Position numbers and translations under genes: made by a program
The notes under the pieces: generated by a model
The model's input: only the letters and a program-made list of their open reading frames with translations
What the model was told of the DNA's origin: nothing
Databases searched by the model: none
Source: an uncultured Planctomycetota bacterium
GTDB taxonomy: Bacteria; Planctomycetota; Planctomycetia; Isosphaerales; Isosphaeraceae
Direction: 5' to 3'
DNA: 64,000 nt
NCBI GenBank assembly: GCA_963823665.1
Contig: CAWGMQ010000006.1
Coordinates: 896,001 to 960,000, forward strand
In this document: positions 1 through 64,000 of the stretch, piece after piece
Layout of the letters: the number at the start of each line of letters is the position of its first letter
How positions within the stretch are numbered: position 1 is the stretch's first letter

Positions 1-438
1 ACGCGCAGGAGGGGCGAATCCTCGAGCCCGGTGATACGCGCCAGGAGGTCACAGTGCGTCGTACCGTCGGAAGCCGATTTGCGATACTGGCACGAGTCGA
101 CAGCGCGCATGAACGCGATCCGAATCTCAGGCCCCTGCCCCACTCAGTACACGCGGCACACACGGCGTGATCACGCGCACCCCCACGTAATCACCCCGGT
201 GGACCATGGGGTCGAGCAGGGCGCTCTCATAGCCCTCCGCGCATTCAAAGGTCTCGATCACGACCCACTTGCTTCCGCTCCATTCCTGGATGGACGTGCC
301 GGTGCTGTCCTCCAGCCGGCTCGAGCCCACGTTCGCTGGGTCCTGGATTGGTGTCGGGCCTTTCATCGCCGTCTCCTGATTGGTGTCTACGTGATAGGAC
401 CGTTCCGCGTCGACGACACACTCCACCAGAACCGGCGG

Positions 439-3400
439 CTACGGGCAAGTCCTTGCTACCCGGAAACCGATGAATGGCTCGCGGAGCTGCGGGTGGTTCT
501 GGTTGCGATACCAGATGCGGACCGTGCGGGGATGGCCGCCGTAGAAGCCGCCACGGAGCATCGCCGTCGGCGGCTCAGCGCCGTCCTGAACGACGAATGG
601 CTTCGCCCGGTCGACTGCGGCGCTCGACGTCGGCGTCCAGGTGCGTAGATGGCACCACTCGTAGACATTTCCCAGGGCGTCGAAGAGGCCCAGGTCATTC
701 GGTTGCAGCCGGCCGACCGGGTGCGCGTGGCCCTGTGCGTTATTCAGCCACCAGGCAAAGCGCGAGAGCAGAGCGTCGTCATCACCGAACGGCCAGATCG
801 CCGTCGCGCCGGCGCCGCAGCCATATTCCCACTCGGCCTCGGTCGGCAGGCGGTAGCCTGTCCGCTCGAGGTAGTTGTCCGCGAGCTTCATCCCCGAACG
901 AATCTGGTCGATTGGCGGGTAGCACATCTGCGACTCGGGAATGTGTTCTTGCTCGCTGAGCCAGCGGCAGTAACACGCCGCCTCGTACCATGAGACGCTC
1001 GAGACGGGGTCGGCCGCATCCTGGCCGCGGGGCCCTCCCGTTGCGCCGGCGAAACGAGCGAACTGTTCGCGCGTGACTTCCTTGGTCAGGAGCGCGAAGC
1101 TGCGCGGGATTTGCATGGTCCAGTGCTGTTCCGCTTCGGAATCGCCCATCGGGAAGGTGATCGGCCCGCGAATCACGGCGAAAGTCTGGCGCTCGAGGTT
1201 GGTGTACCAGCCACGGTCGGGCCGCGGATCTCGCGCGGCGAGCCGCGCGTCCTCGGCATCGACCGCCGCGCCACGGCCCCAGCGGCGGAGCAGCAAGTCG
1301 ACCGCGGAATGGGTGGCCGGATCGGGGTCATCATGGTAAGTCGCCAGCAGCACCGCCGTGAACCGGTCCGCCTGCGCGGCCGGGACTTCCTCCGGCCGGT
1401 ACTCGCTCAGAGCGCGGACCAGGGCTGGCGCGCTGACGGTTCGTGCTCGGCCGCGACCTGGTTCATGAGCAAGAGCGGATCAACCCCGGAGGGTTCGAGC
1501 CGGCTGACGAGGTACTCGCGTACCGATGCGCCGGCGCTGCGCGAAAGCAGGGCCCATGCGGATGCGCCCCGCCCGAGGCCGATCAAAATCGCGGCTGCCG
1601 CCGCCCGCCGACGCGAGTCGGCAAACCGCGTCGGGCCATCGGCGGAGCGTGTCGGCACCGGAGCGGCGAGCAGCGCCGCGCAACGTTCCTCGACCTCGTC
1701 GGCACGACGCCGCAGGGGCGCCAGAAAGGCGCGCGACTGCTGCGCATCCGCCGCCAGAACCAGGGGGAAGAGCGAATCCAGATCGTCACTGAGATAGACC
1801 GCCAGCGCACCGGCCGCGACCGACCGCTCCTGCGCCGAGCGCTCGCCGTCCTCGAACGCAGTCCGCAGCGCGGGCACCATCGCTTTGCGCACATTACCCA
1901 GCACGTCGATCCATCCCGCGACCGTCAGCGGGCCCTCCGCGCTGAGCGTCGCGACGAGGTCGGGCGCGATCGCGCGCCAGCGGAGGTTCGTCGAATCGTA
2001 ATCGGCCAATGCGCCTGCCGCGCGCAGCCGCCGTGCGCGCTCGACTGAGGGATCGCTCAGAAGCCCCCAGAGATCCGCCGTAAGCTGGGGCGCGAACGGG
2101 CGCAGCGCATCGCGGATCAAGGTCAGCTCCTCCGGGTCGGCGGAGAGCATCAGCTCGACTAAGGCCGGCACTTGCTGTTCTTCGCGAGGTAAGAGCGCCA
2201 GCGCCAGGCGCAAGCGACGCGATCGGTCCTTCTGGCTTGCCGCTCGAGGCGACTCGTGCCGCAGCATGGGGTCGAGCCAGCGCCTGTAGGGCCCCATCTC
2301 GGCGAGCACCGCGGGCACGTCGGAAGTGCGGGCGACGAGCAGCCGATCGTGCAAGTCCGCTGCGCGGAGCCAACCATAAAGCTCCAGACCCGCGAGAGCC
2401 AGACAGAGCACCGATGCGCCCACGATCACGCTGCGCGTGGCGTGATAACGCGTGGCCGCGTGCAGGAAGCTCGCCTGCTGTGCGGTCCAGCCGGCACGCC
2501 GGGTCAGCAGTCGCATCCTGAGGAACTCGGACCACGCCGGCAGCAGCCTGCGCCCCCGGTGCGCAGCCCAGAGCGCGGCCTGATCCGAGAGGGCAAGCGC
2601 CGCCCGCCCCCGGCGCAACTCGCGCTGCTTGCGATTCAACCACTGCCGGATCGAGTGGACCAGGTAGTCATGCGTGAGCTGATAACACATCGGCTCGCCT
2701 TCTTGTGATGCGGGTGCCAGGTCGGCGCGCTCCTGGGAGCCCGCTGGCGGTGCGGGCGCGGGCTCGCGCTCGGTCGGCGTGACAAGTCGCAATTCCGCGT
2801 CAAGCAGATGGATCAGATCGGCGAAATCTTCCGGCCGATTGGCGTACCCGGAGGCGCCCGGAGCTCGGCGGCGGAGCGCATCTGTCCTTTGATGTCGGTG
2901 CCGGTCTCAGGCAGCAGGGCCTGGAGAACGGCCTGCGCTGCCTTCTGGTGCAGCCGGTGCTCCGGGGGCGCGTGGGCCGCGTAGAATGTCTCTTCCAGAT
3001 AGGTCACGCCGACCCCCGCAGTGCCCCCCAGCGCCCTGAGACTTGAAGGCGTCCAGGTCTTTCCCTTGACCATTTCCGCGAACAACGCGAGTCGAACGGG
3101 GATAATCTTGCCGTCCTGAGCTAATCCGGCGAGCGCTTGATCGAGGAACGCCTTCTGTTCGGACGTGATCTGGCCCGCCTTTTCGGGCAGGGCCCCATAA
3201 GCACGGCCGAAGGCGGTCAGCACGCGCCGCGCGTGCTTCAGGTCGAAGAGGTCGACCGCGGCCGAGTTTTCCCCTTCGACCAGCCGGATTTCGAGCTCGC
3301 GCATGAAGCGGGTCGCCGCCATCCAGAACTCATCGCGGACCGTGACGATGGCTTGCACACGCTCGCCGTCGCATTGCCGCAGCGCGGCGACCAGCTCAAG

Positions 3401-5002
3401 ATCGGCCGCTTCACCGCGACCGAAGAGCCACTGCTCGAATTGATCCAGGATCAGCAGGACTTTCTGGCCCGAACGGAGCACCCGGCCTCTGCGCAGGGAC
3501 GCGACGCAGTCGGCCAGGCCGCGCTCGGCGGGAAGGTCAGGGCAGATCGCTTTGAGCCCGCGCAGAATGCGGCGCGCGGTCTCGCCGGCAGTTGCCTCGA
3601 CATAAATCGGAATCACGTTGCGAGCCAGCCGAGGCAGGAGGCCTGCTTTCACCAGCGACGACTTGCCGCAGCCGGAAGGACCGTAAATCAACCCGACGCC
3701 AAAACTCGCGGAGAGATCGGTCGCTTCGATGCGTACCTTCCAGAATCGCAGCCACTCGGGCAGCCCGTCGCGGTCGCGCGGGCCGGGCAGAAGCTCGAGG
3801 AAGAACTCAGCGTCGTGCTGGTCGAACGATCGTAGCCCCTTGGGCACGACCCGGATCAGCGTGCCACCGCGCTCGGGGCCCAAGGAGGACGCGGATTGCG
3901 CGAGGTCCGAAGCCGCCCCAGGCGGACGCTCGATCGCCGGCCCGCTTGGGCTCGCCGTGACGTCCTGTTCGAAGAAGTGCCGCAGATCCTCCGCCAGGTC
4001 GCCCGCTGTGCTGTAGCGGTCGGACGCGCGCCCGGCCATCGCCTTGAGGCAAATCCGCTCGAGCTCCCTGGGAACGGTATCGTCGACCTGGCGCGGCGGC
4101 CGCGGATCGGCGGCAATGATCTCGATCAGCAGCTCCGAACGGGTATCAGACCGGAACGGCCTTCTTCCGGTAAGCAACTCGTAGAGAACAACGCCCAGGC
4201 TGAAGATGTCGGACCGCCCGTCGACCCGATGCCCTTCGCCGCGTGCCTGCTCCGGGCTCATGTACGCCGGCGTGCCGGCGATCTTGGCACCGGTGCCGAA
4301 ATCCTCGTCGCGGAGCGCCAGCCCAAAGTCGGCCACGCACGGCCGTCCCGCGCTGTCGATCAGGATGTTCGCCGGCTTGATGTCCCGATGAACCAGCCCG
4401 CGCACGTGCGCATGGTGAAGCGCCTGGGCAATCGCCGCCGTCCATTGCGCGGCCTCGCGCATCGAGGGCTGCCCCTGCTTGAGCCGCGCCGCGAGATCGG
4501 TCCCCTCGATGTACTTCGAGACCAAGTAGCAGGTCGCGTCCTCGGCGCGGCCAACGTCATAAACCGGAACGATGTTCGGGTGGTCGAGCCTGGCAAGCAT
4601 CCGCGCTTCGGCCAGATACGCCTCGGCATCCTCGGGGCCGGTGATGCGTTCCGGATTGGGAACCTTGATCGCCACACGCCGATCGAGGTCCGCGTCATGC
4701 GCGAGATAGACCCGGCCGAAGTTCCCCGCGCCCAGCAGGCGAAGCACACGATAGCGGCCAATAACAACCGGGTCCGGTGGAAGCGGGCCGGCGCGCGCGA
4801 GGGCGGCCGGCGGCGGGCTCTCGCAAGCCTGAGTCTGCGTGTCGGGTGAAGTGTTGTCGAGCGAGACACCGCCCGTGACCGACGAGCCTGGGTTTGTCGT
4901 CCCTGGGCCGGGGCCTTTTTGAGTAATCGATTCGGTGGGCCGCGTCGCATCGTCCAAGCGTCGGAACCTCGCGCAGACCTGACCTGACTCAGAGCGTTCC
5001 AT
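439..5002 (-). CDS. Ser/Thr protein kinase fused to a P-loop ATPase and a C-terminal FGE-sulfatase (SUMF1) domain; split by two frameshifts (~2850, ~1410)
   Basis: ORFs 2813-5020, 1407-2792 and 439-1353 are collinear. Kinase motifs LGAGNFGRV, HRDIKPAN, DFG; Walker A GPSGCGKSS; FGE motifs YRLPTEAEWEY, GNVYEWC, GFRVAR. ATG at 5002 with a GGAGG RBS. Confidence 0.85.
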
Positions 5003-5204
5003 TATCCTCCCGAACCGCACCGGTTAAAACCATGTGGTCATGACCAAAATCGCCACGGCGCGCCCGCGGCGCGCCTCACGCCGGGATTTCGATCGGCCGC
5101 CCTCCGCAAGTGCACATGCGAAAACGGCTTTGGTCGATCCATGAGCCTCTTGCCCCCTGATAAATAATGATAAAAAATGATTAAAAAAAGGAGCGGCGTT
5201 TTCA

Positions 5205-5515
5205 CCCCGCGTATGTTGCGCGAAGCTTCCCGCCCGTAAGAAGGGGGGGCCAGGGTGGCCTGTTGAAAACTTCCAGATTGACGAGCGGAGGTTTCCCGCC
5301 GCGAATGTCGCGCCAAGCTTCCCCCCTTAACAAGGGGGGGCCAGGGGGGGTCGTCCCGGCGGCCGCGTACGGAGAGTCGCTCGACCGCACCACTCCGACT
5401 CCTACTCATACTCTTACTCATACTCTTACTCGTACACTTCCGCCCCCATCCTCCGCCGTCCACAAGCCAAGTGGGGTCCCTCCCGGCGGCCGCCATCACA
5501 AAACGGTCGGGCAAC
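5205..5515 (-). repeat. Cluster of about three GC-rich palindromic REP-like units (CCCCCCTGGCCCCCCCTT..AAGGGGGGAAG type)
   Basis: Units at about 5226-5262, 5317-5367 and 5437-5515. The same family recurs at 52732-52871. Confidence 0.7.
5391..5434 (+). repeat. Degenerate hexamer tandem repeat (ACTCNT)n
   Basis: actccgactcctactcatactcttactcatactcttactcgta. Confidence 0.8.
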
Positions 5516-5616
5516 AGAATACGCCGAATCGTCGACATGGAGTGTTCTCAGGATGAGTGGAGATCGATGAGGGGGTAGTAAAGCAGAGGAAGCCGCAGTA
5601 TAAACCGGCAAACGTT

Positions 5617-5657
5617 GATCCGAATCATAATCTTAATCCTAATCTCAATCTCAATCG
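5617..5657 (+). repeat. Degenerate hexamer tandem repeat (AATCNN)n
   Basis: gatccgaatcataatcttaatcctaatctcaatctcaatc. Confidence 0.75.
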
Positions 5658-5717
5658 AGTTTCGGCTCTGCAAGCCTGCCGCTCGCCGCGCCCATCATCC
5701 CCACCATCCGCCTCACC

Positions 5718-7789
5718 TCACGGCCCCCGCACATCCTGCGACCCCGTCGCTCCCTCCGCACTCACCGCGCCGTTAGCCACCCCCGCATTCAACCTCGCCA
5801 AGCGCTCCCGCTCCCGCGCTTCCGCCCGCGACCGAATCCACTCCCGCCGCCTGATCTCCTTCCACGCGTCCCGCCGCTCGCCTGCCGTCAGCGGTCGTGC
5901 TTCCGGCTTGGTCGAACCTCCCGCTCCGCTCGCTTCCGGGCCACCCGCCGGAATTGGCTTCGTTTCCAAAAAAATTGGCTTCGTTTCCGGGTTGTCAAGT
6001 CCCGAAGAACCGACGGAATTTGCCGGAACCTCAATAGTTTCTTCAGGTTGTGCTATGAGCACGTCATCACACAAATTGGCTTCGTTCGGCCTTTTTTCCG
6101 CGCATTCCTCCCCCCTTGTGGGGGACTCGCCGCCACCGGCGGCGGTAGGGGGGTGCTCGCGGATGGCCAGAGTCGACCCGCCCCCGTCGCCGCTCCCGGC
6201 AACCCCTTCATCGCACCCCCGATCCGCAGCTTCTGCCAGTTCATCCTGCCTGACTTCACCCACACTACCCGCGTTCAGCTCCGCGTCGCAGGTCCCGGCG
6301 CCCTCAGATTCAGAGCTCCCCGCTCCAGGATTCGGCACATCGTCCTCCACCGCAGCCGCAGGCTCGACCTCGCAGTCGCCGCCACCCGCAACGCCGATGT
6401 ACCTCTCGGGCAGATACCCCCCGCACGCGAGAACGTCCGATTCCTCAACCACAACCGAGTCCCACCCGCGGCGCTTTTCCTTCGAAGTAGCAGGCACACT
6501 CCGTGTGCCGTCCGCCTGAGTCTCACGGCCGCTTTCAAGTGCCGCGCCCGAAGTGCCATCCGCGATTGGCCCGCCGCTCCCACACTCACCCGCACCCGCC
6601 CCACCCTCCGCGTGTTGGACGCGGGTCTCCTGACCCCGCCCTCCGCCCTCCGCCCTCCGTCCTGCCTTCCGCTCGCCCCCCGCGCTCTCCCTCCACCAAG
6701 CCGCTGGCCGCCCGTCATAAGGGCTATTATCCTTCCCCGGCACCGGTGGCAAGGCTTCCCCATCGCTATCGGCCTTCCGCGCGCGTTTCTCCCTCCGAAC
6801 CGCCACGAGTCCTCGCTCCAGCGAGCCCTTGTATTTCAGAAACTCTCGGCGCATCGCCACAGCCTTCGGGCTATTCTCAAACGCCTTGAGCGCCCGTATC
6901 CTTACAGCATCCTCCCCGGCATTCTCTTCGTGCTCCGTGGCAAGCGCCCGGATCCGCTCGATCTCGGTCTGCACCATTTCGATCAGGCTCTGCCTGGCCT
7001 TCTCCGGTCCATCCGGGTGCGATAGGTCGCGCCACTTCACCTTGATGGCCTGTACATGGGCCTCGAGCACCGGTTCGCTCATATCGCTTTGTAGATCATC
7101 AAACGGTTTGCCCACCGGCCGAATCGCGTGACTTGCCGCGAAAACCTCGGCGACCCGCCTGTCTGCGATGCCGTCCACAGGATTCCGCCCCAGCAGCCGG
7201 ATCATCCGCAACCGATCTCCCGCGGCCCAGAAATGCTTCTGCGCGTTCTCAAGCAATTCTTCCAGCACTCCGAGCATCCAGAAGCAACCGATCGCGCTCG
7301 ATTCCAGTTTCCCCACGACCTTCCCGGGCTCGAGCGCGGCGCAGTTTCGCTCCCCCACGACGGTCCCCCCGGTTTCCTGTTGTTGAAGCGACTCGTGCCA
7401 TACAACGCCAGCGGCACCCCTCGCGGATCGGAGAACAGAAAGTTCCCCGTGTCGTATGCCTCTTCGATCTCGATGTCCACGGCCGTATCAATCGCGCTCT
7501 GAGCTTGTTCGAAGTACGCACGCTCCGCACGGTCCATCTCCCCAGCCACGAATAAGTTCGAGTGCACCAGAAACTCCTCGGGGTCGGTCTCCGGCGCATA
7601 AGTCCCGGCCCAGCGTATGTATCGCGATTGATAGGCAATGCTCTCGTCCCGCCCGAGCTTCTCCTGCTCCGAGCGAATCGTTCGCTTCCGAGCGTTCATA
7701 GCCGAGCGGGAGCGCCCCGACGGAGTCACGGGACCTGTGGAGCGCAAAGCATTGCGCCGGTTCGCATCGATTTGTGCTTGAGAGGCCAT
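5718..7789 (-). CDS. Hypothetical protein of the 'SQAQIDANRRNALRSTGP' family, frameshift near 7355
   Basis: Recognisable N-terminal motif MASQAQIDANRRNALRSTGPVT in ORF 7202-7933; continues in ORF 5718-7358. Confidence 0.6.
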
Positions 7790-8289
7790 ATCAGTGTAAT
7801 TTCCTATTGAATTTGAGCCCGCGCCAATGTCGCCCTTCGCTCCGCAAAGGTATTCGGTCCTCGCCCCAGTGTCGCCCTTCGCTCTCGCGAAGGGCCATCC
7901 CAATCCCACGGTATGCCATGCTCGGTCCGCCACGCTTCACTCACGCCCGTCCTCCGCCGTTGAACATCCTGCCCGGTTCCTCCCGCGCAGTTTCATCCAG
8001 CCGGTTTCTCCCCGCGCAAGATCACCGTGCCCTCCTGCACTCTGCGTCGAGCCCCCGAGCCATACTTCACGACAGTCAAATAAGTATAAACGAATGGAAC
8101 TCCCCATGAACTCCCCAAGCAATCAACAACATGACTCGATTATTTGGGGTTTGTTCCTGCATTTTGTAGCGAACGATGCGCAGATTTCCCCCAGACCCCC
8201 ATAACAACGAATATGCGAGAAGTGGGCTTCGCGGCGTTGAGCATTGTGACAGGCCTGTAGCGCGATGGCGACGGCCTCGATCGATTCCT

Positions 8290-9732
8290 CTATAGCGTTG
8301 CTATCGGACTGAGCTGGAAGCCCATCGCCGCCGCCTTCCGCTGGAGCGCTCTCACCAGATTGGCTTTGATCTTGGCCTCGTACTCCTCCATCGACTGGGT
8401 CACATACTCTTCGCCGTACTTGAGCATCCTGTAGACCAAACAGGCCAGCTTGTGTGCAGTCGCCTTGACGGCTCCAAGTCCACCGATCCGACTTTTGATC
8501 CGTCGGTAGTACATGCCCAAGGGTGTCATCGTCTTGCCTGCTGACTGCGCGGCCATCCGTAGGGCGATAGCGACTCGGTTCTTCCCTTGGCGATGACCGC
8601 GACGTCTTTTGGTCTTATTGCTCTCATCCTGGGAAGGACAAAGACGCAGCCAACTTGCGAAGTGCTTCTCCGTGGGAAACCGACTGACGTCCACACCGAT
8701 TTCGGCCAGAATGATCAGGGCCGTTCCCACGCCGATTCCCTCGATTTTTGTCAGGTCTACACCCAATGCCTGGAACAACGGGCCCGTCGCCTCGAATCGG
8801 GCATCGTTGCTTTTGCGACCACGCGTGCGTGGCTTACCAGTTTGTGTCTTCTCTCCCGCCCGGTTTTCGAATTTGGCCAGTTCGGCTTCAATCTGCTGGT
8901 CACACTCGGTGATCTGCCCATGATGGAACTGGTACAGCTCGCGCACCTGCCGCAGCTCGAAGAGATGTTCGGGCCGCCATGTCCCTTCCAACGCTAGGGC
9001 AATCTGCTCCTCGCTGTGATTACAGCGCCCATGCCGCAGTTTGGCCAGCTTCTTGGGATTGCGTTGGCCTCGCAGAATGGCGTCGATGATCGAAATGCCC
9101 GTCAGTCCCGTGATGTCGCTCATGACTTCCGTCAGTTTGACGTTCATCTGCTCCAAGGCCTTCTGCATGTGTTGGACATGAGCAGCGGCGTAACGCACCA
9201 GCATCTGCCGTTGCCGGGAGTAGGCGCGCAGGGCCAACACGGAGTCCGGAGGTCGGAACGACCCACGTAAGAGGCCGTAGGAGTGCAACCGCTGGATCCA
9301 CTGCGCGTCGAGTACGTCCGTCTTGGGGCGCGCGCCACAACGCGAAAGCTGTCCCGGTTCGACCAGCATAACCTCGAAGCCCTGGGATTCGAGGAGCTCG
9401 AACAGAGGAATCCAGTAAATGCCGGTGGATTCCAACGCGACGGTTTTTACGCCGCATTTCTTTAACCACACGGCGATCTCCTGAAGATCGGCGGTGTTGG
9501 CACCGAACTGGCGGACTGGGTCAACGTCGCGGTCAGCGGGAACGCAGACCATATGCATGTCGGAATGAACATCAACTCCGGCTGCGTCTGGATTCACGAC
9601 ACTGAGCGGTGCAGAGGAGGCGGGGACGGGGACGGGAAGCGACCTGACCCGCGGCTTGTTGGTCGGCTCCTTGGGTTTGCTCGGCTTCTTGGGCTTGCGT
9701 GGCTTCTTCGGCTCTTCGTGGGGGACAAGCAT
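8290..9732 (-). CDS. IS110-family transposase/recombinase (DEDD RuvC-like plus Tnp20 domain)
   Basis: AAGVDVH, ALESTGIYW, KTDVLDAQW, IEGIG...AEIG.DVSRF, and C-terminal A.KATAHKLA. Confidence 0.95.
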   Translation of the reverse strand: MLVPHEEPKKPRKPKKPSKPKEPTNKPRVRSLPVPVPASSAPLSVVNPDAAGVDVHSDMHMVCVPADRDVDPVRQFGANTADLQEIAVWLKKCGVKTVALESTGIYWIPLFELLESQGFEVMLVEPGQLSRCGARPKTDVLDAQWIQRLHSYGLLRGSFRPPDSVLALRAYSRQRQMLVRYAAAHVQHMQKALEQMNVKLTEVMSDITGLTGISIIDAILRGQRNPKKLAKLRHGRCNHSEEQIALALEGTWRPEHLFELRQVRELYQFHHGQITECDQQIEAELAKFENRAGEKTQTGKPRTRGRKSNDARFEATGPLFQALGVDLTKIEGIGVGTALIILAEIGVDVSRFPTEKHFASWLRLCPSQDESNKTKRRRGHRQGKNRVAIALRMAAQSAGKTMTPLGMYYRRIKSRIGGLGAVKATAHKLACLVYRMLKYGEEYVTQSMEEYEAKIKANLVRALQRKAAAMGFQLSPIATL

Positions 9733-9744
9733 GGGATCTCTCCG

Positions 9745-9960
9745 CTTCGCGGGTAGGTGTGGTGAAACGACAAGGCGCCGCGAGCCAAGAGGGGTATCGG
9801 GAACGAAATAGTCTCCCCAACGGGATCAATACCACGCCGGAAAAACCCGGCATGGCAAGTCACCAATGACAAGGTCGAAGCCTCTCGGACCATGCTGAAT
9901 GTCGGGCTAAAAGCACCAACGTGCCAACGGCCACTGACGCGCGTCGCCATATGGCAACGT
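9745..9960 (-). ncRNA. Candidate IS110 bridge/guide RNA region
   Basis: Position only: non-coding end upstream of an IS110 recombinase. Structure not verified. Confidence 0.4.
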
Positions 9961-10808
9961 CGACATAATGAGGTAAACCAAACCAGACCTTTCTCGACCC
10001 AAGTTCACGGGCCGTGAGGGGGCCGTACGCGGCTCGACCCGTTAAATGGGACTGCTGACCCCAAAAAAGTCCCATTCTTATTGCCGTAGGGAGTCCCGCG
10101 CGATGGCAGGCCAAAAAACCCCGGCGCAGCACGGAAATGCTGAGAAACAAACAGGATAGCGCCACCAGGCCCGTTCGACGATCCCTTGGCCCGCCGGTTG
10201 AAAACTCACCCTGCCCGCCCTCGATACCCGTCCCACGCTCGCCGTCGCTCAAAAATCGAGGATCGTGCACTCCGCGCCGTGCCCCCTCCGCGAGCGCAGG
10301 CCACGCCGTGCTTTCCCGCTCCACGAGCATGATCGAAACACACTGAGATCCTCGAGCCCACGCTCGAGCAAACGAAAAGAGCATTCGCGGTTCCAGATAA
10401 GAGGTGGGTGGTATCTCGCGCCGACTCCAGTGTCGGCGATCGAGATGCGGCTACTTATAATATGCGACCGGTTTCCCGAATTTCGCGATTTCGTCGGCCA
10501 GAAAACCTGGGATTTTTTCTCACGTCGCAACGGATGCAACGACGAACTTGATCGAAACTCCAGATTTGCGCACTCCGCGCCAAAAACGGGAAAAAACACC
10601 CCACGCGATTCCCACTTCCAGGCTTTCCGTGGATTATTTAACCACTCGCTCTTTTCCGTGTCGTTCGGTGTGTTCCGTGGTTAAAAGTACACTCTCCAAC
10701 CGCGGTGGCTTGCCCTGGCCGGTATCAACCCCCTAGACCAGCCGCGACGTGGACCCGGTTCGGCGTCCTGACCGAATAAGCAACTCTGACATCCCCCTAC
10801 ATCTAGAC

Positions 10809-10870
10809 AAGGCGCCGAGGAGGCTGGGCGTCGCGGGGCCGCTCGGCCAAGCCGGCCTCCTCGGCGCCTT
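10809..10870. terminator. Long GC-rich inverted repeat downstream of the ECF gene
   Basis: aaggcgccgaggaggctgg ... ccggcctcctcggcgcctt. Confidence 0.5.
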
Positions 10871-10883
10871 CGCTCCTCGCGGC

Positions 10884-12785
10884 TCATTTGGGATTGCCTG
10901 CAACGGGCCGCCGGGATCCGATCTGGGGGATCAACTTGCCGTCGCGCCAGATGTAAAAGCTGTTCGTTCCAGAAGCGTCCCAGTCAGACACTCTCGCACC
11001 TTCCTCCAAGTCGATCTTGAATGCATCGGTGCCTTCGAACACGGGGTTGAGCTCGACCTCGCTCCGTGTGATGGTGCTCACCCACCGCTCGGGAGCCCGA
11101 CCGTTGGGCGTGTAGGTGGCCGACACGGTGCCACTCAATGGGATCAGGTAATCGCCAAATTTCTTATACTTAATGTCGGAAACTGTCTTTTGAATAGACT
11201 CGGATTGGGTTGTATCGATGTGCTCGCCGAATCGCGAATCCTCATAGACGTTTCCGCGCCCCTTGTACATGGTGGCCTTCCGGAGACAGTAATCACTCGC
11301 CGGATCGAGCCAGACCGAGAGGTCGCCGTACTCGGTACGCGCTGAAACATGGAGGCACCGGACTCCATCAACGACCTCTTCGTCGGCGGCGAGTTGAGGA
11401 GTTGCAGCGAGGATTGCGACGAGACTTTTTCTCCGATTGCCGCACAGATAGCCGTCGAGCGCGAACCCGAGGTCGGAGCCGTAGAAAGCCCGCGCCGAGT
11501 ACGACTCACGATTCGCGAACGTTACGCCCCCACTCAGGTTTTTTCGGCCGATCGTCGTTGTTCGCACCAGATGAAAGGTGCCATCATCGATGGCTCGGGT
11601 GGTCACGTTCCCCGGATAATTTTCCGGCTGGCCGAGGAGCACAGTCTTCGAGTGGTAATCGACCTTGGGGCCATCTTTCCGGATGATCACTTCGGTATCG
11701 ACCTCACGTGGTCCGCGAGCTTTGCTCTTGACCTTCATGGAAAACCGCTGATGCCAATTTGAGTTCTTTGTTGCCGATTCCAGCACCTCCTTCACTCCCA
11801 TAACCGGATCGGGTGGGGAGTCCGAGATTCGGGGCAACGCGTCGATCGTTGTGGCCTGGCGCCCGGGCTGAGAGGGCGAATCCCCGGGACGGTGGTCGGT
11901 CCCGGCCGGCTCCGAGGCCACCTTTGCCACTGCGGCCGAGACAGCCCCGGCGGCCAGCAAGGCAAGCGATACGGTCTTCAGCTTGGCGAGTAACATCTGC
12001 TTCATCTCCCCCTCGACGATCGAAGACACCGACGCCGAGAACACCCCGGCCGTCGCCTCACCGAATCGGAGCGAAACCGCGATTCGGACCGTATTCTCGA
12101 TGAGCATCGGCGGCACCTCGGCCGCCGTGGCAATCCGCGAACCGGCCGACAAAGTGGCGATGGTGGTCGCGCCGAGACCCCGGCGTTCGAGCCGGTCCCG
12201 CAGCAGCCCCCGGCCCCGAGCCAGGCGGCTGGCCACGGTCCCCTCGGGCACCCCGAGCTGGTGGGCTGCCTCTCGGCGGGAGATGCCCTCCAGCTCGCAC
12301 AGGATCACCGGCATTCTGTACTTCTCCGGCAGCCGGCCCAGCTCCTCGTCGAGCAGCCCGTCGAACTGGCCTCGGCCCTCTTCCTGATAGGATTCGCCCC
12401 GTGCCGCGCGCATCGCCCGCTTCTCCCCGGCCCGGCGCCGCTCGGCACGGGCCCGAGCCGACTGGGCCGTGCGTACTGCCACTCCGTAGAGCCAGCCGGC
12501 TAAACGCTCGCGCCGGGCGACCGAGGCGGCCCGGCGAACCAGGACCAAGAAGGTTGCCTGGAAGGCGTCCTCGGCGTCGTGCGCATCACGGAGGATACGC
12601 CGGCAGGTACGCAGGACCATGGGGCCGTGCCGCGCGACCAGCTCCGCAAAGGCCACTTCGGCCTCCTCGCGATGCCGCGACAGGAAGCGTTCCAGAAGTT
12701 GGGGATCAGTCAGGGCCCCAGCCGCCCCGATGGTGAAGAGCGTGCGGATCTCCCGCCCGACGGCTCCCGATACCCCTCTCGCCAT
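10884..12785 (-). CDS. Planctomycete-type extended ECF sigma factor with a TM segment and C-terminal extracytoplasmic domain
   Basis: AFAELVARHGPMV, DAEDAFQATFLVL, region 4 LPEKYR...GTVASRLARGR. Confidence 0.9.
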   Translation of the reverse strand: MARGVSGAVGREIRTLFTIGAAGALTDPQLLERFLSRHREEAEVAFAELVARHGPMVLRTCRRILRDAHDAEDAFQATFLVLVRRAASVARRERLAGWLYGVAVRTAQSARARAERRRAGEKRAMRAARGESYQEEGRGQFDGLLDEELGRLPEKYRMPVILCELEGISRREAAHQLGVPEGTVASRLARGRGLLRDRLERRGLGATTIATLSAGSRIATAAEVPPMLIENTVRIAVSLRFGEATAGVFSASVSSIVEGEMKQMLLAKLKTVSLALLAAGAVSAAVAKVASEPAGTDHRPGDSPSQPGRQATTIDALPRISDSPPDPVMGVKEVLESATKNSNWHQRFSMKVKSKARGPREVDTEVIIRKDGPKVDYHSKTVLLGQPENYPGNVTTRAIDDGTFHLVRTTTIGRKNLSGGVTFANRESYSARAFYGSDLGFALDGYLCGNRRKSLVAILAATPQLAADEEVVDGVRCLHVSARTEYGDLSVWLDPASDYCLRKATMYKGRGNVYEDSRFGEHIDTTQSESIQKTVSDIKYKKFGDYLIPLSGTVSATYTPNGRAPERWVSTITRSEVELNPVFEGTDAFKIDLEEGARVSDWDASGTNSFYIWRDGKLIPQIGSRRPVAGNPK

Positions 12786-12920
12786 GAGTCCAGCCCCTCG
12801 GCCCCCGGCCTTCCCCTTCCTACTGTTATACTGTCGCCAGGGGGCGCGAATGGTCCGTCAATTTGGTCCGCGCGCGACTTTTTCTTGCAGCGGACGACCT
12901 CCCGTCGACGGCAATTGTCG

Positions 12921-14776
12921 CTACCAGGAGCCGTCGCTCTCGTTCAATCGCTGCTTCATCCTGAGCAGCAGGAACAAGCGGTACGGCACCATTTCCCCGC
13001 GGCCGTTCTTGACGAACCGATTCCAGTAATCCTCCGCGACCCTCTCGAATCTCCCCTCGGCCTGTACATCGTCGCCCATGATGACAACTAGGTTCTCCAG
13101 CGCATCCGCGATCGACACACCGTTCTGCCTGGCGACGTCGTTGTTGATGACCAGCTCATATCGCGGGTAGTGGCCGGCGAGGAAGGTGAAGAGGCCCTCC
13201 AGATTCTTGCGTTTCAACAGGTCATCCATGAACGTCTCCGCCCCACTTCCGGGCCGCCCGTCACCGTGCGAGTTCGTCTTTTCCAGGACGCGTACGGAGA
13301 AACCCCCGGCTGCGACGAAAACCGACACCGCGGGCGGCTCGAAGAACTCGAGATCGACATTCAACGTCCGGCTTTTTTCCTCGAGCGTCTCGATGATCTG
13401 ACGCGAGGTCAGCTTGCGGTCGGACCGATCCTTCAAATGGATGAGACAGGTCCCCGCGGTCGAATCGCGGTCCTCCGTCCGGAGCTCGTAACCCGCCAGT
13501 GAGGAGACCGAGGTGATCCCGTCGATGCCCCTGGCGATCGCACCCAGCTCGTGGCACCTGGCGCTCGTGTATTCGAGTGTCGAGTCCCGAGGAGTCTCGA
13601 TGACCGCATAGATCATGTCCCGGTTCTCGAGCGGAATGACCTCGAAGTTCATGCCGCGAGGGAACGCCGCCGCCTTCAGCTCCTCGAGGTCCTTCTCGAG
13701 CGCCTCGATGGCGATGGCGGCGCTCCAGCCGGGCAGAGGCTTCAGGACGATCGTCGTCGCGGGGTGCCCGTCGATGTCCGTGGAAATATCGAAGAACGGG
13801 GGCGCCATGTCCACCCGGCCGACGTCCTTGAGTCGCAGGATCTTGCCGTCGGGACTGGCCTTTAGAATGATTTTTTCCCATTGCTCGGGCTTGTTGTAGC
13901 GGCTGGGGCTGATGTGAATCAGCTCGTACTCCTTCGACTGCCACGTCTTCGTGGCCCGGTCGAGTTGCGAGGCGTCCAAGGTCGACGGCGTGAGGGCCTG
14001 GATGATGTCGTTGGACGACAGGTTGTGGGCCCGCAAGCGGTCGGGGTTCAACCGGATCCGCAGGGCGGAGCGGCGGCTGGCGAGGTTCCTGAGGACATCC
14101 ATGCCCTTGATGCGCCTGGAGAGGTTCCTGGGGATATCCATGCCCTCGATGCGCCTGAGACGGGGCATGACGACGACGTTCGCGAAGTTGACGAGATCCT
14201 TCTGGTGGGCGTCGGGGGCGGTCGAGTAGACGTTCACATACACCAGCTTGCTGTCCGGCGCGAAGATGCGGCCCGTGCTCCCGACGCCGCGGTCACCCCC
14301 GGCCTGCGGTGGCTTCTCCGCCTTCGCCGCGGCGTCCGTCCCGTCGGGCAAGGAGATTTCGATGATGAGATTCGGCAACGCCTTGAGGATCTGCGACTTG
14401 CCCACAGTGGTGACCTGGGTATGGTCGGCCGCCAGCACCTTCAGGCTCGTTATCCCTCCCAGGTGAACGAGTCCGGCATCGGTGATCCACGTACGGTCGA
14501 GCCGAAGATTCTGGAGCCGAGGTAAGCGACTCAGGTGCGCCAGGCCAGCGTCGCCAACCTTCGTGCGCGCCAGCGTCAGGTCCTCCAGGCTCGCGAGTCC
14601 CTCGAGAGATGCCAGGCCGGCGTCGCCGACCTGCGTACTCGCAAGTTCCAGCGATCGGAGCTTGGCCAGGCCCTTCAGGTGGACCAGCCCCGCATCGGTC
14701 ACCGGCGTGCGCCGCAGCGACAGGAACTCAAGGCCAGTCAGCGCTTCGAGGTGAACCAGCGCGGCATCCGTGATCG
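12921..14776 (-). pseudogene. 5'-truncated gene: leucine-rich repeats fused to RND (AcrB-like) periplasmic subdomains
   Basis: Repeats LxxLxLxxTxVxDAGLxxL followed by IRLNPDRL, ILRLKDVGRV, KNGRGEMVP. The N-terminus is replaced by the repeat cluster at 14777-14882. Confidence 0.7.
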
Positions 14777-14882
14777 GAGAAGCCAGAGAAGCCAGACACC
14801 CAATCTCTGAGGAGCCAGAGAGGAGCCAGACACCCAATCTCGAGGAGCCAGACACCCAATCTCTGGTTCCGAGGAGGAGCCA
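14777..14882 (+). repeat. Stuttered copies of the element's left-arm motif GCCAGACACCCAATCTC
   Basis: Exact copies at 14791-14807, 14825-14841 and 14847-14863, plus partial (G/A)AGCCAGAG units. Confidence 0.85.
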
Positions 14883-15025
14883 GGGAATTCAAGACACCCA
14901 TCCGTTGTCACGGCCCTCCGCATCCATTCATTCGTGGCACGCAAATTCGGTGCAAAACCACGGCCTCTGGTCATTTCGAGCACGCAGAAGGCCAGTGCCC
15001 GACGCTCGGCAAACGGTGGGTGTCT
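14883..15025 (+). repeat. Hairpin element copy E1 (right arm resumes at 17038-17044 after intron 1)
   Basis: GGGAATTCAAGACACCCATCC ... GGTGGGTGTCT^GCCATCC; core shared with E2-E5. Confidence 0.9.
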
Positions 15026-17037
15026 TTGCGTCAGGAAAAGCTCGAGAAAGGGGGAAGTGCCTCGAAACACAGAAACCTTTCATCGCGACCCTGCGGGTTA
15101 ACGAATCCCGCCCGGCAGAGCCTGGCCGGCAGCCGGAAGCAAGTCTTGCGTGGGGAGGGGTGACCCTCACTGCGAAGCGTAGACAGCGAGTCCCCATGCC
15201 ATGCTATCGAGCCCCGAAATACTCATCGTGGGAGCCTCCGTTGTAGACACAAGCGGGGGCCGCGTCGACACGCCGCAATGGCCTGGCGTGTTCGGTCCTG
15301 CCGGGGTCCAAGAACATGGCGCAGGGACGCGAGGGTTGCTCGGGAACCTGAGAGCCCCATCCGTCTCCACTGACATTTCCGGCTCGGGAACCGGAATACC
15401 AACTCCCCGGCCCACGACCCCGCGTCGGGTCGCTGGGAGCGAACAGGACGCAAGGGTGGTATCGCCACACGAAGGCAACGAAGTGCGGCGAAAGGGGCGG
15501 ATGGGAGTCGGAGCGTCTCGTAGTACCGTTGAAGCCGGGGAACCACTCCGAGGGACCCGGTGGAGGGAAGGAGACGCCATGTCACACAACCGTTGGAGGG
15601 AAACATGGCGGGTGCATCGGAACCCGTGGACGTGTCCACGAAACAACAACGGATAGCGGAACTCGCTCGGCGAAGCCCGGAGATGGGATTCACATCCCTG
15701 GGGCACTTCATCGACCTCGATTGGCTGCTCACAGCTTACTACCGGACCCGCCAAGACGGGGCGGTGGGCGTAGACGGACAAGATGGCGAGGCCTACGCAG
15801 CGAACCTGGTCCCGAACCTACGGTCGCTGCTGGAACGAGCCAAGTCCGGTACGTACCACGCACCGCCTGTGCGGCGAGTGCATATCCCCAAGGCAGGCTC
15901 AGCGACCGAAACCCGGCCACTGGGAATCCCGACCTTCGAGGATAAAGTGCTCCAGCGTGCTGTCGTGATGGTTCTGGAGGCGATATACGAGCAGGACTTC
16001 AAGAACTGCTCGCATGGCTTCCGGCCCGAGCGATCGGCACACACTGCGTCAGAGAGCCTGTGGCAACAGACGATGAACATGAAGGGCGGATGGGTAGTGG
16101 ATGTGGACATTCGTAAGTTCTTTGACACGATTGACCACGGCCATCTACGCGACTTCCTCAAGCGTCGGGTGCGAGACGGAGTGCTGCTCCGGCTCATCGG
16201 CAAATGGCTCAATGCGGGCGTCTTCGAGAACGGGTGCGTTACGCACCCCGAAATGGGGTCGCCACAAGGGGGTGTGATCAGCCCGATCCTTTCGAATATC
16301 TTCCTGCACTACGTGCTGGACGAGTGGTTCGAGCGGGAGGTTCAGCCTCGGATGATGGGCAGATCGTTCTTGATCCGCTATGCGGACGACTTCGTCATGG
16401 TCTTCTCATGCGAGTCCGACGCACGGCGTGTGATGAATGTGTTGCCCAAACGCTTTGAGAAGTACGGCTTGACCATCCACCCGGACAAGACGCGGCTGGT
16501 GCCGTTCGAGCGGCCATCGGACCGTCCCAAACCGGAAGGCGGACCCCCGCGAACTCCACCAGGGACATTCGACCTGCTGGCGTTCACGCATTACTGGGGT
16601 CGCTCCCGGCAGGGTCGCTGGGTGGTGAAGCGCAAGACGTCCAAAAGTCGATTTCGCCGAGGCCTGCGAACGTTGGCGGACTGGTGTCGCAAAAATCGAC
16701 ATCTACCGCTCAAGGTGCAGCACCGGATACTAGGTCAGAAACTGCTAGGCCACTATGCCTACTACGGAATCACCGGCAACTCCAAAATGTTGTCACGGTT
16801 TCGCAGTGGTGCCACCTGGCTCTGGCAGCACTGGCTGTCGCGCCGCGGGCGCGGCCGTCGGATGACATGGGAACGGTTCGCTCGGTTCCTGAAGCATAAA
16901 CCGCTTCCGGCAGCGATTGCGATCCACTCAGTATGCCGTCTCGTAGCGAACAAGTGACATGACGAGCCGGGTGCCTTAATTGGGCAAGCCCGGCTCTGTG
17001 GGAGCCTTGGGGGAGCGATCCCCCAAGGCGACCCGGC
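15026..17037 (+). mobile_element. Group II intron 1 (RT-encoding, no endonuclease domain)
   Basis: 5' TTGCG; DV 16964-16996 with AGC triad; DVI with bulged A ending ACCCGGC. EBS1 AGACAC (15245-15250) is complementary to 5' exon GTGTCT (15020-15025). Confidence 0.92.
15605..16957 (+). CDS. ltrA: Group II intron reverse transcriptase/maturase without En domain
   Basis: GVDG, RPLGIP, GFRP, GSPQGGVISP, RYADD, maturase HYAYYG. ATG at 15605 follows GGAGGG. Confidence 0.95.
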   Translation: MAGASEPVDVSTKQQRIAELARRSPEMGFTSLGHFIDLDWLLTAYYRTRQDGAVGVDGQDGEAYAANLVPNLRSLLERAKSGTYHAPPVRRVHIPKAGSATETRPLGIPTFEDKVLQRAVVMVLEAIYEQDFKNCSHGFRPERSAHTASESLWQQTMNMKGGWVVDVDIRKFFDTIDHGHLRDFLKRRVRDGVLLRLIGKWLNAGVFENGCVTHPEMGSPQGGVISPILSNIFLHYVLDEWFEREVQPRMMGRSFLIRYADDFVMVFSCESDARRVMNVLPKRFEKYGLTIHPDKTRLVPFERPSDRPKPEGGPPRTPPGTFDLLAFTHYWGRSRQGRWVVKRKTSKSRFRRGLRTLADWCRKNRHLPLKVQHRILGQKLLGHYAYYGITGNSKMLSRFRSGATWLWQHWLSRRGRGRRMTWERFARFLKHKPLPAAIAIHSVCRLVANK

Positions 17038-17051
17038 GCCATCCTGAGATC

Positions 17052-17070
17052 GATGGGTGTCTGCCATCCC
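17052..17070 (+). repeat. Solo right arm of the hairpin element
   Basis: gatgggtgtctgccatccc duplicates the spliced E1 right arm. Confidence 0.75.
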
Positions 17071-17781
17071 TGCGCCAAGAAGCTCGGAAAAGGAGGATCA
17101 TCTCAAATGTGAAACCTTTTAGCGGAACCCTGCGGGTAACCAATCCCGTCCGGCAGAGCCGGGCCAGCAGCCGGAAGTGAGTCTTGCGTGGGGAGAGGCG
17201 ACTCTCACTGCGAAGCGTAGACAGCGAGATCAAACGCTGTGCGATTGAGCCTCGAAATTTTCCCTCTTTGTCCTGAGCCCTCGTCCTTGTCTGACGCGGG
17301 GGCCGAGCCGGGCATTAGCGAAACCTGGACCCACTAGCGTGCCCGGTCAGACCGGGGTCGGAGAACATGGCGAATGATCAGTAGGGTTCCCCGGGAACTT
17401 GGGAGACCTTGTCGTTTCCATCGTGACGGCCGGCCGGAGCACCGGCTTACCAACTCCAGGTTGATCCACAGCTCTGTCCCGAGCTGGTGGGGACGAACAG
17501 GGGACGAACGATGGTATCGCCAAGCGAAGGAAACGAAGCGCGGCGAAATGGACGGCAAGGAGTCGGAGTGCCCCATAGTAGTGTTGAAGCGGGGGAACGG
17601 CCCTCCGGACCCTGTGGAGCGAAGGGGGCACCGCGTTGTGGATGGGAAGTTGGAACCACGCCGAGGACACCGTGCCTCACCAGCGTGTCACCGCGAAACG
17701 ACCTAGTCGTGTGAGGGACAGTGATTCCCCAACGTGACGAGCCGGATGCCTCTTCGACGGGCAAGTCCGGATCTGTGGGAA

Positions 17782-20201
17782 TCGCGAAACGAAGCTGCGG
17801 ATGAGTCTGTTATGACTGGATTTGCAACCAGGACATAACCCGATGTACGACCACCGGAACCCTACCAGGACGTGCGGCCGGAGCAATCCGACCGTGCGAA
17901 GCTCTTGGGACAACGTAACCTCACCTTCGGGTGGTTGGATATCCCGTGAGGGAATCCGGCGACTGCGAACGCCAATGCGGTCGGGGGCCAGGGGTGGATG
18001 GCATGGCTAATCCAGGTGAACTGCCGATAAACGTCGTGAGATCCAACAAGCCAAAGGCGCTGAGAGGCTTGAACCAAAAAGGTACGTGGCCAGGTACAGT
18101 GGGATTTCCCATCCCCTGTCGTCGTCATCCGAGCCACCGGCGGAGAGGCAGAGCCTAAACCATCCGTGATTCATCCGTGGAACGTGGTAAGCCCGTCGCC
18201 CTCCCTTCGGGGTAGGACCGTCGTAAGGCGTCGCCGATGGGGCGGCGGGTGGAGGATGAGGGAGCAAGCCAATGCCGTTCGGTAGTCGATCGGATAGAGG
18301 GTGAGTCCTCCCACGGACGACATCCCCTCACCGCGAAAGCGGTGCCGACTTCCCTCAGGTGTTCCGTCACGAGAGAACCTTGGCCAACCGACTCAGGGAG
18401 ACAAGCAGATATGTCGGCGGCAGAAATGCTTGCTGGTGCGGCTCCCGAGCTTACGCCCGACTGGCACTCCATCGAATGGAAGAAAGTCTGGCGCACAGTC
18501 CGTCGGCTCCAGGCGCGTATCGTGAAGGCTGTTGCGGAGGGCAGATGGAATAAGGTCAAGGCTCTGGTTTATCTGCTCACGCACTCGTTCAGTGGCCGGG
18601 CCCTGGCCATTTTGCGAGTCATCAGTAATTCGGGTGCGAAGACTCCCGGTGTGGACGGAGTTCTCTGGAACACACCGGAAGCCAAGTCGGCTGCTTTCAG
18701 CACTCTGCGTCGGCACGGTTACCAACCGCAACCGCTCCGCCGGGTGTACATTCCCAAAAGCAACGGCAAGCGACGTCCTCTCGGAATTCCCACCATGTCA
18801 GATCGAGCCATGCAGGCATTATACTTGCTAGGCCTCGATCCCATTGCGGAATCTCGAGCCGACGGCCATTCCTATGGCTTTCGGCTGGAACGTCGTTGTG
18901 CCGACGCCCTGGAACAATCTCATATTGTCTTGGGTAATCGGAGCGGTCCAGCATGGATTCTCGAAGGGGACATCAAAGCTTGCTTTGATCGCATCAGTCA
19001 TGACTGGCTCTTGACGCACGTCCCCATGGACCGGCAGTTGCTCGGGCAATGGCTGAAAGTGGGTTTCCTGGAGAAGCACGCCTGGTTCGCCACCACGGAA
19101 GGAACACCTCAAGGCGGGATCATTTCACCCGTCCTGGCGAATTGGACTCTGGATGGACTGCAACGGCTGTTGGCGGAACAGTTCGCCGAGAAGCACGGGC
19201 GACAACGGAAGTTTAAAGTCCACCTGGTCCGCTATGCGGATGACTTCTTGATCACGGGCATCTCAAAGGAACTCCTCCGTGACCAAGTGCAACCTCTCGT
19301 GGCTCATTTCTTGAAGGAACGCGGCTTGGAACTTTCCCACGAGAAAACCCAGATCACGCATGTGGAGGATGGCTTCGATTTCTTGGGGCAGAATGTGCGA
19401 CGCTATCGCTGCGGCAAGGTGTTCACCAAGCCGTCCTTGCGAAACGTGAAGACGTTCTTGAACAAGATACAGGAAACGATCGACGGCTCGGGCAGCCTAA
19501 CGGCAGGAGAGATGATCTGGCGTTTGAATCAGCAGATCAAGGGCTGGACCATGTACCACCGTTACGCGGCGAGCAAGCGCACTTTTACGTACGTGGATCA
19601 CCGGATTTTCCAGAAATTGTGGCGTTGGTGTCGACGACGGCACCAGAACAAAGGCCGGAGGTGGATCAAGGAGAAATACTTCCAGCAAGACGGTTACCGC
19701 CACTGGGTCTTCACCGGTACGCTGTTTGACCAGAAAGGCCAAGGCCGGCCGATCCAGTTGATGGAAGCAGCCAAAGTGAAGATCATTCGTTATGTGAAGA
19801 TCCGGAGCGACGTGAATCCCTACGATCCGAAGTGGGAACTGTACCTGGAAGCACGACTGGGTTGGCAACTGAGCCAAACGCTGGCAGGTCGGGGTCGGAT
19901 CGAATACTTATGGAAGGAACAAGAGGGACGATGCGTGGTCTGTGGTCAACCGCTGCGGATCGCAGAGGAAGACTTGCATCTCCACCATCGCATCTGGCGC
20001 AGCCGGGGCGGTTCTGGCACAGCCGACAACCTGGAGTTGTTGCATGCCAACTGTCATCGGCAGATCCATGTCCAAGAACGACTGACGAAAGCGGCCGCGT
20101 CCTGCGAGGGGCGTTCGTGAAGGCTTGAGCTGCATGAAGGGAAACTTTCACGTGCAGTTCTGAGGGGAGGGGGTGGCGGTAACGTCACCTCCTTACCCGG
20201 C
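17782..20201 (+). mobile_element. Group II intron 3 (chloroplast-like class, RT-X-HNH) nested in intron 2
   Basis: 5' TCGCGAAACGAAG; DV 20127-20160; DVI ending ACCCGGC. EBS1 TTCCCA (18106-18111) pairs with TGGGAA (17776-17781); EBS2 AGATCC (18039-18044) pairs with GGATCT (17769-17774). Confidence 0.92.
18411..20120 (+). CDS. ltrA: Group II intron RT/maturase with C-terminal HNH endonuclease
   Basis: [38 protein letters not shown]...HLHH...[10 protein letters not shown]. Confidence 0.96.
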
Positions 20202-20234
20202 CCCGGGGCGGGCAACCGCCCTGGGTGACCCGGC

Positions 20235-20372
20235 CCCATCCAGTTGTCACGGTCGCCCGCATCCATTCATTTGCGGCTCGCTCGTTCGGCGCAAAACCAC
20301 GGCCCCCGGTCATTTCGAACACGCAGAAGGTCAGTGCCCGACGCCCGACAAAAGGTGCGTGTGTGACATCCC
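20235..20372 (+). repeat. Hairpin element copy E2 (left arm interrupted by intron 2; right-arm target reads GTGTGT)
   Basis: cccatccagttgtcacgg...catccattcatt...ggtgcgtgtgtgacatccc. Confidence 0.88.
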
Positions 20373-20698
20373 GGATTGAGGAAGCATCGAACTGAATAGG
20401 CTGCGGGTTGGGCTGCTCTGACCTGCCTTCCCGACGCTCTGTGGAGGCACGTCATGACCGGTAAATTCTTGGCACCTCTGTTTGGGTCATTCGTTCTTTG
20501 CATTTCGCCTCCGGTTTCCGGCCAAGTGCCCACGCCAAAACCAGCAACCGCTCAGCCCGCCGCGCCGAAGGCGGTAGGTTCCCCCACGTGGTCGGCATGC
20601 AGCACGCGGATTCGACGATCCCATCGCCATCGGACGCCCCAGGCCGTATAATCCGAGTGAGATCGCGTCTTCTCGCGTACCCAGACGGAGCATATACC

Positions 20699-21001
20699 AT
20701 GGAGATTCCGGTGCTCGTTGAGCCCGTGGCCGGGAACGGCTATCGCGCCCACGGGAATTCGCCTCTGGCGCTCAGCGCGGAAGGCAGCACACCCGACGAG
20801 GCGTTAGCGAAGTTCCGGGAGCTGCTCTCGACTCACCTGGCCGGCGGCGCCCGGATCGTTTCGGTCGAGGTTCCTTCGACAAAACATCCCCTGGCGCGTT
20901 TTGCAGGCACGCTCCAGCGCGATGATCCACTCGTCCAGTCCTGGAAGGAAGAGATGGCCGAATACCGTAAGCAAGTGGAAGCCGACGCCGATTACCTATG
21001 A
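20699..21001 (+). CDS. Putative antitoxin (HicB-like N-terminus)
   Basis: MEIPVLVEP..NGYRA...AEGSTPDEAL; overlaps the start of a PIN remnant. Confidence 0.65.
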   Translation: MEIPVLVEPVAGNGYRAHGNSPLALSAEGSTPDEALAKFRELLSTHLAGGARIVSVEVPSTKHPLARFAGTLQRDDPLVQSWKEEMAEYRKQVEADADYL

Positions 21002-21179
21002 ACCCGCTCGTGCTCGACACCGATATGTTGACGCTCTACCGAGAAGGCGACTCCAAGTAGCGAAAATGGACCTGCGCATCGCCGCGATTGTCCTGCACTC
21101 CGACGGTATCTTGATCACGCGCAACCAGCGGGATTTTGGGCGCATTCCGGGGTTGAGGATTGAAGACTGGAGTAGATAG
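20998..21179 (+). pseudogene. VapC/PIN toxin with internal deletion
   Basis: N-terminal VLDTD joined out of frame to C-terminal MDLRIAAI...LITRNQRDF..IPGLRIEDW. Confidence 0.75.
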
Positions 21180-21224
21180 CGGTCAGATGAGATTCAGGAT
21201 GTCCAACCGGTCAGACCCTCCAAG

Positions 21225-21376
21225 GAGGAATCCAGGCACCGATCCTTTGTCTCACGGCCTCCGCATCCATTCATTCGCGGCTCGCTCGTTCGGTGCAAAA
21301 CCACGGCCTCTGGTCATTTCGAACACGCAGAAGGCCAGTGCCCGACGCTCGGCAAACGGTGGGTGTCTGACATCCC
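21225..21376 (+). repeat. Hairpin element copy E3, intron-free
   Basis: gaggaatccaggcaccgatcc ... ggtgggtgtctgacatccc; intact GTGTCT target at 21363-21368. Confidence 0.9.
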
Positions 21377-21379
21377 CTC

Positions 21380-21630
21380 GTTTCCGGCAAGTCGTCGCCG
21401 AGGTCCAAACACTCTACGTACGCTTCCGCCAGGGGGCGGGCAACGTACGAGGCGAGCGTGAAGGGCCTTCCTCCGGAGATGTCCGGCACGGACGCCGAGT
21501 CGTAGCGATCCCAAACGGCGTTGCGGATGCCTCCCGGGTCGTGAGGTCCCGGCGGGAAAAGATCGACCAGCAGCACATGGCAGCCAAGACGAAGCGCCGA
21601 GTCAATCTTGTCCACGAACTCTTCCACCGA
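21380..21630 (-). pseudogene. Internal fragment of a DUF4058-like protein
   Basis: LGCHVLLVDLFPPGPHDP..I..AVW...LASY...AYVE...GDDLPE, cut at E3. Confidence 0.55.
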
Positions 21631-21698
21631 TGAGTCGCGATCTTTATTTGCGGGCGAAACGACCTCCAGGATGGCAACGATTTGATTCCGGCTGGTAT

Positions 21699-21779
21699 CA
21701 GGAATGCCCGGCGGAAACCGTCGGAGATGCAGTGGTACCAGCGCGTTTTGGACAAGTCGTCGAGGTGGGTGCGAGCCAT
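21699..21779 (-). pseudogene. N-terminal remnant of a REP-associated/IS200-like tyrosine (HUH) transposase
   Basis: MARTHLDDLSKTRWYHCISDGFRRAFL resembles the YHCISRCVRRAFL motif. Confidence 0.6.
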
Positions 21780-21969
21780 CGTAAGCAGTGTGTCTCCCAG
21801 GCGATTTTTACGGTTCCACCTTTGCATTCAAACGGGGCCGCAATTACAATTGTCGGCGTTAGTGCGGTCGCCACGCCGCGAACGAACTGGCTCACGTTTT
21901 TCGCCGCTCTGCTGCGACGTTCAGGATCGCTTCGCTCGTGATCGGCAGTCAGCCTGGAGGAGCATCGTC

Positions 21970-23736
21970 GTGGCACGAACTTCCCGAGTGCGAAAAATTG
22001 CGGACATTGAGCTGCTCGAAGGCAGACTGCTCCTCTCCGGAGGCGGTCGTCAGTCGCCCGCACTCGCCCGCTTGCCCGCCTCTCCGACCGTCGCGCCGGA
22101 GTCCGCGCTGACAATCCCCGGAAGCTTCAACGCCAGTGCAACGGGGGCGGCGACGACGGTCACATTTACGTTCAAAGGAAAATACAAGATTTCGGAGTTC
22201 GCGCTCGCGGTGACGCCGAGCTCGGTAATCGCGGCTGTTCCCGTCGTTCTCAACAAGAATGCACAGCCGACGAGCGGCGTTGCCAGCGTGACGGTGACTC
22301 AATTGACGGCCACGGCACTCTTGCATTTCCAGTCCTACCGGCAGCTTCATATCACGATGTTGCCGAAAACGGCTGCGCCCGCGGGCACAATCACCGAGCA
22401 ATTCCTCGCCGCCGATCAACACGCGCTGACGACGCTCGACAACGCCTATCAAGCAGTCGAGTCTGCTGTGCCGGGGACGATCTCATCCTTGATTTCGCCC
22501 AGTTACGAACCGCCCGGCTCAACCACAGTGGGGCCAATCCCGGGAACGACGATGTTTCAACAAATCGCCGCGTTACAGGCGAATCTGAGTCAGCTTCAGA
22601 ATTACGTCGCGCAGGCGGCCGCTGGCGTGCCGGTGATACTGGGAACCGATCGTCATACTCCGATCAAGTTGACGGAGAAGTCGCTTGCGCTTTCGGACCG
22701 GATCCTAATGGCGGAGATTACCGGCGCGGAATCGTCTCCAGCCGAGGCTCGTGTGGAAGACGCGGGCACCAGCAATCCATTCGGCGACATTGCTGTTGCG
22801 CTCGGCAAACTGGCGCCGGCGCTTTCCGGCGCGGCCGCCACGTTCACCGCGATAGGGCTTGGAACAGGCGAATCGGTTCTGCTGCTTGGCGGAGCGGCTT
22901 TATTAAATGTGGCGCTGGTGGCAACCGCGGGACTGGTTTTCGGAGGCGCAATTCTGGTGGTGGCCGGCGGAATTGATCTGGCGCTGGCCGGAAACCCCAC
23001 CACGGCGCAGCTCACGAACCAGTCGCCTGCCGAGATGGCAGCCGCGGCCCAGAACCAGGTTCCTTACACCGCTGCACTGGGATTGGAGCAAAGCGCGATC
23101 CCCTACAACGATGTCAAATCCGCGGACGCCGGCCAGGTCGTGCTTGGCGTCATGGACGATGGGACAGCCGTCTATGAATCCGCCTTCGGCTCGTCGGATT
23201 TGGAACAGTCCGGCGCGAAGGTGACGATCACGAATGTTAACGCGGTGATCGACAGCGAGACCGAGGAGCTCGCGCAAATACTGGGCCTGAATCCGAACTA
23301 TGGTCCCGGCGAAGGGCAAGGCTCTGGCGGCTCGGGATCGGGCGGCGCCGGCGGGGGACAGACAGGCGGTCCGATATCGGGAAGCCTGAGCGGAACATAC
23401 ACGGGGACCGTTGCCGACACGAGCGGTCAAATATTTACTTCCTCGGTCACCGCGAGCAATATCAGCACAGCCGATGGTGAAATTTCCGGGACTGTGACAT
23501 TTGCGCAATACCCATTTGTGCAGGACGACGTGGTAGCGAGCACCGTCCCGGACATCCCGGCGACTCTCTCCGGGTTTTTTACGTCTGAGGGCAGTGCGGG
23601 CGGAGAATTCGTCATCCATCTTTCTGGTGGCGATGCCCCGCTATCGTGGAGCGGCACCGTGACGTCCTCCGGGATCGTGATCAATCTCACAGCCAGCGAT
23701 GGTTCGAGCGCAGGCACAATCAATCTTCAACCGTGA
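21970..23736 (+). CDS. Secreted/surface protein with planctomycete LExRxLLS motif
   Basis: ELLEGRLLLS near the N-terminus; GGAGG before a GTG start; hydrophobic Gly/Ala central segment; Gly/Ser linker. Confidence 0.7.
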   Translation: MARTSRVRKIADIELLEGRLLLSGGGRQSPALARLPASPTVAPESALTIPGSFNASATGAATTVTFTFKGKYKISEFALAVTPSSVIAAVPVVLNKNAQPTSGVASVTVTQLTATALLHFQSYRQLHITMLPKTAAPAGTITEQFLAADQHALTTLDNAYQAVESAVPGTISSLISPSYEPPGSTTVGPIPGTTMFQQIAALQANLSQLQNYVAQAAAGVPVILGTDRHTPIKLTEKSLALSDRILMAEITGAESSPAEARVEDAGTSNPFGDIAVALGKLAPALSGAAATFTAIGLGTGESVLLLGGAALLNVALVATAGLVFGGAILVVAGGIDLALAGNPTTAQLTNQSPAEMAAAAQNQVPYTAALGLEQSAIPYNDVKSADAGQVVLGVMDDGTAVYESAFGSSDLEQSGAKVTITNVNAVIDSETEELAQILGLNPNYGPGEGQGSGGSGSGGAGGGQTGGPISGSLSGTYTGTVADTSGQIFTSSVTASNISTADGEISGTVTFAQYPFVQDDVVASTVPDIPATLSGFFTSEGSAGGEFVIHLSGGDAPLSWSGTVTSSGIVINLTASDGSSAGTINLQP

Positions 23737-23751
23737 CCGACGGATAGCGAG

Positions 23752-24053
23752 TCACGGCCCAATCGACTTGGCTTTCGGGCTAATCTTGAACGTCGTATTG
23801 CCCGTCAAGAAGAATGCACCCGACGCATCGGTGATGCCCGAGGGTGCCAAGGCGTTGACCTTCAGCTCGCCTCCGTTTGCGAAGCTCTGTTTACCGGTGA
23901 GGATCGTCACACTGCTCGAACCGGCGGTGTAGCTGACCTGGACGGGGATGGGGCTTGTGACCGTCTTCTTCTTGTGTTTCGACTTCACCAGCACGGTGTA
24001 GTTGCCCGCATTGTCGGCAGCCGTGGGGTCTAGCGCCTCGTTGAAGGTGAGCG
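23752..24053 (-). pseudogene. C-terminal fragment of a surface protein (Ig-like), truncated at E4
   Basis: LTFNEALDPTAADNAGNY...VSY...VTI; no native start before the element. Confidence 0.55.
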
Positions 24054-24196
24054 GGGATTCCAGACACCCATCCTTTGTCTCACGGCCTCCACATCCATTC
24101 ATTCGCGGCTCGCTCGTTCGGCGCAAAACCACGGCCTCTGGTCAAGTCGAACACGCAGAAGGCCAGTGCCCGATGCTCGGCAAACGGTGGGTGTCT
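24054..24196 (+). repeat. Hairpin element copy E4 (right arm resumes at 24929-24935)
   Basis: GGGATTCCAGACACCCATCC ... GGTGGGTGTCT^GGCATCC. Confidence 0.9.
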
Positions 24197-24928
24197 TTGC
24201 GTCAGGAAAGCTCGAGAAAGGAGGAAGTGCCTCGAAACACAGAAACCTTTCATCGCGACCCTGCGGGTTAACGAATCCCGCCCGGCAGAGCCTGGCCGGC
24301 AGCCGGAAGCAAGTCTTGCGTGGGGAGGGGTGACCCTCACTGCGAAGCGTAGACAGCGAGTCTCCATGCCATGCTATCGAGCCCCGAAATACTCATCGTG
24401 GGAGCCTCCGTTGTAGACACAAGCGGGGGCCGTGTCGACACGCCGCAATGGCCTGGCGTGTTCGGTCCTGCCGGGGTCCAAGAACATGGCGCAGGGACGC
24501 GAGGGTTGCTCGGGAACCTGAGAGCCCCATCCGTCTCCACTGACATTTCCGGCTCGGGAACCGGAATACCAACTCCCCGGCCCACGACCCCGCGTCGGGT
24601 CGCTGGGAGCGAACAAGACGCAAGGGTGGTATCGCCAAACGAAGGCAACGAAGTGCGGCGAAATGGGCGGACGGGAGTCGGAGTGCTCCGTAGTAGCAGT
24701 GAAGCGGGGGAATGGGCCCTCCCAGACCCTGTGGAGCGAAGGGGGTACCGTGTCGCGGACTGGAAGCCGGAACCACGCCGAGGGCATTGGACCTCAGAGC
24801 GCGTCACCGCGAGGCGACCAGATCGTGTGAGGGACAGCGACGCCGCGACATGACGAGCCGGATGCCTTAATTGGGCACGTCCGGATCAGTGGGAGCCCTG
24901 GCGGAGCGATCCGCCAGGGCGACCCGGC
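24197..24928 (+). mobile_element. ORF-less group II intron copy A (732 nt)
   Basis: 5' TTGCG; EBS1 AGACAC at 24415-24420; DV GAGCCGGATGCC..ACGTCCGGATC; DVI ending ACCCGGC; no RT ORF. Confidence 0.92.
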
Positions 24929-25236
24929 GGCATCCGTGAGCGCCGTCCCAGGGACCAAGTCCGAAGGAAGGGCGGCAGGAAGCCGCCCCTCACCTCACCT
25001 TCGGGATTGGTACTAATGCGCTAAATCGTTCCACTCAATCGTTTCTCCACCAGTAGCTAACGACGCAATCCGGGAATTCCAGTTCACGCTGAACTATTAC
25101 AGGTGCCATTATGGCGCCCAGGGAGTGTCGCTCCGCCGCCGGCTCGTCTATGGCTACGGGAACGGCTCAGTTTCCGACCATGACCGGCGCGATTTGAAGT
25201 ACGCGGCACGGGATGGAAGCCCGCTTGAGGGAGTAG

Positions 25237-26172
25237 ATGATGTCTCTCGCGATAAGACCGTTAGGCGAAGCGGACCTAGACAACGCCGATCGCATCCTCC
25301 GCCTAGCTTTCAATCAGTTCCTTGGTCTCAAGCCACCGACTGACTTTTTTGGCGACTCCGACTACGTTCGAACCAGGTGGCGCACGGCACCAACAGCAGC
25401 TATCGGAGCCTATCTTGATGGTGAGTTGGTTGGGTCCAACTTTCTCACGCGCTGGGGGAGTTTCGGTTTCTTCGGCCCATTGTCAGTGCATCCAGACCGG
25501 TGGGGCGAGCGTATCGCCTCGGGCCTTCTTGAGGCGACAGTTGGAATGTTTACCGATTGGAAAACTGAGGTAGAGGGGCTTTTCACATTCGCGCAGAGCC
25601 CTAGCCACATTCGACTCTATCAAAGATACGGTTTCTGGCCTCGCTACCTAACGATGATCATGAGCAGGCCCGTCGATTCAGCGATCTCCGTGGCAAAGCC
25701 CGCGTTTGAATTAAGTATGAATGACTCCCCGGGTGTTAGAGAGCTGCGCGAATTGATGGAGGAAATTCATCCGGGGTTGGACCTTGAGCGCGAGATTATC
25801 TCCGTTCGAGAACAATCGCTGGGCCAGGCTGTCACGATCCGAGATGAGGGGCTCCTTGGGGGTATAGCGGTTTGCCATGTAGGGCCGAAGACGGAGGCCG
25901 GTGGTGACGCATGTTATGTAAAATTTGGCGGGGTTCGCCCTGGCTTTGGGTCGGGGCCCCGGTTCGACCGCCTTGTCGACGCATGCGACGCAATTGCCAG
26001 CCACAATGGTGTCAGCCGTTTGATTCTCGGAGTAAATGCAGCTTGCTGCCCTGCATACCGCAGACTTCTAGAACGGGGATTCCGCACTGAACTGCAGGGG
26101 ATAGCCATGCATAGAAACGATCTACCAGGCTATTTTCGCTCTGAATCATACGTCGTCTGCGATTGGCGATAG
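25237..26172 (+). CDS. GNAT-family N-acetyltransferase (tandem GNAT)
   Basis: IRPL.EADL, FFGPLSVHPDRWG.RIASGLL, LYQRYGF, YRRLLERGFR. Confidence 0.85.
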   Translation: MMSLAIRPLGEADLDNADRILRLAFNQFLGLKPPTDFFGDSDYVRTRWRTAPTAAIGAYLDGELVGSNFLTRWGSFGFFGPLSVHPDRWGERIASGLLEATVGMFTDWKTEVEGLFTFAQSPSHIRLYQRYGFWPRYLTMIMSRPVDSAISVAKPAFELSMNDSPGVRELRELMEEIHPGLDLEREIISVREQSLGQAVTIRDEGLLGGIAVCHVGPKTEAGGDACYVKFGGVRPGFGSGPRFDRLVDACDAIASHNGVSRLILGVNAACCPAYRRLLERGFRTELQGIAMHRNDLPGYFRSESYVVCDWR

Positions 26173-26310
26173 CAACCCTTGAGTACGTAATTTTCGATCG
26201 CGCATTTGCGTTAAACGAGATAATTCTGCTTCCGAGGAATTTAACGAATTGCGGTATTGGAAGCTAGGAGCTTGGGCGGATCTAATCGGCAATAACTGGG
26301 GGGCATCCTA

Positions 26311-26500
26311 TTGGAAGACTCAAAGAAGACCAAGAAGCAGTTGTTAGCGGAATTGGAATTGACTCGGCGTACGAACGCATCTTTGGAGGCCGCAATTAGC
26401 GAACTTCGAAAGAGGCAAAGTTTTGCGGAGGCACGCTATCGGAACCTGTTCAATAATGCCGATGACGGACTTTTCCAAACCAGTCCAGATGGGGTTTCCA
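26311..26500 (+). pseudogene. N-terminal fragment of a PAS-domain sensor protein, truncated at E5
   Basis: KTKKQLLAEL coiled coil, then EARYRNLFNNADDGLFQTSPDG, then element sequence. Confidence 0.75.
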
Positions 26501-26644
26501 GAGGTTTCCAGACACCCATCCTTTGTCCCACGGCCCCCGCATCCATTCATTCGCGGCTCGCACGCTCGGCGGAAAACCACGGCCTCTGGTCAATTCGAAC
26601 ACGCAGAAGGCGAGTGCCCGACGCTCGGCAAACGGTGGGTGTCT
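26501..26644 (+). repeat. Hairpin element copy E5 (right arm resumes at 27377-27384)
   Basis: GAGGTTTCCAGACACCCATCC ... GGTGGGTGTCT^GGCATCCC; preceded by a 10-nt stutter of GGTTTCCAGA. Confidence 0.9.
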
Positions 26645-27376
26645 TTGCGTCAGGAAAGCTCGAGAAAGGAGGAAGTGCCTCGAAACACAGAAACCTTTCA
26701 TCGCGACCCTGCGGGTTAACGAATCCCGCCCGGCAGAGCCTGGCCGGCAGCCGGAAGCAAGTCTTGCGTGGGGAGGGGTGACCCTCACTGCGAAGCGTAG
26801 ACAGCGAGTCTCCATGCCATGCTATCGAGCCCCGAAATACTCATCGTGGGAGCCTCCGTTGTAGACACAAGCGGGGGCCGTGTCGACACGCCGCAATGGC
26901 CTGGCGTGTTCGGTCCTGCCGGGGTCCAAGAACATGGCGCAGGGACGCGAGGGTTGCTCGGGAACCTGAGAGCCCCATCCGTCTCCACTGACATTTCCGG
27001 CTCGGGAACCGGAATACCAACTCCCCGGCCCACGACCCCGCGTCGGGTCGCTGGGAGCGAACAAGACGCAAGGGTGGTATCGCCAAACGAAGGCAACGAA
27101 GTGCGGCGAAATGGGCGGACGGGAGTCGGAGTGCTCCGTAGTAGCAGTGAAGCGGGGGAATGGGCCCTCCCAGACCCTGTGGAGCGAAGGGGGTACCGTG
27201 TCGCGGACTGGAAGCCGGAACCACGCCGAGGGCATTGGACCTCAGAGCGCGTCACCGCGAGGCGACCAGATCGTGTGAGGGACAGCGACGCCGCGACATG
27301 ACGAGCCGGATGCCTTAATTGGGCACGTCCGGATCAGTGGGAGCCCTGGCGGAGCGATCCGCCAGGGCGACCCGGC
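26645..27376 (+). mobile_element. ORF-less group II intron copy B (732 nt), apparently identical to copy A
   Basis: Constant offset of 2448 from copy A; the incidental ORF translations are identical; EBS1 at 26863-26868. Confidence 0.92.
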
Positions 27377-27455
27377 GGCATCCCGTGTTACGATCGGAAC
27401 AACCGTAGAATGTTGCCAGTCTCGTCGTCATCGACGCCGGTTGGAGAACGACATC

Positions 27456-28076
27456 ATGCCGGATGAGTCTCATGAGCAATCGGGCGGCACGGAGGCGGCC
27501 GCGCGGCGACTGAACGTCGGCGACGCGCTCATTCTCGTTGCGGCACTCGGTCTGGGGATTTCGGGCATTCGTGATCGCATCCGAACCTTTTCCCCGCGGG
27601 CCGTTGCCTGGAGGCAGGAGTATACGACGTTCCGAAACGACCTGGCCAGCGTGCCAGCGATCAGCCAGGATGAGGCTGACTTCGCTTTTCGCTCCCTGGT
27701 CGTCCAGGTCTCCGACGAGTGCCAGGCTTGGTTTCTCGGCATGCTCGTGGGATTGACTCCCGCGCAGATCTTGCTGCGGCTGCGCCGGCCACGGCCGGAA
27801 TGGCAGTCCCTGTTGCGCCAGCCTGGTTTCGTGGCCTGCTCCGCCGCGCTCATCGGTTACCTGATCGATCAGGGGTGGGACCGGTCGATCCAGTTGGGGT
27901 TCGCGAGGTTTCCCTTCTGGACATCATTGGCACCCTTGATCGTCTGGGCAATCTTGCTTCTTGTACGGCGGTGCCGGGCGGAAAAGAGCTGGATCGACCG
28001 GCTGGGCCGCGTGCTCGGCGCCTGCTGGATCGTCGCGGGTTTCTGGTCGCAGCTCGAACAGTACTATTTCTGGTAG
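27456..28076 (+). CDS. Hypothetical membrane protein
   Basis: Several TM segments; LRLRRPRP...QPG and SWIDRLGR motifs. Confidence 0.7.
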   Translation: MPDESHEQSGGTEAAARRLNVGDALILVAALGLGISGIRDRIRTFSPRAVAWRQEYTTFRNDLASVPAISQDEADFAFRSLVVQVSDECQAWFLGMLVGLTPAQILLRLRRPRPEWQSLLRQPGFVACSAALIGYLIDQGWDRSIQLGFARFPFWTSLAPLIVWAILLLVRRCRAEKSWIDRLGRVLGACWIVAGFWSQLEQYYFW

Positions 28077-28125
28077 GCTGGCGGATCGCCCGCCAAAAGG
28101 TCAGAAACTGTCAGCGCTGACCGCT

Positions 28126-29178
28126 TCACCGGAGCTCCTCGTGCCGAGTGCCCACCAGGTTCGCATGGTAATCGAGACTCTTCACGAAGCGCACCGAACC
28201 GTTGCAGAACAGCACGTGCGCACCGCCGGGATGATAGCTGCTGGCATTCGTGATATCGGAATGGTCGGCGTCTCGCAGAAAACACCCGGTGCAAATATAA
28301 CGGCACTGATTGAACACGAACCGGGGTGAGTTCGGTGGTACGATCGTATTGAAGAGCGTCATCGATTCAGCGCCCCACGACCAGTACCGGCCGCGGTCGC
28401 CGGTGAAAATGTTGGCGGCGGCGACTGGGGCGTTGAAGGCATCGTGGCATGCCTGAAGGTTTTGCATCAACTGATCGGGATATCGTTCGGCGGTCGCGGT
28501 ATCGGGATCGGCGAAGTGCGTTCCGACGTTGACGACGCCGTTGCCTCGGTACCGGCGCGGCTGCAAGCTTCCCGAAAGCCCCTCGGCGAATGCGATGGTA
28601 TTCGCCTCGCCATCGGTGATGTCGCTCGACCGGCACAACGACTGGTATCCAAAGACTCCCGTCGGCCGATGCGACATCGACTGGATCGTCGTGCCGGTGC
28701 TGGCGTAGTAGTTGTTCAAGCCGGGCCGGCCAGCGTAGAGGTCGTTCGGACACAGAAAAATGGAGACCCGCGTTTCGGTGGCCGTCGTGTTAAACGCCGC
28801 TTCCTGTGCATTGGCGTGCGGCTCGAAGTCGAAGTTGATCGAGTTATAAAGTGGTGTCTGGTCGAGATACTGAAGCAAAACGGCCTGTGCGCTCCAACCG
28901 CTCCAATCGGTCGGCTGGCCTTGCGTTCTGACCCCCTCGTTCATTGCGGCGCTGAATGTATTGAACGACGCGGTCACGCCCAGCGGGTAAGAACCGTGGG
29001 TCGTCTGGTAACTGTGCAGTGCTTGGGCAATTTGCTTGAGGTTGCTGACACACAAGGCCCGCCGGCTGGCATCGCGTGCCCTGAGGACGGCCGCCATCCC
29101 GATCATGGCGACCACGCCGATTACCATCAAGAGGCCGAAGAGGTCGTGCAAGGAAAAACCGCGCCGTGTGGTTCGCAT
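28126..29178 (-). CDS. DUF1559 (prepilin-like/SBP_bac_10) protein, C-terminus frameshifted
   Basis: RRGFSL, CVSNLKQI, LYNSINF, FLCP, SYHPGGAHVLFCNGSVRFVK. Confidence 0.85.
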   Translation of the reverse strand: MRTTRRGFSLHDLFGLLMVIGVVAMIGMAAVLRARDASRRALCVSNLKQIAQALHSYQTTHGSYPLGVTASFNTFSAAMNEGVRTQGQPTDWSGWSAQAVLLQYLDQTPLYNSINFDFEPHANAQEAAFNTTATETRVSIFLCPNDLYAGRPGLNNYYASTGTTIQSMSHRPTGVFGYQSLCRSSDITDGEANTIAFAEGLSGSLQPRRYRGNGVVNVGTHFADPDTATAERYPDQLMQNLQACHDAFNAPVAAANIFTGDRGRYWSWGAESMTLFNTIVPPNSPRFVFNQCRYICTGCFLRDADHSDITNASSYHPGGAHVLFCNGSVRFVKSLDYHANLVGTRHEELR

Positions 29179-29392
29179 GGCAACCCCCTTATCCCGATCA
29201 CCAGCTCGGATCCGGTTACGTGAGCCTCGAGCCCACCGGGCCGCGAGCCTCGTCTAGAGTCGCCTATCGCGGAGCGAAAGCCGACATAGAAACCCCGCGG
29301 GCGTTGACCGCCGCCACCCTCAACTGTAACCTCCTCCTGAACCATGCCAATAGTTGCAATATGAGCAACGACAAACTAATCGCGTCCCTGTT

Positions 29393-29698
29393 TCACCTCT
29401 GCTTCTTGGCCAGCGCCGCGATGTGCTTCTTGAATTCCTCCTCGGGGAATGCCCGCAGGCTGGTGGTCCGCACGTTGCCGGCGGCACCGACGCCGAGCAA
29501 GAACGTCGTCAGCGCGATTTCATCCGGCACATCGAACACCAAGACGCCATCGTAACTTCCCTGGGTCATGTAGTACGCCTTGATCGAACCGCCGAGATCC
29601 TTCAGCGCCTTCTTTGAAGCCTCCAGCCGCTTGGGCGCGTCCTTGATGTTGCGGATGCCCTGGTCGGTGTACGTGAACAGACTGACATAAGTCGGCAT
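29393..29698 (-). CDS. GYD domain protein
   Basis: MPTYVSLFTYTDQG...YYMTQGSYD...GNVRTTSLRAF. Confidence 0.88.
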   Translation of the reverse strand: MPTYVSLFTYTDQGIRNIKDAPKRLEASKKALKDLGGSIKAYYMTQGSYDGVLVFDVPDEIALTTFLLGVGAAGNVRTTSLRAFPEEEFKKHIAALAKKQR

Positions 29699-29813
29699 GG
29701 TCGTTCTCCCGGACGAGAAAGTGAGACACGGGTCACTGTCCGCGCGCAGCCCACACGCGCGGCGGTCGCACGCCGTCAGACTAGCCGGCGCCGTTGGCGC
29801 ACGCAAGGGTTGC

Positions 29814-30296
29814 TCATCCCCCGGCGACCTGCACGGTGATTCCGTCGATGTCCGGGAAATAGAGCCGGTTGCCCTCGCGCCGGGGTTTGAGACCCGCGTC
29901 TTTGAGCTTCTCTTCGGCCTTGTCGGCAATGTACTCGCGGATGGTGTAGCAGTAATGGTTCAGCCCAGGCTTGTCACCGCGAAACAGCGTCAGGAAGAAG
30001 TCGTCGCCGCCGCCCAGGAAGCAGTTCTCCTCACCGCTCTCTCTGACGACCTTGAGCCCCAGGTGCTTGATGTACCAGTCACGCGACTTCGGGACACTCG
30101 CAACGTTCAAGGCGATATGATTGAGCCCGGTCGCCTTGAAGGTGGCGGCCCCCGTATCGCCCTGGCTGCCTTCAGCCGCACGCGTCGTCGCCGCCAATGC
30201 GGCTCCAAGCCCTATGAGTTGAGATGCAAGCTGCCGGCGCAACAGCAGGCCGCGCTCGAAGTCCTCGATCAACGTCTCGGCGATGTCGGGTTTCAT
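29814..30296 (-). CDS. VOC/glyoxalase family protein
   Basis: GLNHIALNV...LGL...LNHYCY...YFPDIDG. Confidence 0.85.
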   Translation of the reverse strand: MKPDIAETLIEDFERGLLLRRQLASQLIGLGAALAATTRAAEGSQGDTGAATFKATGLNHIALNVASVPKSRDWYIKHLGLKVVRESGEENCFLGGGDDFFLTLFRGDKPGLNHYCYTIREYIADKAEEKLKDAGLKPRREGNRLYFPDIDGITVQVAGG

Positions 30297-30399
30297 GATG
30301 AGCCTCGTCTGGTCGAAGGTGCACGAGCCGAATGGATCTGAAGCACTCCCATCATGCCACTGCCGCAAGCGACGTGCCACACGCGAGGTGGCGGTGTTG

Positions 30400-30537
30400 C
30401 CGGAGTATCCCGGTGGCGTGAATGTGCTCGTCGGTGATGGGTCAGTCCGGTTCGTCAAGAGCACGATCGACGGGATGGTCTGGCGCACCTTGGGAACCAT
30501 CACCGGCGGAGAGATTGTCTCGGCCGAAGCTTATTGA
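30400..30537 (+). pseudogene. C-terminal fragment of a DUF1559 gene
   Basis: PGGVNVLVGDGSVRFVKSTID..VWRTLGT..GGEIVS. Confidence 0.7.
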
Positions 30538-30768
30538 GTGGTTCTGGCAGGGTAAGCGTTCCAATGGTCTGGTGCGCAGGGCGGAGCACGAATCTGCCTT
30601 CCGCCCTCTTGGAGTCGATTGACTTCATGGGATACCCGACAAATGCCTCGGTCCGCAACACCTGAGTCAACTGATCCAAGACTGCTCCGGTCGATCAGAC
30701 CGAAGCGCGCAAAGCGACCGTTCGACGCTTCGGTCGGATCGACCGACGCGCGCAATGGAGTCACTTCA

Positions 30769-30812
30769 GGGACGGAAACTGGGACGCACGGGGACGGAAA
30801 CTGGGACGCACG
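30769..30812 (+). repeat. Perfect 22-bp tandem repeat GGGACGGAAACTGGGACGCACG x2 (REP-like end)
   Basis: Seen directly; lies 42 nt upstream of a transposase remnant. Confidence 0.85.
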
Positions 30813-30854
30813 TAGTATTGACGGGAGCCCTCAGTTCTGTGAGCAAATGTTGTC

Positions 30855-30995
30855 ATGCCAAGAACAGCGAGGGTAGCAGCTTGGGGCTTTGTCTATCACG
30901 TCCTGAACCGATCCGTCGGCAGGATGCACATGTTCCGCAAGGAGTCCGACTTCGAGGCGTTCGAGCGTGTCATGGTTGAAGCTCACCTGCGGCAA
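30855..30995 (+). pseudogene. N-terminal remnant of a REP-associated tyrosine transposase (IS200-like)
   Basis: MPRTAR....GFVYHVLNRSVGRMHMFRKESDFEAF. Confidence 0.8.
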
Positions 30996-31322
30996 CGTCC
31001 TCGCCAACGAGATCGCTGGTCACAAGGCGGAGCGGCGGCCGAGGGCCGGAGAAGAATGGCTTGCCGCGACCAAGTACGATGGGGTGGATGTAAAGTCGAT
31101 GCTCATCAATAAGACCAAAGTTGGTTAGGCTTCCTGCCAAGTCTGGTCCGGCAACTTCAATCTCCCCAACTGGCTGTGCCTTCAGCCCACGTATCACCGC
31201 CTCGATGTCATCCTCGACAAGTGTGGCGTTGGGTCCGACCGACTTCAACGTGCGCGACACAACCCACTTCGGCTGGCTCCGCCACGCCGCCGCGAAGTCG
31301 TGTTCCTCCGCGCCCCAACGCC
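30996..31322 (-). pseudogene. Fragment of a dihydrofolate reductase/RibD C-terminal family protein
   Basis: PKWVVSRTL...AGPDLA....GLIDEHRLYIHPIVLGRGKPFF. Confidence 0.8.
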
Positions 31323-31363
31323 TCTCGTGAAGGGAGGGTCTGCGCACACCACGATTCCCGCTC

Positions 31364-32227
31364 TCAGTCCTGGTCGAGTCGAGCCACACCATTCCCCGGC
31401 TTCGGGAACCGGACGAACACCTCCGGGTCGTGTCCCGGGATGATCATTCGAGGGTTGGTCGCGAGCTGCTTCATCCGGTCCTGCGCAGCCAGGTTTGACT
31501 TGGCGTCGAGCGTAGCCGTGATCGGCACGTGCTTGTCGAGGTTCTCGTACAGATAGACGTTGTCCGACGCCACCACCATGCGGCCCGACTTCGTATTTAC
31601 GCCCACATACTGCGACGCGAACGTGTGCTTCCCTCCGGTGTAAACCGTCACTCCGGGTATGATCTCCTTGGCGTCGCCTTCGACCAGACGAACACGGCCC
31701 TCGGTGTTCAGCTTCATCAGGGCCGAGACGTCATCCAGCTCGGTCGGCGCGGCTTTGGCGGACGGCGGCTTGACCTCGCGCGTGTAATGATTGAACTCAT
31801 CTTTCTGAATCCAGACCGTTGCCTTCGGAAACAAATCGACACCATCGAAGTGATCCGAGTGCATGTGCGTTACGATGACGTCGGTGACCTCTTCCGGCTT
31901 GATCCCGAGTCGCCCGACCGCCCGGTCGGGTCGAGTGTAGTCGGCGATCCCTTTGAACTCCTCGAAGAACTGCGGCCGATAGAACCCGGCATCGACCAGG
32001 ACCGTCCGCCCGTCTGGGCCTTTCAGTACCCAGAAAGTCATGGCGAGGTCGACTTTCCGCTGCGGTTCGGCCCCCTGCACGAGGAAAGAGACTGGACAGC
32101 CGGGACACGTGCCATACCGGACAGCATACACCTCGTAGGGCGGCGGCTCGTCGGCCCGTGCATCGAGTCCATAGAGGCCGCTGACTCCAGTCATGACGAT
32201 GAGGGCGAGGAACCGTCGATGTGGCAT
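31364..32227 (-). CDS. Secreted metallo-beta-lactamase-fold hydrolase (AHL-lactonase family)
   Basis: Signal peptide, VLVDAG, THMHSDHFDG, IPGHD. Confidence 0.88.
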   Translation of the reverse strand: MPHRRFLALIVMTGVSGLYGLDARADEPPPYEVYAVRYGTCPGCPVSFLVQGAEPQRKVDLAMTFWVLKGPDGRTVLVDAGFYRPQFFEEFKGIADYTRPDRAVGRLGIKPEEVTDVIVTHMHSDHFDGVDLFPKATVWIQKDEFNHYTREVKPPSAKAAPTELDDVSALMKLNTEGRVRLVEGDAKEIIPGVTVYTGGKHTFASQYVGVNTKSGRMVVASDNVYLYENLDKHVPITATLDAKSNLAAQDRMKQLATNPRMIIPGHDPEVFVRFPKPGNGVARLDQD

Positions 32228-32918
32228 GAAAAGCTCGCAAGACAGAACGGGGATAGGCCGTGTAGTCGGACACAGGCTCGACAACGACGCCGCGCCATAG
32301 TATAGGCAGTTGGATTGCGCCGGCGAAGAGGGTGGTGACTCATGCCCCGTCCGAGGGCGTTCCGGGAACTTCGACTGCTCAACGGCTCAACCGGCGACCC
32401 GTGTCTGCTCGTCGACGATCAGGGCAAGGAATTAGACCGAGTGCATGTGAGCATCGAAAGAGGACGACCATGCAAGACGTTACTGGTCCACATCGAAGAT
32501 CGCGGCGTGTCTTGCCCGCTTCCTGAGGTTGATTCTGATCTGATCTGATCTGATCCGATCTGCGAGCATCTGCGTCGAACTGCGGACCAAACTCCTGGTC
32601 CCACGTTCTTCCACACGCGATTCGATCCGCCGGCAGCGTTCACCGCAAATCCCTTCACCGGCCCTGGACTCGCTCCCCTCCCATCTCGTTTCGTGTGTTT
32701 CGCGTATTTCGTGGTTCAAAGCTGTTCCTCTCGATCGGTGCACACCAGCCAGCAGCCTGGGATCGCTCCGTGGTCTGGCTGATCCTCAACAACCCCGCCA
32801 ACACGACGGTGCAGCGTGTTTCCGGCGACTGCGCTGTGGCGATCGGTTGTGATCCGGACCCCAATCGGTTACGATGATCGCCCCACTGACAGTTGTCGAT
32901 GGTGCGAGATCGTGATCG

Positions 32919-33893
32919 ATGAAAAGCATGGGTTGGCTCTTCCTGGCGATCCTCACCGCGTATGGCTGCGCCGTGGTCGCGCCGCTCGTGCGATACAGGT
33001 TTCGGGGAAGGGTCGGCGCGTTCGTCGGCTGGTGCATTGTGCCGATTGTCCTGGTTTGCCCGTTGCTCATTCCGTCGGCGAATGTAGGGCTGCGGGCCGC
33101 GTGCGCGTTCGCATCGATCGACATCACCTTCAAGATGGTCGAGTATTTTCGCCATTGGAGCAATCTGGAGCGGAGCAGAGTCCTTCGCGAGTACTTTCGC
33201 TTCTTGATCCCGTTCCCGGTATTCTCCGTCGTCTATCCCGATCATAAGCGGCGATTGCTGCGTCCGGAGAGCCCGTGGCCGCAGGTTCTGCGTCTCTTCG
33301 GTGGGATCGTCGGTTTCACCATTGCCTTCCTGGCGGTGAGTGCTCTCTCCAGCATTCCACTGCTCCGATCGAGCTTCGCGCTCAACCATGCTGCGATCTT
33401 GCCGATCTTCGTGCTCGCCATCGAATCGCTTTCGCGAGCGTTGTACGGGCTCGAACGCCTCGCCGGATTCGACACAACCCCGATTGTCCGAAACGCGTAC
33501 CTGTCGCGGACCGTCTCCGAGTTCTGGCGACGGTACAATTACCGGACGCATGACTGGCTCTACCGCAACGTTTTCCAACCGACCGGTGGCCGACGCGCCC
33601 CGGTCCGATCCATTCTGCTGGTGTTTCTCGTCAGCGGTTTATTCCACGAAGTAACGTTCGCGCTGGCGACCTCGCGACTGACCGGCTATCAGCTCGCGTT
33701 CTTCACAATCCAGGGTCCGGCAGTGCTGGTCTCGGGCCGCCTCGAGCGCCTGGCCAGGCGAGGAGGGCTTGCGGGCAGGATCATGGCCCACGGGACTACC
33801 ATCCTCTTCATCGCCGTCACGTCGGTGCTGTTCTTCGACGGCGTCAGCAAGGTTTTCCCGTTCGTCTATGCCAGCCAGTCGCCGCTGCCGTAG
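32919..33893 (+). CDS. MBOAT-family membrane-bound O-acyltransferase
   Basis: Multiple TM segments; SEFWRRYN, FLVSGLFHE. Confidence 0.85.
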   Translation: MKSMGWLFLAILTAYGCAVVAPLVRYRFRGRVGAFVGWCIVPIVLVCPLLIPSANVGLRAACAFASIDITFKMVEYFRHWSNLERSRVLREYFRFLIPFPVFSVVYPDHKRRLLRPESPWPQVLRLFGGIVGFTIAFLAVSALSSIPLLRSSFALNHAAILPIFVLAIESLSRALYGLERLAGFDTTPIVRNAYLSRTVSEFWRRYNYRTHDWLYRNVFQPTGGRRAPVRSILLVFLVSGLFHEVTFALATSRLTGYQLAFFTIQGPAVLVSGRLERLARRGGLAGRIMAHGTTILFIAVTSVLFFDGVSKVFPFVYASQSPLP

Positions 33894-34701
33894 GACGCGT
33901 TCGCAAAAACCGAAGGCCACGGGCTCGCAGCATCAGGCAGGGGATCGTCATGAACAGGACTTGCGCCGACGTGACACCGGCGTACCATTGCGAACTGAAC
34001 AAGAGCGGGGCGTACCGAGCGGCCAAGACGTAGACGAGTCCGCCCGTCGGAGCGACGACCAGGAGCGCCACCGCCCTGAGAAGGACCGGCGATGAACCGA
34101 GACACGCCCAGAGGACCGTCAGTGCGACGATCGCCGCGGCGCACCCGCCGGCGACGTTGATTGCGACAACGATCGTCCCCAGGGTGGTGGGTTGCGTGCC
34201 GCGCACCACCGCCAGAAGCAGCGCCACTGCGGCTGTAAATACCAGTATGTCGAATATCGAGAACCGCAGAGCATTGTTCGACCCAGGATTCCCCTTCCAT
34301 TGCTCCCCAGCGTCAATAAACGCCAGGCCGTACCTCAATGACCGAGCGGCGAGCAATGCGACGACCAGGCATCCTGCCTGCACGCCGAACATCAGGAGCA
34401 ACTGGCCGATCAAGAATCCATCCCAGTCGAAAAACGGATTGAAGAACAGGCCCATCACCGCAACTCCTGCCACCAGCGCCGAAGCCCGTCGGGTCCAGTG
34501 CAGGGCTGCCCAGGCGACCAGGATCGACGAAAGTCCCAGAAGCGCCGCACAAAGCCCGAACGAGATCATCAGACTCAGGCTCGCCTGTGTATGCGGAGGC
34601 CCTAACGCCCAGTGCCACCTGACCATCACGCTGAGAGTCAGTAAGTAGACCGCCAGAGTCGCAGCGAGAACCCAACTTAGGCGGAACCTTGTTGGAGCCA
34701 T
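33844..34701 (-). CDS. Hypothetical multi-pass membrane protein
   Basis: About eight hydrophobic segments; RFSIFDIL motif. Confidence 0.65.
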   Translation of the reverse strand: MAPTRFRLSWVLAATLAVYLLTLSVMVRWHWALGPPHTQASLSLMISFGLCAALLGLSSILVAWAALHWTRRASALVAGVAVMGLFFNPFFDWDGFLIGQLLLMFGVQAGCLVVALLAARSLRYGLAFIDAGEQWKGNPGSNNALRFSIFDILVFTAAVALLLAVVRGTQPTTLGTIVVAINVAGGCAAAIVALTVLWACLGSSPVLLRAVALLVVAPTGGLVYVLAARYAPLLFSSQWYAGVTSAQVLFMTIPCLMLRARGLRFLRTRPTAAATGWHRRTGKPC

Positions 34702-34975
34702 TGGCGTGAGGCACACTCGTTTCGACAATTGAGCAGAATCTTGACGTCGAGCGTCTCGTCACCGCTACCGAATCGACTGCCGATGCCTTTGGACGTGAAG
34801 TCACTCAATTATTTCTTGAGTCAGCCCACGTCGTCCTTGTCGACGAGAACCTGCACGTCGACGTGAGGTAGCAGCCGTCGCAGTCGCTCGACGGCCGCGG
34901 GCTTGATCCAGGTCGCCATGAGCTTCAGTTCGCGCAGGTCTGCGCACAACTCGGCTGCGTTCGGAACACTCTCAA

Positions 34976-35266
34976 TCAGATTATATCCCAGCCCCGCTCC
35001 GGGTAGGCGGCCTCGACTTCATCGAGCACCTTCGACCAGAGCTCGACCATCGCCGTGTGCAAATCCGCGCCGCTGAAATCGCCGATCTTCGCCTCGAATT
35101 CGACTCTCGAGATTGTTGCGACTTTGATGGGCGGCGGGTTCAATCCTTTGCTGATGCCCATGGACCGGAGCGACTCGCCCAGATGCTGATCCAATCTGGC
35201 GATGAAGGCGGGCGAGTCCAGTCCGCGGTCCTCCGGGGACCGGTCGTTTTTTTTCCATGTGAGCAT
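34976..35266 (-). CDS. Small hypothetical protein
   Basis: ORF with a GAGG RBS-like site, downstream of the 45-bp repeat. Confidence 0.45.
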   Translation of the reverse strand: MLTWKKNDRSPEDRGLDSPAFIARLDQHLGESLRSMGISKGLNPPPIKVATISRVEFEAKIGDFSGADLHTAMVELWSKVLDEVEAAYPERGWDII

Positions 35267-35309
35267 GGCTTCACTCCGTGCCTCGAAAATCGCTCGAAAG
35301 TCGTCTTCT

Positions 35310-35354
35310 GATTGTATGCAGCCTCCCCTTGCTCGGCGAGCCCTGGTGAACTCT
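35310..35354 (-). promoter_or_regulatory. 45-bp repeat copy 1, ending in a TACAAT -10-like box
   Basis: 42/45 identical to 39571-39615. Confidence 0.55.
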
Positions 35355-35525
35355 GATACGTGCGGGATGAACTGACCCTCCGTGTAGGAGCAATTCACCG
35401 CCTTGTTTGTGATCAAAGCTGAGAATAGGATAAAAACCACTCCCGAGGCCCTTGCCGGTCGTGAGCATAGGCGAGTTCACAGCGTTCGGGCGCGAATCCA
35501 ACCCACGATGTCACGAAGGTGAACA

Positions 35526-36521
35526 ATGTCCCGACTCGTCGTCAGATCATCGCTGTTTCTGCTGGTCACCGGGGTGCTGTTGTGGTCCCGGAATGTCTTC
35601 GCTCAGGATGTGGCGGTCGGAAAAACCGCCGAGCGGGTGTCTCAACAACCCGCTTCGACGGATGTCGCGTCTCGAGCCTACCGGCCGCGGGACGTCGAAG
35701 TACCGGACGCTGTCCGGATCAAGAGACCAACTGCCCAGGAGTTGGCGATCGCGGAGAAAGTGCTTGCGGATTTCAAGGAGTCTGCTGATCCGCGGGTGAA
35801 GGCGGTCTTGAAGACCTTCCCGACGCTGGTCGAAGTGCGCGTTCCCCGACCAAATTCAGCGATTGTTCCCGGATTGGCTCCGTTTTTCCGGCAGAAGCAC
35901 GACGCAAATGTCGCCGTCGCGAAGCAAGGGAAGGCCGAGCTTCTGCTCTTGGGCGATTCGATCACGGATTTCTGGCGAAACGAACGTGGCCCGTTCGCGG
36001 GCAAGCAGGTGCTGGACAAGCATTTTGGGCGCTGGAACGTGGCGAACTTCGGCATCGCCGGCGACACAACTCAGGGGGTATTGTATCGACTTCAATACGG
36101 TGAAGGAGAAGGGTTTTCTCCCAGGGCAGTCATGTTGATGATCGGAACAAATAACACAGGTAGAAACACGGCAGAAGAAATTGCCGAGGGCATTGGCGCT
36201 GTAGTCTCGATGCTGCGAAAGTGCTTTCCGGAGTCCAGGATTTTGCTCCTTGGGGTCTTTCCTCGAAGTCGAGCGAATGATCCCGTTCGCCAGACCATTC
36301 GCGAAATCAACAACACGATCTCCAAACTCGACGATGGCGACAAGATTCACTACCTCGACATTGGTGCCCGATTTCTGAATTCGGATGGAAACATCCCAGC
36401 GGATGTAATGAGTGACGCCCTGCATCCCTCGAGCAAAGGCTACGAGATCTGGGCAGACGCTGTCGGAACCACCCTGAGCAAACTCATGGACGGTGGGGCT
36501 GGGCGAAAGACCAGTCCCTGA
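35526..36521 (+). CDS. SGNH/GDSL hydrolase with signal peptide
   Basis: GDSIT, NFGIAGD, GTNN, DALHP. Confidence 0.92.
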   Translation: MSRLVVRSSLFLLVTGVLLWSRNVFAQDVAVGKTAERVSQQPASTDVASRAYRPRDVEVPDAVRIKRPTAQELAIAEKVLADFKESADPRVKAVLKTFPTLVEVRVPRPNSAIVPGLAPFFRQKHDANVAVAKQGKAELLLLGDSITDFWRNERGPFAGKQVLDKHFGRWNVANFGIAGDTTQGVLYRLQYGEGEGFSPRAVMLMIGTNNTGRNTAEEIAEGIGAVVSMLRKCFPESRILLLGVFPRSRANDPVRQTIREINNTISKLDDGDKIHYLDIGARFLNSDGNIPADVMSDALHPSSKGYEIWADAVGTTLSKLMDGGAGRKTSP

Positions 36522-36544
36522 GGGCCGCTGCAAGCGAATTCAAG

Positions 36545-37000
36545 ATGCCAAGGGTGCGCGTTCTTGTGGACAACGCGGGTGCCAAACTCTCGAGACGTCT
36601 GCGTGTGATTCCGCGACGGTTGCGGACCATCGCGTCGCTCGTGGACCATGCTCGGTACCCGAGCGTTTTTCGCGCTCTTTGGCCCAAACGTTTGTCGACG
36701 CGGCACCTCATGATTCTCGTCGCAGTCGTGGGTGTATTCCTCGGCGTGTTGAGACTGTGGCTTGACGTCTCGTACCGTCGGCAGAAAGCCGCATTCCACG
36801 AGGAAATGGCTGCGCTTCACAGAGGCCGGCGACCCCCGACCATGAAGGCTGCTGCCTTCCGTCGCTTGATGGCAGTCATGCCTCGACACCCGGAACTGGC
36901 CGTTCTCCATTCTCGAATGAAAGAGAAATGGCAAGACGCGGCCGCTCACCCCTGGCAGCCGGTCGAAGCCGATCCAGCCAACCTGATTGAACATCCTTGA
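36545..37000 (+). CDS. Hypothetical single-TM protein
   Basis: RLSTRHLMILVAVVG..; C-terminal AAAHPWQPVEAD. Confidence 0.5.
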   Translation: MPRVRVLVDNAGAKLSRRLRVIPRRLRTIASLVDHARYPSVFRALWPKRLSTRHLMILVAVVGVFLGVLRLWLDVSYRRQKAAFHEEMAALHRGRRPPTMKAAAFRRLMAVMPRHPELAVLHSRMKEKWQDAAAHPWQPVEADPANLIEHP

Positions 37001-37012
37001 AGTCGGGAGAGG

Positions 37013-39521
37013 CTATTTGCTTCCTGACACCTTTTCTCCATTCAGCGCCTTTTCGAGCCACTGGTTGTCGTGCAGCCTGGCCGCTGTCTTCTGAGATGAA
37101 AGAGTGATGGCAGTTCGCGGGAGCGATTCCGTGTTCAGGTAGGACAGGGCCAAGTCCTTCATCATCTCGACCATCATGCGGGTCTGAAACGACTGTATCT
37201 TGCCTCCGCGCCAGAAGATCGACTTGACGCGCTCGGCGACGATCCGGAACAGGCGAATGTCAACGAGTGGTGACGTGGCTTTGTCCTTCCGTGTCAAGCT
37301 CCCAACCTGCGCTGCGATCTCGCACGCGGCGGCCGCGGCAGAATGAATGGTGAATGACGGGTACCGCTTGGAGTATTCCTCACACAGTTTATTGATTCTT
37401 GCGAGCGTCTCAGCCGCCAGCCGGTCTTCCAGGGGTCGAGCCCAGTCGAGTGCCGCTCGCAGGTACAAGTCGTCGAATCGGCGCACGCTTTGAGCCGCTG
37501 AGTCTCGGCTTGAGATGCATGCGCGCGCCGCCGCCCCGAGCGCCTCACGCAACTCGGGTTTGTCCATGAGCTCCCGCAGACAATCAGCCAGCTTGTCCGC
37601 ATCTCCCGGTGGGAAGAGCAAGCCGGTCTGACGGTCCGTCAGCATTTCGGGGATGCCTCCCGTGTTCGACGCCACGATCGCCTTGCCGCTGGCCATCGCC
37701 TCGAGTACGACATATCCCATCGGCTCGTACAGCGAAGGCACCACCACGATATCCGAGGCAGCGTAGCACTCAGCGACCCTTCGTACGTCCGCCCCCACCT
37801 CCTCCATCTTGTAAGTTCCACCGGCATCGTCGAAGGGTTTCAAATCGACCTTGTACCGCTCCTGCGCAAACGACAGGTAGTGCTCACCATCGTGTGCACT
37901 GTCGCTGGGTTTACTGTCCCGGAAACCTGAACCGACAATCAGCAGTAGAAACTTCCGCTTCTCTTTCTGCAATGCAGTACAACTCTCGAATAGCACTTCG
38001 AGGCCTTTGCGTCGGTCCGGTCTCCCGACAAACGCGATCGTGAGCAGATCCTTCAGTTCCGAGCTCCTCCGGATGAGAACCCGTCGGCGTTTTGTTCTCC
38101 ACGGCACGGCTGAACGGACCGCTATCGAACGGCGCGGGGAATACCTCGACATCGGTGGCGCCCAACTGCTTGAGTTCCTCGCTATGGAAAGATGATATTA
38201 CGTTGATGTAATCTAGGTTAAGACACGCTTCGGTTTCGGCGCGCCTGAGATCGCGCAATTCCGTGAGCGTGTTCGGCTCCAGGTTTCCGTCGAAGACTCC
38301 GCGCGTGAACGCCAGGTCCGTTGACAGCAGGCTGTGGGACGTGCAAACGGTCCGGAACCCGGCCAGCGCCGCCTGCTCGGCAAATGCCAGGAAATGCACG
38401 TGAACCACGTCCGGCACCCGCTCGCCAGGAGAACGCCTGGCACGGAGCTTCTCAAGCGCGCTGGTCACCGCCGATCGGAAGAAATAGTAGCTGGCGGGGT
38501 AAACCAGGTCGCGCGGGACGTAGCTTTCACCTTTCGCGTCCTTGTACATGAACTGGTCGAAGACCTCGATCACCTCATGTGTGTGATGGGTCAGCGGTTC
38601 AGCTTGATCTCCTTGTTTTTCGTTCGTGATCAACGACAGGAATGTCTCGATGCCCCCGTATTCGAGCTTGGGGGTACTGGACCAGCTCGGGTATTTGAAT
38701 GCCAGGTGAACGATGTGAAGCTTGGTGGGCAGGCCGGAAGCGATGTCGTACAACAGGGCCGCCGTGTCGGGGGCCGAGAACGCATCGATGCCGGACTGGC
38801 CAAAATCGTAGCGGCAGCGCTCCAGGTCATTCTCATCAAAGACGGCTGCGTAAGACCTGGCTTTCAAACCCGGGTCAATGCCGCGCCGTGCGTGGGCGAG
38901 CAGTTGGAGGAAATTGTAGTCCTGGAGGGAATAGCCAATGAAGATGAAGGGACGGGTTCTCGCCACAGACCGCACGTGCTCCAGAAGCGCTTCTCGCCGG
39001 GGGTCGGTCTCGAAGTTGACGTAGTCTTCCTTGGTGATCACGAGAAGCTCGGGGTGATGGAAGTCGCCATGGAGCTTGATCAACCGCGGCCGGCCTTCGG
39101 ACTTGAGCTGGAGCTGAGGGCCCGTCACGATCACATCGATTTCGACCCCGACCTGCTGGCATGCGCTCTCGATTAGCGTATCGTAGTTCGTAGTGATCAC
39201 ATCGGAAATATGCTTGTGCTTCAGCAGCCACGCGATCAAGAAATGTGATGGGCTCAGATCGGAGCCCCCCGTGGCATTGAGCAGGCTCCGGAGTTTGAGC
39301 GATAGTGTGCGGCGGCCGTGTATTCGGACAATCGTTTCGGCGACCTCCTGAAGGTTGTCATTCTGAAGGCCGGGCAATTTCAGGGTCGTGGTCAACTTGC
39401 TGGCAAGTTCCTTCGCCGTCGGGAGCCTTGCCGCCACCGACACGCCGGCGCCGACAAACAGCACCGCATCCCCGCCGTTGATGGCTTCCCGGAGTGCCGC
39501 CGAAACTGAGGGCGAGGGCAT
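37013..39521 (-). CDS. SIR2-like (SIR2_2) domain fused to a GT4/GT-B glycosyltransferase; frameshift near 38070
   Basis: LFVGAGVS, ITTNYD, KLHGD, FIGYSLQD; then GGIETF, PDVVHVH, TSHS; FVGRPDRRKG, VVPSLYEPMGYVVLEAMASG, GGIPE. Confidence 0.85.
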
Positions 39522-39570
39522 TGCTCGATCTCCTGTAGGCTCGATTTCTTTCGTTTTGCTTAATGCTAGC

Positions 39571-39615
39571 GATTGTACGCAGCCTCCCATTGCTCCGCGA
39601 GCCCTGGTGAACTCT
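39571..39615 (-). promoter_or_regulatory. 45-bp repeat copy 2, upstream of the SIR2-GT4 gene
   Basis: 42/45 identical to 35310-35354. Confidence 0.55.
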
Positions 39616-39953
39616 CGAACGTCGCGTCATCGGATTGAGGAGTCGAACGAACAGACGAGATCTTTGCTCGGGGGCCGTTTGTGTTGGAGTGCAGCGTGAA
39701 AGAAATCTTTGTTCTTGGGGCTTCTGTGTCGGGAGCAGGGAGAGCTTGGAACAGAAGGAAACGAAGGTAACGAAGTTGGGAGTTGTCAGGTCGAGCGCGC
39801 AGCGGGCGCGGTTGAGGGCGGGCGAGGGGTACGAGGTGGGGATCACCGGCGACGTACCGGTACAAACGTGATTTTCCAGGCTTGCACAGGCGCAAAGCGG
39901 AGATGTTCGGTCGGGTGGGACCGGAATGATGAGGAAGTCAAATTTGGCGGGAG

Positions 39954-41303
39954 CTATTCACTCATGGCCAGACGGTGCTTCGCGATCGTTGCGGGGGACA
40001 CCGGCTCGGCGCCGTTGGGGGCTCGGAGCGTGTTCAAGAAGTCGATGAGCGCGGCCCGATCGTCCGCGGGGAGCTTGAGGTACATGGCCGTCACGGCCTC
40101 CGCATCGCCATGATGGCGCAGGACCGCTGACTCCAGTGTCGGCGAGCCGCCGTCGTGAAAATATGGGGCGGAATCCGCCACCCCCCAGAGGAGGGGCGTC
40201 TTCCACTCCTCGGGCAGCGGGTAATCCTCCGGCAACGGGACCGGGGGCGTCTCGCGGTAGCCGCCGGCGCCTCCGCCTCCGCCTGGCGATCGGTCGTCGA
40301 GGCGGTGGAGCAGGAAGTCGGAGTAGACGCCCTCGACTCCCGCCACGTCCGGGGTATGACACACCGCACAGCCGATCCCGCGGAACAGGGCCTTGCCGCG
40401 CTCGGATCGGCGCCGCGCTTCGGGGTCGGCCGGCGCGGCCTCGACCGGGCGCGGCAGCGTGTCGACGAATGCCACCAGCGAGCGGAACTGGGCGTCCGTC
40501 AGGTCGCGCTCGACCTGCGGATAATCCAGGCGCACCATTGGCCTGGCCTGCTCCATGCGCGGGTTGCCGAGACCGATCTCGTTGGCGCACGCGGCGGCGA
40601 CGAAATCCTCCAGAGTGGCGAACTGGGCCTTCCAGCCGAACTTGCCCACGCGTCCGTCGGGGAGCACGCGCGGCCGCCCCGGCACCACCCCACCCAGATT
40701 GCCGACGATCTCGTTGCTGACCGCGGCGGTTGAGGTCGTCAGGCTCTGGTAGCGGATCGTCTTGGCCGAGATCCGGTCGATCCAGCCGGCGCCGAAGAGG
40801 GCCGTGGAATTCACGGTCTCGGTATGAACCGGGTCGAAATCCTGCGTGAAGACCTTGCACCCGCCCTCGACCCGGGTCCCGCCGGGAACGATCGGGAAGA
40901 ACTTGGTGAGCTCGCCGCGCCCCTCGAGGAAATGGTTGGCGACGGCGAAGCGATGGATCAAGCCGCCCTTGACCTCGGGCCGATCCTGGGTCGGGAACGC
41001 CTCGAAGGCCAGGACGTTGTGCTTGTTGTCGCCGCCCCCGCCGGCTCCTCCCTGGAAATGGCACTCGACGCACGACCGAGCATTGAAGACCGGCCCGAGC
41101 CCGTCACCTCGGGCCAATGGGTCGTGCGGCTGCCAATCGTGCTCGAACAGCTCCAGCCCTGCCGCAACGACCTCGGCCGAGGCCTGCGGGCCGCGCCAGA
41201 CGGGCAGCCCGGGCGTGAAGATCCACAGGACCGCGAACGCAGCGAGCCCGAACAGTCCCATTCCGACCCAGCGGCGAATTCGCGCGAATGGCGAGTCGTA
41301 CAT
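39954..41303 (-). CDS. Di-heme oxidoreductase-family (DHOR) c-type cytochrome
   Basis: GDGLGPVFNARSCVECH, GKFGWKA, CAVCH, WKTPLLWG, YFHDG. Confidence 0.88.
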   Translation of the reverse strand: MYDSPFARIRRWVGMGLFGLAAFAVLWIFTPGLPVWRGPQASAEVVAAGLELFEHDWQPHDPLARGDGLGPVFNARSCVECHFQGGAGGGGDNKHNVLAFEAFPTQDRPEVKGGLIHRFAVANHFLEGRGELTKFFPIVPGGTRVEGGCKVFTQDFDPVHTETVNSTALFGAGWIDRISAKTIRYQSLTTSTAAVSNEIVGNLGGVVPGRPRVLPDGRVGKFGWKAQFATLEDFVAAACANEIGLGNPRMEQARPMVRLDYPQVERDLTDAQFRSLVAFVDTLPRPVEAAPADPEARRRSERGKALFRGIGCAVCHTPDVAGVEGVYSDFLLHRLDDRSPGGGGGAGGYRETPPVPLPEDYPLPEEWKTPLLWGVADSAPYFHDGGSPTLESAVLRHHGDAEAVTAMYLKLPADDRAALIDFLNTLRAPNGAEPVSPATIAKHRLAMSE

Positions 41304-41657
41304 CGCAGCCCTCCCGAACAGGTGGAACGCCCGCGCGGGCGTGAGGATGAAGAAGAGCTTCCACGACGGGTTTACTCCGACAACTGTAGTGAGATGCCCG
41401 GGAGAATTCAAGGGGTCACTGGCGGTGATGCTGGGTTCGAGGCTGGAGATGATTGGTGGATTGGCCCGGCGGCGCCCCTTGCTGAGCCAGCCCTGATCAT
41501 GGGGAACGCTTCGCGATGAGATGCGTGAGCAATCGCTCAGCCGCTTGGAAAGGGCTGATGCCGACGGACGATCGCGAAGCGACCGGAGGACGACAAAACG
41601 CCTTGACAGTGTACGGTGAAGTGCCGTGCAGTGTGATCTAACGGAAAGAGAGGTATT

Positions 41658-41951
41658 ATGATGCCAAGAGAGCATAGTCGTAGTGCCCGCATTGAGGCAC
41701 GGATCGCTCCGGAAGCTCTGGCCGTGGTCAAGCGCGCCGCTGAAATGCAAGGGCGCAGCATCAGTGATTTTGTGGTGGCCGCTGCCCAGGAAGCCGCGCA
41801 TAGGATGATTGAAGAGGCTCACGTCATCCGGTTATCGATCGAAGACCAGGAGCGATTCGTGGAGTTGTTACTCAATCCGCCGCCACTGTCGCCAGCGATG
41901 AAGCGGGCCAAAAAAGCGCATTCCCGGCTGATCCGGGAATCCCACGAATGA
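41658..41951 (+). CDS. DUF1778 (TacA/AtaR-type) antitoxin
   Basis: RSARIEARI...KRAAE.QGRSISDFVV.AA...IRLS.EDQ..F...LLNPP. Confidence 0.92.
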   Translation: MMPREHSRSARIEARIAPEALAVVKRAAEMQGRSISDFVVAAAQEAAHRMIEEAHVIRLSIEDQERFVELLLNPPPLSPAMKRAKKAHSRLIRESHE

Positions 41952-42206
41952 TCGGGCCGTTCCTGGTGGAGGCTGTCGGCTCCAGCCACGACCGGTCGAG
42001 TTTCTCCTGCGGCGTCCCGGTCCTTGACGCGTATTTCCAAAAGCAGGTCACACAGGACGTGCGTCGCCGCGTAACGGCGTGCTCTGGTGGTTGACGCCAA
42101 GGATGCCGAGGCGGAAGGCTTCTACCGTCACCATGGCTTCGTGTCTTTCGGCAGCCAGCCGAGGCAGCTCGTCATGCCGCTTACAAACGTGAAGATCAAG
42201 GAGTGA
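41948..42206 (+). pseudogene. GNAT toxin (TacT/AtaT-type) with internal deletion
   Basis: HDRSSFSCG...LDAYF.KQ..QD joined out of frame near 42080 to LVVDAKDAEAEGFYRHHGF. Confidence 0.85.
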
Positions 42207-42403
42207 CTGGCCGTGGCAGCGCTGTGCCCGGGAAGGGTAGCGGACCCGCGCCCTCGCAAGTTCGACCGATCTTGAGTAAGCTTTCGAGAGCCCCGGCGCA
42301 TCAGAGACGAGGAGACTTCTTGATAGGCCTGACGTGCCTCGATGGGGCTGCGGAGGCCGCGAGAATCAGGGCGCCGGATCGGAATCACCCGGAGGTCCCC
42401 ACG

Positions 42404-44335
42404 ATGATCCGCGCGAGCGGCCGTCCCTCTCTTGGTCCTCGCCGTGGCCACCGGGGCTATCTCCCTGGCCGTGGCCGTTACGCTCATATTCGGCGGTGTG
42501 CGTGCCGGAGCAGCCGCCCCTCAACTGCCTGCCGTGACCGTCGAGGCGGTCTATCCCGGGGCAACGGCCTCGGTCGCCGAAGAGAAGCTCGCCGCCCTGC
42601 TCGAGCAGCAGATCATGGGCGTCGAGCATCTGCGGTGGTTGCACTCGCGATGCGGCCGCGACGGCTCGTACCGGCTGGAGGTGACCTTCGACGCCGGCAC
42701 CGACATCGAGCTCGCCCAGCAACTCGTGCAGAATCGGGCCGGGCTCGCTCTGCCCGCGCTCCCCGCGGAAGTCCAGCGGCTCGGGGTCACGGTTCGAAAA
42801 CCGTCGCCCGGGCTGCTCATGCTCATCTGCCTCTCCTCGCGCGACGGCAGTTTCGGCGCCGTGGACCTGAACAACTATGCCAACATCATGCTGACGCCCG
42901 AGCTGGGTCGCGTACCGGGCGTATCTCAGGTGACCGTCCTCGGCGCGGAGGATTTCGGCGTGCGCATCCGGCTCGACCGGGACAAGCTGGCGGCCCGCAA
43001 ACTGACCGTCGAGGACGTGACGCGGGCGGTTGAATCGCAGGACCTTGACCTTGGGGCCAAGGTCGGTCGGCCGGCCGAACCCGGCGGAACATCCCACCTA
43101 CAGCCGAATGCGCGAGAGGGCGAGAGCCCGCTGGATCAGCTCGAGTCGATCGTGATCAAGACAGGCCCCGATGTTGGGGTGATTTGCTTGCGGGACGTGA
43201 CGACTTCCCGTGTGCGTTATGGTAGCGGTCTGGCGGGCTACGCGAGCCTCGACGGCAGGCCGGTCGCGGTGCTGGCGGTCTATCCGTTTGGCCCGTCGCC
43301 TCCGCGCGAGGTCAGCACCCGTGTTCGGGCGGCACTGGCGGAGCTGCGAAAGCTGTTCCCGCCCGGCGTTGAGGCGTCCACCGCCTTCGACTTCTCACAG
43401 CCGGAGACGGCCGAAACGCCGGGTTTCCTGGTGATCGACGTGAATCCGGGGGAAGGCGCCACAGCGGAATCGATCGCCGAGCTCCTGAGTCGAAGCGGGC
43501 AATCGGTGAGTGGCCTCGCAGGAGTTCGGAACGTGCTGGCGCTTGCAAAGCAGCCGTTCGATCGGGAGCGCGAGCAGCCCTGCCTGGTGGTGTGTCTCGG
43601 GCCGGCGAAGGGCGCGGCCGTCGACCGCGATCGGCTCGTCGGGGAGATCCGCGCGCTGTTCCCCCACGGCGAGAAGGCACCCGCCATCCGGATCCGCGAC
43701 CTCTCCGGGGCCGCTGGATCGCTGCGGTCCGGCTACCCCATCCACTTCGCGATCGTTGGACCGGATCGCGCCCTGCGCAAACGCTCGCCGGCGAACTGGT
43801 CACGCGGCTGTCGCAAGACCGGCGCTTGACCGATCTTTCGAGCGGCCCTCGGCAGGTGTCAGTTCCCTCGGTGGACATCGATCGGGCCAAGGCGGCGGCG
43901 ATGGGGGTGTCGCCGGCCGAGATATCAACGTGGATTCAGCCAGTATTCGGGCCGGCGCGGGCCGGCAGCCTCAATTGCTTCGGTCGAACCTTGCCGATCT
44001 GGGTGGAGGTCGACTTGGGGCGCGACATCGATATCAAAACGTTGGAATTGCTCAAGGTGCGCAACGACAAGGGCGGGATGGTGCCCTTCCGTTCGATTGC
44101 CACGATTCGCCAGGATCGTGCGCCCGACGGGCTCGAGCGGATTGATCTCCAGCCAGCGGTATCGATCACGGCGAGCCTCGCTGGGAAATTATCACTGGCC
44201 GAGGCGCGATTCGTCTGCGAGCGCCTGGCCGAGGAGGTGCTCCCGAAGGAGGGCACGTCGGACTATCGACTGGCCTGGCTGCGAGCGATGCCGGCTGCGC
44301 GGCGCCGGCCGGGCCGTAGGCGGCCGGGTGTCTGA
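42404..44335 (+). CDS. Short RND (AcrB-like) permease derivative with periplasmic subdomains only; frameshifts
   Basis: VTVEAVYPGA, VQNR...LP.EVQRLGVTVRK, VPGVSQV, IDRAKA, VRNDKGGMVP; no TM bundles. Confidence 0.65.
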
Positions 44336-44404
44336 GCGCCGGGAAGGTCTGACCCGCAGGACGGCGAACCCGCGGGGGGTATTCGGTAGCGGACACCTTT
44401 GTCC

Positions 44405-44845
44405 TCATTTGACCTCGTGGATCAAGTGGACCGTGATAATCGTAGGGTTGAGCCAGTCGAAATCGTGATCGCAGGTCAGAAGGTGCGCGTTGGTCGCTTT
44501 CGCCGTTGCTGCGATCCAGAGGTCGTTGTCCTTCGTGTTGTGCCCGCCTTGGAGGTCGAAGACGGTCAGGTCTGCGTAGGCGTCGACGATCTCGGGAATT
44601 CCTGCATCGAGCCGAACGACTTCGCCCAGCAATCTAGTGAGTTCAGCCATCCGAGCAGCGCCCCAGTTCCGCTGGCGAGAGAACCCGAGGATTTCGCCTT
44701 CGGTGATGGTGGAGATCAGCGGGCGGTCTGCCCGTGCCGTGAGCGCGAAGTGGTTTTCGATCAAGGCACCCGTCGGATCCCGCCTCGCGAGGTGAACCAG
44801 AACACTCGTGTCGAGCAGCACAAGCACATGGCTGGGGAGCATCAC
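44405..44845 (-). CDS. PIN-domain (VapC-like) nuclease
   Basis: LLDTSV, ISTITEGE, NDLWIAATA, LLTCDHDF. Confidence 0.9.
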   Translation of the reverse strand: MMLPSHVLVLLDTSVLVHLARRDPTGALIENHFALTARADRPLISTITEGEILGFSRQRNWGAARMAELTRLLGEVVRLDAGIPEIVDAYADLTVFDLQGGHNTKDNDLWIAATAKATNAHLLTCDHDFDWLNPTIITVHLIHEVK

Positions 44846-45786
44846 GAGGTGCGCTCCAGCCAGGCAGCGATTTCGTCGTCGGTCTCATCGCCGGGCCAGC
44901 GTCCTATGATCGCCGAGACGCCTGATCTCGGTCCCTGCTGGATGTGGAGCGATGACGGATCGAAACTCCGGGTTCGCGGCGGCGGTATGCGGGACCAAAG
45001 AGACGGTTCGCTCGCGCCCGCCTTGACCTCGTCGGCGTCAATCCGTAGCAGTCGCCCAGACGCCTTGTAGACCGCTCGCCCCAGAACCAGAACTCTGCGG
45101 TTGAGCTGAGCGGCGGCATCGACGATGCTGCCCGACACCAGGACGCCCCGCACCTCCTGTCCATCGTCGAGCCGAAGAGTGAAACTCTGAGTGCTCGCGC
45201 GGACCATGTCGAGTGTGCCCACGAGACGAACTCGTTGCGGGAGTGGACTGGTTGCTTGAAACTCCTCTGCCGACTGTAGCACTTGCGGGTTGATAACCGC
45301 CGACGGCATGCCGGGTCGGGTCGTGTCGAGTCGGAGGTCACGAAACGTCCCGTCGAACAGGTCTTTGAGGCGGACGAATCGGTGGAGCAGGCTCTTATCG
45401 AAGCGGTCGCTGTCCTCGTTATGTTCGGCGACATCTCGCACGACGTCGCCGAACAGATCAAGCCCGGTCAAGCCCGCATCAGGACGGGACGACCAGAAGT
45501 CCTGGTGCTGGTAGAGCTCCGCCGCGGCTTCACCCAGGGTTGGCGCCTCGAAGTAGAGAATCGAAGCGTCGTCGCCTTGGTGGTCAACGAACCGAAGATC
45601 GGCGGCTGCTTTCAACCAACGGGGACGCGGACCAGCAACGCTGCTGCGCCCTCGGAACGCCATCGACACCGATTGCCGAACGACAGCAGGAATAACCGTG
45701 AGCGTAAGGCCGAGCGCCTGGGGAGGTAGCCGGCGCCCATAATGCTGGTCGCTAGTCAGTGTGATCGTCTGGGTCACATGGCTCAT
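44842..45786 (-). CDS. Hypothetical 314-aa protein translationally coupled to the PIN gene
   Basis: ATG at 45786 with GGAG; 4-nt overlap with the PIN gene; acidic C-terminus GRWPGDETDDEI. Confidence 0.75.
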   Translation of the reverse strand: MSHVTQTITLTSDQHYGRRLPPQALGLTLTVIPAVVRQSVSMAFRGRSSVAGPRPRWLKAAADLRFVDHQGDDASILYFEAPTLGEAAAELYQHQDFWSSRPDAGLTGLDLFGDVVRDVAEHNEDSDRFDKSLLHRFVRLKDLFDGTFRDLRLDTTRPGMPSAVINPQVLQSAEEFQATSPLPQRVRLVGTLDMVRASTQSFTLRLDDGQEVRGVLVSGSIVDAAAQLNRRVLVLGRAVYKASGRLLRIDADEVKAGASEPSLWSRIPPPRTRSFDPSSLHIQQGPRSGVSAIIGRWPGDETDDEIAAWLERTS

Positions 45787-46336
45787 CGACTGGCTCCTTG
45801 GACGTCGCTGTCGTCCGGGCGGAAATGGGGCGGCAGGGCTGGCATCATAATACGCCAACGCCGAGCGCGCTGGGCGTCGATGTGTGCATTATACACGCTG
45901 AGAGTGTGGATTCGCATCTCGGTGCGTTAGACGTAACTCGGCGCCGGTGAGTTCGGAGGGGTGGTCGGATGTGTGCCGCTCACGACTGGCGAGTGATATT
46001 GCATACTCGCAGAAGCAACCCAATCTGGGGCGATTCGGGGAGCGGCAGGACGGCGCGTTGATCGGGGTCGGGATCGGTTTTCTCTGCGCGTCGCTTCACC
46101 GAAAGCGATTTTTCGGTTCCTGACACCTTATTCGGTTCCGTTGCAGGCCCAGTTCCCGCACTGCATAATGCTGAACTAGGGAACACATGGGCAGCGTGAC
46201 GTACCTCGCATGGTTCCGAGGCCCGCGTATGACGAGGCTTCGTGGCCGGCGATGGTAAAACATCGCGCGGACCATCGCAGCGCGGATTTTTGGTGTGATC
46301 GCGTGAGTGCACATTATAGTTTGTGAGTACTCACTC

Positions 46337-48121
46337 ATGTTCGCAATTAATGACGACGGCAGCTTCGTATTGCCTGCTGGTGCAGGTCAAGATTTCACGA
46401 AATTCCTCGAACAGAATGGCGTGGCGTGCGTCGGTGCCGGACAGGTCCGTACCCCATTTGATCCCGCAATCGTCCAGAAGCTGTATCTTGAGTGGGTCAA
46501 GCGGCGACAGCGACGTACTAGACGACGGATCATTATAACACTACTTTGTGTTGTAGGATTGGTCGTCGTGGTATGCACGATCGTCGTGGTCTGGCCGAAC
46601 CGGTCTGAACATGAATGGCGGGTCCGGGAGCCTACTTCGGAAGAACAGGTGCCCGGGGCGGATCCCCGCGACATTCTCGTTACCATGGGGTCTCCGCCGC
46701 CGCAGGCCCAGTTGGACACCGAGTGGAACCATGCCTTGCGCTTCCCAGCCGACCCGGAAGACGGCGCACCCCGGAACGTTGTCAAGAAGAGAGCCGAGCT
46801 GATACCCGTGCCGTCCGTGGTGATGGAGGTTGACCGCATCCTTGCGTCATTGGCTTTAGGAAACATCGCATACAACACCCCTTCTTCCATGCGTTGTGAT
46901 GAGAAGACCAAGATTCAGCTCCTTCTTTCACCGCGAACAGCTATTGAGGAGTTGAAGCAGAAGATCAGTGGTCTAGGTGAGAAAGTGGGTGAACAGATCC
47001 GAGTGGCTGATGTGATGGAAGCCGGTCTCTACGGCAAAGCTTTTGAAACGCACGCTCTCAGGCCAGAGCGGCAAGCGGTCAGTGGAGCTGACGATACCGA
47101 ATGGCAGTGGGAGATCGTGGCAAGAGAACCTGGGAATCAGGAACTTCATCTCGTCATTTCGGCTGTCTTGACCGTGAATGGCCGTGAGGGTTCCAAAGTG
47201 CTCAAGGTTTATCATCGAACCATTGATGTGCATGTGACAGCATCACACTTGACCAGAACTCTCGTGGCAACTCCCTGGTCATGGTTTTTTGCGACGATAG
47301 GAGCAATTGGGGCACTGGTGCTCGCGAGGTCAGTCGGATGGCGGCGGTCGCGTGGAGATCGACGATTCCAGAATGTCGTCGCAACCGAGGTACTCGTGGG
47401 GAAGATCAAGGTCCTGCTATTCGCCGCCAACCCGCGTGGGAGCGATCCGCTCGACCTCAATAGAGAATTTCGAGAAATCGACCAGGAAATCCGTTTTGGA
47501 AAGTACCGCGACGCACTGGAGCTCGTCATCGTTCCGGGAACCCGGCTGGTCGATCTTCTCCGTAAGCTCAACGAGGTTCATCCGAACATCGTCCACTTCA
47601 GCGGCCACGGCAACATCGATGAAGAGATCATTCTTGAGAGTGGGCAAGCAGACCTGGCAGGTCCGGAGAGCGAGAGGCGGTGGCCGGCTCGTGATATGCG
47701 GCGTTTGCAACCAGAGGATGACGCCGGCGGGGCCACCGCTCCAATGCCACTGAGCAAATCCGCGCTGGTTGACGTGCTCAAGGCTTGCAGCGACGAGAAC
47801 ATCCGCGTTGTCGTGCTCAACGCTTGTCACACGCGTCCGCAGGCCGAGGCGCTCTCGGAGGCCATTGACTGCGTGATCAGCATGAACGGGGCGATCAGCG
47901 ACGTGACGGCGATCAAATTCGCCTCCTCGTTCTATGGCGCCCTCGCATTCGGCCGTTCGGTCAAGAAAGCCTTCGACCAAGGCTTGGCTCGGCTGAAGGC
48001 CGAGGGCATCTCGGAGAGCCAGACTCCCGAACTGATCGTCCGCGCGGGGCTGGACTCCTCGGCGCTTGTTCTCGTCGGCCCCCGTGGCGGGCCCGAACCC
48101 AACAAACGTGTCACGAAGTGA
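46337..48121 (+). CDS. Membrane-anchored CHAT (caspase-like) domain protein
   Basis: Two TM segments; VLLFAANP, VHFSGHG, VVLNAC, FASSFY. Confidence 0.8.
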   Translation: MFAINDDGSFVLPAGAGQDFTKFLEQNGVACVGAGQVRTPFDPAIVQKLYLEWVKRRQRRTRRRIIITLLCVVGLVVVVCTIVVVWPNRSEHEWRVREPTSEEQVPGADPRDILVTMGSPPPQAQLDTEWNHALRFPADPEDGAPRNVVKKRAELIPVPSVVMEVDRILASLALGNIAYNTPSSMRCDEKTKIQLLLSPRTAIEELKQKISGLGEKVGEQIRVADVMEAGLYGKAFETHALRPERQAVSGADDTEWQWEIVAREPGNQELHLVISAVLTVNGREGSKVLKVYHRTIDVHVTASHLTRTLVATPWSWFFATIGAIGALVLARSVGWRRSRGDRRFQNVVATEVLVGKIKVLLFAANPRGSDPLDLNREFREIDQEIRFGKYRDALELVIVPGTRLVDLLRKLNEVHPNIVHFSGHGNIDEEIILESGQADLAGPESERRWPARDMRRLQPEDDAGGATAPMPLSKSALVDVLKACSDENIRVVVLNACHTRPQAEALSEAIDCVISMNGAISDVTAIKFASSFYGALAFGRSVKKAFDQGLARLKAEGISESQTPELIVRAGLDSSALVLVGPRGGPEPNKRVTK

Positions 48122-48632
48122 AATATAGGCGGACCGCGGATCCCACACAGGCGCTCAAACCGAACGCGGCCTCTTCTCCTCCGCCTGCTCGAGTCGCGGT
48201 CGAGCTGATGAAGGAACAGGCCGGGGGACGATCGGGCGGATCAATGAGCGATCCCTCTCAAGCTGAACTGCGGCGAGGCCGTGCATCCGGTTTCTGTCTC
48301 CGAATGATGGCACGGTCGGGTAAATCACGCGGGTGTTTTCGTTATCGCTCCGTTGGCTTGGCGTCTTTATCCCAGAAAAACCAGTTCCATATGCTGCGAC
48401 GGGTTTCTGAGCTCCGGAGGGATTCTCAAAAATCGCGAATGGCTCGAACGCGCCAGCGTCGGGCGCTGTTCTTTGTGACGAAATCCTTAAACCACGGAAC
48501 TCACGGAATGACACGGAAGTCGAGCAACGATTCGACGCCTAGGAGAACTGATGACACATTGGTTTCCGTGTGGTGCCGTGCAATCCGTCGTTCAGTGAAT
48601 TATCGCGGCTCGTGCTTCAAGTTTGGGCGCGT

Positions 48633-48720
48633 CGGTTCCTGACTCCTTATGGGGTTCATGCTCCAAGTATAGGCGGATCGGTTCCTGACACCTTTTCCGG
48701 TCTGACACCTTTTCCGGTCC
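48633..48720 (+). repeat. REP-like motif GGTTCCTGACACCTT, stuttered
   Basis: Copies at 48633-48650 and 48679-48720; also at 46114-46132 and 37021-37036. Confidence 0.75.
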
Positions 48721-48820
48721 GGACGGAATGAGGATTCTTGCTGGGATATGCAAAAGCCCCCATGCTAGCCCCTGGCGTGAGGCGGATGGACGCCTTATTA
48801 TCGGATTCGGAGAGTTCGCC

Positions 48821-49105
48821 ATGCCACGAGCGACTCAGTTCACCATCGGCTGGGGCATGATCGCGATTGCGATCATTGGGTACTTCTGTGCCTTCCCCGA
48901 ACTGGCCGTTCTTCTCGGGATCTTCGTGGCTGCGATTCTGTTTGTGTCGCCGGTCTTCGTGGCGGCTTATTTCACGCTTCGGTTCTTGCTCGGGGGCACC
49001 CCGAGAAATGGAAACTTCTCCTCAATTCGAGACACGGCTTCGGCTTCGAGTGCGTCTACCGAAGGCTCCGAAACGCCGTGCCGCTGGCAGATCTCGGCGA
49101 TGTAG
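48821..49105 (+). CDS. Small membrane protein
   Basis: QFTIGWGMIAIAII..., two TM segments. Confidence 0.5.
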   Translation: MPRATQFTIGWGMIAIAIIGYFCAFPELAVLLGIFVAAILFVSPVFVAAYFTLRFLLGGTPRNGNFSSIRDTASASSASTEGSETPCRWQISAM

Positions 49106-50282
49106 TCGCGCGGCTATTCGGTGGGGGTGTTGAGGTGGGGATGTTGAGTGCCAAGGGCTGAAGCCCGTGGCTATTGACCGAGGCCCCGTTGGGGCCGATT
49201 GAAACGCTCCGCGTGTGCGAGCGAACGAGAAGATTCACTTTCGCGGAGCGAAAGGCAACTCTGAAGATTCTGCCGCCGTGCGCGTGATAGGTGGCGACTC
49301 GATCGCATTGAAGGGGGCGATCTATCGATCGGATGACCGCGTGTGCGTTTTCATTCGACCGCGTGTTCACAATTAACAAAGAAAGCGCGCAAAGCCGCGG
49401 CTCCTGAGGTTGCAGCCGCTTCGGTTGAGTGATTGCACTTTTTTTGGACGCTTTTGTTGCCGATCGCTGAAACTGGACACATCTTATACATAGGGCAGAG
49501 TCTGCGAACGCGCGCTGCTGGCGCGACGGCTCCCCTTTGCTTTCGTACCTTCTCGTCGATCTCCACTCGCCCTGAGAACAGCGGTGAAATTCACGCACCG
49601 AGTGCAATCCAATGCAAACTACCGCGATGTGCAATGAGCTGAGACCAAAACCGAAACGCGGCCAGGCCTGGCCGTTGCGCAAGACGGCTCTGTCGCCCTG
49701 GCGGCTTTGCCGTGTCGTCGGTTGAGCGCATGGTTCGCTTCCCCGGACCGTGAACCGGGACGAAGGCGAGGCTCTTCAGTTTTGTGCTATCAAAAGATAT
49801 CATTTTTCGCCCGGGAAAGAAGCTGGTGGATCGACCGAAGCCCTTTTTGAATATGTACTTGCGGAGGGCCATGGACCCGCGTTGGCTAGGTGGAGCGCGA
49901 CGCAAGCCGCGCAGTGGCGATTCTGGGTCAACGCGCCGTGCTCGCGGCCGGCGTTTCTGCTTCGAATTCGGCCCGTGGCTCGCCAGTTCGACCGAGCGAG
50001 TGCGTTCCCGTAGTCCTTGTCGCGTAAGGACGCGCGACGAATGTACAAAACGAAGTGGTGGGTCAGGATGGACGGCGGCGTGTGCCTGCTACACCAGAGC
50101 ACTGGCCGGCTGGTTGGCGCGAACGGACGCGCATGCAGCGAACCATTTCTACCGCGTTCCCTCTCTACTTCCGTGGCCGCCACGGCACTCGCGAGCGCGC
50201 GGCTTGCCCGTGCAGCTCCAGCCTGTTAACGTACAATTCTGCGAATCGTTGGAACTGCAAATGCAGCCGGAACTTCCCGTTC

Positions 50283-51789
50283 ATGAGCCGTTACCGTCCG
50301 TCGCTTGAAGAGTTTCTTCCGTTAGCCGGATCGGCGCCGTGCATTCCGGTGTGGCGGCAGTTGACGGGCGATGGTCTAACGCCGGTCTCGGCGTTTCGTT
50401 TGATCGATCGCGGGCGGTTTTCCTTTCTGTTTGAAAGTGTCGTCGGCGGTGAGAAAGTCGGGCGGTTCAGCTTTCTCGGGACCGAGCCGTTCCTGCGGTT
50501 CGAGGCTCGCGGTGAGGATGCCGTGATCGAGACTGCCGACGACGCGATCGCGCCGCGGCGGTTCAAGTCGGCGGATCCCTTTCGCGTGCTCGAGCAGCTC
50601 GTCGCGAAATACCGGACCGTTCCCTTGAAAGGTCTGCCGCGGTTTGTGAGCGGGGCCGTTGGGTTCGCGTCGTACGACGCGGTGCGGTACACCGAGAAGC
50701 TGCCGGACGTTCCGCCGGATGACCGGGGTATTCCGGACCTTTCCTTTGCACTCTACGACCGGATGCTGTTGTTCGACCATATTCGCAAGACGGTGCTGGC
50801 GGTTGCGCTCGCGCACGTGGGCCCTGACGCGGACACGAAGGCGGCGTATGCGCAAGCCTGCGAGCGGCTCGACGAGCTTGTGGGGCGGCTCTCCGGGCCG
50901 GCGCCGGACCTGGGTTTGAGCGATATCGACACGGAGTCGCCTCTGTCACTTCAGCCGCGATCGAATTTCACGAAGGCGGAGTATGAGGCCGTGGTGCGCC
51001 GGTGCCAGGAATTCATCAAGGCCGGTGACATCTTCCAGGTGGTTCCCAGCCAGCGTTTCGCGGTCGAGACTCATGCCGATCCGTTCGACATTTACCGTGT
51101 GTTGCGGGTGGTCAATCCCAGCCCGTTCCTGTTTTACCTGCCGTATGAGAGTTTCTCGCTGATCGGCTGCTCGCCGGAGATCCTGGTGCGTGTCGAGGAC
51201 GGGCTGGTGACGATCCGCCCGCTGGCGGGCACGCGGCGGCGCGGCGTCGATTCAGCCGAGGACGAGGCGCTCGCGGAAGAGCTGCTGGCCGATCCCAAGG
51301 AGCGGGCCGAGCACATCATGCTGGTGGACCTGGGCCGCAACGACGTGGGCCGGGTCGCGGACTATCAAACCGTCGAGCTTTCGGATGTCATGAAAGTGGA
51401 GAGGTATTCGCATGTGATGCACATCACATCGAACGTGACGGGAAAGCTGCGCAAGGGGCAGACGGCCTTTGACGCCCTGCGGGCCGGGCTTGCCCGCCGG
51501 CACGGTCTCGGGTGCGCCGAAGGTCCGCGCGATGCAGATCATCGACATGGTCGAGCGCCAGAAGCGCGGGCCTTACGGAGGGGCCGTTGGATACATCGAC
51601 TTCACCGGAAACATGGATACGTGCATCGCGCTGCGGACGCTGGTGCTTCAAGGGCAAACGGCGTATATCCAGGCGGGAGGAGGGGTGGTTTACGACAGCG
51701 ACCCGTCCGCCGAGTACGAGGAGACAGTCAGCAAGGCGCGCGGGTTGCTGAAGGCGATCGAGATCGCCGAGAGAGAGCTGCACCGCTAG
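50283..51789 (+). CDS. trpE: Anthranilate synthase component I, one frameshift near 51490
   Basis: [72 protein letters not shown] in the next frame. Confidence 0.95.
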
Positions 51790-51814
51790 AGGCATTCCAT
51801 TCCCAAGTTGCTCC

Positions 51815-52597
51815 ATGTTATATGACCGGACGCTTGTCCAGATTCGTGAGCGACCATTTCTCGACTTGCTCGATCTTTCGCTGCATGTCATCCGGGCGAG
51901 GCCGCTCGCGCTCATGTTGCCCGCTTTGATCGGAATCGCGCCCTTTGCGGTGCTCAATGCGTGGCTTCTCTCCGACCCGAGCTTCTCGATGGTGTACTGG
52001 ATCATGCTGCTGGTTCTGGAGGTACCCTGGGCGACGGCCCCGCTGACCTTGGTGATCGGCGACCTGATGTTCGGAATCCCCGCGAGGCCGCGCCGCCTGG
52101 TCAAGACGCTGCTCGTGAGCCTTCCGGCATTGATCATGGGCCAGTTCATCGTCCGCGGCCTGTTCCTTCTCTGCGCCGTGTTCTATCCCGTGATGCCTAC
52201 GCAATATCCATTCTTGAACGAGGTGATCCTGCTGGAGCGGTCAGGTCCGTTCGAACAGTTCAAGCGCTCGACAATCCTCTGCAGCGGCTTTGGGTGGGAG
52301 CTTTTCATGCGCTGGATCGGCCAGCTTTTGCTCGGAGCGACCTTTGCGGTTTGCGTCTTGATGAGCGTGAGGACGATCGGCAGCGTAATGATCGGCAACG
52401 ACCTGACGTGGTACAGCCCGGGCATGACGGACCGGAACGGTCTGTTGTTTCAAGGGGCGGTCTGGATCGCGGTCGCATTCTTCGGGGTTTATCGCTTTTT
52501 TTCCTACATCGACAGGCGGATCCGGCTCGAGGGCTGGGAGCTCGATCTGCGAATCAAAGCGGTGGCCCGGGGGCTGGAGGCGAGAGGCGACTCATGA
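51815..52597 (+). CDS. Membrane protein of the MoxR-associated cluster
   Basis: TM segments; YIDRRIRLEGWEL. Confidence 0.75.
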   Translation: MLYDRTLVQIRERPFLDLLDLSLHVIRARPLALMLPALIGIAPFAVLNAWLLSDPSFSMVYWIMLLVLEVPWATAPLTLVIGDLMFGIPARPRRLVKTLLVSLPALIMGQFIVRGLFLLCAVFYPVMPTQYPFLNEVILLERSGPFEQFKRSTILCSGFGWELFMRWIGQLLLGATFAVCVLMSVRTIGSVMIGNDLTWYSPGMTDRNGLLFQGAVWIAVAFFGVYRFFSYIDRRIRLEGWELDLRIKAVARGLEARGDS

Positions 52598-53577
52598 TGG
52601 TGGTTCCCGCGTGGTTCGTGACGCTCGTTCTCTGTTCGGGGCTTCAGTTGGGAAACTCGCCTGCGCCGTGCGCGGCTGGTGAAGAGTGGGCTTCATTGAT
52701 CAGTTTCGGGGTGAAGGATTCGGCGGTTTTTGTTGCGCGACCGCTTTGTGATCATGGCGGCCGGGGTGCACCCCCTGTGGCCCCCCCTTCTGAAGGGGCG
52801 GAAGGATTGCGCGACATAGGCGGCATCCTGGATGCACCCCCCCTGGCGCCCCCTTCTGAAGGGGGGGAAGGTCGGGGGCCTGCAGCATCGGCGGGTCCAG
52901 TCCGCGAGGCGCTTCGGCGGGGGTCGTACCCGTGGTACGACTCGGGCGCGGATCGCTTGCGGCCGGTGTGGGCCCCGACGTGGCGCAAGTGGCTTGACGA
53001 CAAGCTCCAGGCGATCAGAAAGCGGATCGACCGTTTTTTCGAGGGTTCCGGCTCCGATGGGAGTTCTTCCGACGGCGTGAGAGCCGGCGGCGAGTACCTG
53101 GGAACCATGCTGCTCGCGGCGGTCCTGGCTGCGTTCTTCGTGTTTCTGATCGTGCTCTGGGTGCGCCGCGAGCCGTTCGACGTGGGATCGAGCGCGGCAC
53201 GATCGAGTGCCGGCAAGGGCCATCTTCTGGCGGCGCTTCCCGAGGAATTGGCGTCCGGTTTCGATGATCCGTGGGCCGAAGCCCAGCGCCGACGCAGTGC
53301 GGGTGATCTCGCCGGTGCGGTGATTTACCTGTTCGCGCATCAACTCTTGAGCCTTCATCGAGCGGGGTTGATCCGTCTTGCGCCGGGCTGGACGGGGCGG
53401 CAATATGTGCGCCGGCTGCAAGATCCGGTGCTGGTTGATTCGCTCCGGGCCACGGTGCGCCTGTTCGAGGAGATCTACTACGGCCACCGGCGGCCTTCGG
53501 CCCAGGCGTTCGAACAGGTCTGGAGCCGCGCACTTGCGCTTGAGGCGCGGCGCGGTGAGCTGGAGGCGTCGTCATGA
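52594..53577 (+). CDS. DUF4129 domain protein
   Basis: AVIYLF..L..L, TGRQYV, FEEIYYG; operon context. Confidence 0.8.
   Translation: MMVVPAWFVTLVLCSGLQLGNSPAPCAAGEEWASLISFGVKDSAVFVARPLCDHGGRGAPPVAPPSEGAEGLRDIGGILDAPPLAPPSEGGEGRGPAASAGPVREALRRGSYPWYDSGADRLRPVWAPTWRKWLDDKLQAIRKRIDRFFEGSGSDGSSSDGVRAGGEYLGTMLLAAVLAAFFVFLIVLWVRREPFDVGSSAARSSAGKGHLLAALPEELASGFDDPWAEAQRRRSAGDLAGAVIYLFAHQLLSLHRAGLIRLAPGWTGRQYVRRLQDPVLVDSLRATVRLFEEIYYGHRRPSAQAFEQVWSRALALEARRGELEASS
52732..52871 (+). repeat. Palindromic repeat element inside the DUF4129 ORF
   Basis: Matches the reverse complement of the units at 5205-5515. Confidence 0.75.
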
Positions 53578-54793
53578 AACTCCGCCGCGGGGCGCGTTTC
53601 GCCATTCTCATCTGTTCGACGGTGATCGTGAGCTTGCCCGGTTGCGGATCCACTGGGCCGCAGACCGAATACGGCATGAGCCGAGGTGCGAGCTTGAACG
53701 GAACGGCTGCGCTGGCAGAGCTGTTGCGCAGCCGCGGGCACACGGTTCGCGCGGCCGTTCGCCTGACCGAGACTCTGGCTGAGTGGGCAGACGGCATGGT
53801 GCGGTTTGCGCCCTATCCCGGGCCCCCTGAAGCCGACGAGGCCCGATGGCTGACTGCTTGGCTGAATCAAAATCCGGATCGCTGGCTGATCTACGTTGTG
53901 CGCGACTTCGATGCCACGGCAGAGTACTGGACGGCGATCCGAGACGGCTTCGCGGAATCGGGCGACCGCGGTCGGCGAGCCGAGGCGGAGGCAAACCTGA
54001 TCGAGGCGGCGGACTGGGTAGAGAAGCTGCCGAGCAAGCCGTGGAATACCGGCAGGGCCCACGACTGGTTTGCAGTCGAGCGCGGGGCGAGCCCGCCGGA
54101 GGTTTGCACCAAGCTCGAAGGCCCGTGGGCGAAGGATATCGACTCCGCGGGCGCCGAGTTTGGCTGCACGAGGCGATCGTGGCCGACGGCCGCGCAATAC
54201 TGCTCTCCGGGGACGGCAAGCCGCTGGTGGTCGACAAGCGCTTGATCGATGAGCGGAACATTCTGATCGTCGCCAACGGCTCGTTCTTGCTCAACGAAGC
54301 ACTGGTCAATCCGGGGCGCCGGAGCCTGGCGCTTCAGGGTGGCGGAGTGGCCGGTTGGCCGGGAGCAGCACATCGCGTTCGTGGAGGGCTCGTACGTCTT
54401 GATGAGCGAGGAAGTTGGAATGCCTTCCATCTGGGACCTCATGAATCGGTTGCCGCCCATGCGGTGGGTGGGCGGACAGATGTTGCTCGCGGCATTGCTG
54501 GCGGCCTTGGCGCGGCGCCAAGGCTGGGCCGGCCGAGGCCTGACCCACCCTCGGGAGCAGACCGTCCGGCTGCCCATGCCGAGGCGCTCGGGGCCTTGCT
54601 TGCCGCGAGCCGCGCCAGGGCCGAGTCGCTCGACCTGCTGGAACGCTACCGTCTCTGGCGCTGGCCCCACGGGGCGCGCGGGCACGCCCGCGGGTCCGGA
54701 GGAGCCGGGCCATCCCAATGGGCGCCGCCTGAAGTCGGCAGCAGCGCAAAGGCTGGCTCACTCGGTTCTCCGGAACATACAGAAATACATTAA
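53574..54793 (+). CDS. DUF4350-like lipoprotein/membrane protein, several frameshifts
   Basis: SLNGTAALAELL, VANGSFLLNEAL, APRLGRP, HAEALG; operon context. Confidence 0.65.
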
Positions 54794-54855
54794 CTTTGAC
54801 GTAATGATCACTCAGTTATTTTATTGATCGATCGAAGATAGAGGGCGATTCCCGA

Positions 54856-55905
54856 ATGGACGAGTTTCAATTCGAGATCGACGAAACGACCGCCGGAAAG
54901 CCGCCGGAAGGGGCTGCCGCCACGGCGGGAGCCGTGGCACCTGCAAGGGAAGGATCTCAGGTGCTCGGCTGGGCCGATCGGGTCGAAAGCGAGGTCAGCA
55001 AGGTCTTCGTCGGTCAGACGAAGCTGGTGCGCGGTGTTCTGACGGCGCTCCTGGCTGACGGACACGTTCTGTTCGAGAGCGTCCCGGGACTGGGCAAGAC
55101 GCTGCTGGTGCGCGTGCTGGGCCGCGTGCTCGGGTGTGCGTTCAGCCGGATTCAGTTCACACCCGATCTGATGCCATCGGATGTCACCGGCTCGCCGATC
55201 TACGACGAGCGGATTTCCGACTTCCGGTTTCGTCCGGGGCCGGTCTTCACGCAGCTCCTGCTCGCGGATGAGATCAATCGAGCGCCGGCGAAGACCCATT
55301 CGGCCCTGCTCGAGATCATGCAGGAGAGCCGGGTGACGATCGACGGCGTGAGCCATGCCATCGAGCCGCCTTTCCTGGTGATGGCCACTCAGAACCCGAT
55401 CGAGTCGGAAGGAACTTACAACCTTCCCGAGGCACAGCTTGACCGTTTTCTCCTGAAGCTTGTCGTGGACTATCCGAGCCCCGCGGAGGAGATCGACATT
55501 CTCAGGCTGCACACCCGCAGCCAGGCGCCGGACCGGGACATCGCCGCGGAGCTTGCGGTGGTGACGGGCCCTGCGGAGGTTCTGGAGATGCAGCGCCGCG
55601 CTCGCGAGGTGCTGGTCGACGAGCACCTGCTGGGATACATCTCGAGCCTGGTGCGCAAGACTCGCGAGTGGCCCACGTTTTCTCTGGGCGCGTCGCCGCG
55701 TGCGGGTGTGGCGATCTTGCGTGCTGCGCGTGCCGTCGCGGCGCTCGAAGGGCGCAGCTACCTCTTGCCGGACGACATTCAGGACGTGCTATTGCCCTCG
55801 CTGCGTCATCGGGTGATCTTGACGCCCGAGGCCGAGGTGGAGGGGCGCTCTGCGGATGTGCTGCTCACCGAGCTGATCCGATCCGTCGAGGTTCCCTTGC
55901 GATGA
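54856..55905 (+). CDS. moxR: MoxR-family AAA+ ATPase
   Basis: VPGLGKT, RIQFTPDLMPSD, LADEINR, ATQNP, LPEAQLDRF. Confidence 0.95.
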   Translation: MDEFQFEIDETTAGKPPEGAAATAGAVAPAREGSQVLGWADRVESEVSKVFVGQTKLVRGVLTALLADGHVLFESVPGLGKTLLVRVLGRVLGCAFSRIQFTPDLMPSDVTGSPIYDERISDFRFRPGPVFTQLLLADEINRAPAKTHSALLEIMQESRVTIDGVSHAIEPPFLVMATQNPIESEGTYNLPEAQLDRFLLKLVVDYPSPAEEIDILRLHTRSQAPDRDIAAELAVVTGPAEVLEMQRRAREVLVDEHLLGYISSLVRKTREWPTFSLGASPRAGVAILRAARAVAALEGRSYLLPDDIQDVLLPSLRHRVILTPEAEVEGRSADVLLTELIRSVEVPLR

Positions 55906-57224
55906 AGATGATCTGGCCGGGAAGGGCGCTGGGCGTTGCGTTTCTGGTTCCGGCGCTCCTGTCGCTGACTGTGCTGATCAGCGAGGATTTTCTGCCACTT
56001 GTGCTTCTGGTCGACACCGTGGCCGGAGCGCTCGCGGTCTTCGACCTGTTCACGCTCTCCGGGGCGAGCCGGGTTTCGTTCGAGCGGAACCTGAATGCGG
56101 TCTGTTCGCTCGATGAGCCTTGCGCGGTCGAGCTGGTTCTGGAAAACCTGGGGCGATCGCCTCGCTTTCTCACGCTGCGCGACGACGTGCCGGATGAATT
56201 CACGGCGGTGCCAGCGTCGTTCGAGGTCAAGCTTCCCGGCAAGCGGAGAGTGATGCTTGCGTATGAATTCGTACCGAAGAAGCGAGGAACTTATCGTTTC
56301 GAGCGAGTCGACGCGCTGTGCTCGAGCCGGCTGGGATTCTGGCGCTGCCAGGTTTCGTGGCCGCTCTTGACCGAGGTGCGGGTTTACCCTGACATTCACC
56401 AGCTCGGGCGTTACTCGATGCTCGCCCGCCGCGACCACCTGAGTACGATCGGCGTGCGCCGTTCGCGCCGGCTGGGAACTGACAATGAGTTTGAGCGGCT
56501 GCGCGACTACATCGAGGGGGATGATCCGCGGCACATCGACTGGCGAGCGACGGCCCGCCGGAGCAAGCTCACGTGCCGGGCGTTTCAGCTCAATCAGAGC
56601 CAGCGGATCATCTTCTTGATTGATTGCGGGCGACTCATGGCCGGAGATACCGGCGACGGTCTCTCGCCGCTGGATCACGCGTTCAACGCCATGCTGCTGC
56701 TGGCCCACGTCGCGTTCATCCGTGGCGACCAGGTCGGCCTTCTGGCTTTTTCTGACCGGGTGCGTGCGTTCGTCGCGCCCTCCGGCGGGCCCACGAGGAT
56801 CAAACGCCTGGTGCACAGCGTTCACAACGTGTTTCCCGAGATGGTGGAATCGCGGTATGATCGCGCGTTTATCGAACTCGAGAATCGCTGTCGCAAGCGC
56901 TCTCTGGTCGTGCTCATGACCAATCTCTTCGACGACTTGAATGCTCAGCTCGCGGCGACTTATCTGCGCAATGTTCGCGGCCGCCACCTCCCGCTGGCGG
57001 TTTTCCTGCGCGACCACGATCTCTTCGCGCTGGCTGACCGGGCGGGCCCGGAGGGATTGAGCCTGTACCAGGGCGCGGGGGCCGCGGCGATGCTCAACTG
57101 GCGTGAGCGTGTGCTCTCCGGCCTGCGGCAGGCCGGAGTGTTGACCATCGATGCATTTCCGGAGGAGCTCACCGCGGAGCTCGTCAATCGCTATCTCGAG
57201 ATCAAGGCGCGACACCTGCTCTGA
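55902..57224 (+). CDS. DUF58 domain protein
   Basis: EFERLRDY..GDD.RHIDWRATAR, IDCGRLM. Confidence 0.92.
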   Translation: MKMIWPGRALGVAFLVPALLSLTVLISEDFLPLVLLVDTVAGALAVFDLFTLSGASRVSFERNLNAVCSLDEPCAVELVLENLGRSPRFLTLRDDVPDEFTAVPASFEVKLPGKRRVMLAYEFVPKKRGTYRFERVDALCSSRLGFWRCQVSWPLLTEVRVYPDIHQLGRYSMLARRDHLSTIGVRRSRRLGTDNEFERLRDYIEGDDPRHIDWRATARRSKLTCRAFQLNQSQRIIFLIDCGRLMAGDTGDGLSPLDHAFNAMLLLAHVAFIRGDQVGLLAFSDRVRAFVAPSGGPTRIKRLVHSVHNVFPEMVESRYDRAFIELENRCRKRSLVVLMTNLFDDLNAQLAATYLRNVRGRHLPLAVFLRDHDLFALADRAGPEGLSLYQGAGAAAMLNWRERVLSGLRQAGVLTIDAFPEELTAELVNRYLEIKARHLL

Positions 57225-57228
57225 CCGC

Positions 57229-57804
57229 TTACCGCGCGGCCGCGAGCTTTTCCATGAACTCCACTACGCGCGGCTCGTGCCAGTCGGCCGATCCGACTTC
57301 GGTGGCGGCGATCCGGCCATCGGCCGTGATCAGAAAGGTGGCCGGGATGCCTTCCGACCAGAATACATGTGGGATCTTTTTGTCTTTGACTCGCAGGAAC
57401 GTCATACCGAAGTTCTTGCCTTTCAAGTACTGGCGGACAGTCTCGGCGTCGTCATCGACCGAAATGCAGACAAACTCGATCGATTTTCCGGCGAGGCGGG
57501 GATCACGCGCCAGCGTGTCGATCGATGGCATCTCGCGCACGCACGGGCCGCACCAGGTGGCCCAGAAATTGAGGAAGACAGGCTTGCCTTTGAACTTGGA
57601 GAAAGCGACGGGCTGGTCGTCCAGGTCGAGCGCGCTCCAGTCATAGGTGGCGGGCTCGCTCATGCCGGAGTCTTCGAGCCTGGCGCTGCGCTTGGGCCCG
57701 AAAAACGTCAGATAGCCGAACCAGAACACGAAGAGACCAATGGCCGCGTATAACAGGATTCGATATGGGTTGCCTGCCTTTCCAGGCGGCGGCGAAGGAT
57801 CCAT
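57229..57804 (-). CDS. TlpA-family thiol-disulfide oxidoreductase
   Basis: NFWATWCGPC, GIPATF. Confidence 0.92.
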   Translation of the reverse strand: MDPSPPPGKAGNPYRILLYAAIGLFVFWFGYLTFFGPKRSARLEDSGMSEPATYDWSALDLDDQPVAFSKFKGKPVFLNFWATWCGPCVREMPSIDTLARDPRLAGKSIEFVCISVDDDAETVRQYLKGKNFGMTFLRVKDKKIPHVFWSEGIPATFLITADGRIAATEVGSADWHEPRVVEFMEKLAAAR

Positions 57805-57828
57805 GTGCAGCCTCCAACAACGATGCCA

Positions 57829-60800
57829 TCAATCCGTGCCACGCGTTTCCGCCACCGGCGCCAGCAAGTTGTCGACGGGGGCGTAGTCGTCGGTGAGAAT
57901 GATGTTGCGCGACCTCAGGTCGATGGCCTTTTCGTCCGCTGCGCTATAGGGCTCGCACAACGTCAACTTGCCGTACTTGTAGAACTTGGGGTCATCGACG
58001 CGTTTGCCGAGCTCATCGAGGTCGAGCTTCTGGTTCGACGCAACCACGACGAATGTCTCACGCGAGCCTTTGCCCGGCACATCGTCAGTCCCGAAGATAT
58101 ACACATGATCGAAGGTTTTCTTTGCGGTGCGCACCCAGGCGCCGACGAACCCGCCGAAGCGATATGCGGCGGCCTTCGAGTCGGCGCGGATTCTCTTCTT
58201 CCTGGCATCGGTCTGTTCGCTGGTTTTGAGCTTGTCGATCTCGGATTCGGCTTTCTCATCGGCTCGCTCGTCGGATTCGTAGGCGTCAATGATATTGATC
58301 ATGTAGACGCCTGTGGGTGTCATCATTTTCTTGAGCTTTTCGTTGAATTCGAGCGTGGTCAAGTGCCAGGGAACCGAGAAGTCGTTGAATGCGTCGCCGA
58401 AGATCAAGTCGTATTTCTTGGTGTCCTGGTGCAGTTCCACGAACTGGCGTGCATCGCCCCAGTAGGTCTGGATGGTTGTGTCGCGGGGCAGGCCGGTGGC
58501 CTCGAAGTTGGCGCGGGTGACGTTGGGATCGATTTCCGCGACGTCGACCGCCGTGCCGGGATAGGCATACTGCATGTGCCGCTGGAAACAGTAAGCACCG
58601 CCGCCCAGGAACAGCGTTTTCAAGCCCGAGTTCGCCACGTTGGGGAGCACCGAGCCGTTCTCGGGTGTTTCCTCGGGCATCAGCTTATCGAGATCGCTCG
58701 AGCGCAGATCCGGCTTGACGGCCTTCTTCTCCTTAGTGAGATCGTCCTGGGCGACGTCCTGGGGGGCCACCGGCTTCCCCTTGCCGCCGTCGGGGGCACC
58801 CACCTGGATGCTCCGGAGCCCTCCTCCGGGCGCGGCCGATTTCGGGCTCTCGGTCGGCCCTTCGGATTTCTTCTTGGCGTCGTTCTTCTCTTCGATGGGA
58901 GGCCCGTCCTTTTTCGCGCCGGCGCGACGACCTGGGGGATCACCGTATTTTTGGGGGCCGCTTTAGCGGTTTCTGCGGGCTCGGCCATGGTCAGCTTGCC
59001 GCTGGCCTTGGCTGCGCGATAGGCCACCATTGCATAAATATGTTCATAATCGTAGTCGAGCCGCTCGGGGTGGCCCAGCACGAAGTAGCCGTGAATCAGA
59101 TTGTCGAGAACGAGCGTGCGCATGATCAGCTCGCCATTGTCGACGCGTTTGTTTTCGATCTTGATGAAGTAGTAGTTGCTCTCGTCGATCCAGGCGTACT
59201 TGCCCTGGTTCTCGAGGTCAGCCTGGTCCTCGCGAATTCCCATCTTCTGTCCGAGCTCTTCGAATCGCTTACCGTCGGCGATCGGCAGGAACCGGCCGAT
59301 GGTGCTGTCGACGAGCCAGGGCGGCGTGAACGCCAGCGCGCAGAGCCCGAGCGGAATGCCCGCCCAGATCGCGTGCCAGGTGGGGCCGAAGAAGGTCGCG
59401 CAGAACGCCAGCAATGTACCCAGAACGAGAATCACGCCCTTGGTGCCCAGAAAGTTGATCATGACGAAACCGGTCAGGAATGTGCCGATGATGCTGCCGA
59501 CCATCCCCCAGGCATAGACCTCGCCGATCGCGGTGCCGGTGCGGCGGAACTGTTTCAGGCGGTCGACTGCCAGCTTGGCGACGACGGGGCTGACCGTGCC
59601 CATCGTGACCGCGGGGCAGAAGAACACCAGGGTGACCAGGAACAGAATCCGGTAGGGCCAGGAAAGCGAAATCGCCACCGGCCCGAGTTTGAGCGTCGAG
59701 AGCTCGTTGGCCTGCTGAAGCACCGACTCTTGCTTCCCGCCGAAGAGCATATCGGCCAGGACTTCCGGCTGTGTGTCCATCGGAATGACGAACAACGTGA
59801 CGACCGACGCCGCCAGGAACAGCCAGCTCGCCTGTTTCTCGTTCTTGACGAAATCAGCGATCTTGCCCCCGAGGAAATTGCCCAGGCTGAGCCCGGCGAG
59901 CAAGACGCCGATCACACTCGTCCAGCCGTAGATGCTCGAGCCCATGTACCGCTGCACCAACCTGCCGGCAACCATCTCGAACGACATGAACACCAGGCTG
60001 GCAACGAACGCCAGGAACGCCAGATCGGCCAGGCTCGGCCGCGGCTTCTCCGTTCCGACGTCGTCGGCGGCAAGCTTCGGGCTCTTCGATCTGGGCTCGG
60101 GCACTGGAGCGGCGCTTCGTGCCGCCAGCAAGCCCTTGGCTCCCAGCAAGCCGAGCACACAACCGGCCAGATTTCCGAGCAGGGCCACGTAGTTGATCTG
60201 GTAAGAGCCGAGGTTCACCGCGCCCATGCTGGGGTTGCCCAGCATCGACAGGATCGAGCCGGCGAGCAGCAAGACTGCGGTCGCGAGCCCGACCACAAGC
60301 CCGGCGAGGTCGCTCATGAGCACGCCGGCCAGGGCCGCGAGTGCCGCGGCGACAATCAGCACGATCACCGATGAGGGAGCCAAATAGATGAGCACAAAAC
60401 CACAAAAAAATGTGCCGATGATCGAGCCCACGGCCCCGAAAAAGTACACGTCGCCGATTGCACTGCCGGCCTTCCTCGACTGCTCAACGGCGATCTTGGC
60501 GACGACTGGCCCGACCATTCCCAGCACCGTCGCGGGAATCAGAAAGACCAGGGAGACGACCATTACGGTGCGCAACTCCCAGGGGATGCCCAGGCTGCTC
60601 GGCAACAGAATTCCCACGAAGGCGTTCATCCAGAGGGTGAGGATCGTCAGGAACGCGCCCAAGGCGAAAAGCGGTCCCACCGCCCGGCGCGGGTCGGCGC
60701 GGTCGGCCAGGCGCCCTCCCAGGACGTTGCCCAGACAGATGCCGCCCAGGATGATCCCGATCACGCTGGTCCAGACCGTGAGCGACGCGCCGACGTGCTG

Positions 60801-60899
60801 CGCGACCAGGCGGCTCGAGACCAGCTCGAGAGTCATGATGCAAAGGCTGCTGAAGAACGCCAGAGCATATGGCAGCAGCCGGTTGGCAGAACCTAGCAT
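57829..60899 (-). CDS. Fused MFS-like/spermidine synthase protein, frameshift near 58950
   Basis: Duplicated TM modules (E.V..R...G.S...WTSVIG); LGGGAY, EIDP, GDAR, YDLIFGDAF, LTDDYAPV. Confidence 0.88.
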
Positions 60900-61133
60900 G
60901 GAACGAACACTCCCAGTTTCTCCGACGGGCGGCATGGGCGAACGGAAACCCTTGGCGGGTAAACCACTCGAAACGATCAGGTACACCATATCCGACGTGA
61001 GTGCATCCCGACAACGGGGCACTTTTTCCCCGTCAGTCGGTTGCTCCAGGGCGTTCCTCCGGCAAAATATTAGGTCGAAGGCGTGAACGCATCTGGACTG
61101 ACTTCCAACCACTGACAATTAACAATTCGACAA

Positions 61134-62078
61134 ATGATCCTCTGTGTTACTTTGAACCCCTGCCTGGACAAGACGCTGACCGTTCCCGCCTGGCGACCGG
61201 GCGACCTGGTGCGGGGAACGGCCGTGCGTGAAGTGGTTGGCGGCAAGGGCAACAACGTCGCTCGAGCGCTCCACGCTCTTGCGCGGCAATCGCGCCCCGT
61301 CACGTTTTTCGGCGGCTCGGTGGGCAGTTATTGTGAACGACTGCTGCGATCCGACGACGGCTTCGAGCCCATCGTCGTGCCCACCGAGTCGCCGACGCGG
61401 GTGATCTTGACCCTGCGAACCGGGGCGACGTCCGAGCAGACCGCGTTCTTCGACCCCAATCCGGCGGTCACGTTCGAAGAGGCCGAAGCACTTGCGGCAT
61501 GCGTTCTTCGCGAGCTCGCCTGTGGGGCCATCGACGCGCTTTGCCTGTCCGGCTCGAGTCCCGCCCAGGCGACGCACGGCCTCTATTCTGACTTGATCGC
61601 GATGGCGCTGGCGCGAAGCATTCCGGTTTATCTTGACACCTATGGACCAGCACTCACGGCGATCTGGGGCTTCTGGCCAACCGTCATTCAACTCAATCGC
61701 CGCGAGGCTGCTCTGCACCTGCGCAACCCGGGGCTTCCGATCGCGATGTGGCCGCTTTGCTGGAGGAATGGAGTCGGCGTGGCGTGCTCTGCGCGGTGGT
61801 CACTGACGGGCCTAACCCGGTTTCGATCCTCCATCGCGGGCAAGAAATACCGCGCGGTTCCGCCGCGAATCAACCCGGTCAATCCGATCGGATCAGGCGA
61901 CTGCATGCTTGCCGGCCTCGTCGATGGCTGGCTGAGCGGCCTCGAGCCTGAGCCGCTCTTTCGACATGCCGTCGCCTGTGCTGTCGCCAATGCACTTGTC
62001 TGGGACGCAGGAGCGATCGAGATCACCGAGGTCGCCCGATGGCGAGACCAGGTGGTCGTGGAGTCGCTGGGCCAATGA
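61134..62078 (+). CDS. 1-phosphofructokinase-family (PfkB) hexose kinase
   Basis: VTLNPCLD, GGKGNNVA, NPIGSGD; probable compensating frameshifts at about 61740-61835. Confidence 0.88.
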   Translation: MILCVTLNPCLDKTLTVPAWRPGDLVRGTAVREVVGGKGNNVARALHALARQSRPVTFFGGSVGSYCERLLRSDDGFEPIVVPTESPTRVILTLRTGATSEQTAFFDPNPAVTFEEAEALAACVLRELACGAIDALCLSGSSPAQATHGLYSDLIAMALARSIPVYLDTYGPALTAIWGFWPTVIQLNRREAALHLRNPGLPIAMWPLCWRNGVGVACSARWSLTGLTRFRSSIAGKKYRAVPPRINPVNPIGSGDCMLAGLVDGWLSGLEPEPLFRHAVACAVANALVWDAGAIEITEVARWRDQVVVESLGQ

Positions 62079-62102
62079 GCGATCAGATCGCTGGGAATTC
62101 GA

Positions 62103-64000
62103 TCACTGCAGTCCGCGACTGGATGCCTTTGCCGGAGCCGCCGCTTTTTCCGCCTTCTCCGGCTGCTTGGTGTTCTTTAAATCCTTGAGCTCCTCGAGCA
62201 GGCTTTGCGTGAGCTTGGAGAGCGATTGGATGAGCTCCCTGTTCTGTTTAGCCTCCTCGGTCTGCGCTGCCGTGGGCGCTGGCGTACCACCCGTCACATC
62301 GTGGACCAATTGCAGATCGTGGATCTCCTTCTGGGTCTTGATGATCTCGGCCAGCTCTTTCATTTCGTCCAGCGTCAGCTCGCCTCGCTCGGCCTTTTCG
62401 AGCTGCTCCATGTGCGGAGAGGGTGCGGGCATGGAGGGCGGCAAGGAGCTGTTCTGGGCCGACTCGAGCGACGTGATGTAGAGCATCCCATCCACGATGA
62501 AGTACCCGAGATCGAGCTGTGAAAGAGCCAGTTGCAGCGTACGGCGCAGCGGAACACCGTCCAGCTCCAGGTTGCGGATGGGCGAAGACATGGTCTTGTC
62601 GGCCTCGGCCAGGGCAATTGGGTCGACATAGATGGGAATGCCCGACGGCATGTCGGACGACTTGGTCGAGGCCTTGATATGTTTGATGACGTCCTCGAGC
62701 GGAGTTTCGTCAGTGAATTTCATGATGACCGGCTCTTCAAGCTTGCCGATGATCAGCCGGGATCGCGGGTCCTGTCCCAGCCGTGGCGTGGTCTTGAGTG
62801 AGGATCCGGCGTCGACGGCGGCACGGTCGCTGCTGCCACGCGGCGACCCGTCGGCGGGCTTTGCCGTGAGCGATTTCCCCGTTGAGCGGAACTTGACCGC
62901 CGCCCGCGCCCGCCAGAGCTCCGCCTCCGCCGAGTACGCGTTTACGAGGGAAACCTGGCTCTCCGATCGTGATGGATTGGCATGCTGGATTCGCGCCACG
63001 TCGCGCATCCGTTCCGCGTGGGCGCTCGCCGCGGCCTGGTCGCCCACCGAGCCCTTCCCGTCCTCCTCCGCGGCCATTAGCCGTAGCGACGCCTGGTATA
63101 TCCGTTCGAGCGGAGCCTTGTTCGCGCGGAAATCTTCGAGCGCTGCCGTCCAGTCGCGCTTGGCGGCTTGCATGAGTCGACTGCGAAGATCTTCAAGCTC
63201 CGCGCTGGCGGCATCAGGCGTTTTCACACCTTCGACGGGTTGGTTGGTGGAATCAGAATCATCCGGGTCCAGGCGGTTGTCCACGAGAGTGGGATTCCTT
63301 GCCGGAGAGTTCGGCCGAGCGGGCGAGCTGGGTTGTCGCGCCACCTCCCCACCTGGTTGTCGCGCCATGACGGCCGCACCGGCAAGCGTTACACCCACCG
63401 TAAGAACGGCAAGTCCTGCCCATTTCACTTTTTCAACGATCATGGCCGACAGAGCTCCTTTGACGAGAGAGGCAATCGAAATGGAGACGGCATCGACAGA
63501 GATTTGTCCCAACGTGACTTTCATGCAGTTGCTCACGGTCTGCACGAAGATCGTGCGGTCAATCGCCGCACAAGATTCGCGAGCGATCGAAGACCCCACC
63601 AGCGCGACTGCCGGGGCGATGCCCCGCCGCACCAAGCGGCCTCGTAACAGGTCTCGCGCCCGGGAAAGTCTTCCTTTGACGCTTCCCACCGGCCACTCGA
63701 GCTGCCGGGCCGCTTCTTCGTGCGTGAGGCCTTGCACGTAGCAGAGCACGATCGGCGCGCGGTACTTTTCTGGAAGGCGGTTCAGTTCCTGGTCGACGAC
63801 CGCCGCCAGCTCCGCGTCTGGCTCGGTCGCAGCACGAAAAACGTTGAGCTCGCCGCCGGCCAGCTCGACTCGGCGCCGCCGCGCTGCCAGGGCACGGGCC
63901 CGCATGGATACGCGTGTGGCCACGCCGTGGAGCCACGGCCCGATGGCGTCGCGCGGCCCCAGTGAGCGGGCACGGCGCACCAGCACCATGAAAGTCGCCT
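62103..64000 (-). CDS. Extended ECF sigma factor, 5' end outside the window
   Basis: ATFMVLVRRA, WLHGVA, LPEKYRAPIVLCY.QGLTHEEAA, GSVKGRLSRAR. Confidence 0.9.
   Translation of the reverse strand, partial: ATFMVLVRRARSLGPRDAIGPWLHGVATRVSMRARALAARRRRVELAGGELNVFRAATEPDAELAAVVDQELNRLPEKYRAPIVLCYVQGLTHEEAARQLEWPVGSVKGRLSRARDLLRGRLVRRGIAPAVALVGSSIARESCAAIDRTIFVQTVSNCMKVTLGQISVDAVSISIASLVKGALSAMIVEKVKWAGLAVLTVGVTLAGAAVMARQPGGEVARQPSSPARPNSPARNPTLVDNRLDPDDSDSTNQPVEGVKTPDAASAELEDLRSRLMQAAKRDWTAALEDFRANKAPLERIYQASLRLMAAEEDGKGSVGDQAAASAHAERMRDVARIQHANPSRSESQVSLVNAYSAEAELWRARAAVKFRSTGKSLTAKPADGSPRGSSDRAAVDAGSSLKTTPRLGQDPRSRLIIGKLEEPVIMKFTDETPLEDVIKHIKASTKSSDMPSGIPIYVDPIALAEADKTMSSPIRNLELDGVPLRRTLQLALSQLDLGYFIVDGMLYITSLESAQNSSLPPSMPAPSPHMEQLEKAERGELTLDEMKELAEIIKTQKEIHDLQLVHDVTGGTPAPTAAQTEEAKQNRELIQSLSKLTQSLLEELKDLKNTKQPEKAEKAAAPAKASSRGLQ

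Follow-up and report, generated by a model that had tools for sequence, protein, structure and literature searches.

A short repeat in a planctomycete-like genome as a probable mini-element of HUH/Y1 transposons, with group II introns in its arms

A repeat of ~152 bp in the genome of an uncultured planctomycete is probably a non-autonomous mini-element of a family of ~1.75-kb Y1 transposase elements, with one-sided joining that would build clusters of shuffled modules and with group II introns that separately use its arms as landing sites. We compared ~2.3 Mb of DNA, mostly picked around known element copies, from the genome that contains our window (G000; 92% complete) and from a congeneric relative (G001; 84% complete). 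The window is the whole stretch of 64,000 nucleotides that was analyzed. No contig spanning it was found among the contigs of 4 of 15 sequencing runs, and apparent joints between element copies in sequencing-run contigs were discarded, as the repeat itself explains them.

Copies of the repeat in the window and across the genome

The window holds five copies of the repeat (E1 to E5) in the same orientation, starting at 14883, 20235, 21225, 24053, and 26501 (mean column identity, 82%), which bears out the first-pass annotation. The array is made up as follows.

14777..14882, plus: stuttered extra left-arm pieces (GAGCCAGACACCC family) before E1; the same prefix stands before four other G000 copies on contig C11
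14883..15025, plus: E1, to the intron insertion point in the right arm, after GGGTGTCT
15026..17037, plus: full-length group II intron of lineage A; RT/maturase ORF at ~15605-16957 without HNH; EBS1 loop AGACAC
17038..17070, minus: reversed, stuttered copy of the left terminal repeat typical of autonomous Y1 elements; matches the upstream terminal inverted repeats (TIRs) of Y1 loci L263/L272
17071..20234, plus: ORF-less group II intron of lineage B in the E2 left arm, split by intron I3 into 17071-17781 and 20202-20234; EBS1 loop TGTCTG
17782..20201, plus: nested intron I3 (twintron), placed within the 3' hairpin region of the intron that hosts it; RT, GIIM, and HNH ORF within 18237-20120
20235..20371, plus: E2, outer left arm lost; right terminus abuts cargo, where 44 bp are missing compared with G001
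20372..21224, plus: module 1; antitoxin-like ORF 20699-21001 and internally deleted VapC/PIN remnant 20998-21179
21225..21376, plus: E3, intact, intron-free, ~152 bp; imperfect ~28-bp terminal inverted repeats
21377..24052, both strands: module 2, with the following four gene pieces or ORFs
21382-21627, minus: gene fragment cut by E3
~21654-21779, minus: remnant of the start of another 2.3-type transposase
to 23736, plus: ORF of 582-593 aa, no known family
23752-24051, minus: C-terminal fragment cut by E4
24053..24196, plus: E4, to the intron site; rest of the arm at 24929-24935
24197..24928, plus: lineage-A intron without ORF, 732 nt; the E5 intron and three further genomic copies are identical to it
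24936..26500, plus: module 3; 165-bp piece, GNAT gene 25237-26172, and fragment 26311-26490 cut by E5
26501..26644, plus: E5, to the intron site; left-end stutter of 10 nt at 26491-26500; rest of the arm at 27377-27384
26645..27376, plus: ORF-less lineage-A intron, 732 nt
27400..29188, unstranded: flanking module, which shares 97% identity with G001 and whose beginning turns up again next to a mini-element on G000 contig C3

The left-arm pieces before E1 truncate the N terminus of an LRR/AcrB-like ORF (12921-14855, minus strand). The terminus of the reversed repeat at 17038..17070 abuts nucleotide 2 of the lineage-B intron, a joint offset of +1 against an intact lineage-B intron, and E2 begins at the 3' end of an intron. 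Unrelated modules had been described between the copies; they do separate E2 to E5, but between E1 and E2 there are only introns and a 33-nt arm piece, with no cargo. The GNAT gene and a PAS fragment had been assigned to separate modules, but a single module (24936-26500) holds both, and Pfam finds no PAS domain there. The toxin-antitoxin pair survives as an antitoxin-like ORF beside a toxin gene ~230 bp shorter than its G001 copy; module 1, in which they lie, is 97% identical to an element-bounded module of G001. The 165-bp piece of module 3 has another upstream neighbor in G001 and in soil contigs, and this module contains an internal junction (25101/25102) away from any arm. The window array and a G001 array were rejected as strict orthologs because the core genes of the window map to G001 contig C4 at 3.59 Mb and the shared modules to G001 contig C5 at 3.37-3.43 Mb.

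The repeat occurs well above chance: the arm pattern gave 128 genome matches (none for the reversed control) and the core pattern 51 (3 for the control). The mini-element occupies at least 62 sites in G000, 49 of them clustered, and was found in G001 too. Clustering and local co-orientation hold genome-wide: for pairs less than 15 kb apart, 47 of 53 were in the same orientation and 6 in opposite orientation. The idea of a dedicated cassette array fails, as the mini-element is a dispersed repeat, solitary at 13 of 27 G000 loci. For clusters more than 15 kb apart, orientation agreed in 17 of 26 pairs (P = 0.08) in a hand count with mixed clusters skipped or set by full-length copies. Local GC skew tended to track element orientation, and it changes sign too often for a strand test.

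The mini-element has two inverted repeats with a conserved spacer between them, a layout of the REPIN type. The terminal repeats are CAGACACCCA on the left and TGGGTGTCTG on the right, with a short C/G run at the end, and the arm core is GGGTGTCTG. A stutter or an adjacent arm piece was present in 18 of 49 two-ended copies. Target duplications were absent in 31 copies, and 9 blocks in which both flanks have homologs yielded no empty site. The element had been called a hairpin; it is not a strong one, and its single-strand folds do not surpass those of shuffles (z of -1.13 and -0.78 for E3 and of +0.94 and +0.56 for the truncated E2). Across 20 copies, the longest consensus helix is the ~11-bp terminal stem, and compensatory change was seen in only 2 of 31 predicted pairs. 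A structured RNA was rejected, with no Rfam match on the mini-element and weak covariation, and so was a coding origin of the interior, which has open frames but, outside the arms, resembles neither the autonomous element nor any of 50 metagenome loci.

A Y1 transposase family with the same arms

The same TIR core lies ~230 nt upstream and 310 to 330 nt downstream of multicopy genes for HUH/Y1 transposases of 409 to 420 aa in G000 and G001, forming IS-like elements of ~1.75 kb. Among metagenome homologs on unrelated contigs, the left-orientation core was found upstream in 18 of 31 cases (reversed, 0 of 31) and the right-orientation core downstream in 16 of 30 (reversed, 1 of 30), against a background of 8 of 780 windows. 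The arms of the mini-element and the autonomous TIRs have a common core and a common orientation, and both are stuttered at their ends. The interior of the mini-element is unrelated to the autonomous element, no autonomous copy was seen with arms identical beyond the core, and these arms are missing from a second transposase clade present in these genomes. Judged from these sequence comparisons, the repeat is best read as the non-autonomous partner of the Y1 elements, a doublet of the TIRtron type.

The first-pass annotation, which suggested a REPIN-like array, had set a match to the ends of an insertion sequence against that idea, and the arms do match the ends of an IS-like element. Its HUH partner exists insofar as HUH/Y1 genes share the arms, but it differs from a classical RAYT, which is single-copy and has GTAG REPs. 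No intact gene for this partner lies in the window. Classical RAYTs were rejected as partners: none of 11 PF01797 matches in G000 is bounded by these arms, some are bounded by a different TIR, and one is truncated by a mini-element copy. Tyrosine recombinases (20 matches) were rejected as well, with only short fragments near two clusters.

The 409-aa transposase (locus L263, G000 contig C3 at ~449-450 kb) carries NHLH at residues 75-78 and Y189, with ~111 aa between the NH.H and YVDLNP motifs. It has no Pfam match; the NCBIfam REP_Tyr_transpos match (E = 3e-8) falls under the cutoff, the best match to a solved transposase has an E value of only 0.3, and the fold prediction has a pLDDT of 40. 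By motifs, spacing, and length, the protein looks like TnpA-Y1 subclass 2.3. Many transposase copies are broken. Others are 97-100% identical at separate G001 loci, and near-identical copies at several loci suggest recent transposase activity.

Joints, cargo, and alternative explanations

Breakpoints fall at the arms, as had been anticipated. Homology to an unarmed homolog begins within 6 nt of the terminus in 27 of 71 cases, compared with 5 of 160 control points; in 44 of the 71, homology starts elsewhere than at the end. At 24 joints the offset from the terminus was -1 to +2, and many joints had 1-4 nt of microhomology. Five of the 27 precise joints enter another mini-element copy, and several enter transposase or intron DNA. 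The 42 modules in 8 arrays contain 0 to 8 predicted genes each, on both strands and for the most part whole, and the cargo of another array includes a ribosomal L19 gene. The coding frame was open at the boundary in 5 of 42 modules, compared with 127 of 150 random cuts. Several modules are 97% identical in G001, compared with 77-88% for core DNA. The arm termini are precise one-sided joints to unrelated DNA, which would give patchwork gene clusters.

Present-day shuffling might instead proceed without a transposase, the repeat being a transposon relic, through switching of the replication template at the base of the terminal stem and RecA recombination between 150-bp repeats and 0.7- to 2-kb intron repeats. 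We consider this unlikely, and it is the strongest of the alternatives. The intron at 15026-17037 has a 5' exon of the mini-element type and a 3' exon of the autonomous type, as expected from recombination of two intron copies, and both the microhomology and the often broken transposase copies fit. However, homologous recombination cannot join a terminus to nonhomologous DNA, as in the 24 joints at -1 to +2; the whole-element folds are not above shuffles, and the near-identical G001 transposase copies indicate recent activity.

Insertion sequences classically have terminal inverted repeats, are dispersed, and cause adjacent deletions. All three traits would suit an ordinary MITE, derived from a DDE insertion sequence and accumulating in dispensable regions, whose target duplications were erased by adjacent deletions. 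Yet direct repeats of at least 4 nt were found in 12.9% of 31 copies, compared with 7.5% when shuffled (95th percentile, 16%), and the genes between these TIRs are HUH/Y1 in a non-exhaustive search for a DDE partner, so that we regard the MITE as highly improbable. We give equally little credence to cassettes formed by the introns through reverse transcription or trans-splicing of arm-to-arm transcripts, as has been proposed for IIC-attC introns: four of five window copies hold introns, and lineage A is expanding (10 ORF-less copies, 98.6-100% identical), but precise joints are seen at termini that lack introns, where they lie at the arm end instead of the splice site, and the G001 arrays are without the lineage-A intron in the sampled DNA.

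Scarcely credible is an integron-like array (CALIN) with divergent attC sites, a tyrosine recombinase, and attC-type introns, for which the clustered, co-oriented imperfect palindromes, the rarity of boundary-open frames, and the toxin-antitoxin and GNAT cargo could speak, but R''/R' boxes (RYYYAAC ... GTTRRRY) were found in 0 of 63 full-length copies on either strand, no TIGR02249 match was above the cutoff in G000 or G001 (best, 112.6 versus 265 bits), the cargo lies on both strands, is often multigene, and includes the L19 gene, and the arms are common to Y1 transposase ends. The first-pass annotation had already remarked on the missing attC cores and integrase, and for integron integrases its remark extends to both genomes. 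Sites cluster in one orientation (47/53), as in integrons, but the cargo does not consist of single co-oriented cassette genes. With no attC boxes, no integron integrase, and no target duplication, this is therefore not an integron.

Introns, proposed mechanism, and related systems

Group II introns occupy four of the five window copies and, as had been proposed, are specialized on the arm. In 18 of 18 lineage-A and 11 of 15 lineage-B cases, the 5' end of the intron coincides with the arm site, and the EBS1 loops of the two lineages sit in homologous stems and are complementary to opposite strands of the arm core. Sampled G000 DNA contains six RT-bearing lineage-A copies (96-100% protein identity), and I3 copies within lineage-A hosts on contigs C11, C3, and C6 are 99-100% identical. 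Rfam matches were to D1-D4-6 and D1-D4-7 only. The lineage-A intron was not found in sampled G001 DNA, though arrays are present there. From the EBS1 pairing, and for mobility from the 99-100% identical copies, we infer that two related lineages home into opposite strands of the arm; they would be sisters in which EBS1 was switched between the two complementary strands of a single target.

We also infer that the transposase catalyzes the joining. Supplied in trans, it would cut DNA in single-stranded form at the base of a terminus and link that one end to a new target, with little selectivity for sequence. Stutters would arise when the target lies in a sister copy, adjacent deletions and duplications when it lies nearby, and joints to unrelated DNA when it is distant. 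Such events, if repeated locally on one strand, may lead to co-oriented clusters with shuffled modules, in which selection would keep mostly whole genes. Group II introns of two or more related lineages would retrohome into mini-element arms and full-length TIRs, and their copies may act as extra substrates for homologous recombination.

In integron attC arrays with IIC-attC introns, co-oriented palindromic sites separate accessory genes and introns lie at the sites, as in the window array. Unlike those arrays, the mini-elements lack attC boxes and IntI, carry cargo on both strands, and are joined at the outer terminus, and the introns target TIR cores, with which a 6-nt EBS1 pairs, rather than attC hairpins.

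The accessible text of Di Nocera et al. 2013 (PMC3733652) describes TIRtrons (TIRYT) as a Y1 transposase gene between TIRs that also form dispersed dimers and clusters, and the mini-element family likewise has TIR-bounded Y1 genes and dispersed dimers and clusters. The core is GGGTGTCTG here, in contrast to GGGGWSAS in some TIRtron TIRs; TIRs outside the GGGGWSAS set are described there as unrelated. Here, there is also a fixed ~100-bp interior, and that text on TIRtrons mentions no shuffled cargo, one-sided joints, or introns. The array had been called undescribed: its general TIRtron layout is already in print (PMC3733652), but a literature search with coverage short of subscription papers and figure content found no paper on the ~152-bp repeat or its core motif.

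TnpA-Y1 subclass 2.3, in the accessible text of Quentin et al. 2018 (PMC6006769), has NH.H/YVDLNP motifs, ~110-aa HUH-Y spacing, a long C-terminal tail, several copies per genome, and no identifiable REP-like flanking structure. Read from sequence motifs, our transposase shares the NHYH-like HUH, YVDLNP, the ~110-aa spacing, the long protein with its C-terminal tail, and the presence of several copies in a genome, but one clade here has an oriented conserved terminal repeat and a non-autonomous partner. REPINs/BIMEs with RAYTs, as presented by Ton-Hoang et al. (PMC3333891), are inverted doublets with a spacer, mostly extragenic and amplified in tandem, for which capture of flanking genes or fragments is proposed. 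The doublet with spacer, the mostly extragenic position, and the tandem amplification are shared; the mini-element arms, in contrast, lack GTAG/CGTC tagged hairpins (63-copy consensus, by inspection), the transposase is multicopy and appears to move with its own ends, and cargo shuffling is extensive. RmInt2, an endonuclease-less group II intron, uses the inverted repeats of ISRm17, with two sites per element and head-to-tail copies (PMC4615759, in the text accessible). Our introns resemble it in these respects, but the host is an HUH/Y1 element with its mini-element, and two sister lineages use opposite strands of one arm.

A more ambitious reading, which we hold only tentatively, is an HUH-transposase-driven functional analogue of integrons, in which termini would be portable joining sites, arrays would be long-lived and made of whole accessory genes, arm-bounded modules would move within and between planctomycete species, and a guild of group II introns would have been retargeted to the joining site on both of its strands. 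On the mini-element reading, the repeat is a candidate DNA substrate for a widespread HUH/Y1 subclass described without identifiable flanking structure, so that this subclass would become directly testable in vitro. The joints would also provide evidence, with counts from genomic data, that genes and fragments are captured at the ends of Y1 elements, as proposed for REP/BIME in the accessible text of PMC3333891. Such capture may be one route for the remodeling of accessory DNA in a 16-Mb planctomycete-like genome.

Repeat structure and distribution

The repeat is a real feature and a variant within the TIRtron/REPIN kind. The five equally oriented copies (E1 to E5) of this ~152-bp mini-element reported by the first-pass annotation, four of them with group II introns, were recovered on contig C6 of the source genome (G000, 16.46 Mb), as follows (window positions):

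14883 (start), + strand: E1, lineage-A intron in right arm
17782-20201: HNH-encoding intron, nested in the lineage-B intron of E2
20235 (start), + strand: E2, lineage-B intron in left arm
21225 (start), + strand: E3
24053 (start), + strand: E4, lineage-A intron in right arm
26501 (start), + strand: E5, lineage-A intron in right arm

In an Rfam scan, the window showed five regions of intron domain I and a single intron 3' end, and the repeat itself had no match. The 63 full-length copies averaged 83% identity to their consensus (short flanks included), which bears imperfect ~28-bp terminal repeats. The repeat is not a strong hairpin: folding was no better than for shuffled sequences, and across 20 copies the longest consensus helix was the terminal stem and covariation was weak.

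The 40 BLAST candidates scored, out of 100, yielded 43 matches to the repeat, and an arm pattern gave 128 matches versus 0 for a control pattern. The anticipated clustering and co-orientation were both found. In fetched DNA picked around known matches, 49 of 62 G000 sites lay <15 kb from another (uniform expectation, 6.4; maximum in 2000 uniform trials, 21), and neighbouring pairs agreed in orientation in 30/35 cases in G000 and 17/18 in the congeneric genome G001. Twenty grid windows (400 kb) held no repeat copy. Among 60 relatives, matches occurred only in G001 and, weakly, in G008. The host appears to be a planctomycete, judging from its DUF1559 and DUF1501 genes and from related repeat copies in records labelled Isosphaeraceae.

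Another type of mini-element, present at loci L047 8100-9600 and L041 11900-15700 (G000:C3), shares the arm core but differs in its interior; it too holds intron insertions. At L053 6000-14200 (G000:C8 ~1761-1769 kb), duplicated low-complexity ORFs, whose C-terminal part is presumably Hint-like, follow partial mini-elements, one of which cuts short a classical Y1 gene.

Introns in the arms

Lineage A inserts at GGGTGTCT| (18/18 5' ends). For lineage B the site is CAGACA|, which lies in the same core but on the other strand (11/15 5' ends, the window's copy being one of the four exceptions). Homologous stems end in the loops AGACAC (A) and TGTCTG (B), each complementary to its own site. The A site also holds 5' ends of other introns. 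Ten ORF-less lineage-A copies were 98.6-100% identical, which is consistent with recent homing in trans. RmInt2 is a known case of an intron that homes into IS inverted repeats (PMC4615759).

The HNH-encoding intron also occurs at G000 C11 ~558.7k, C3 ~191.9k, and C6 ~1321k; a single homing site common to lineage-A and lineage-B introns yields near-identical twintrons. Two ORF-less lineage-A introns stand head to tail at G000:C10:1458537-1460043.

A probable transposase partner

None of 11 Pfam Y1 matches in G000, considered as partner, has these arms at its flanks. In a pattern scan of the species genomes (80 of 100 stretches examined), the arm core adjoined a longer Y1 protein at 7 loci, and a search with one such protein returned a multi-copy clade (409-420 aa) overlooked by the Pfam scan. 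Linkage to an HUH gene, raised by the first-pass annotation, was thereby located: the core borders these genes ~230 nt upstream and 310-330 nt downstream, oriented as in the mini-element. Stuttered ends (with extra arm pieces) are common to both; genes of a sister Y1 clade lack the arms. Among those of 50 metagenome homologs with enough flank, the core lay upstream in left orientation in 18/31 (reverse, 0/31) and downstream in right orientation in 16/30 (reverse, 1/30), over a background of 8/780. At the sequence level, the mini-element-transposase link is well supported. The motifs of the transposase and their spacing match subclass 2.3, a group in which PMC6006769 found no REP-like flank, and the layout of arms plus Y1 gene fits that of TIRtrons as outlined in PMC3733652. 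Two observations speak against this reading: the interior of the mini-element shows no relation to the autonomous element, and independent fold support for the transposase was weak.

A second repeat family is present in pieces at window 30769-30996 and 32426-32470, on either side of a 1.1-kb module that shares 93% identity with G001; one piece matches a classical Y1/RAYT gene on C4 in its start region. Repeats of TTCCTGACACC (window 37010-37036, 46106-46138, and 48632-48714) are similar to TIRs around other Y1 genes in G000, G001, and G008.

Terminus joints and modules

We collected 266 termini (outer arm ends) with a clean outer flank from mini-elements, autonomous elements, and intron-split arms; an arm-less homolog was available for 71. 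Homology started <=6 nt from the terminus in 27/71 versus 5/160 control points, with 24 of the 27 at -1 to +2; onset was later in 40 and earlier in 4. Five of the 27 precise joints enter another mini-element copy, and several enter transposase or intron DNA. The precise terminus joints are likewise well supported by sequence. At the right end of E2, 44 bp of G001 sequence are deleted; that of E4 adjoins a 165-bp piece whose upstream neighbour differs in G001 and a soil contig; and at 17070 a terminus of the autonomous type runs straight into nt 2 of intron B. An empty site was reconstructed in 0/9 blocks with homologs on both flanks (83 element blocks). Intron-copy recombination also contributed to the arrays, because the first intron's exons are mismatched.

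Several arm-adjacent modules (DNA between neighbouring mini-elements) of 0.7-1.9 kb were 96.7-97.6% identical in G000 and G001 in different arrays; syntenic core DNA was 77-88% identical. By our own count, about half of shared segments of at least 93% identity end within ~50 nt of an arm. Together, this identity and these ends suggest recent exchange of modules between the genomes. Larger islands moved in bulk may instead account for them, and one G001 array is tied to G000's C11 array through an 80% anchor. True cassette mobility is inferred. An integron was rejected: as first described, attC boxes were missing (0/63 full-length copies) and no integron integrase passed the cut-off in G000 or G001. 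A DDE MITE was likewise rejected: among 31 unstuttered copies, target duplications were not in excess.

A predicted coding frame was open at a boundary in only 5/42 modules (8 arrays) versus 127/150 random cuts, under a gene model that misses short or atypical fragments (e.g., window 26311-26490). Cargo genes lie on both strands and, among 61 predicted proteins scanned, include PIN and Xre TA genes, enzymes, kinase-ECF sets, and a ribosomal L19 gene; the arrays therefore enclose resident genes too. This L19 gene (L032 16219-17364, 381 aa), within an element array, has a long C-terminal extension. The window also holds an IS110-family transposase ORF (8290-9732, 480 aa, above the NCBIfam cut-off). 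A ~750-bp repeat at ~49318-50076 occurs many times in G000 (72-86% identity) and is also found in G001.

An HUH enzyme that transfers one strand end would join a terminus to new DNA, and such one-ended strand transfer, presumably catalyzed by the transposase, probably built the joints. This is in line with the capture at Y1-element ends proposed for REP/BIME systems in PMC3333891. Other Y1 families may follow the joining logic seen here.

Follow-up and report, generated by a model that had tools for sequence, protein, structure and literature searches.

A group II intron with a putative homing site at the domain V/domain VI junction of other group II introns in an uncultured member of the Isosphaeraceae

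The inner member of a twintron from an uncultured planctomycete (Isosphaeraceae), hereafter intron 3, is very probably an active retrohoming group II intron of the IIB1/CL1 type, for which the homing site would be the DNA encoding the 3' strand of domain V (DV) and the start of domain VI (DVI) of other group II introns. Judging from sequence comparison, its behaviour is that of an intron parasite, inserted at a single exact position in the catalytic end of its hosts, and the specialisation on the DV/DVI of other introns put forward in the original prediction is borne out by 7/7 copies in the genome, by 12/14 relatives elsewhere that have a readable DV-type EBS and by EBS that track host DV variants. 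Following IIB1/CL1 biology, the lariat RNP would reverse-splice into the DV/DVI site, the HNH domain would cleave the bottom strand within the 3' flank formed by DVI, and the RT would copy the intron by target-primed reverse transcription; given the competition between EBS2-IBS2 pairing and the host DV fold, the inner intron would most likely splice first and restore the host. The junction would constitute a perpetual homing site, since it is conserved in intron RNA, intergenic and renewed as host introns spread. Besides, the host RT lies upstream of the insert and is unbroken by it, and could thus serve ORF-less hosts in trans.

The twintron and its surroundings

In the window, i.e. the whole stretch of 64,000 nucleotides analysed (positions 896,001 to 960,000 of contig CAWGMQ010000006.1), Rfam returned RF02005 matches to host-type introns at 15102, 17140, 24272 and 26720; a DUF1559 gene is also present and, like the labels of most close homologues, points to a planctomycete host. 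The features of interest are as follows.

14890..15025, + strand: dispersed repeat of ~136 nt with inverted ends, its right end being the homing site of the intron 1 family
15026..17037, + strand: intron 1, host-family intron that encodes an RT (ORF 15605-16957) but no endonuclease, empty
17038-17069: tandem array of GAGATCGGTGGGTGTCT, with genomic counterparts at C3:548797-548863 and C8:1396279-1396348
17070..17781, + strand: outer intron 2, ORF-less, RF02005 type (111.8 bits), domains I-V and the first bases of DVI
17288..17293, + strand: EBS1 of outer intron 2 (TGTCTG), which needs a CAGACA 5' exon, absent here
17739..17773, + strand: host DV of intron 2, AGC triad at 17740-17742, 3' strand (17769-17773) being the IBS2 of intron 3
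17776..17781, + strand: IBS1 (TGGGAA), covering the DV-DVI linker plus the 5' strand of the basal helix of DVI
17782..20201, + strand: intron 3, inner group IIB1/CL1-type intron, 2420 nt, start TCGCG, end GGC
18038, + strand: EBS2a (G) of intron 3, pairing with C17768 (-14)
18040..18044, + strand: EBS2 (GATCC) of intron 3; A18039, just before it, does not vary in the extracted set
18106..18111, + strand: EBS1 (TTCCCA) of intron 3, mostly in the d3 hairpin loop
18411..20120, + strand: intron-encoded protein of intron 3, 569 aa (RVT_N, RT with YADD, GIIM maturase, HNH)
20127..20201, + strand: DV and DVI of intron 3 itself, with AGC triad and bulged A (RF00029, 63.4 bits; fold z -6.6)
20202..20234, + strand: rest of the host DVI, including branch A20228 and the 3' end of the host
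20235..20372, + strand: further copy of the ~136-nt repeat, serving as 3' exon for outer intron 2, the family of which homes to the left end of the repeat
24197..24928, + strand: ORF-less host-family intron, empty, GGATCA variant at 24883
26645..27376, + strand: second copy of the ORF-less host-family intron, empty, site at 27331
Candidate recipient sites for intron 3: GGATCTGTGGGAA and GGATCTGTGGGAG

The ends of intron 3 are fixed by its 7 full genomic copies, which are 100% identical over 2420 nt and the flanks of which diverge exactly at 17782 and 20201. As originally predicted, it is nested precisely in intron 2. The insertion lies 8 nt beyond DV and inside DVI, where the cut falls in the 5' strand, so that nearly the whole upper DVI stem belongs to the 3' flank; an in silico junction of 17781 with 20202 restores a DV hairpin and a DVI with bulged A20228 (-46.5 kcal/mol), resembling the empty intron 1. 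That intron 3 would carry the host DVI as a 3' extension of its own was ruled out, a tandem DVI being absent in 7/7 copies.

In the window, Rfam matched intron 3 with RF02012 at 17839 (105.5 bits) and with RF00029 at 20125-20201 (63.4 bits). The ORF 18411-20120 contains the Pfam domains RVT_N, RVT_1, GIIM and HNH with an intact YADD, and the protein scores 342.6 bits with TIGR04416, above the cutoff of 300. Its nearest PDB match is the 6ME0 maturase (605.7 bits), classed as IIB1/CL1 in the published account (PMC8643678), the next one being LtrA (136.5 bits). From these matches, intron 3 is an intact IIB1/CL1-type group II intron, the RT class being that of the closest solved structure.

The consensus of group II introns is GUGYG at the 5' end and AY at the 3' end, from which the UCGCG...GC ends of intron 3 deviate. 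Position 2 is a C in 7/7 genomic copies, and within the family the first base of the intron covaries with the penultimate one (G1/A in 14 rows, Y1/G in 20, with 3 exceptions in 37). Since a 5' U is also reported for TeI4h (PMC2882425), such a start leaves the IIB1/CL1 membership standing. As for EBS3-IBS3, a covariation scan returned no covarying column, position +1 being C in 7/7 own copies and A or G in relatives. The DV/DVI junction of intron 3 itself matches its own EBS poorly (AGTTCT vs. GGATCT), so that self-invasion would be avoided.

Regarding the hosts, intron 1 encodes a 450-aa RT without HNH and its RNA matches RF02005. Its RT family counts 6 genomic copies, 4 of which hold intron 3; the RT genes appear frameshifted or split in 4/6 (copies on C3, C7 and C11) and are intact in the window copy and at C6:1320043. 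A derivative of intron 1 that lacks the ORF but is 96% identical to it in domains I-III (e.g. 24197-24928) has spread to at least 13 genomic copies, all without intron 3. Outer intron 2 has relatives in the genome at 91-96% identity. CAGACA, the partner of its EBS1, precedes six intron 2 relatives (L010, L012, L013, L014 and L037 in the same genome, plus L039); here, the outer intron is preceded by CCATCC, so that its EBS1 is without 5' exon partner and the window copy is probably impaired in splicing.

RF00029 at its gathering score misses the host DV-DVI at 16960-17037, 17735-17781, 24850-24928 and 27298-27376, and a G stands opposite the A in the triad helix (GGATC) in 3/4 window host introns. 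Further copies of the ~136-nt repeat lie at 21235-21369, 24062-24196 and 26510-26644, about 40 near-full-length genomic matches being counted (40 of 88 candidates scored), and the repeat, the host intron and intron 3 form a three-level nest. The homing site of intron 1, GAGATCGGTGGGTGTCT, also occurs in short tandem arrays (18 matches), which adjoin the non-cognate 5' end of intron 2 and a truncated intron 3 fragment (L008).

Target pairing and site occupancy

EBS1 TTCCCA is the exact reverse complement of TGGGAA at 17776-17781, as had been claimed. With regard to EBS2, the earlier reading of AGATCC (18039-18044) as the exact reverse complement of GGATCT (17769-17774) stands as to the letters, but the covarying helix consists of 5 bp plus EBS2a. 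This was established on an alignment of the 5' ribozyme (123 rows, the sources being 66 loci of genomes, 80 of 187 loci of metagenomes, and 121 genomes of the family) yielding 76 distinct EBS2/exon pairs. The register -8 to -13 shows 4.55 Watson-Crick pairs out of 6, against 1.92 in shuffled pairs (maximum 2.36), and neighbouring registers stay at chance level. Positions -9 to -13 are Watson-Crick paired in 58-68 of the 76 pairs depending on the position, and -14/EBS2a in 64; A18039 faces a T at -8 in only 32. As position -8 shows no covariation, the EBS2 helix is confined to GATCC with -9 to -13, supplemented by G18038 with C-14. EBS1, EBS2 and EBS2a thus pair with -1 to -6, -9 to -13 and -14, respectively, in agreement with the recognition rule given for IIB1 introns, i.e. 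a 5-bp EBS2 plus EBS2a (PMC8643678).

All 7 full copies of intron 3, distributed on 4 contigs, are preceded by the 13-mer GGATCTGTGGGAR of a host DV, the remainder of the host DVI coming after them; an eighth copy, a 3' fragment, also adjoins a DVI. The hosts belong to three diverged families without endonuclease and comprise four RT-encoding intron 1 relatives, one ORF-less intron 1-like and two intron 2-like introns. This 13-mer occurs 9 times in the 16.5-Mb genome (0 for the reversed control), 8 times in the DV of a host intron and once in a remnant keeping DVI; 7 of these sites are filled by intron 3, one is an empty intron 1 copy and one is the remnant.

The near-cognate sites announced for the other three introns of the window are indeed present, at 16992 (GGCTCT in intron 1, mismatched at -11), 24883 and 27331, and all are empty. 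Genome-wide, 15/15 GGATCA sites are empty, though EBS1, the 5-bp EBS2 and EBS2a all match; the occupancy of 7/9 for GGATCTGTGGGAR vs. 0/15 for GGATCA gives a Fisher p = 1e-4, on copies that are not independent. Because -8 lies outside the covarying EBS2 helix, these sites are cognate by the standard rules, and an EBS2 mismatch as the cause of their emptiness is weakened as an explanation. Simple pairing rules do not account for the emptiness, which may reflect either a real role of -8 or a recent spread of that host family. A filled GGATCA site was encountered once, at the rearranged locus L109 of another genome.

Relatives and alternative explanations

Outside this genome, 12/14 relatives with a readable DV-type EBS and a 5' exon sit in an intact host DV junction, the other two being L258, ectopic at a non-intron site in genome G061, and L109. 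This count leaves aside L123, L164 and L260 (in DV, EBS unreadable), L261 (no 5' exon), L118, L120, L233, L248 and L250 (fragmentary or degenerate copies outside an intact DV, their EBS likewise unreadable), L088/L089 (same EBS2, different EBS1, RT 53% identical, not in DV) and a retargeted subclade with different EBS. A predominance of non-intron targets among introns with the same EBS, which the original prediction had singled out as telling against it, is thus contrary to what is observed. In G061, 6/6 host DV sites found are filled. As to the expectation that close RT homologues would have DV as 5' exon, it holds for the full-length ones at 94% identity or more (94-98%), 4/4 of which are in DV (L039, L135-L137), but fails at 81-89%, where most have other EBS and other targets.

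Phylogenies were computed with FastTree and midpoint-rooted (91 RT rows over 430 columns; 83 domain-I rows). In the domain-I tree, a clade with a support of 1.0 (83-98% identity) targets DV except for one nested subclade, L146/147, L108 and L210 (support of 0.998), which switched to non-intron DNA, so that DV specialisation would be reversible. The RTs of the clade members fall into two distant clades, 88-98% and 58% identical to the RT of intron 3, which suggests ORF exchange; on these trees, targeting follows the ribozyme, not the RT. Three insertions (L164, L174 and L202) lie in the DV/DVI of CL1 introns that are themselves related to intron 3, and a DVI remainder is found as 3' flank in four more homologues (L065, L086, L096 and L203). 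At L065 (3216-5160), a third intron type (RF01999) is inserted at the YADD codons, the host RT running into it and an intron 3-type RT running out, as would be left by a triple nest in which the DNA between two insertions at YADD was deleted.

In searches further afield, a pattern search across the phylum gave matches in 5/400 other genomes, none of which was an intron of this clade on inspection, so that its known members come mainly from soil metagenomes and from the family of the host. Among viral contigs, there were one spurious pattern match and 21 loci at no more than 53% identity, and among 300 plasmid records none covered 80% of the query.

That intron 3 would be an ordinary CL1 intron, the EBS of which happens to match an abundant repeat of an intron-rich genome without lasting specialisation, is improbable, even if it survives best among the alternatives. 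EBS change readily among CL1 relatives (41 distinct EBS2a+EBS2 types), most RT homologues at 81-89% have other targets and one subclade abandoned the DV target. Yet, a ribozyme clade diverged to 83% and carrying two RT lineages only 58% identical has retained the target, and the EBS changes follow the DV variants of different host classes: EBS1/exon is TTCCCA/TGGGAA here, CCCCCA/TGGGGG in L136 and CTCCCA/TGGGAG in L137, and in L174, which has a CL1 host, both EBS are altered to fit that class exactly (TCCCCT/AGGGGA and AGAACT/AGTTCT). Moreover, a second lineage occupies the same site, namely a 756-nt ORF-less intron (L172:2438-3193) at the DV/DVI junction of a CL1 intron, the EBS of which match (AGAACT/CCCCCT) and which has in common with intron 3 only a 60-nt patch (73%). 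Its relatives L327 and L328 also adjoin a host DV or DVI (3/3 copies for the lineage), the L327 host being of another type and the insertion lying one base further out. Regarding a deep conservation of DV targeting with compensatory EBS changes, the data point this way on a thin sampling.

Still less credible is a single ancient insertion spread as a composite twintron, the outer intron moving with the inner one inside and without repeated homing. Such a scenario can draw on the fact that 4/7 copies lie in near-identical hosts of the intron 1 family (96-99%), as well as on the basal DVI helix, which could close around the insert, bypass twintrons being documented (PMC7049729). Against it, the three host families are ~72-74% alike, yet the intron 3 copies within them show 100% identity; the same hosts also occur without insert; and in other genomes CL1 hosts are filled by introns with EBS matched to each host, so that this scenario is largely refuted as sole cause. 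Identical inner copies within diverged outer introns rather argue for recent independent insertions, by the same reasoning as that applied to the twintrons of Thermosynechococcus elongatus (PMC2882425), and the 7 identical copies would imply recent mobility.

An assembly artefact or a recombination scar placing the intron beside DV can practically be dismissed: some loci are rearranged (L008, L065, L109), but both junctions are precise in the 7 copies, which lie on 4 contigs, as well as in many other assemblies, and EBS and IBS are complementary. In the interpretation of all these counts, it must be considered that relatives and copies are not independent and that short-read contigs can misjoin flanks across a repeat.

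Splicing, domain VI mosaics and comparison with known nests

In the preferred reading of a DV/DVI-homing intron, an inner-first order of splicing is the likelier one. The IBS2 strand pairs with the host AGC triad, which would make docking of the inner intron and folding of the host DV mutually exclusive and thus favours this order. Alternatively, the 3-bp basal helix of DVI could in principle close around the insert with DV staying contiguous; bypass ('zombie') twintrons exist in plant mitochondria according to the published description (PMC7049729). In public data, contigs from 4 of 24 runs listed (2 RNA, these being contigs of relatives, and 2 DNA) were compared at 85% likeness; the 17781/20202 joint was absent among the joints listed, which speaks neither for nor against splicing. 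An empty host allele was present in one public DNA run, so that even a joined RNA contig would not prove splicing.

Some DVI appear composite. Filled hosts L002 and L003 have an A at -1 opposite an intron 1-type DVI; the A-C mismatch that results weakens the fold (-25.3 kcal/mol, compared with -30.1 and -31.3). In L202, the host of which is a CL1 intron, the DVI remainder is identical to that following L135 and L136 and unlike that of the relatives L138 and L143. These three mosaics fit an exchange of DVI via the shared inner intron, misassembly being possible, above all for L202.

Introns specialised on introns are already known (in DIV, in RT genes and in DI), and what would be new here is the DV/DVI landing site. 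In Euglena plastid twintrons, the inner intron can lie in domain V or VI and inner-first splicing is needed; these are single degenerate insertions in plastid genes and are not known to form a mobile lineage with matched EBS. The T. elongatus twintrons, where ORF-less TeI3 (F3) introns are found within TeI4 (F1) introns, are similar in that an IIB1/CL1-type family homes to a conserved intron site, the inner introns being identical and the outer ones diverged, but in the account given the target belongs to a closely related intron, in the DIV of which it is flanked by two start codons, and the inner intron has no ORF (PMC2882425). In contrast, intron 3 targets the DV/DVI of other intron families and carries its own RT-HNH. 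For the nested introns of Methanosarcina acetivorans, the target is reportedly the ORF of an intron and not its ribozyme core. As summarised in a review, the M. acetivorans nests are otherwise alike in their repeated site-specific homing into group II introns, in non-coding DNA, with a perpetual homing site and deletions by recombination (PMC4424553). In Trichodesmium erythraeum, Tr.e.I7/I8 likewise combines an IIB1-like inner intron with an outer ribozyme, and sequential splicing was studied there, but the insertion is described in domain I and at a single locus in a host gene (PMC4649490). T.el4h (Th.e.I3) and EcI5 have the same protein architecture and EBS1/EBS2/EBS2a recognition, their targets as described not being intron ribozyme domains (PMC8643678). 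Intron-in-intron insertions are further described in DIV in Porphyridium, and in DIV and DI in plant mitochondria (PMC7049729). A lineage homing to DV/DVI was not found in full-text searches of the literature; supplements, the Zimmerly database or subscription papers could list one.

More tentatively, and with odds that we would place against it, the DV/DVI junction may be a niche colonised repeatedly by intron hyperparasites (the CL1 clade and the ORF-less lineage), where host changes at -8 or -11 would allow escape and EBS would follow in an arms-race-like manner, and where identical inserts would act as recombination or trans-splicing hubs swapping the branch-point domain between families and classes. 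If true, DVI swapping via a shared insert would be a route for the modular evolution of group II ribozymes.

The case also points to a blind spot: none of the four host-family introns of the window had a DV-DVI that reached the gathering score of RF00029, and published pipelines are described as missing or discarding nested introns (PMC8919778; PMC4028801). Intron 3 would represent a retroelement whose homing address is the catalytic end of group II intron RNA, across families and with natural compensatory changes. Since the insertion splits DVI, the partner of DV, it can be tested directly at this site whether a fixed order of folding and splicing is required of the inner and outer ribozymes, and homing to this junction may explain mosaic DVI sequences among bacterial introns.

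Follow-up and report, generated by a model that had tools for sequence, protein, structure and literature searches.

A hybrid ORF-less group II intron, probably mobilised in trans, in two diverged copies of a dispersed repeat of an Isosphaeraceae genome

Group II introns without an open reading frame (ORF) are rare in bacteria, and their non-mobile derivatives are short-persisting according to the available sections of a review (PMC4424553), which also treat ribozyme and reverse transcriptase (RT) as co-evolving, with an unexplained conflict between their trees. Among the closest described systems is the ORF-less intron TeI3 of Thermosynechococcus elongatus, which is mobilised by TeI4c, as stated in excerpts of the original report (Mohr et al. 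2010, PMC2882425). Nested introns have been described in Methanosarcina acetivorans (Dai and Zimmerly 2003, as summarised in the same sections of PMC4424553), and insertion sequences that target REPs are also on record (PMC1525189). Most heterologous pairs of RT and intron RNA lose mobility, as far as the available text of PMC4615759 reports. Since trans-mobilised ORF-less introns are already known, another case of trans-mobilisation would by itself be a further example.

In this work, a window of 64,000 nucleotides from an uncultured Isosphaeraceae bacterium (contig CAWGMQ010000006.1) was analyzed together with its genome. Two ORF-less introns, termed A0, split the right arms of two copies (E4 and E5) of a dispersed repeat, E (Table 1). 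An earlier reading of the sequence only had proposed that the introns are identical and their hosts different, and alignment of both loci agrees with it: the introns coincide at 732 of 732 nt (100%), and the hosts (24055-24196 and 26503-26644), aligned without gaps, differ at 10 of 142 positions, including both examples quoted in that reading. The exact-match run (24175-24935 and 26623-27383) is 761 nt long against 732 nt for the intron, so that identity continues beyond the intron for 22 nt of the 5' target arm and for 7 nt of the 3' arm, where it stops; the flanks beyond E4 and E5 are unrelated. Were A0 to diverge at the rate of its host E, the probability of zero differences in 732 nt would be about 6e-24. 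We consider it likely that A0 is a hybrid, non-autonomous intron that was mobilised in trans by a related RT and invaded E4 and E5 separately.

Table 1. Features of the locus (positions in the window; a slash marks the insertion point)
Feature	Position	Strand	Remarks
E1	14884..15025	+	host of intron 1
Intron 1 (A-ORF)	15026..17037	+	RT-bearing; A0's EBS1 and target; candidate helper
RT/maturase (RT-A)	15605..16957	+	450 aa, YADD motif; TIGR04416 326.7 bits (cut-off 300); Pfam RVT_1 only
ORF-less intron B	17071..20234 (17071-17781 + 20202-20234)	+	EBS1 UGUCUG; target CAGACA/CCC, motif's opposite strand
Intron C (RT, maturase, HNH)	17782..20201	+	nested at B's D5/D6 junction; 7 identical genomic copies
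E2	20235..20372	+	right arm altered, empty; left arm begins at intron B 3' end
E3	21227..21375	+	intact empty target
E4	24055..24935	+	element of ~150 nt with imperfect inverted arms; right arm split by A0
A0, E4 copy	24197..24928	+	RF02005 138.4 bits; ends 5' TTGCG ... ACCCGGC 3' as in 13 complete genomic copies
A0 domains I-II	24197..24663	+	99% identity to intron 1; inferred crossover region about 24639-24663
Tentative EBS2 UCAUC	24393..24397	+	pairs GRTGG, 5/5 at 18/20 sites incl. G-U/G-T pairs
EBS1 AGACAC	24415..24420 (second copy 26863-26868)	+	pairs IBS1 GTGTCT; within stem-loop
EBS3 (C)	24479	+	pairs +1 G
A0 domains III-VI	24664..24928	+	old ORF-less lineage; dense mismatches to intron 1
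A0 D4	about 24748-24852	+	start-codon-like region kept, ACG vs ATG of intron 1
A0 domain V + domain VI	24855..24928	+	AGC triad 24856-24858, bulged A at 24922; by inspection
E5	26503..27383	+	right arm split by A0
A0, E5 copy	26645..27376	+	100% identical to E4 copy

By sequence criteria A0 is a IIB-type group II intron, as judged from its fold, the AGC triad of domain V (D5), the bulged A of domain VI (D6), EBS1 and EBS3. The full-length model RF02005 (domain I-IV fold) matches both copies well above its cut-off of 49 bits, the D5/D6 model RF00029 remained below cut-off on both, and the fold has a z-score of -2.67 (20 shuffles). The ends, UUGCG...GC, differ from the group II consensus GUGYG...AY; since the available part of PMC7923331 describes another IIB intron that starts with UUGCG, they are regarded as a variant and not as a reason for exclusion from IIB. 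The term ORF-less refers here to the lack of an RT, as chance ORFs of 113-160 aa overlap A0; the 160-aa ORF was rejected as a gene, having no Pfam family match and being broken or frame-split in 13 of the 15 related introns tested.

Genome-wide, 14 ORF-less and six RT-bearing introns with a common 5' half were counted. The proposed insertion after GTGTCT, matching EBS1 AGACAC, was found at both window copies; GTGTCT directly precedes 19 of the 20 A-type introns with EBS1 pairing at 6/6 positions, and the ORF-less copies show this full match in 13 of 14 cases. Five of these ORF-less copies show 100% identity, with flanks that differ from copy to copy, and the ORF-less insertions, distributed over five contigs, lie in right arms of E, in left arms (in reverse orientation) and in unrelated repeats. 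This number of copies in varied hosts, with EBS1 matching IBS1, supports the independent insertion of a non-autonomous ribozyme suggested before. Among related introns, EBS1 matches the 5' exon at 6/6 positions in 18 of 22, at 5/6 in one and not in three (by eye); it covaries with the target, and the matching introns have several different targets. By eye, EBS3 can pair with the +1 base in 15 of the 17 introns compared, an automated column search at the stricter cut of 16/17 returning no column. The register of EBS2 in relatives differs from that of A0; another EBS2 candidate, CCAUCC near 24527, was dropped because it is located 3' of EBS1 and does not covary with the targets of the relatives.

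The motif TGGGTGTCT occurs 334 times, compared with 45 for the control. It is the arm of the ~150-nt repeat E and of other small repeats, and thus offers many, mostly intergenic targets. Many perfect targets are unoccupied, for example that of E3, which had been called an empty site and indeed combines an intact CGGTGG GTGTCT/GACATCC with the lack of an intron; the right arm of E2 is likewise empty as proposed, but its sequence GGTGC GTGTGT carries two changes instead of one. Scoring of 100 candidates gave at least 43 matches to E, contributed by 40 of them, and 39 distinct near-full copies were aligned; they are dispersed and diverged, with terminal inverted repeats, inward-facing imperfect arms and tandem arm duplications. 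A strong hairpin is unsupported (fold z -1.19 and -0.97). An attC/integron array was rejected for E: its ends have no RYYYAAC/GTTRRRY boxes, none of the 20 genomic PF00589 (tyrosine recombinase) matches lies in the window or in the 545-585 kb cluster of contig C11, and no clean cassette array is present. The 89 ORFs from five E-rich loci and the window represent mixed genes, including ribosomal protein L19 and NRPS modules. Of 11 genomic Y1_Tnp matches, three have the motif at a distance of at most 1.5 kb, and in one of these three the gene is cut by an E-like copy; a transposase gene cleanly flanked by the motif was found at none of the 11 loci, and no GTAG/CGTC tag was seen in E.

The best candidate for the helper, judged from sequence comparison, is the RT of intron 1, the only one of the six RT-bearing copies whose 450-aa frame is open and whose ribozyme is also uninterrupted. 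Pfam and TIGR04416 profile searches detected no endonuclease domain in RT-A, and its best plasmid matches, at 52-58% identity, are annotated as ltrA or unannotated. RT-A may resemble the RTs of class E/F, whose lack of this domain it shares. In the proposed mechanism, A0 would be transcribed from host promoters, spliced by the RT/maturase of a related intron, most likely of intron 1's family, and reverse-spliced into RTGG GTGTCT/R through EBS-IBS pairing; as RT-A has no endonuclease, insertion would probably be primed from the replication fork. E4 and E5 would have been invaded separately, once already diverged. The RNA run X15 yielded short pieces only, mostly diverged, and no sign of A0 expression there. 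Independent retrohoming with a borrowed RT, as for TeI3/TeI4 of Thermosynechococcus, is our best reading of the identical pair.

The neighbouring introns point to exchange between copies. The window copy of ORF-less intron B has a rearranged 5' flank, and intron C, nested in it, also invades the D5/D6 junction of an A0-type intron; two C-interrupted copies (one of B type, one of A0 type) finish with the D6 of intron 1, which implies such exchange. The idea that all uninvaded copies have an altered intron-C site proved false, an RT-bearing copy on contig C7 being uninvaded with an intact site. The identity of the A0 copies may partly be due to gene conversion instead of recency. That the insertions are older altogether, their copies homogenised by gene conversion and A0 possibly immobile now, is nevertheless unlikely. 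The exchanged D6 would fit this alternative, as would the patches of variants in nt 1-500 that occur in both RT-bearing and ORF-less copies, a mosaic that implies recombination which could homogenise old insertions. However, original site-specific insertions would still be required, many perfect targets, E3 among them, are without an intron, a same-genus genome (G001, 84% complete) contains E copies and no A-type intron among those scored, and the D4 of the ORF-less lineage maintains its paired structure across genera.

A helper other than the family of intron 1, for example the RT of intron C or a 479-aa RT present in three copies, appears decidedly improbable. No other RT family is as uniform as intron C (seven copies, 100% identical), and four of the six A-type RT frames contain single-base indels; domain IV is the usual main RT-binding site, and the D4 of A0 is 50-59% identical to that of intron 1. 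Against this, the RT of intron C is 34% and the 479-aa RT 38-39% identical to RT-A, and in two other genomes, G003 and G014, ORF-less introns adjoin A-like RT introns with matching EBS1.

It is hardly credible that E and its intron moved as a unit, that the segment was duplicated or that the pair is an assembly artefact. The two copies share an orientation and are separated by 2.4 kb, homopolymer indels are seen in the assembly, and among the assembled contigs of four public runs none bridges the two window copies or crosses the junction at E4. The host differences and the unrelated outer flanks, however, exclude segmental duplication and joint transposition, A0 is also found on other contigs and outside E, and public contigs reproduce the E5 5' junction and two other assembled 3' junctions. 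A 785-nt contig from run X3 covers 24207-24935, across the crossover, with one difference; contigs from run X2 cover the neighbouring GNAT gene and little of the A0 D3-D4, and missing cover is uninformative there.

The earlier reading of A0 as a mobile ORF-less intron stands, but it missed the hybrid structure, which is the more important and less ordinary part. Sequence identities indicate that domains I-II come from the resident RT-bearing intron and that the source of domains III-VI is an ORF-less lineage predating the genus. A0 and intron 1 have five mismatches in nt 1-467 and dense mismatches from nt 468, with identities of 99% (nt 1-440) and 74% (nt 460-548); for ORF-less introns of other genomes the values are 84% (1-440), 86% (460-548), 83% (549-650) and 95% (651-732). 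D3 identity is 86% with an ORF-less intron from a different genus vs 74% with intron 1, and that of D5-D6 is 95% vs 87-89%. G003 shows an A0-like pattern, with 98% identity in D1-D2 and dense mismatches from nt 468, the same crossover window. Of 121 genomes of the family, 33 contain a match to the ORF-less D3-D4 module, which is combined with many different D1-D2 halves. In the D1-D2 tree the ORF-less rows are scattered among RT-bearing introns, 12 changes being needed and a single clade rejected (p-AU 3e-41). The D3 tree groups 16 ORF-less rows in a single clade (99/95) with none of the 47 RT-bearing rows, a monophyly that is partly circular, since eight of the 16 rows were retrieved using A0's own D3-D4 as the query and the ORF-less rows G014_0, G022_del and G034_0, which lie outside the clade, were labelled apart after their identities had been seen. 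With the 3' half from a separate lineage, A0 is not an ORF deletion of its resident partner; it would have been born by recombination of the targeting half of an RT-bearing intron with an ORF-less 3' half, the direction of this swap being presumed. That A0 arose recently from intron 1 by simple deletion of the ORF, with convergent D3-D4 likeness among ORF-less introns, is largely refuted, for although D1-D2 agree, such deletions occur in the family (G014_0, G022_del) and a smaller D3-only AU test did not formally reject A0 forced with intron 1 (p-AU 0.062; G003 pair, 0.071), the D3, D4 and D5-D6 identities favour the ORF-less relatives and the true deletion G014_0 retains 96-97% in D3.

A broader reading, on which we are evenly divided, is that an old family-wide ORF-less lineage without its own RT persists by repeatedly recombining with resident RT-bearing relatives, taking over their targeting half, while its compact conserved D4 serves as a generalist RT-docking module; the recombination point may be a conserved stretch that separates domains II and III. 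If this holds, the rule that group II ribozyme and RT evolve as one unit would be broken, and bacterial ORF-less introns would be long-lived parasites of autonomous introns, not short-lived decay products. One D3-D4 module on varied D1-D2 halves provides a natural domain-swap series for locating RT-specificity domains, and A0, a retargetable intron of 732 nt that may accept several RTs, is a possible gene-targeting tool. Parasitism at this locus has three layers: a repeat is occupied by two introns, one per strand, and these are invaded at their catalytic end by a third intron. A literature search with thin coverage of subscription papers returned no description of such repeat-targeting or half-swapping introns.

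The known systems, as described in the available parts of the cited papers, share individual features with this locus. Like REP/REPIN/TIR elements with RAYT-type transposases (PMC3733652, PMC6006769), E has inverted arms and many copies in a genome with Y1_Tnp, but it folds weakly and has neither their tag nor a cleanly motif-flanked transposase gene. Group IIC and IIC-attC introns (PMC7923331) also target a repeated hairpin-like intergenic element, whereas they use a 3-4 bp EBS1 and attC or terminator targets; A0 has a 6-bp EBS1 and a IIB-type domain I, and E has no attC boxes or neighbouring integrase. RmInt1 and RmInt2 of Sinorhizobium meliloti (PMC4615759, PMC5894124) are similarly IIB-type, with an RT that has no endonuclease and is able to act in trans and with several copies in repeated DNA, although each encodes its own RT, unlike A0. 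In M. acetivorans (PMC4424553), introns likewise home into introns, recombine between copies and form intergenic stacks, the homing sites being intron ORFs, to go by the title of the original paper, instead of the D5/D6 junction used by intron C. The closest likeness is to TeI3 (PMC2882425): RT-bearing copies are fewer than ORF-less ones, the families have different EBS, matched sites lie in intergenic or mobile DNA, twintrons occur, and identical introns in diverged hosts were read there as recent independent insertion. Like TeI3, A0 has no RT ORF, an RT-bearing relative in the genome and many EBS-matched sites. Unlike the TeI3/TeI4c pair, RT-A has no endonuclease domain and insertion goes into a short repeat arm, both strands of which serve as targets. 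TeI3 had a single origin by ORF deletion within one genome and kept ORF remnants, whereas the 3' half of A0 belongs to a lineage spread across many genera and is joined to the 5' half of a resident RT intron.

The two window copies of A0, the 732-nt ORF-less group II intron inserted in the repeat elements E4 and E5, were identical at 732 of 732 nt when both loci were aligned, whereas their hosts differ at 10 of 142 nt, in agreement with the sequence-only reading of identical introns in diverged targets. Had the introns diverged like their hosts, such identity would be expected by chance with a probability of about 6e-24. The exact run common to both loci ends inside the conserved target arm, 22 nt 5' and 7 nt 3' of the intron, and the outer flanks are unrelated to each other; together with the host differences, this rules out segmental duplication. 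Both A0 copies, intron 1 (the RT-bearing A-type intron of the window) and the ORF-less intron B match Rfam family RF02005.

In the 16.46-Mb assembly (12 contigs), at least 20 places match the first 224 nt of the intron at ≥98% (40 of 63 candidates scored). At least 14 of these copies have the ORF-less domain IV (D4), 13 being complete and one interrupted by intron C (40 of 69 candidates scored), and the other six carry an RT; five of the ORF-less copies have one and the same sequence (100% identity) in flanks that all differ. Insertion after GTGTCT, proposed from its match to EBS1, was found for 19 of the 20 copies, the remaining one following GTGTCC. Of the 25 exact occurrences of the junction TGGGTGTCTTTGCG, 19 belong to introns and one to a 5' stub; the remaining five lie in a different repeat and merely resemble the intron junction. 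Some copies sit in right arms of the repeat E and others, reversed, in its left arms; duplicated arms and repeats unrelated to E are also used, a variety predicted by RNA-guided targeting and not by co-transposition. Read by eye, 18 of 22 introns have 6/6 pairing of EBS1 with the 5' exon, and EBS3 fits the +1 base for 15 of 17; the EBS2 assignment is tentative. Related ORF-less introns (L254-L280) target CTGACA, CTGACC, GTGTCC and GCGTCC, mostly followed by CC; these targets look like small-repeat arms, and each fits the EBS1 of its own intron.

Independent retrohoming in trans, as first proposed, is thus supported, with one substantial correction concerning the origin of A0, which sequence comparison identifies as a hybrid. 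Per 60-nt window, A0 is 95-100% identical to intron 1 up to nt 480, after which identity falls to 68, 59 and 53%. Against ORF-less introns of other genomes, its identity is 86% for nt 460-548, 83% for nt 549-650 and 95% for nt 651-732. The possibility that A0 is a deletion derivative of its resident partner failed this test, as D3-D6 match the ORF-less introns of other genomes better. The ORF-less D3-D4 module has matches in at least 33 of 121 family genomes, the genome under study included, and in 16 of 53 genera (six candidates scored per genome).

Trees were built from 66 rows, comprising 16 of the ORF-less lineage, 47 RT-bearing introns (some fetched twice) and three other ORF-less introns, which are separate losses. 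In the D3 tree, the 16 lineage rows form one clade (99/95) containing no RT-bearing row; on the D1-D2 tree 12 changes are needed and the D3 clade is rejected (p-AU 3e-41). The D3 alignment has only about 104 columns, and forcing A0 to group with intron 1 in a 19-row D3 test gave a p-AU of 0.062 (G021_0 was left out of both tests, G034_0 and G046 of the 19-row test). Eight of the 16 lineage rows were found with A0 D3-D4 as query, from 29 loci of which the others were partial, interrupted, duplicate or without a clean 5' end on parsing; the conflict between D3 and D1-D2 does not depend on this selection. In D1-D2, A0 pairs with intron 1, and the ORF-less intron of the related genome G003 with the RT intron of that genome (98%); in both pairs dense mismatches begin at nt 468. 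These two pairs are the clear cases of recent half-swapping. For most of the other rows, D1-D2 has about equally near neighbours among RT-bearing and among ORF-less introns. Compared with an RT intron of another related genome, G014, intron 1 shows roughly even similarity along its length (82-93% for most windows, 68% in the region of EBS1). On the simplest reading, therefore, it would be the ORF-less element that acquired its 5' half, from the family of intron 1. Neither repeated half-swapping nor an ORF-less D3-D4 lineage was described in the literature searched, although Dai and Zimmerly 2003 and Simon et al. 2008 may be relevant.

Four of 21 listed public runs were compared, all as contigs, and these may share a campaign with the assembly. 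One contig of run X3 covers 24207-24935 with one difference; since it spans the hybrid, that structure was not created by assembly. Two further assembled copies are matched in their flanks, one by the 3' flank of this contig and the other by a flank in run X1; the E5 5' junction is likewise reproduced in a contig of X1. X1 depths of 28 and 15 on intron contigs vs 2.7 on a neighbouring gene are consistent with several intron copies and do not give a count. No contig of the four runs spans both window copies.

The RT of intron 1 (RT-A), suggested earlier as the helper, is a 450-aa group II RT/maturase in which a domain search found no endonuclease domain, and its named relatives are mostly Planctomycetota, in keeping with a probable planctomycete host. 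Among the six RT-bearing copies, the frame is open in two, four have one-base homopolymer indels, which may be real or sequencing errors, and four are interrupted by intron C. Because intron 1 is the sole copy both open and uninterrupted, and other RTs of the genome are distant (34-39% identical; fragments 53-62%), it is the best candidate for the putative helper of A0.

All seven copies of intron C interrupt A- or B-type introns at the D5/D6 boundary, at GGATCT GTGGGAR|, a sequence that fits its putative EBS1 UUCCCA and putative EBS2 AGAUCC. Seven of eight copies examined with the full site are invaded; the 13 complete A0 copies (GGATCA) and intron 1 (GGCTCT) are not. This hints that the altered site lets A0 escape, although the copies are not independent of one another. 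Intron B has the ORF-less D3-D4 in common with A0, but its EBS1 is UGUCUG and its insertion site, CAGACA|CCC, lies on the other strand of A0's target motif; the left part of E2 was probably lost by deletion beside it. The L074/L075 pair suggests exchange through identical intron C copies, and its B-type member has its own EBS1, GGACGC, fitting GCGTCC.

The motif TGGGTGTCT, which forms both arms of the ~150-nt E, occurs 334 times vs 45 for a control. E has at least 43 matches (40 of 100 candidates scored); in the 39 distinct copies aligned, the arms are imperfect inverted repeats and there are tandem duplications of arms. Folding gave no significant fold, and neither attC boxes nor a neighbouring integrase were present. 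The motif lies near three of 11 Y1 transposase loci, one gene being cut by an E-like copy. E is best called a REP/MITE-like repeat. It often marks junctions of gene fragments, the genes beside it looking truncated. The same-genus genome G001 (84% complete) carries B-type introns as well as copies of E (89-93% identical); the matches scored there included neither an A-type intron nor a close intact RT, a pattern that fits a later arrival of A.

Features located in the window and elsewhere in the genome under study (G000; C, contig)
Feature	Position	Observation
Intron B 5' flank	17038-17071	duplicated right arm, not CAGACA target; first base of B changed
Intron C	17782-20201; also G000 C3, C6, C8, C11	RT-maturase-HNH; 7 identical copies
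Probable antitoxin-toxin pair	20699-21178	presumed; PIN-like gene internally deleted and frame-shifted; no Pfam match
Gene fragment	21414-21827	presumably DUF4058-like; no match in Pfam search
C-terminal gene fragment	23752-24055	adjoins E4
Short segment	24937-25101	runs X1 and X2 have several diverged contigs here; probably a further small repeat or the end of a transposon
N-terminus by E5	26311-26500	presumably sensor-like, PAS resemblance; no Pfam support
Tandem GGGACGGAAACTGGGACGCAC repeats	30770-31160	upstream of a gene fragment that we take, from a motif, to resemble a Y1 transposase start
L008/L009	G000 C10:1458546-1460035	tandem introns with one duplicated target arm (about 24-35 nt) between them
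L010/L016	G000 C3:193347-194658	same tandem arrangement, single duplicated arm of about 24-35 nt
L074 and L075	G000 C8, about 517-520 kb and 675-679 kb	C-interrupted B-type and A0-type introns, both ending with intron 1's domain VI
L136	G000 C8:1768807	Y1 (RAYT-like) transposase gene cut by E-like copy

Four helices of the ORF-less D4 are kept across 27 sequences (25 of 29 loci and the two window copies). Paired cells reach 94% vs 90.6% in shuffled alignments (0 of 500 as high), and eight of 23 pairs have two-sided changes (reached by 11 of 500 shuffles); this is supportive only, the structure being derived from the same alignment of related sequences. DIVa is reported to be the main RT site and most foreign RT-RNA pairs to be immobile (PMC4615759), so the persistence of a long-lived foreign D4 in A0 is the surprising point of the system and also a reason for caution. 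A0 showed the IIB-type features except the consensus ends, with EBS2 tentative, and its structure, targets, copy number and hybrid make-up are established from sequence; RT-assisted splicing and retrohoming at forks would complete its cycle. TeI3/TeI4 (PMC2882425) work alike, but A0 differs from them in being no deletion derivative of its resident partner.
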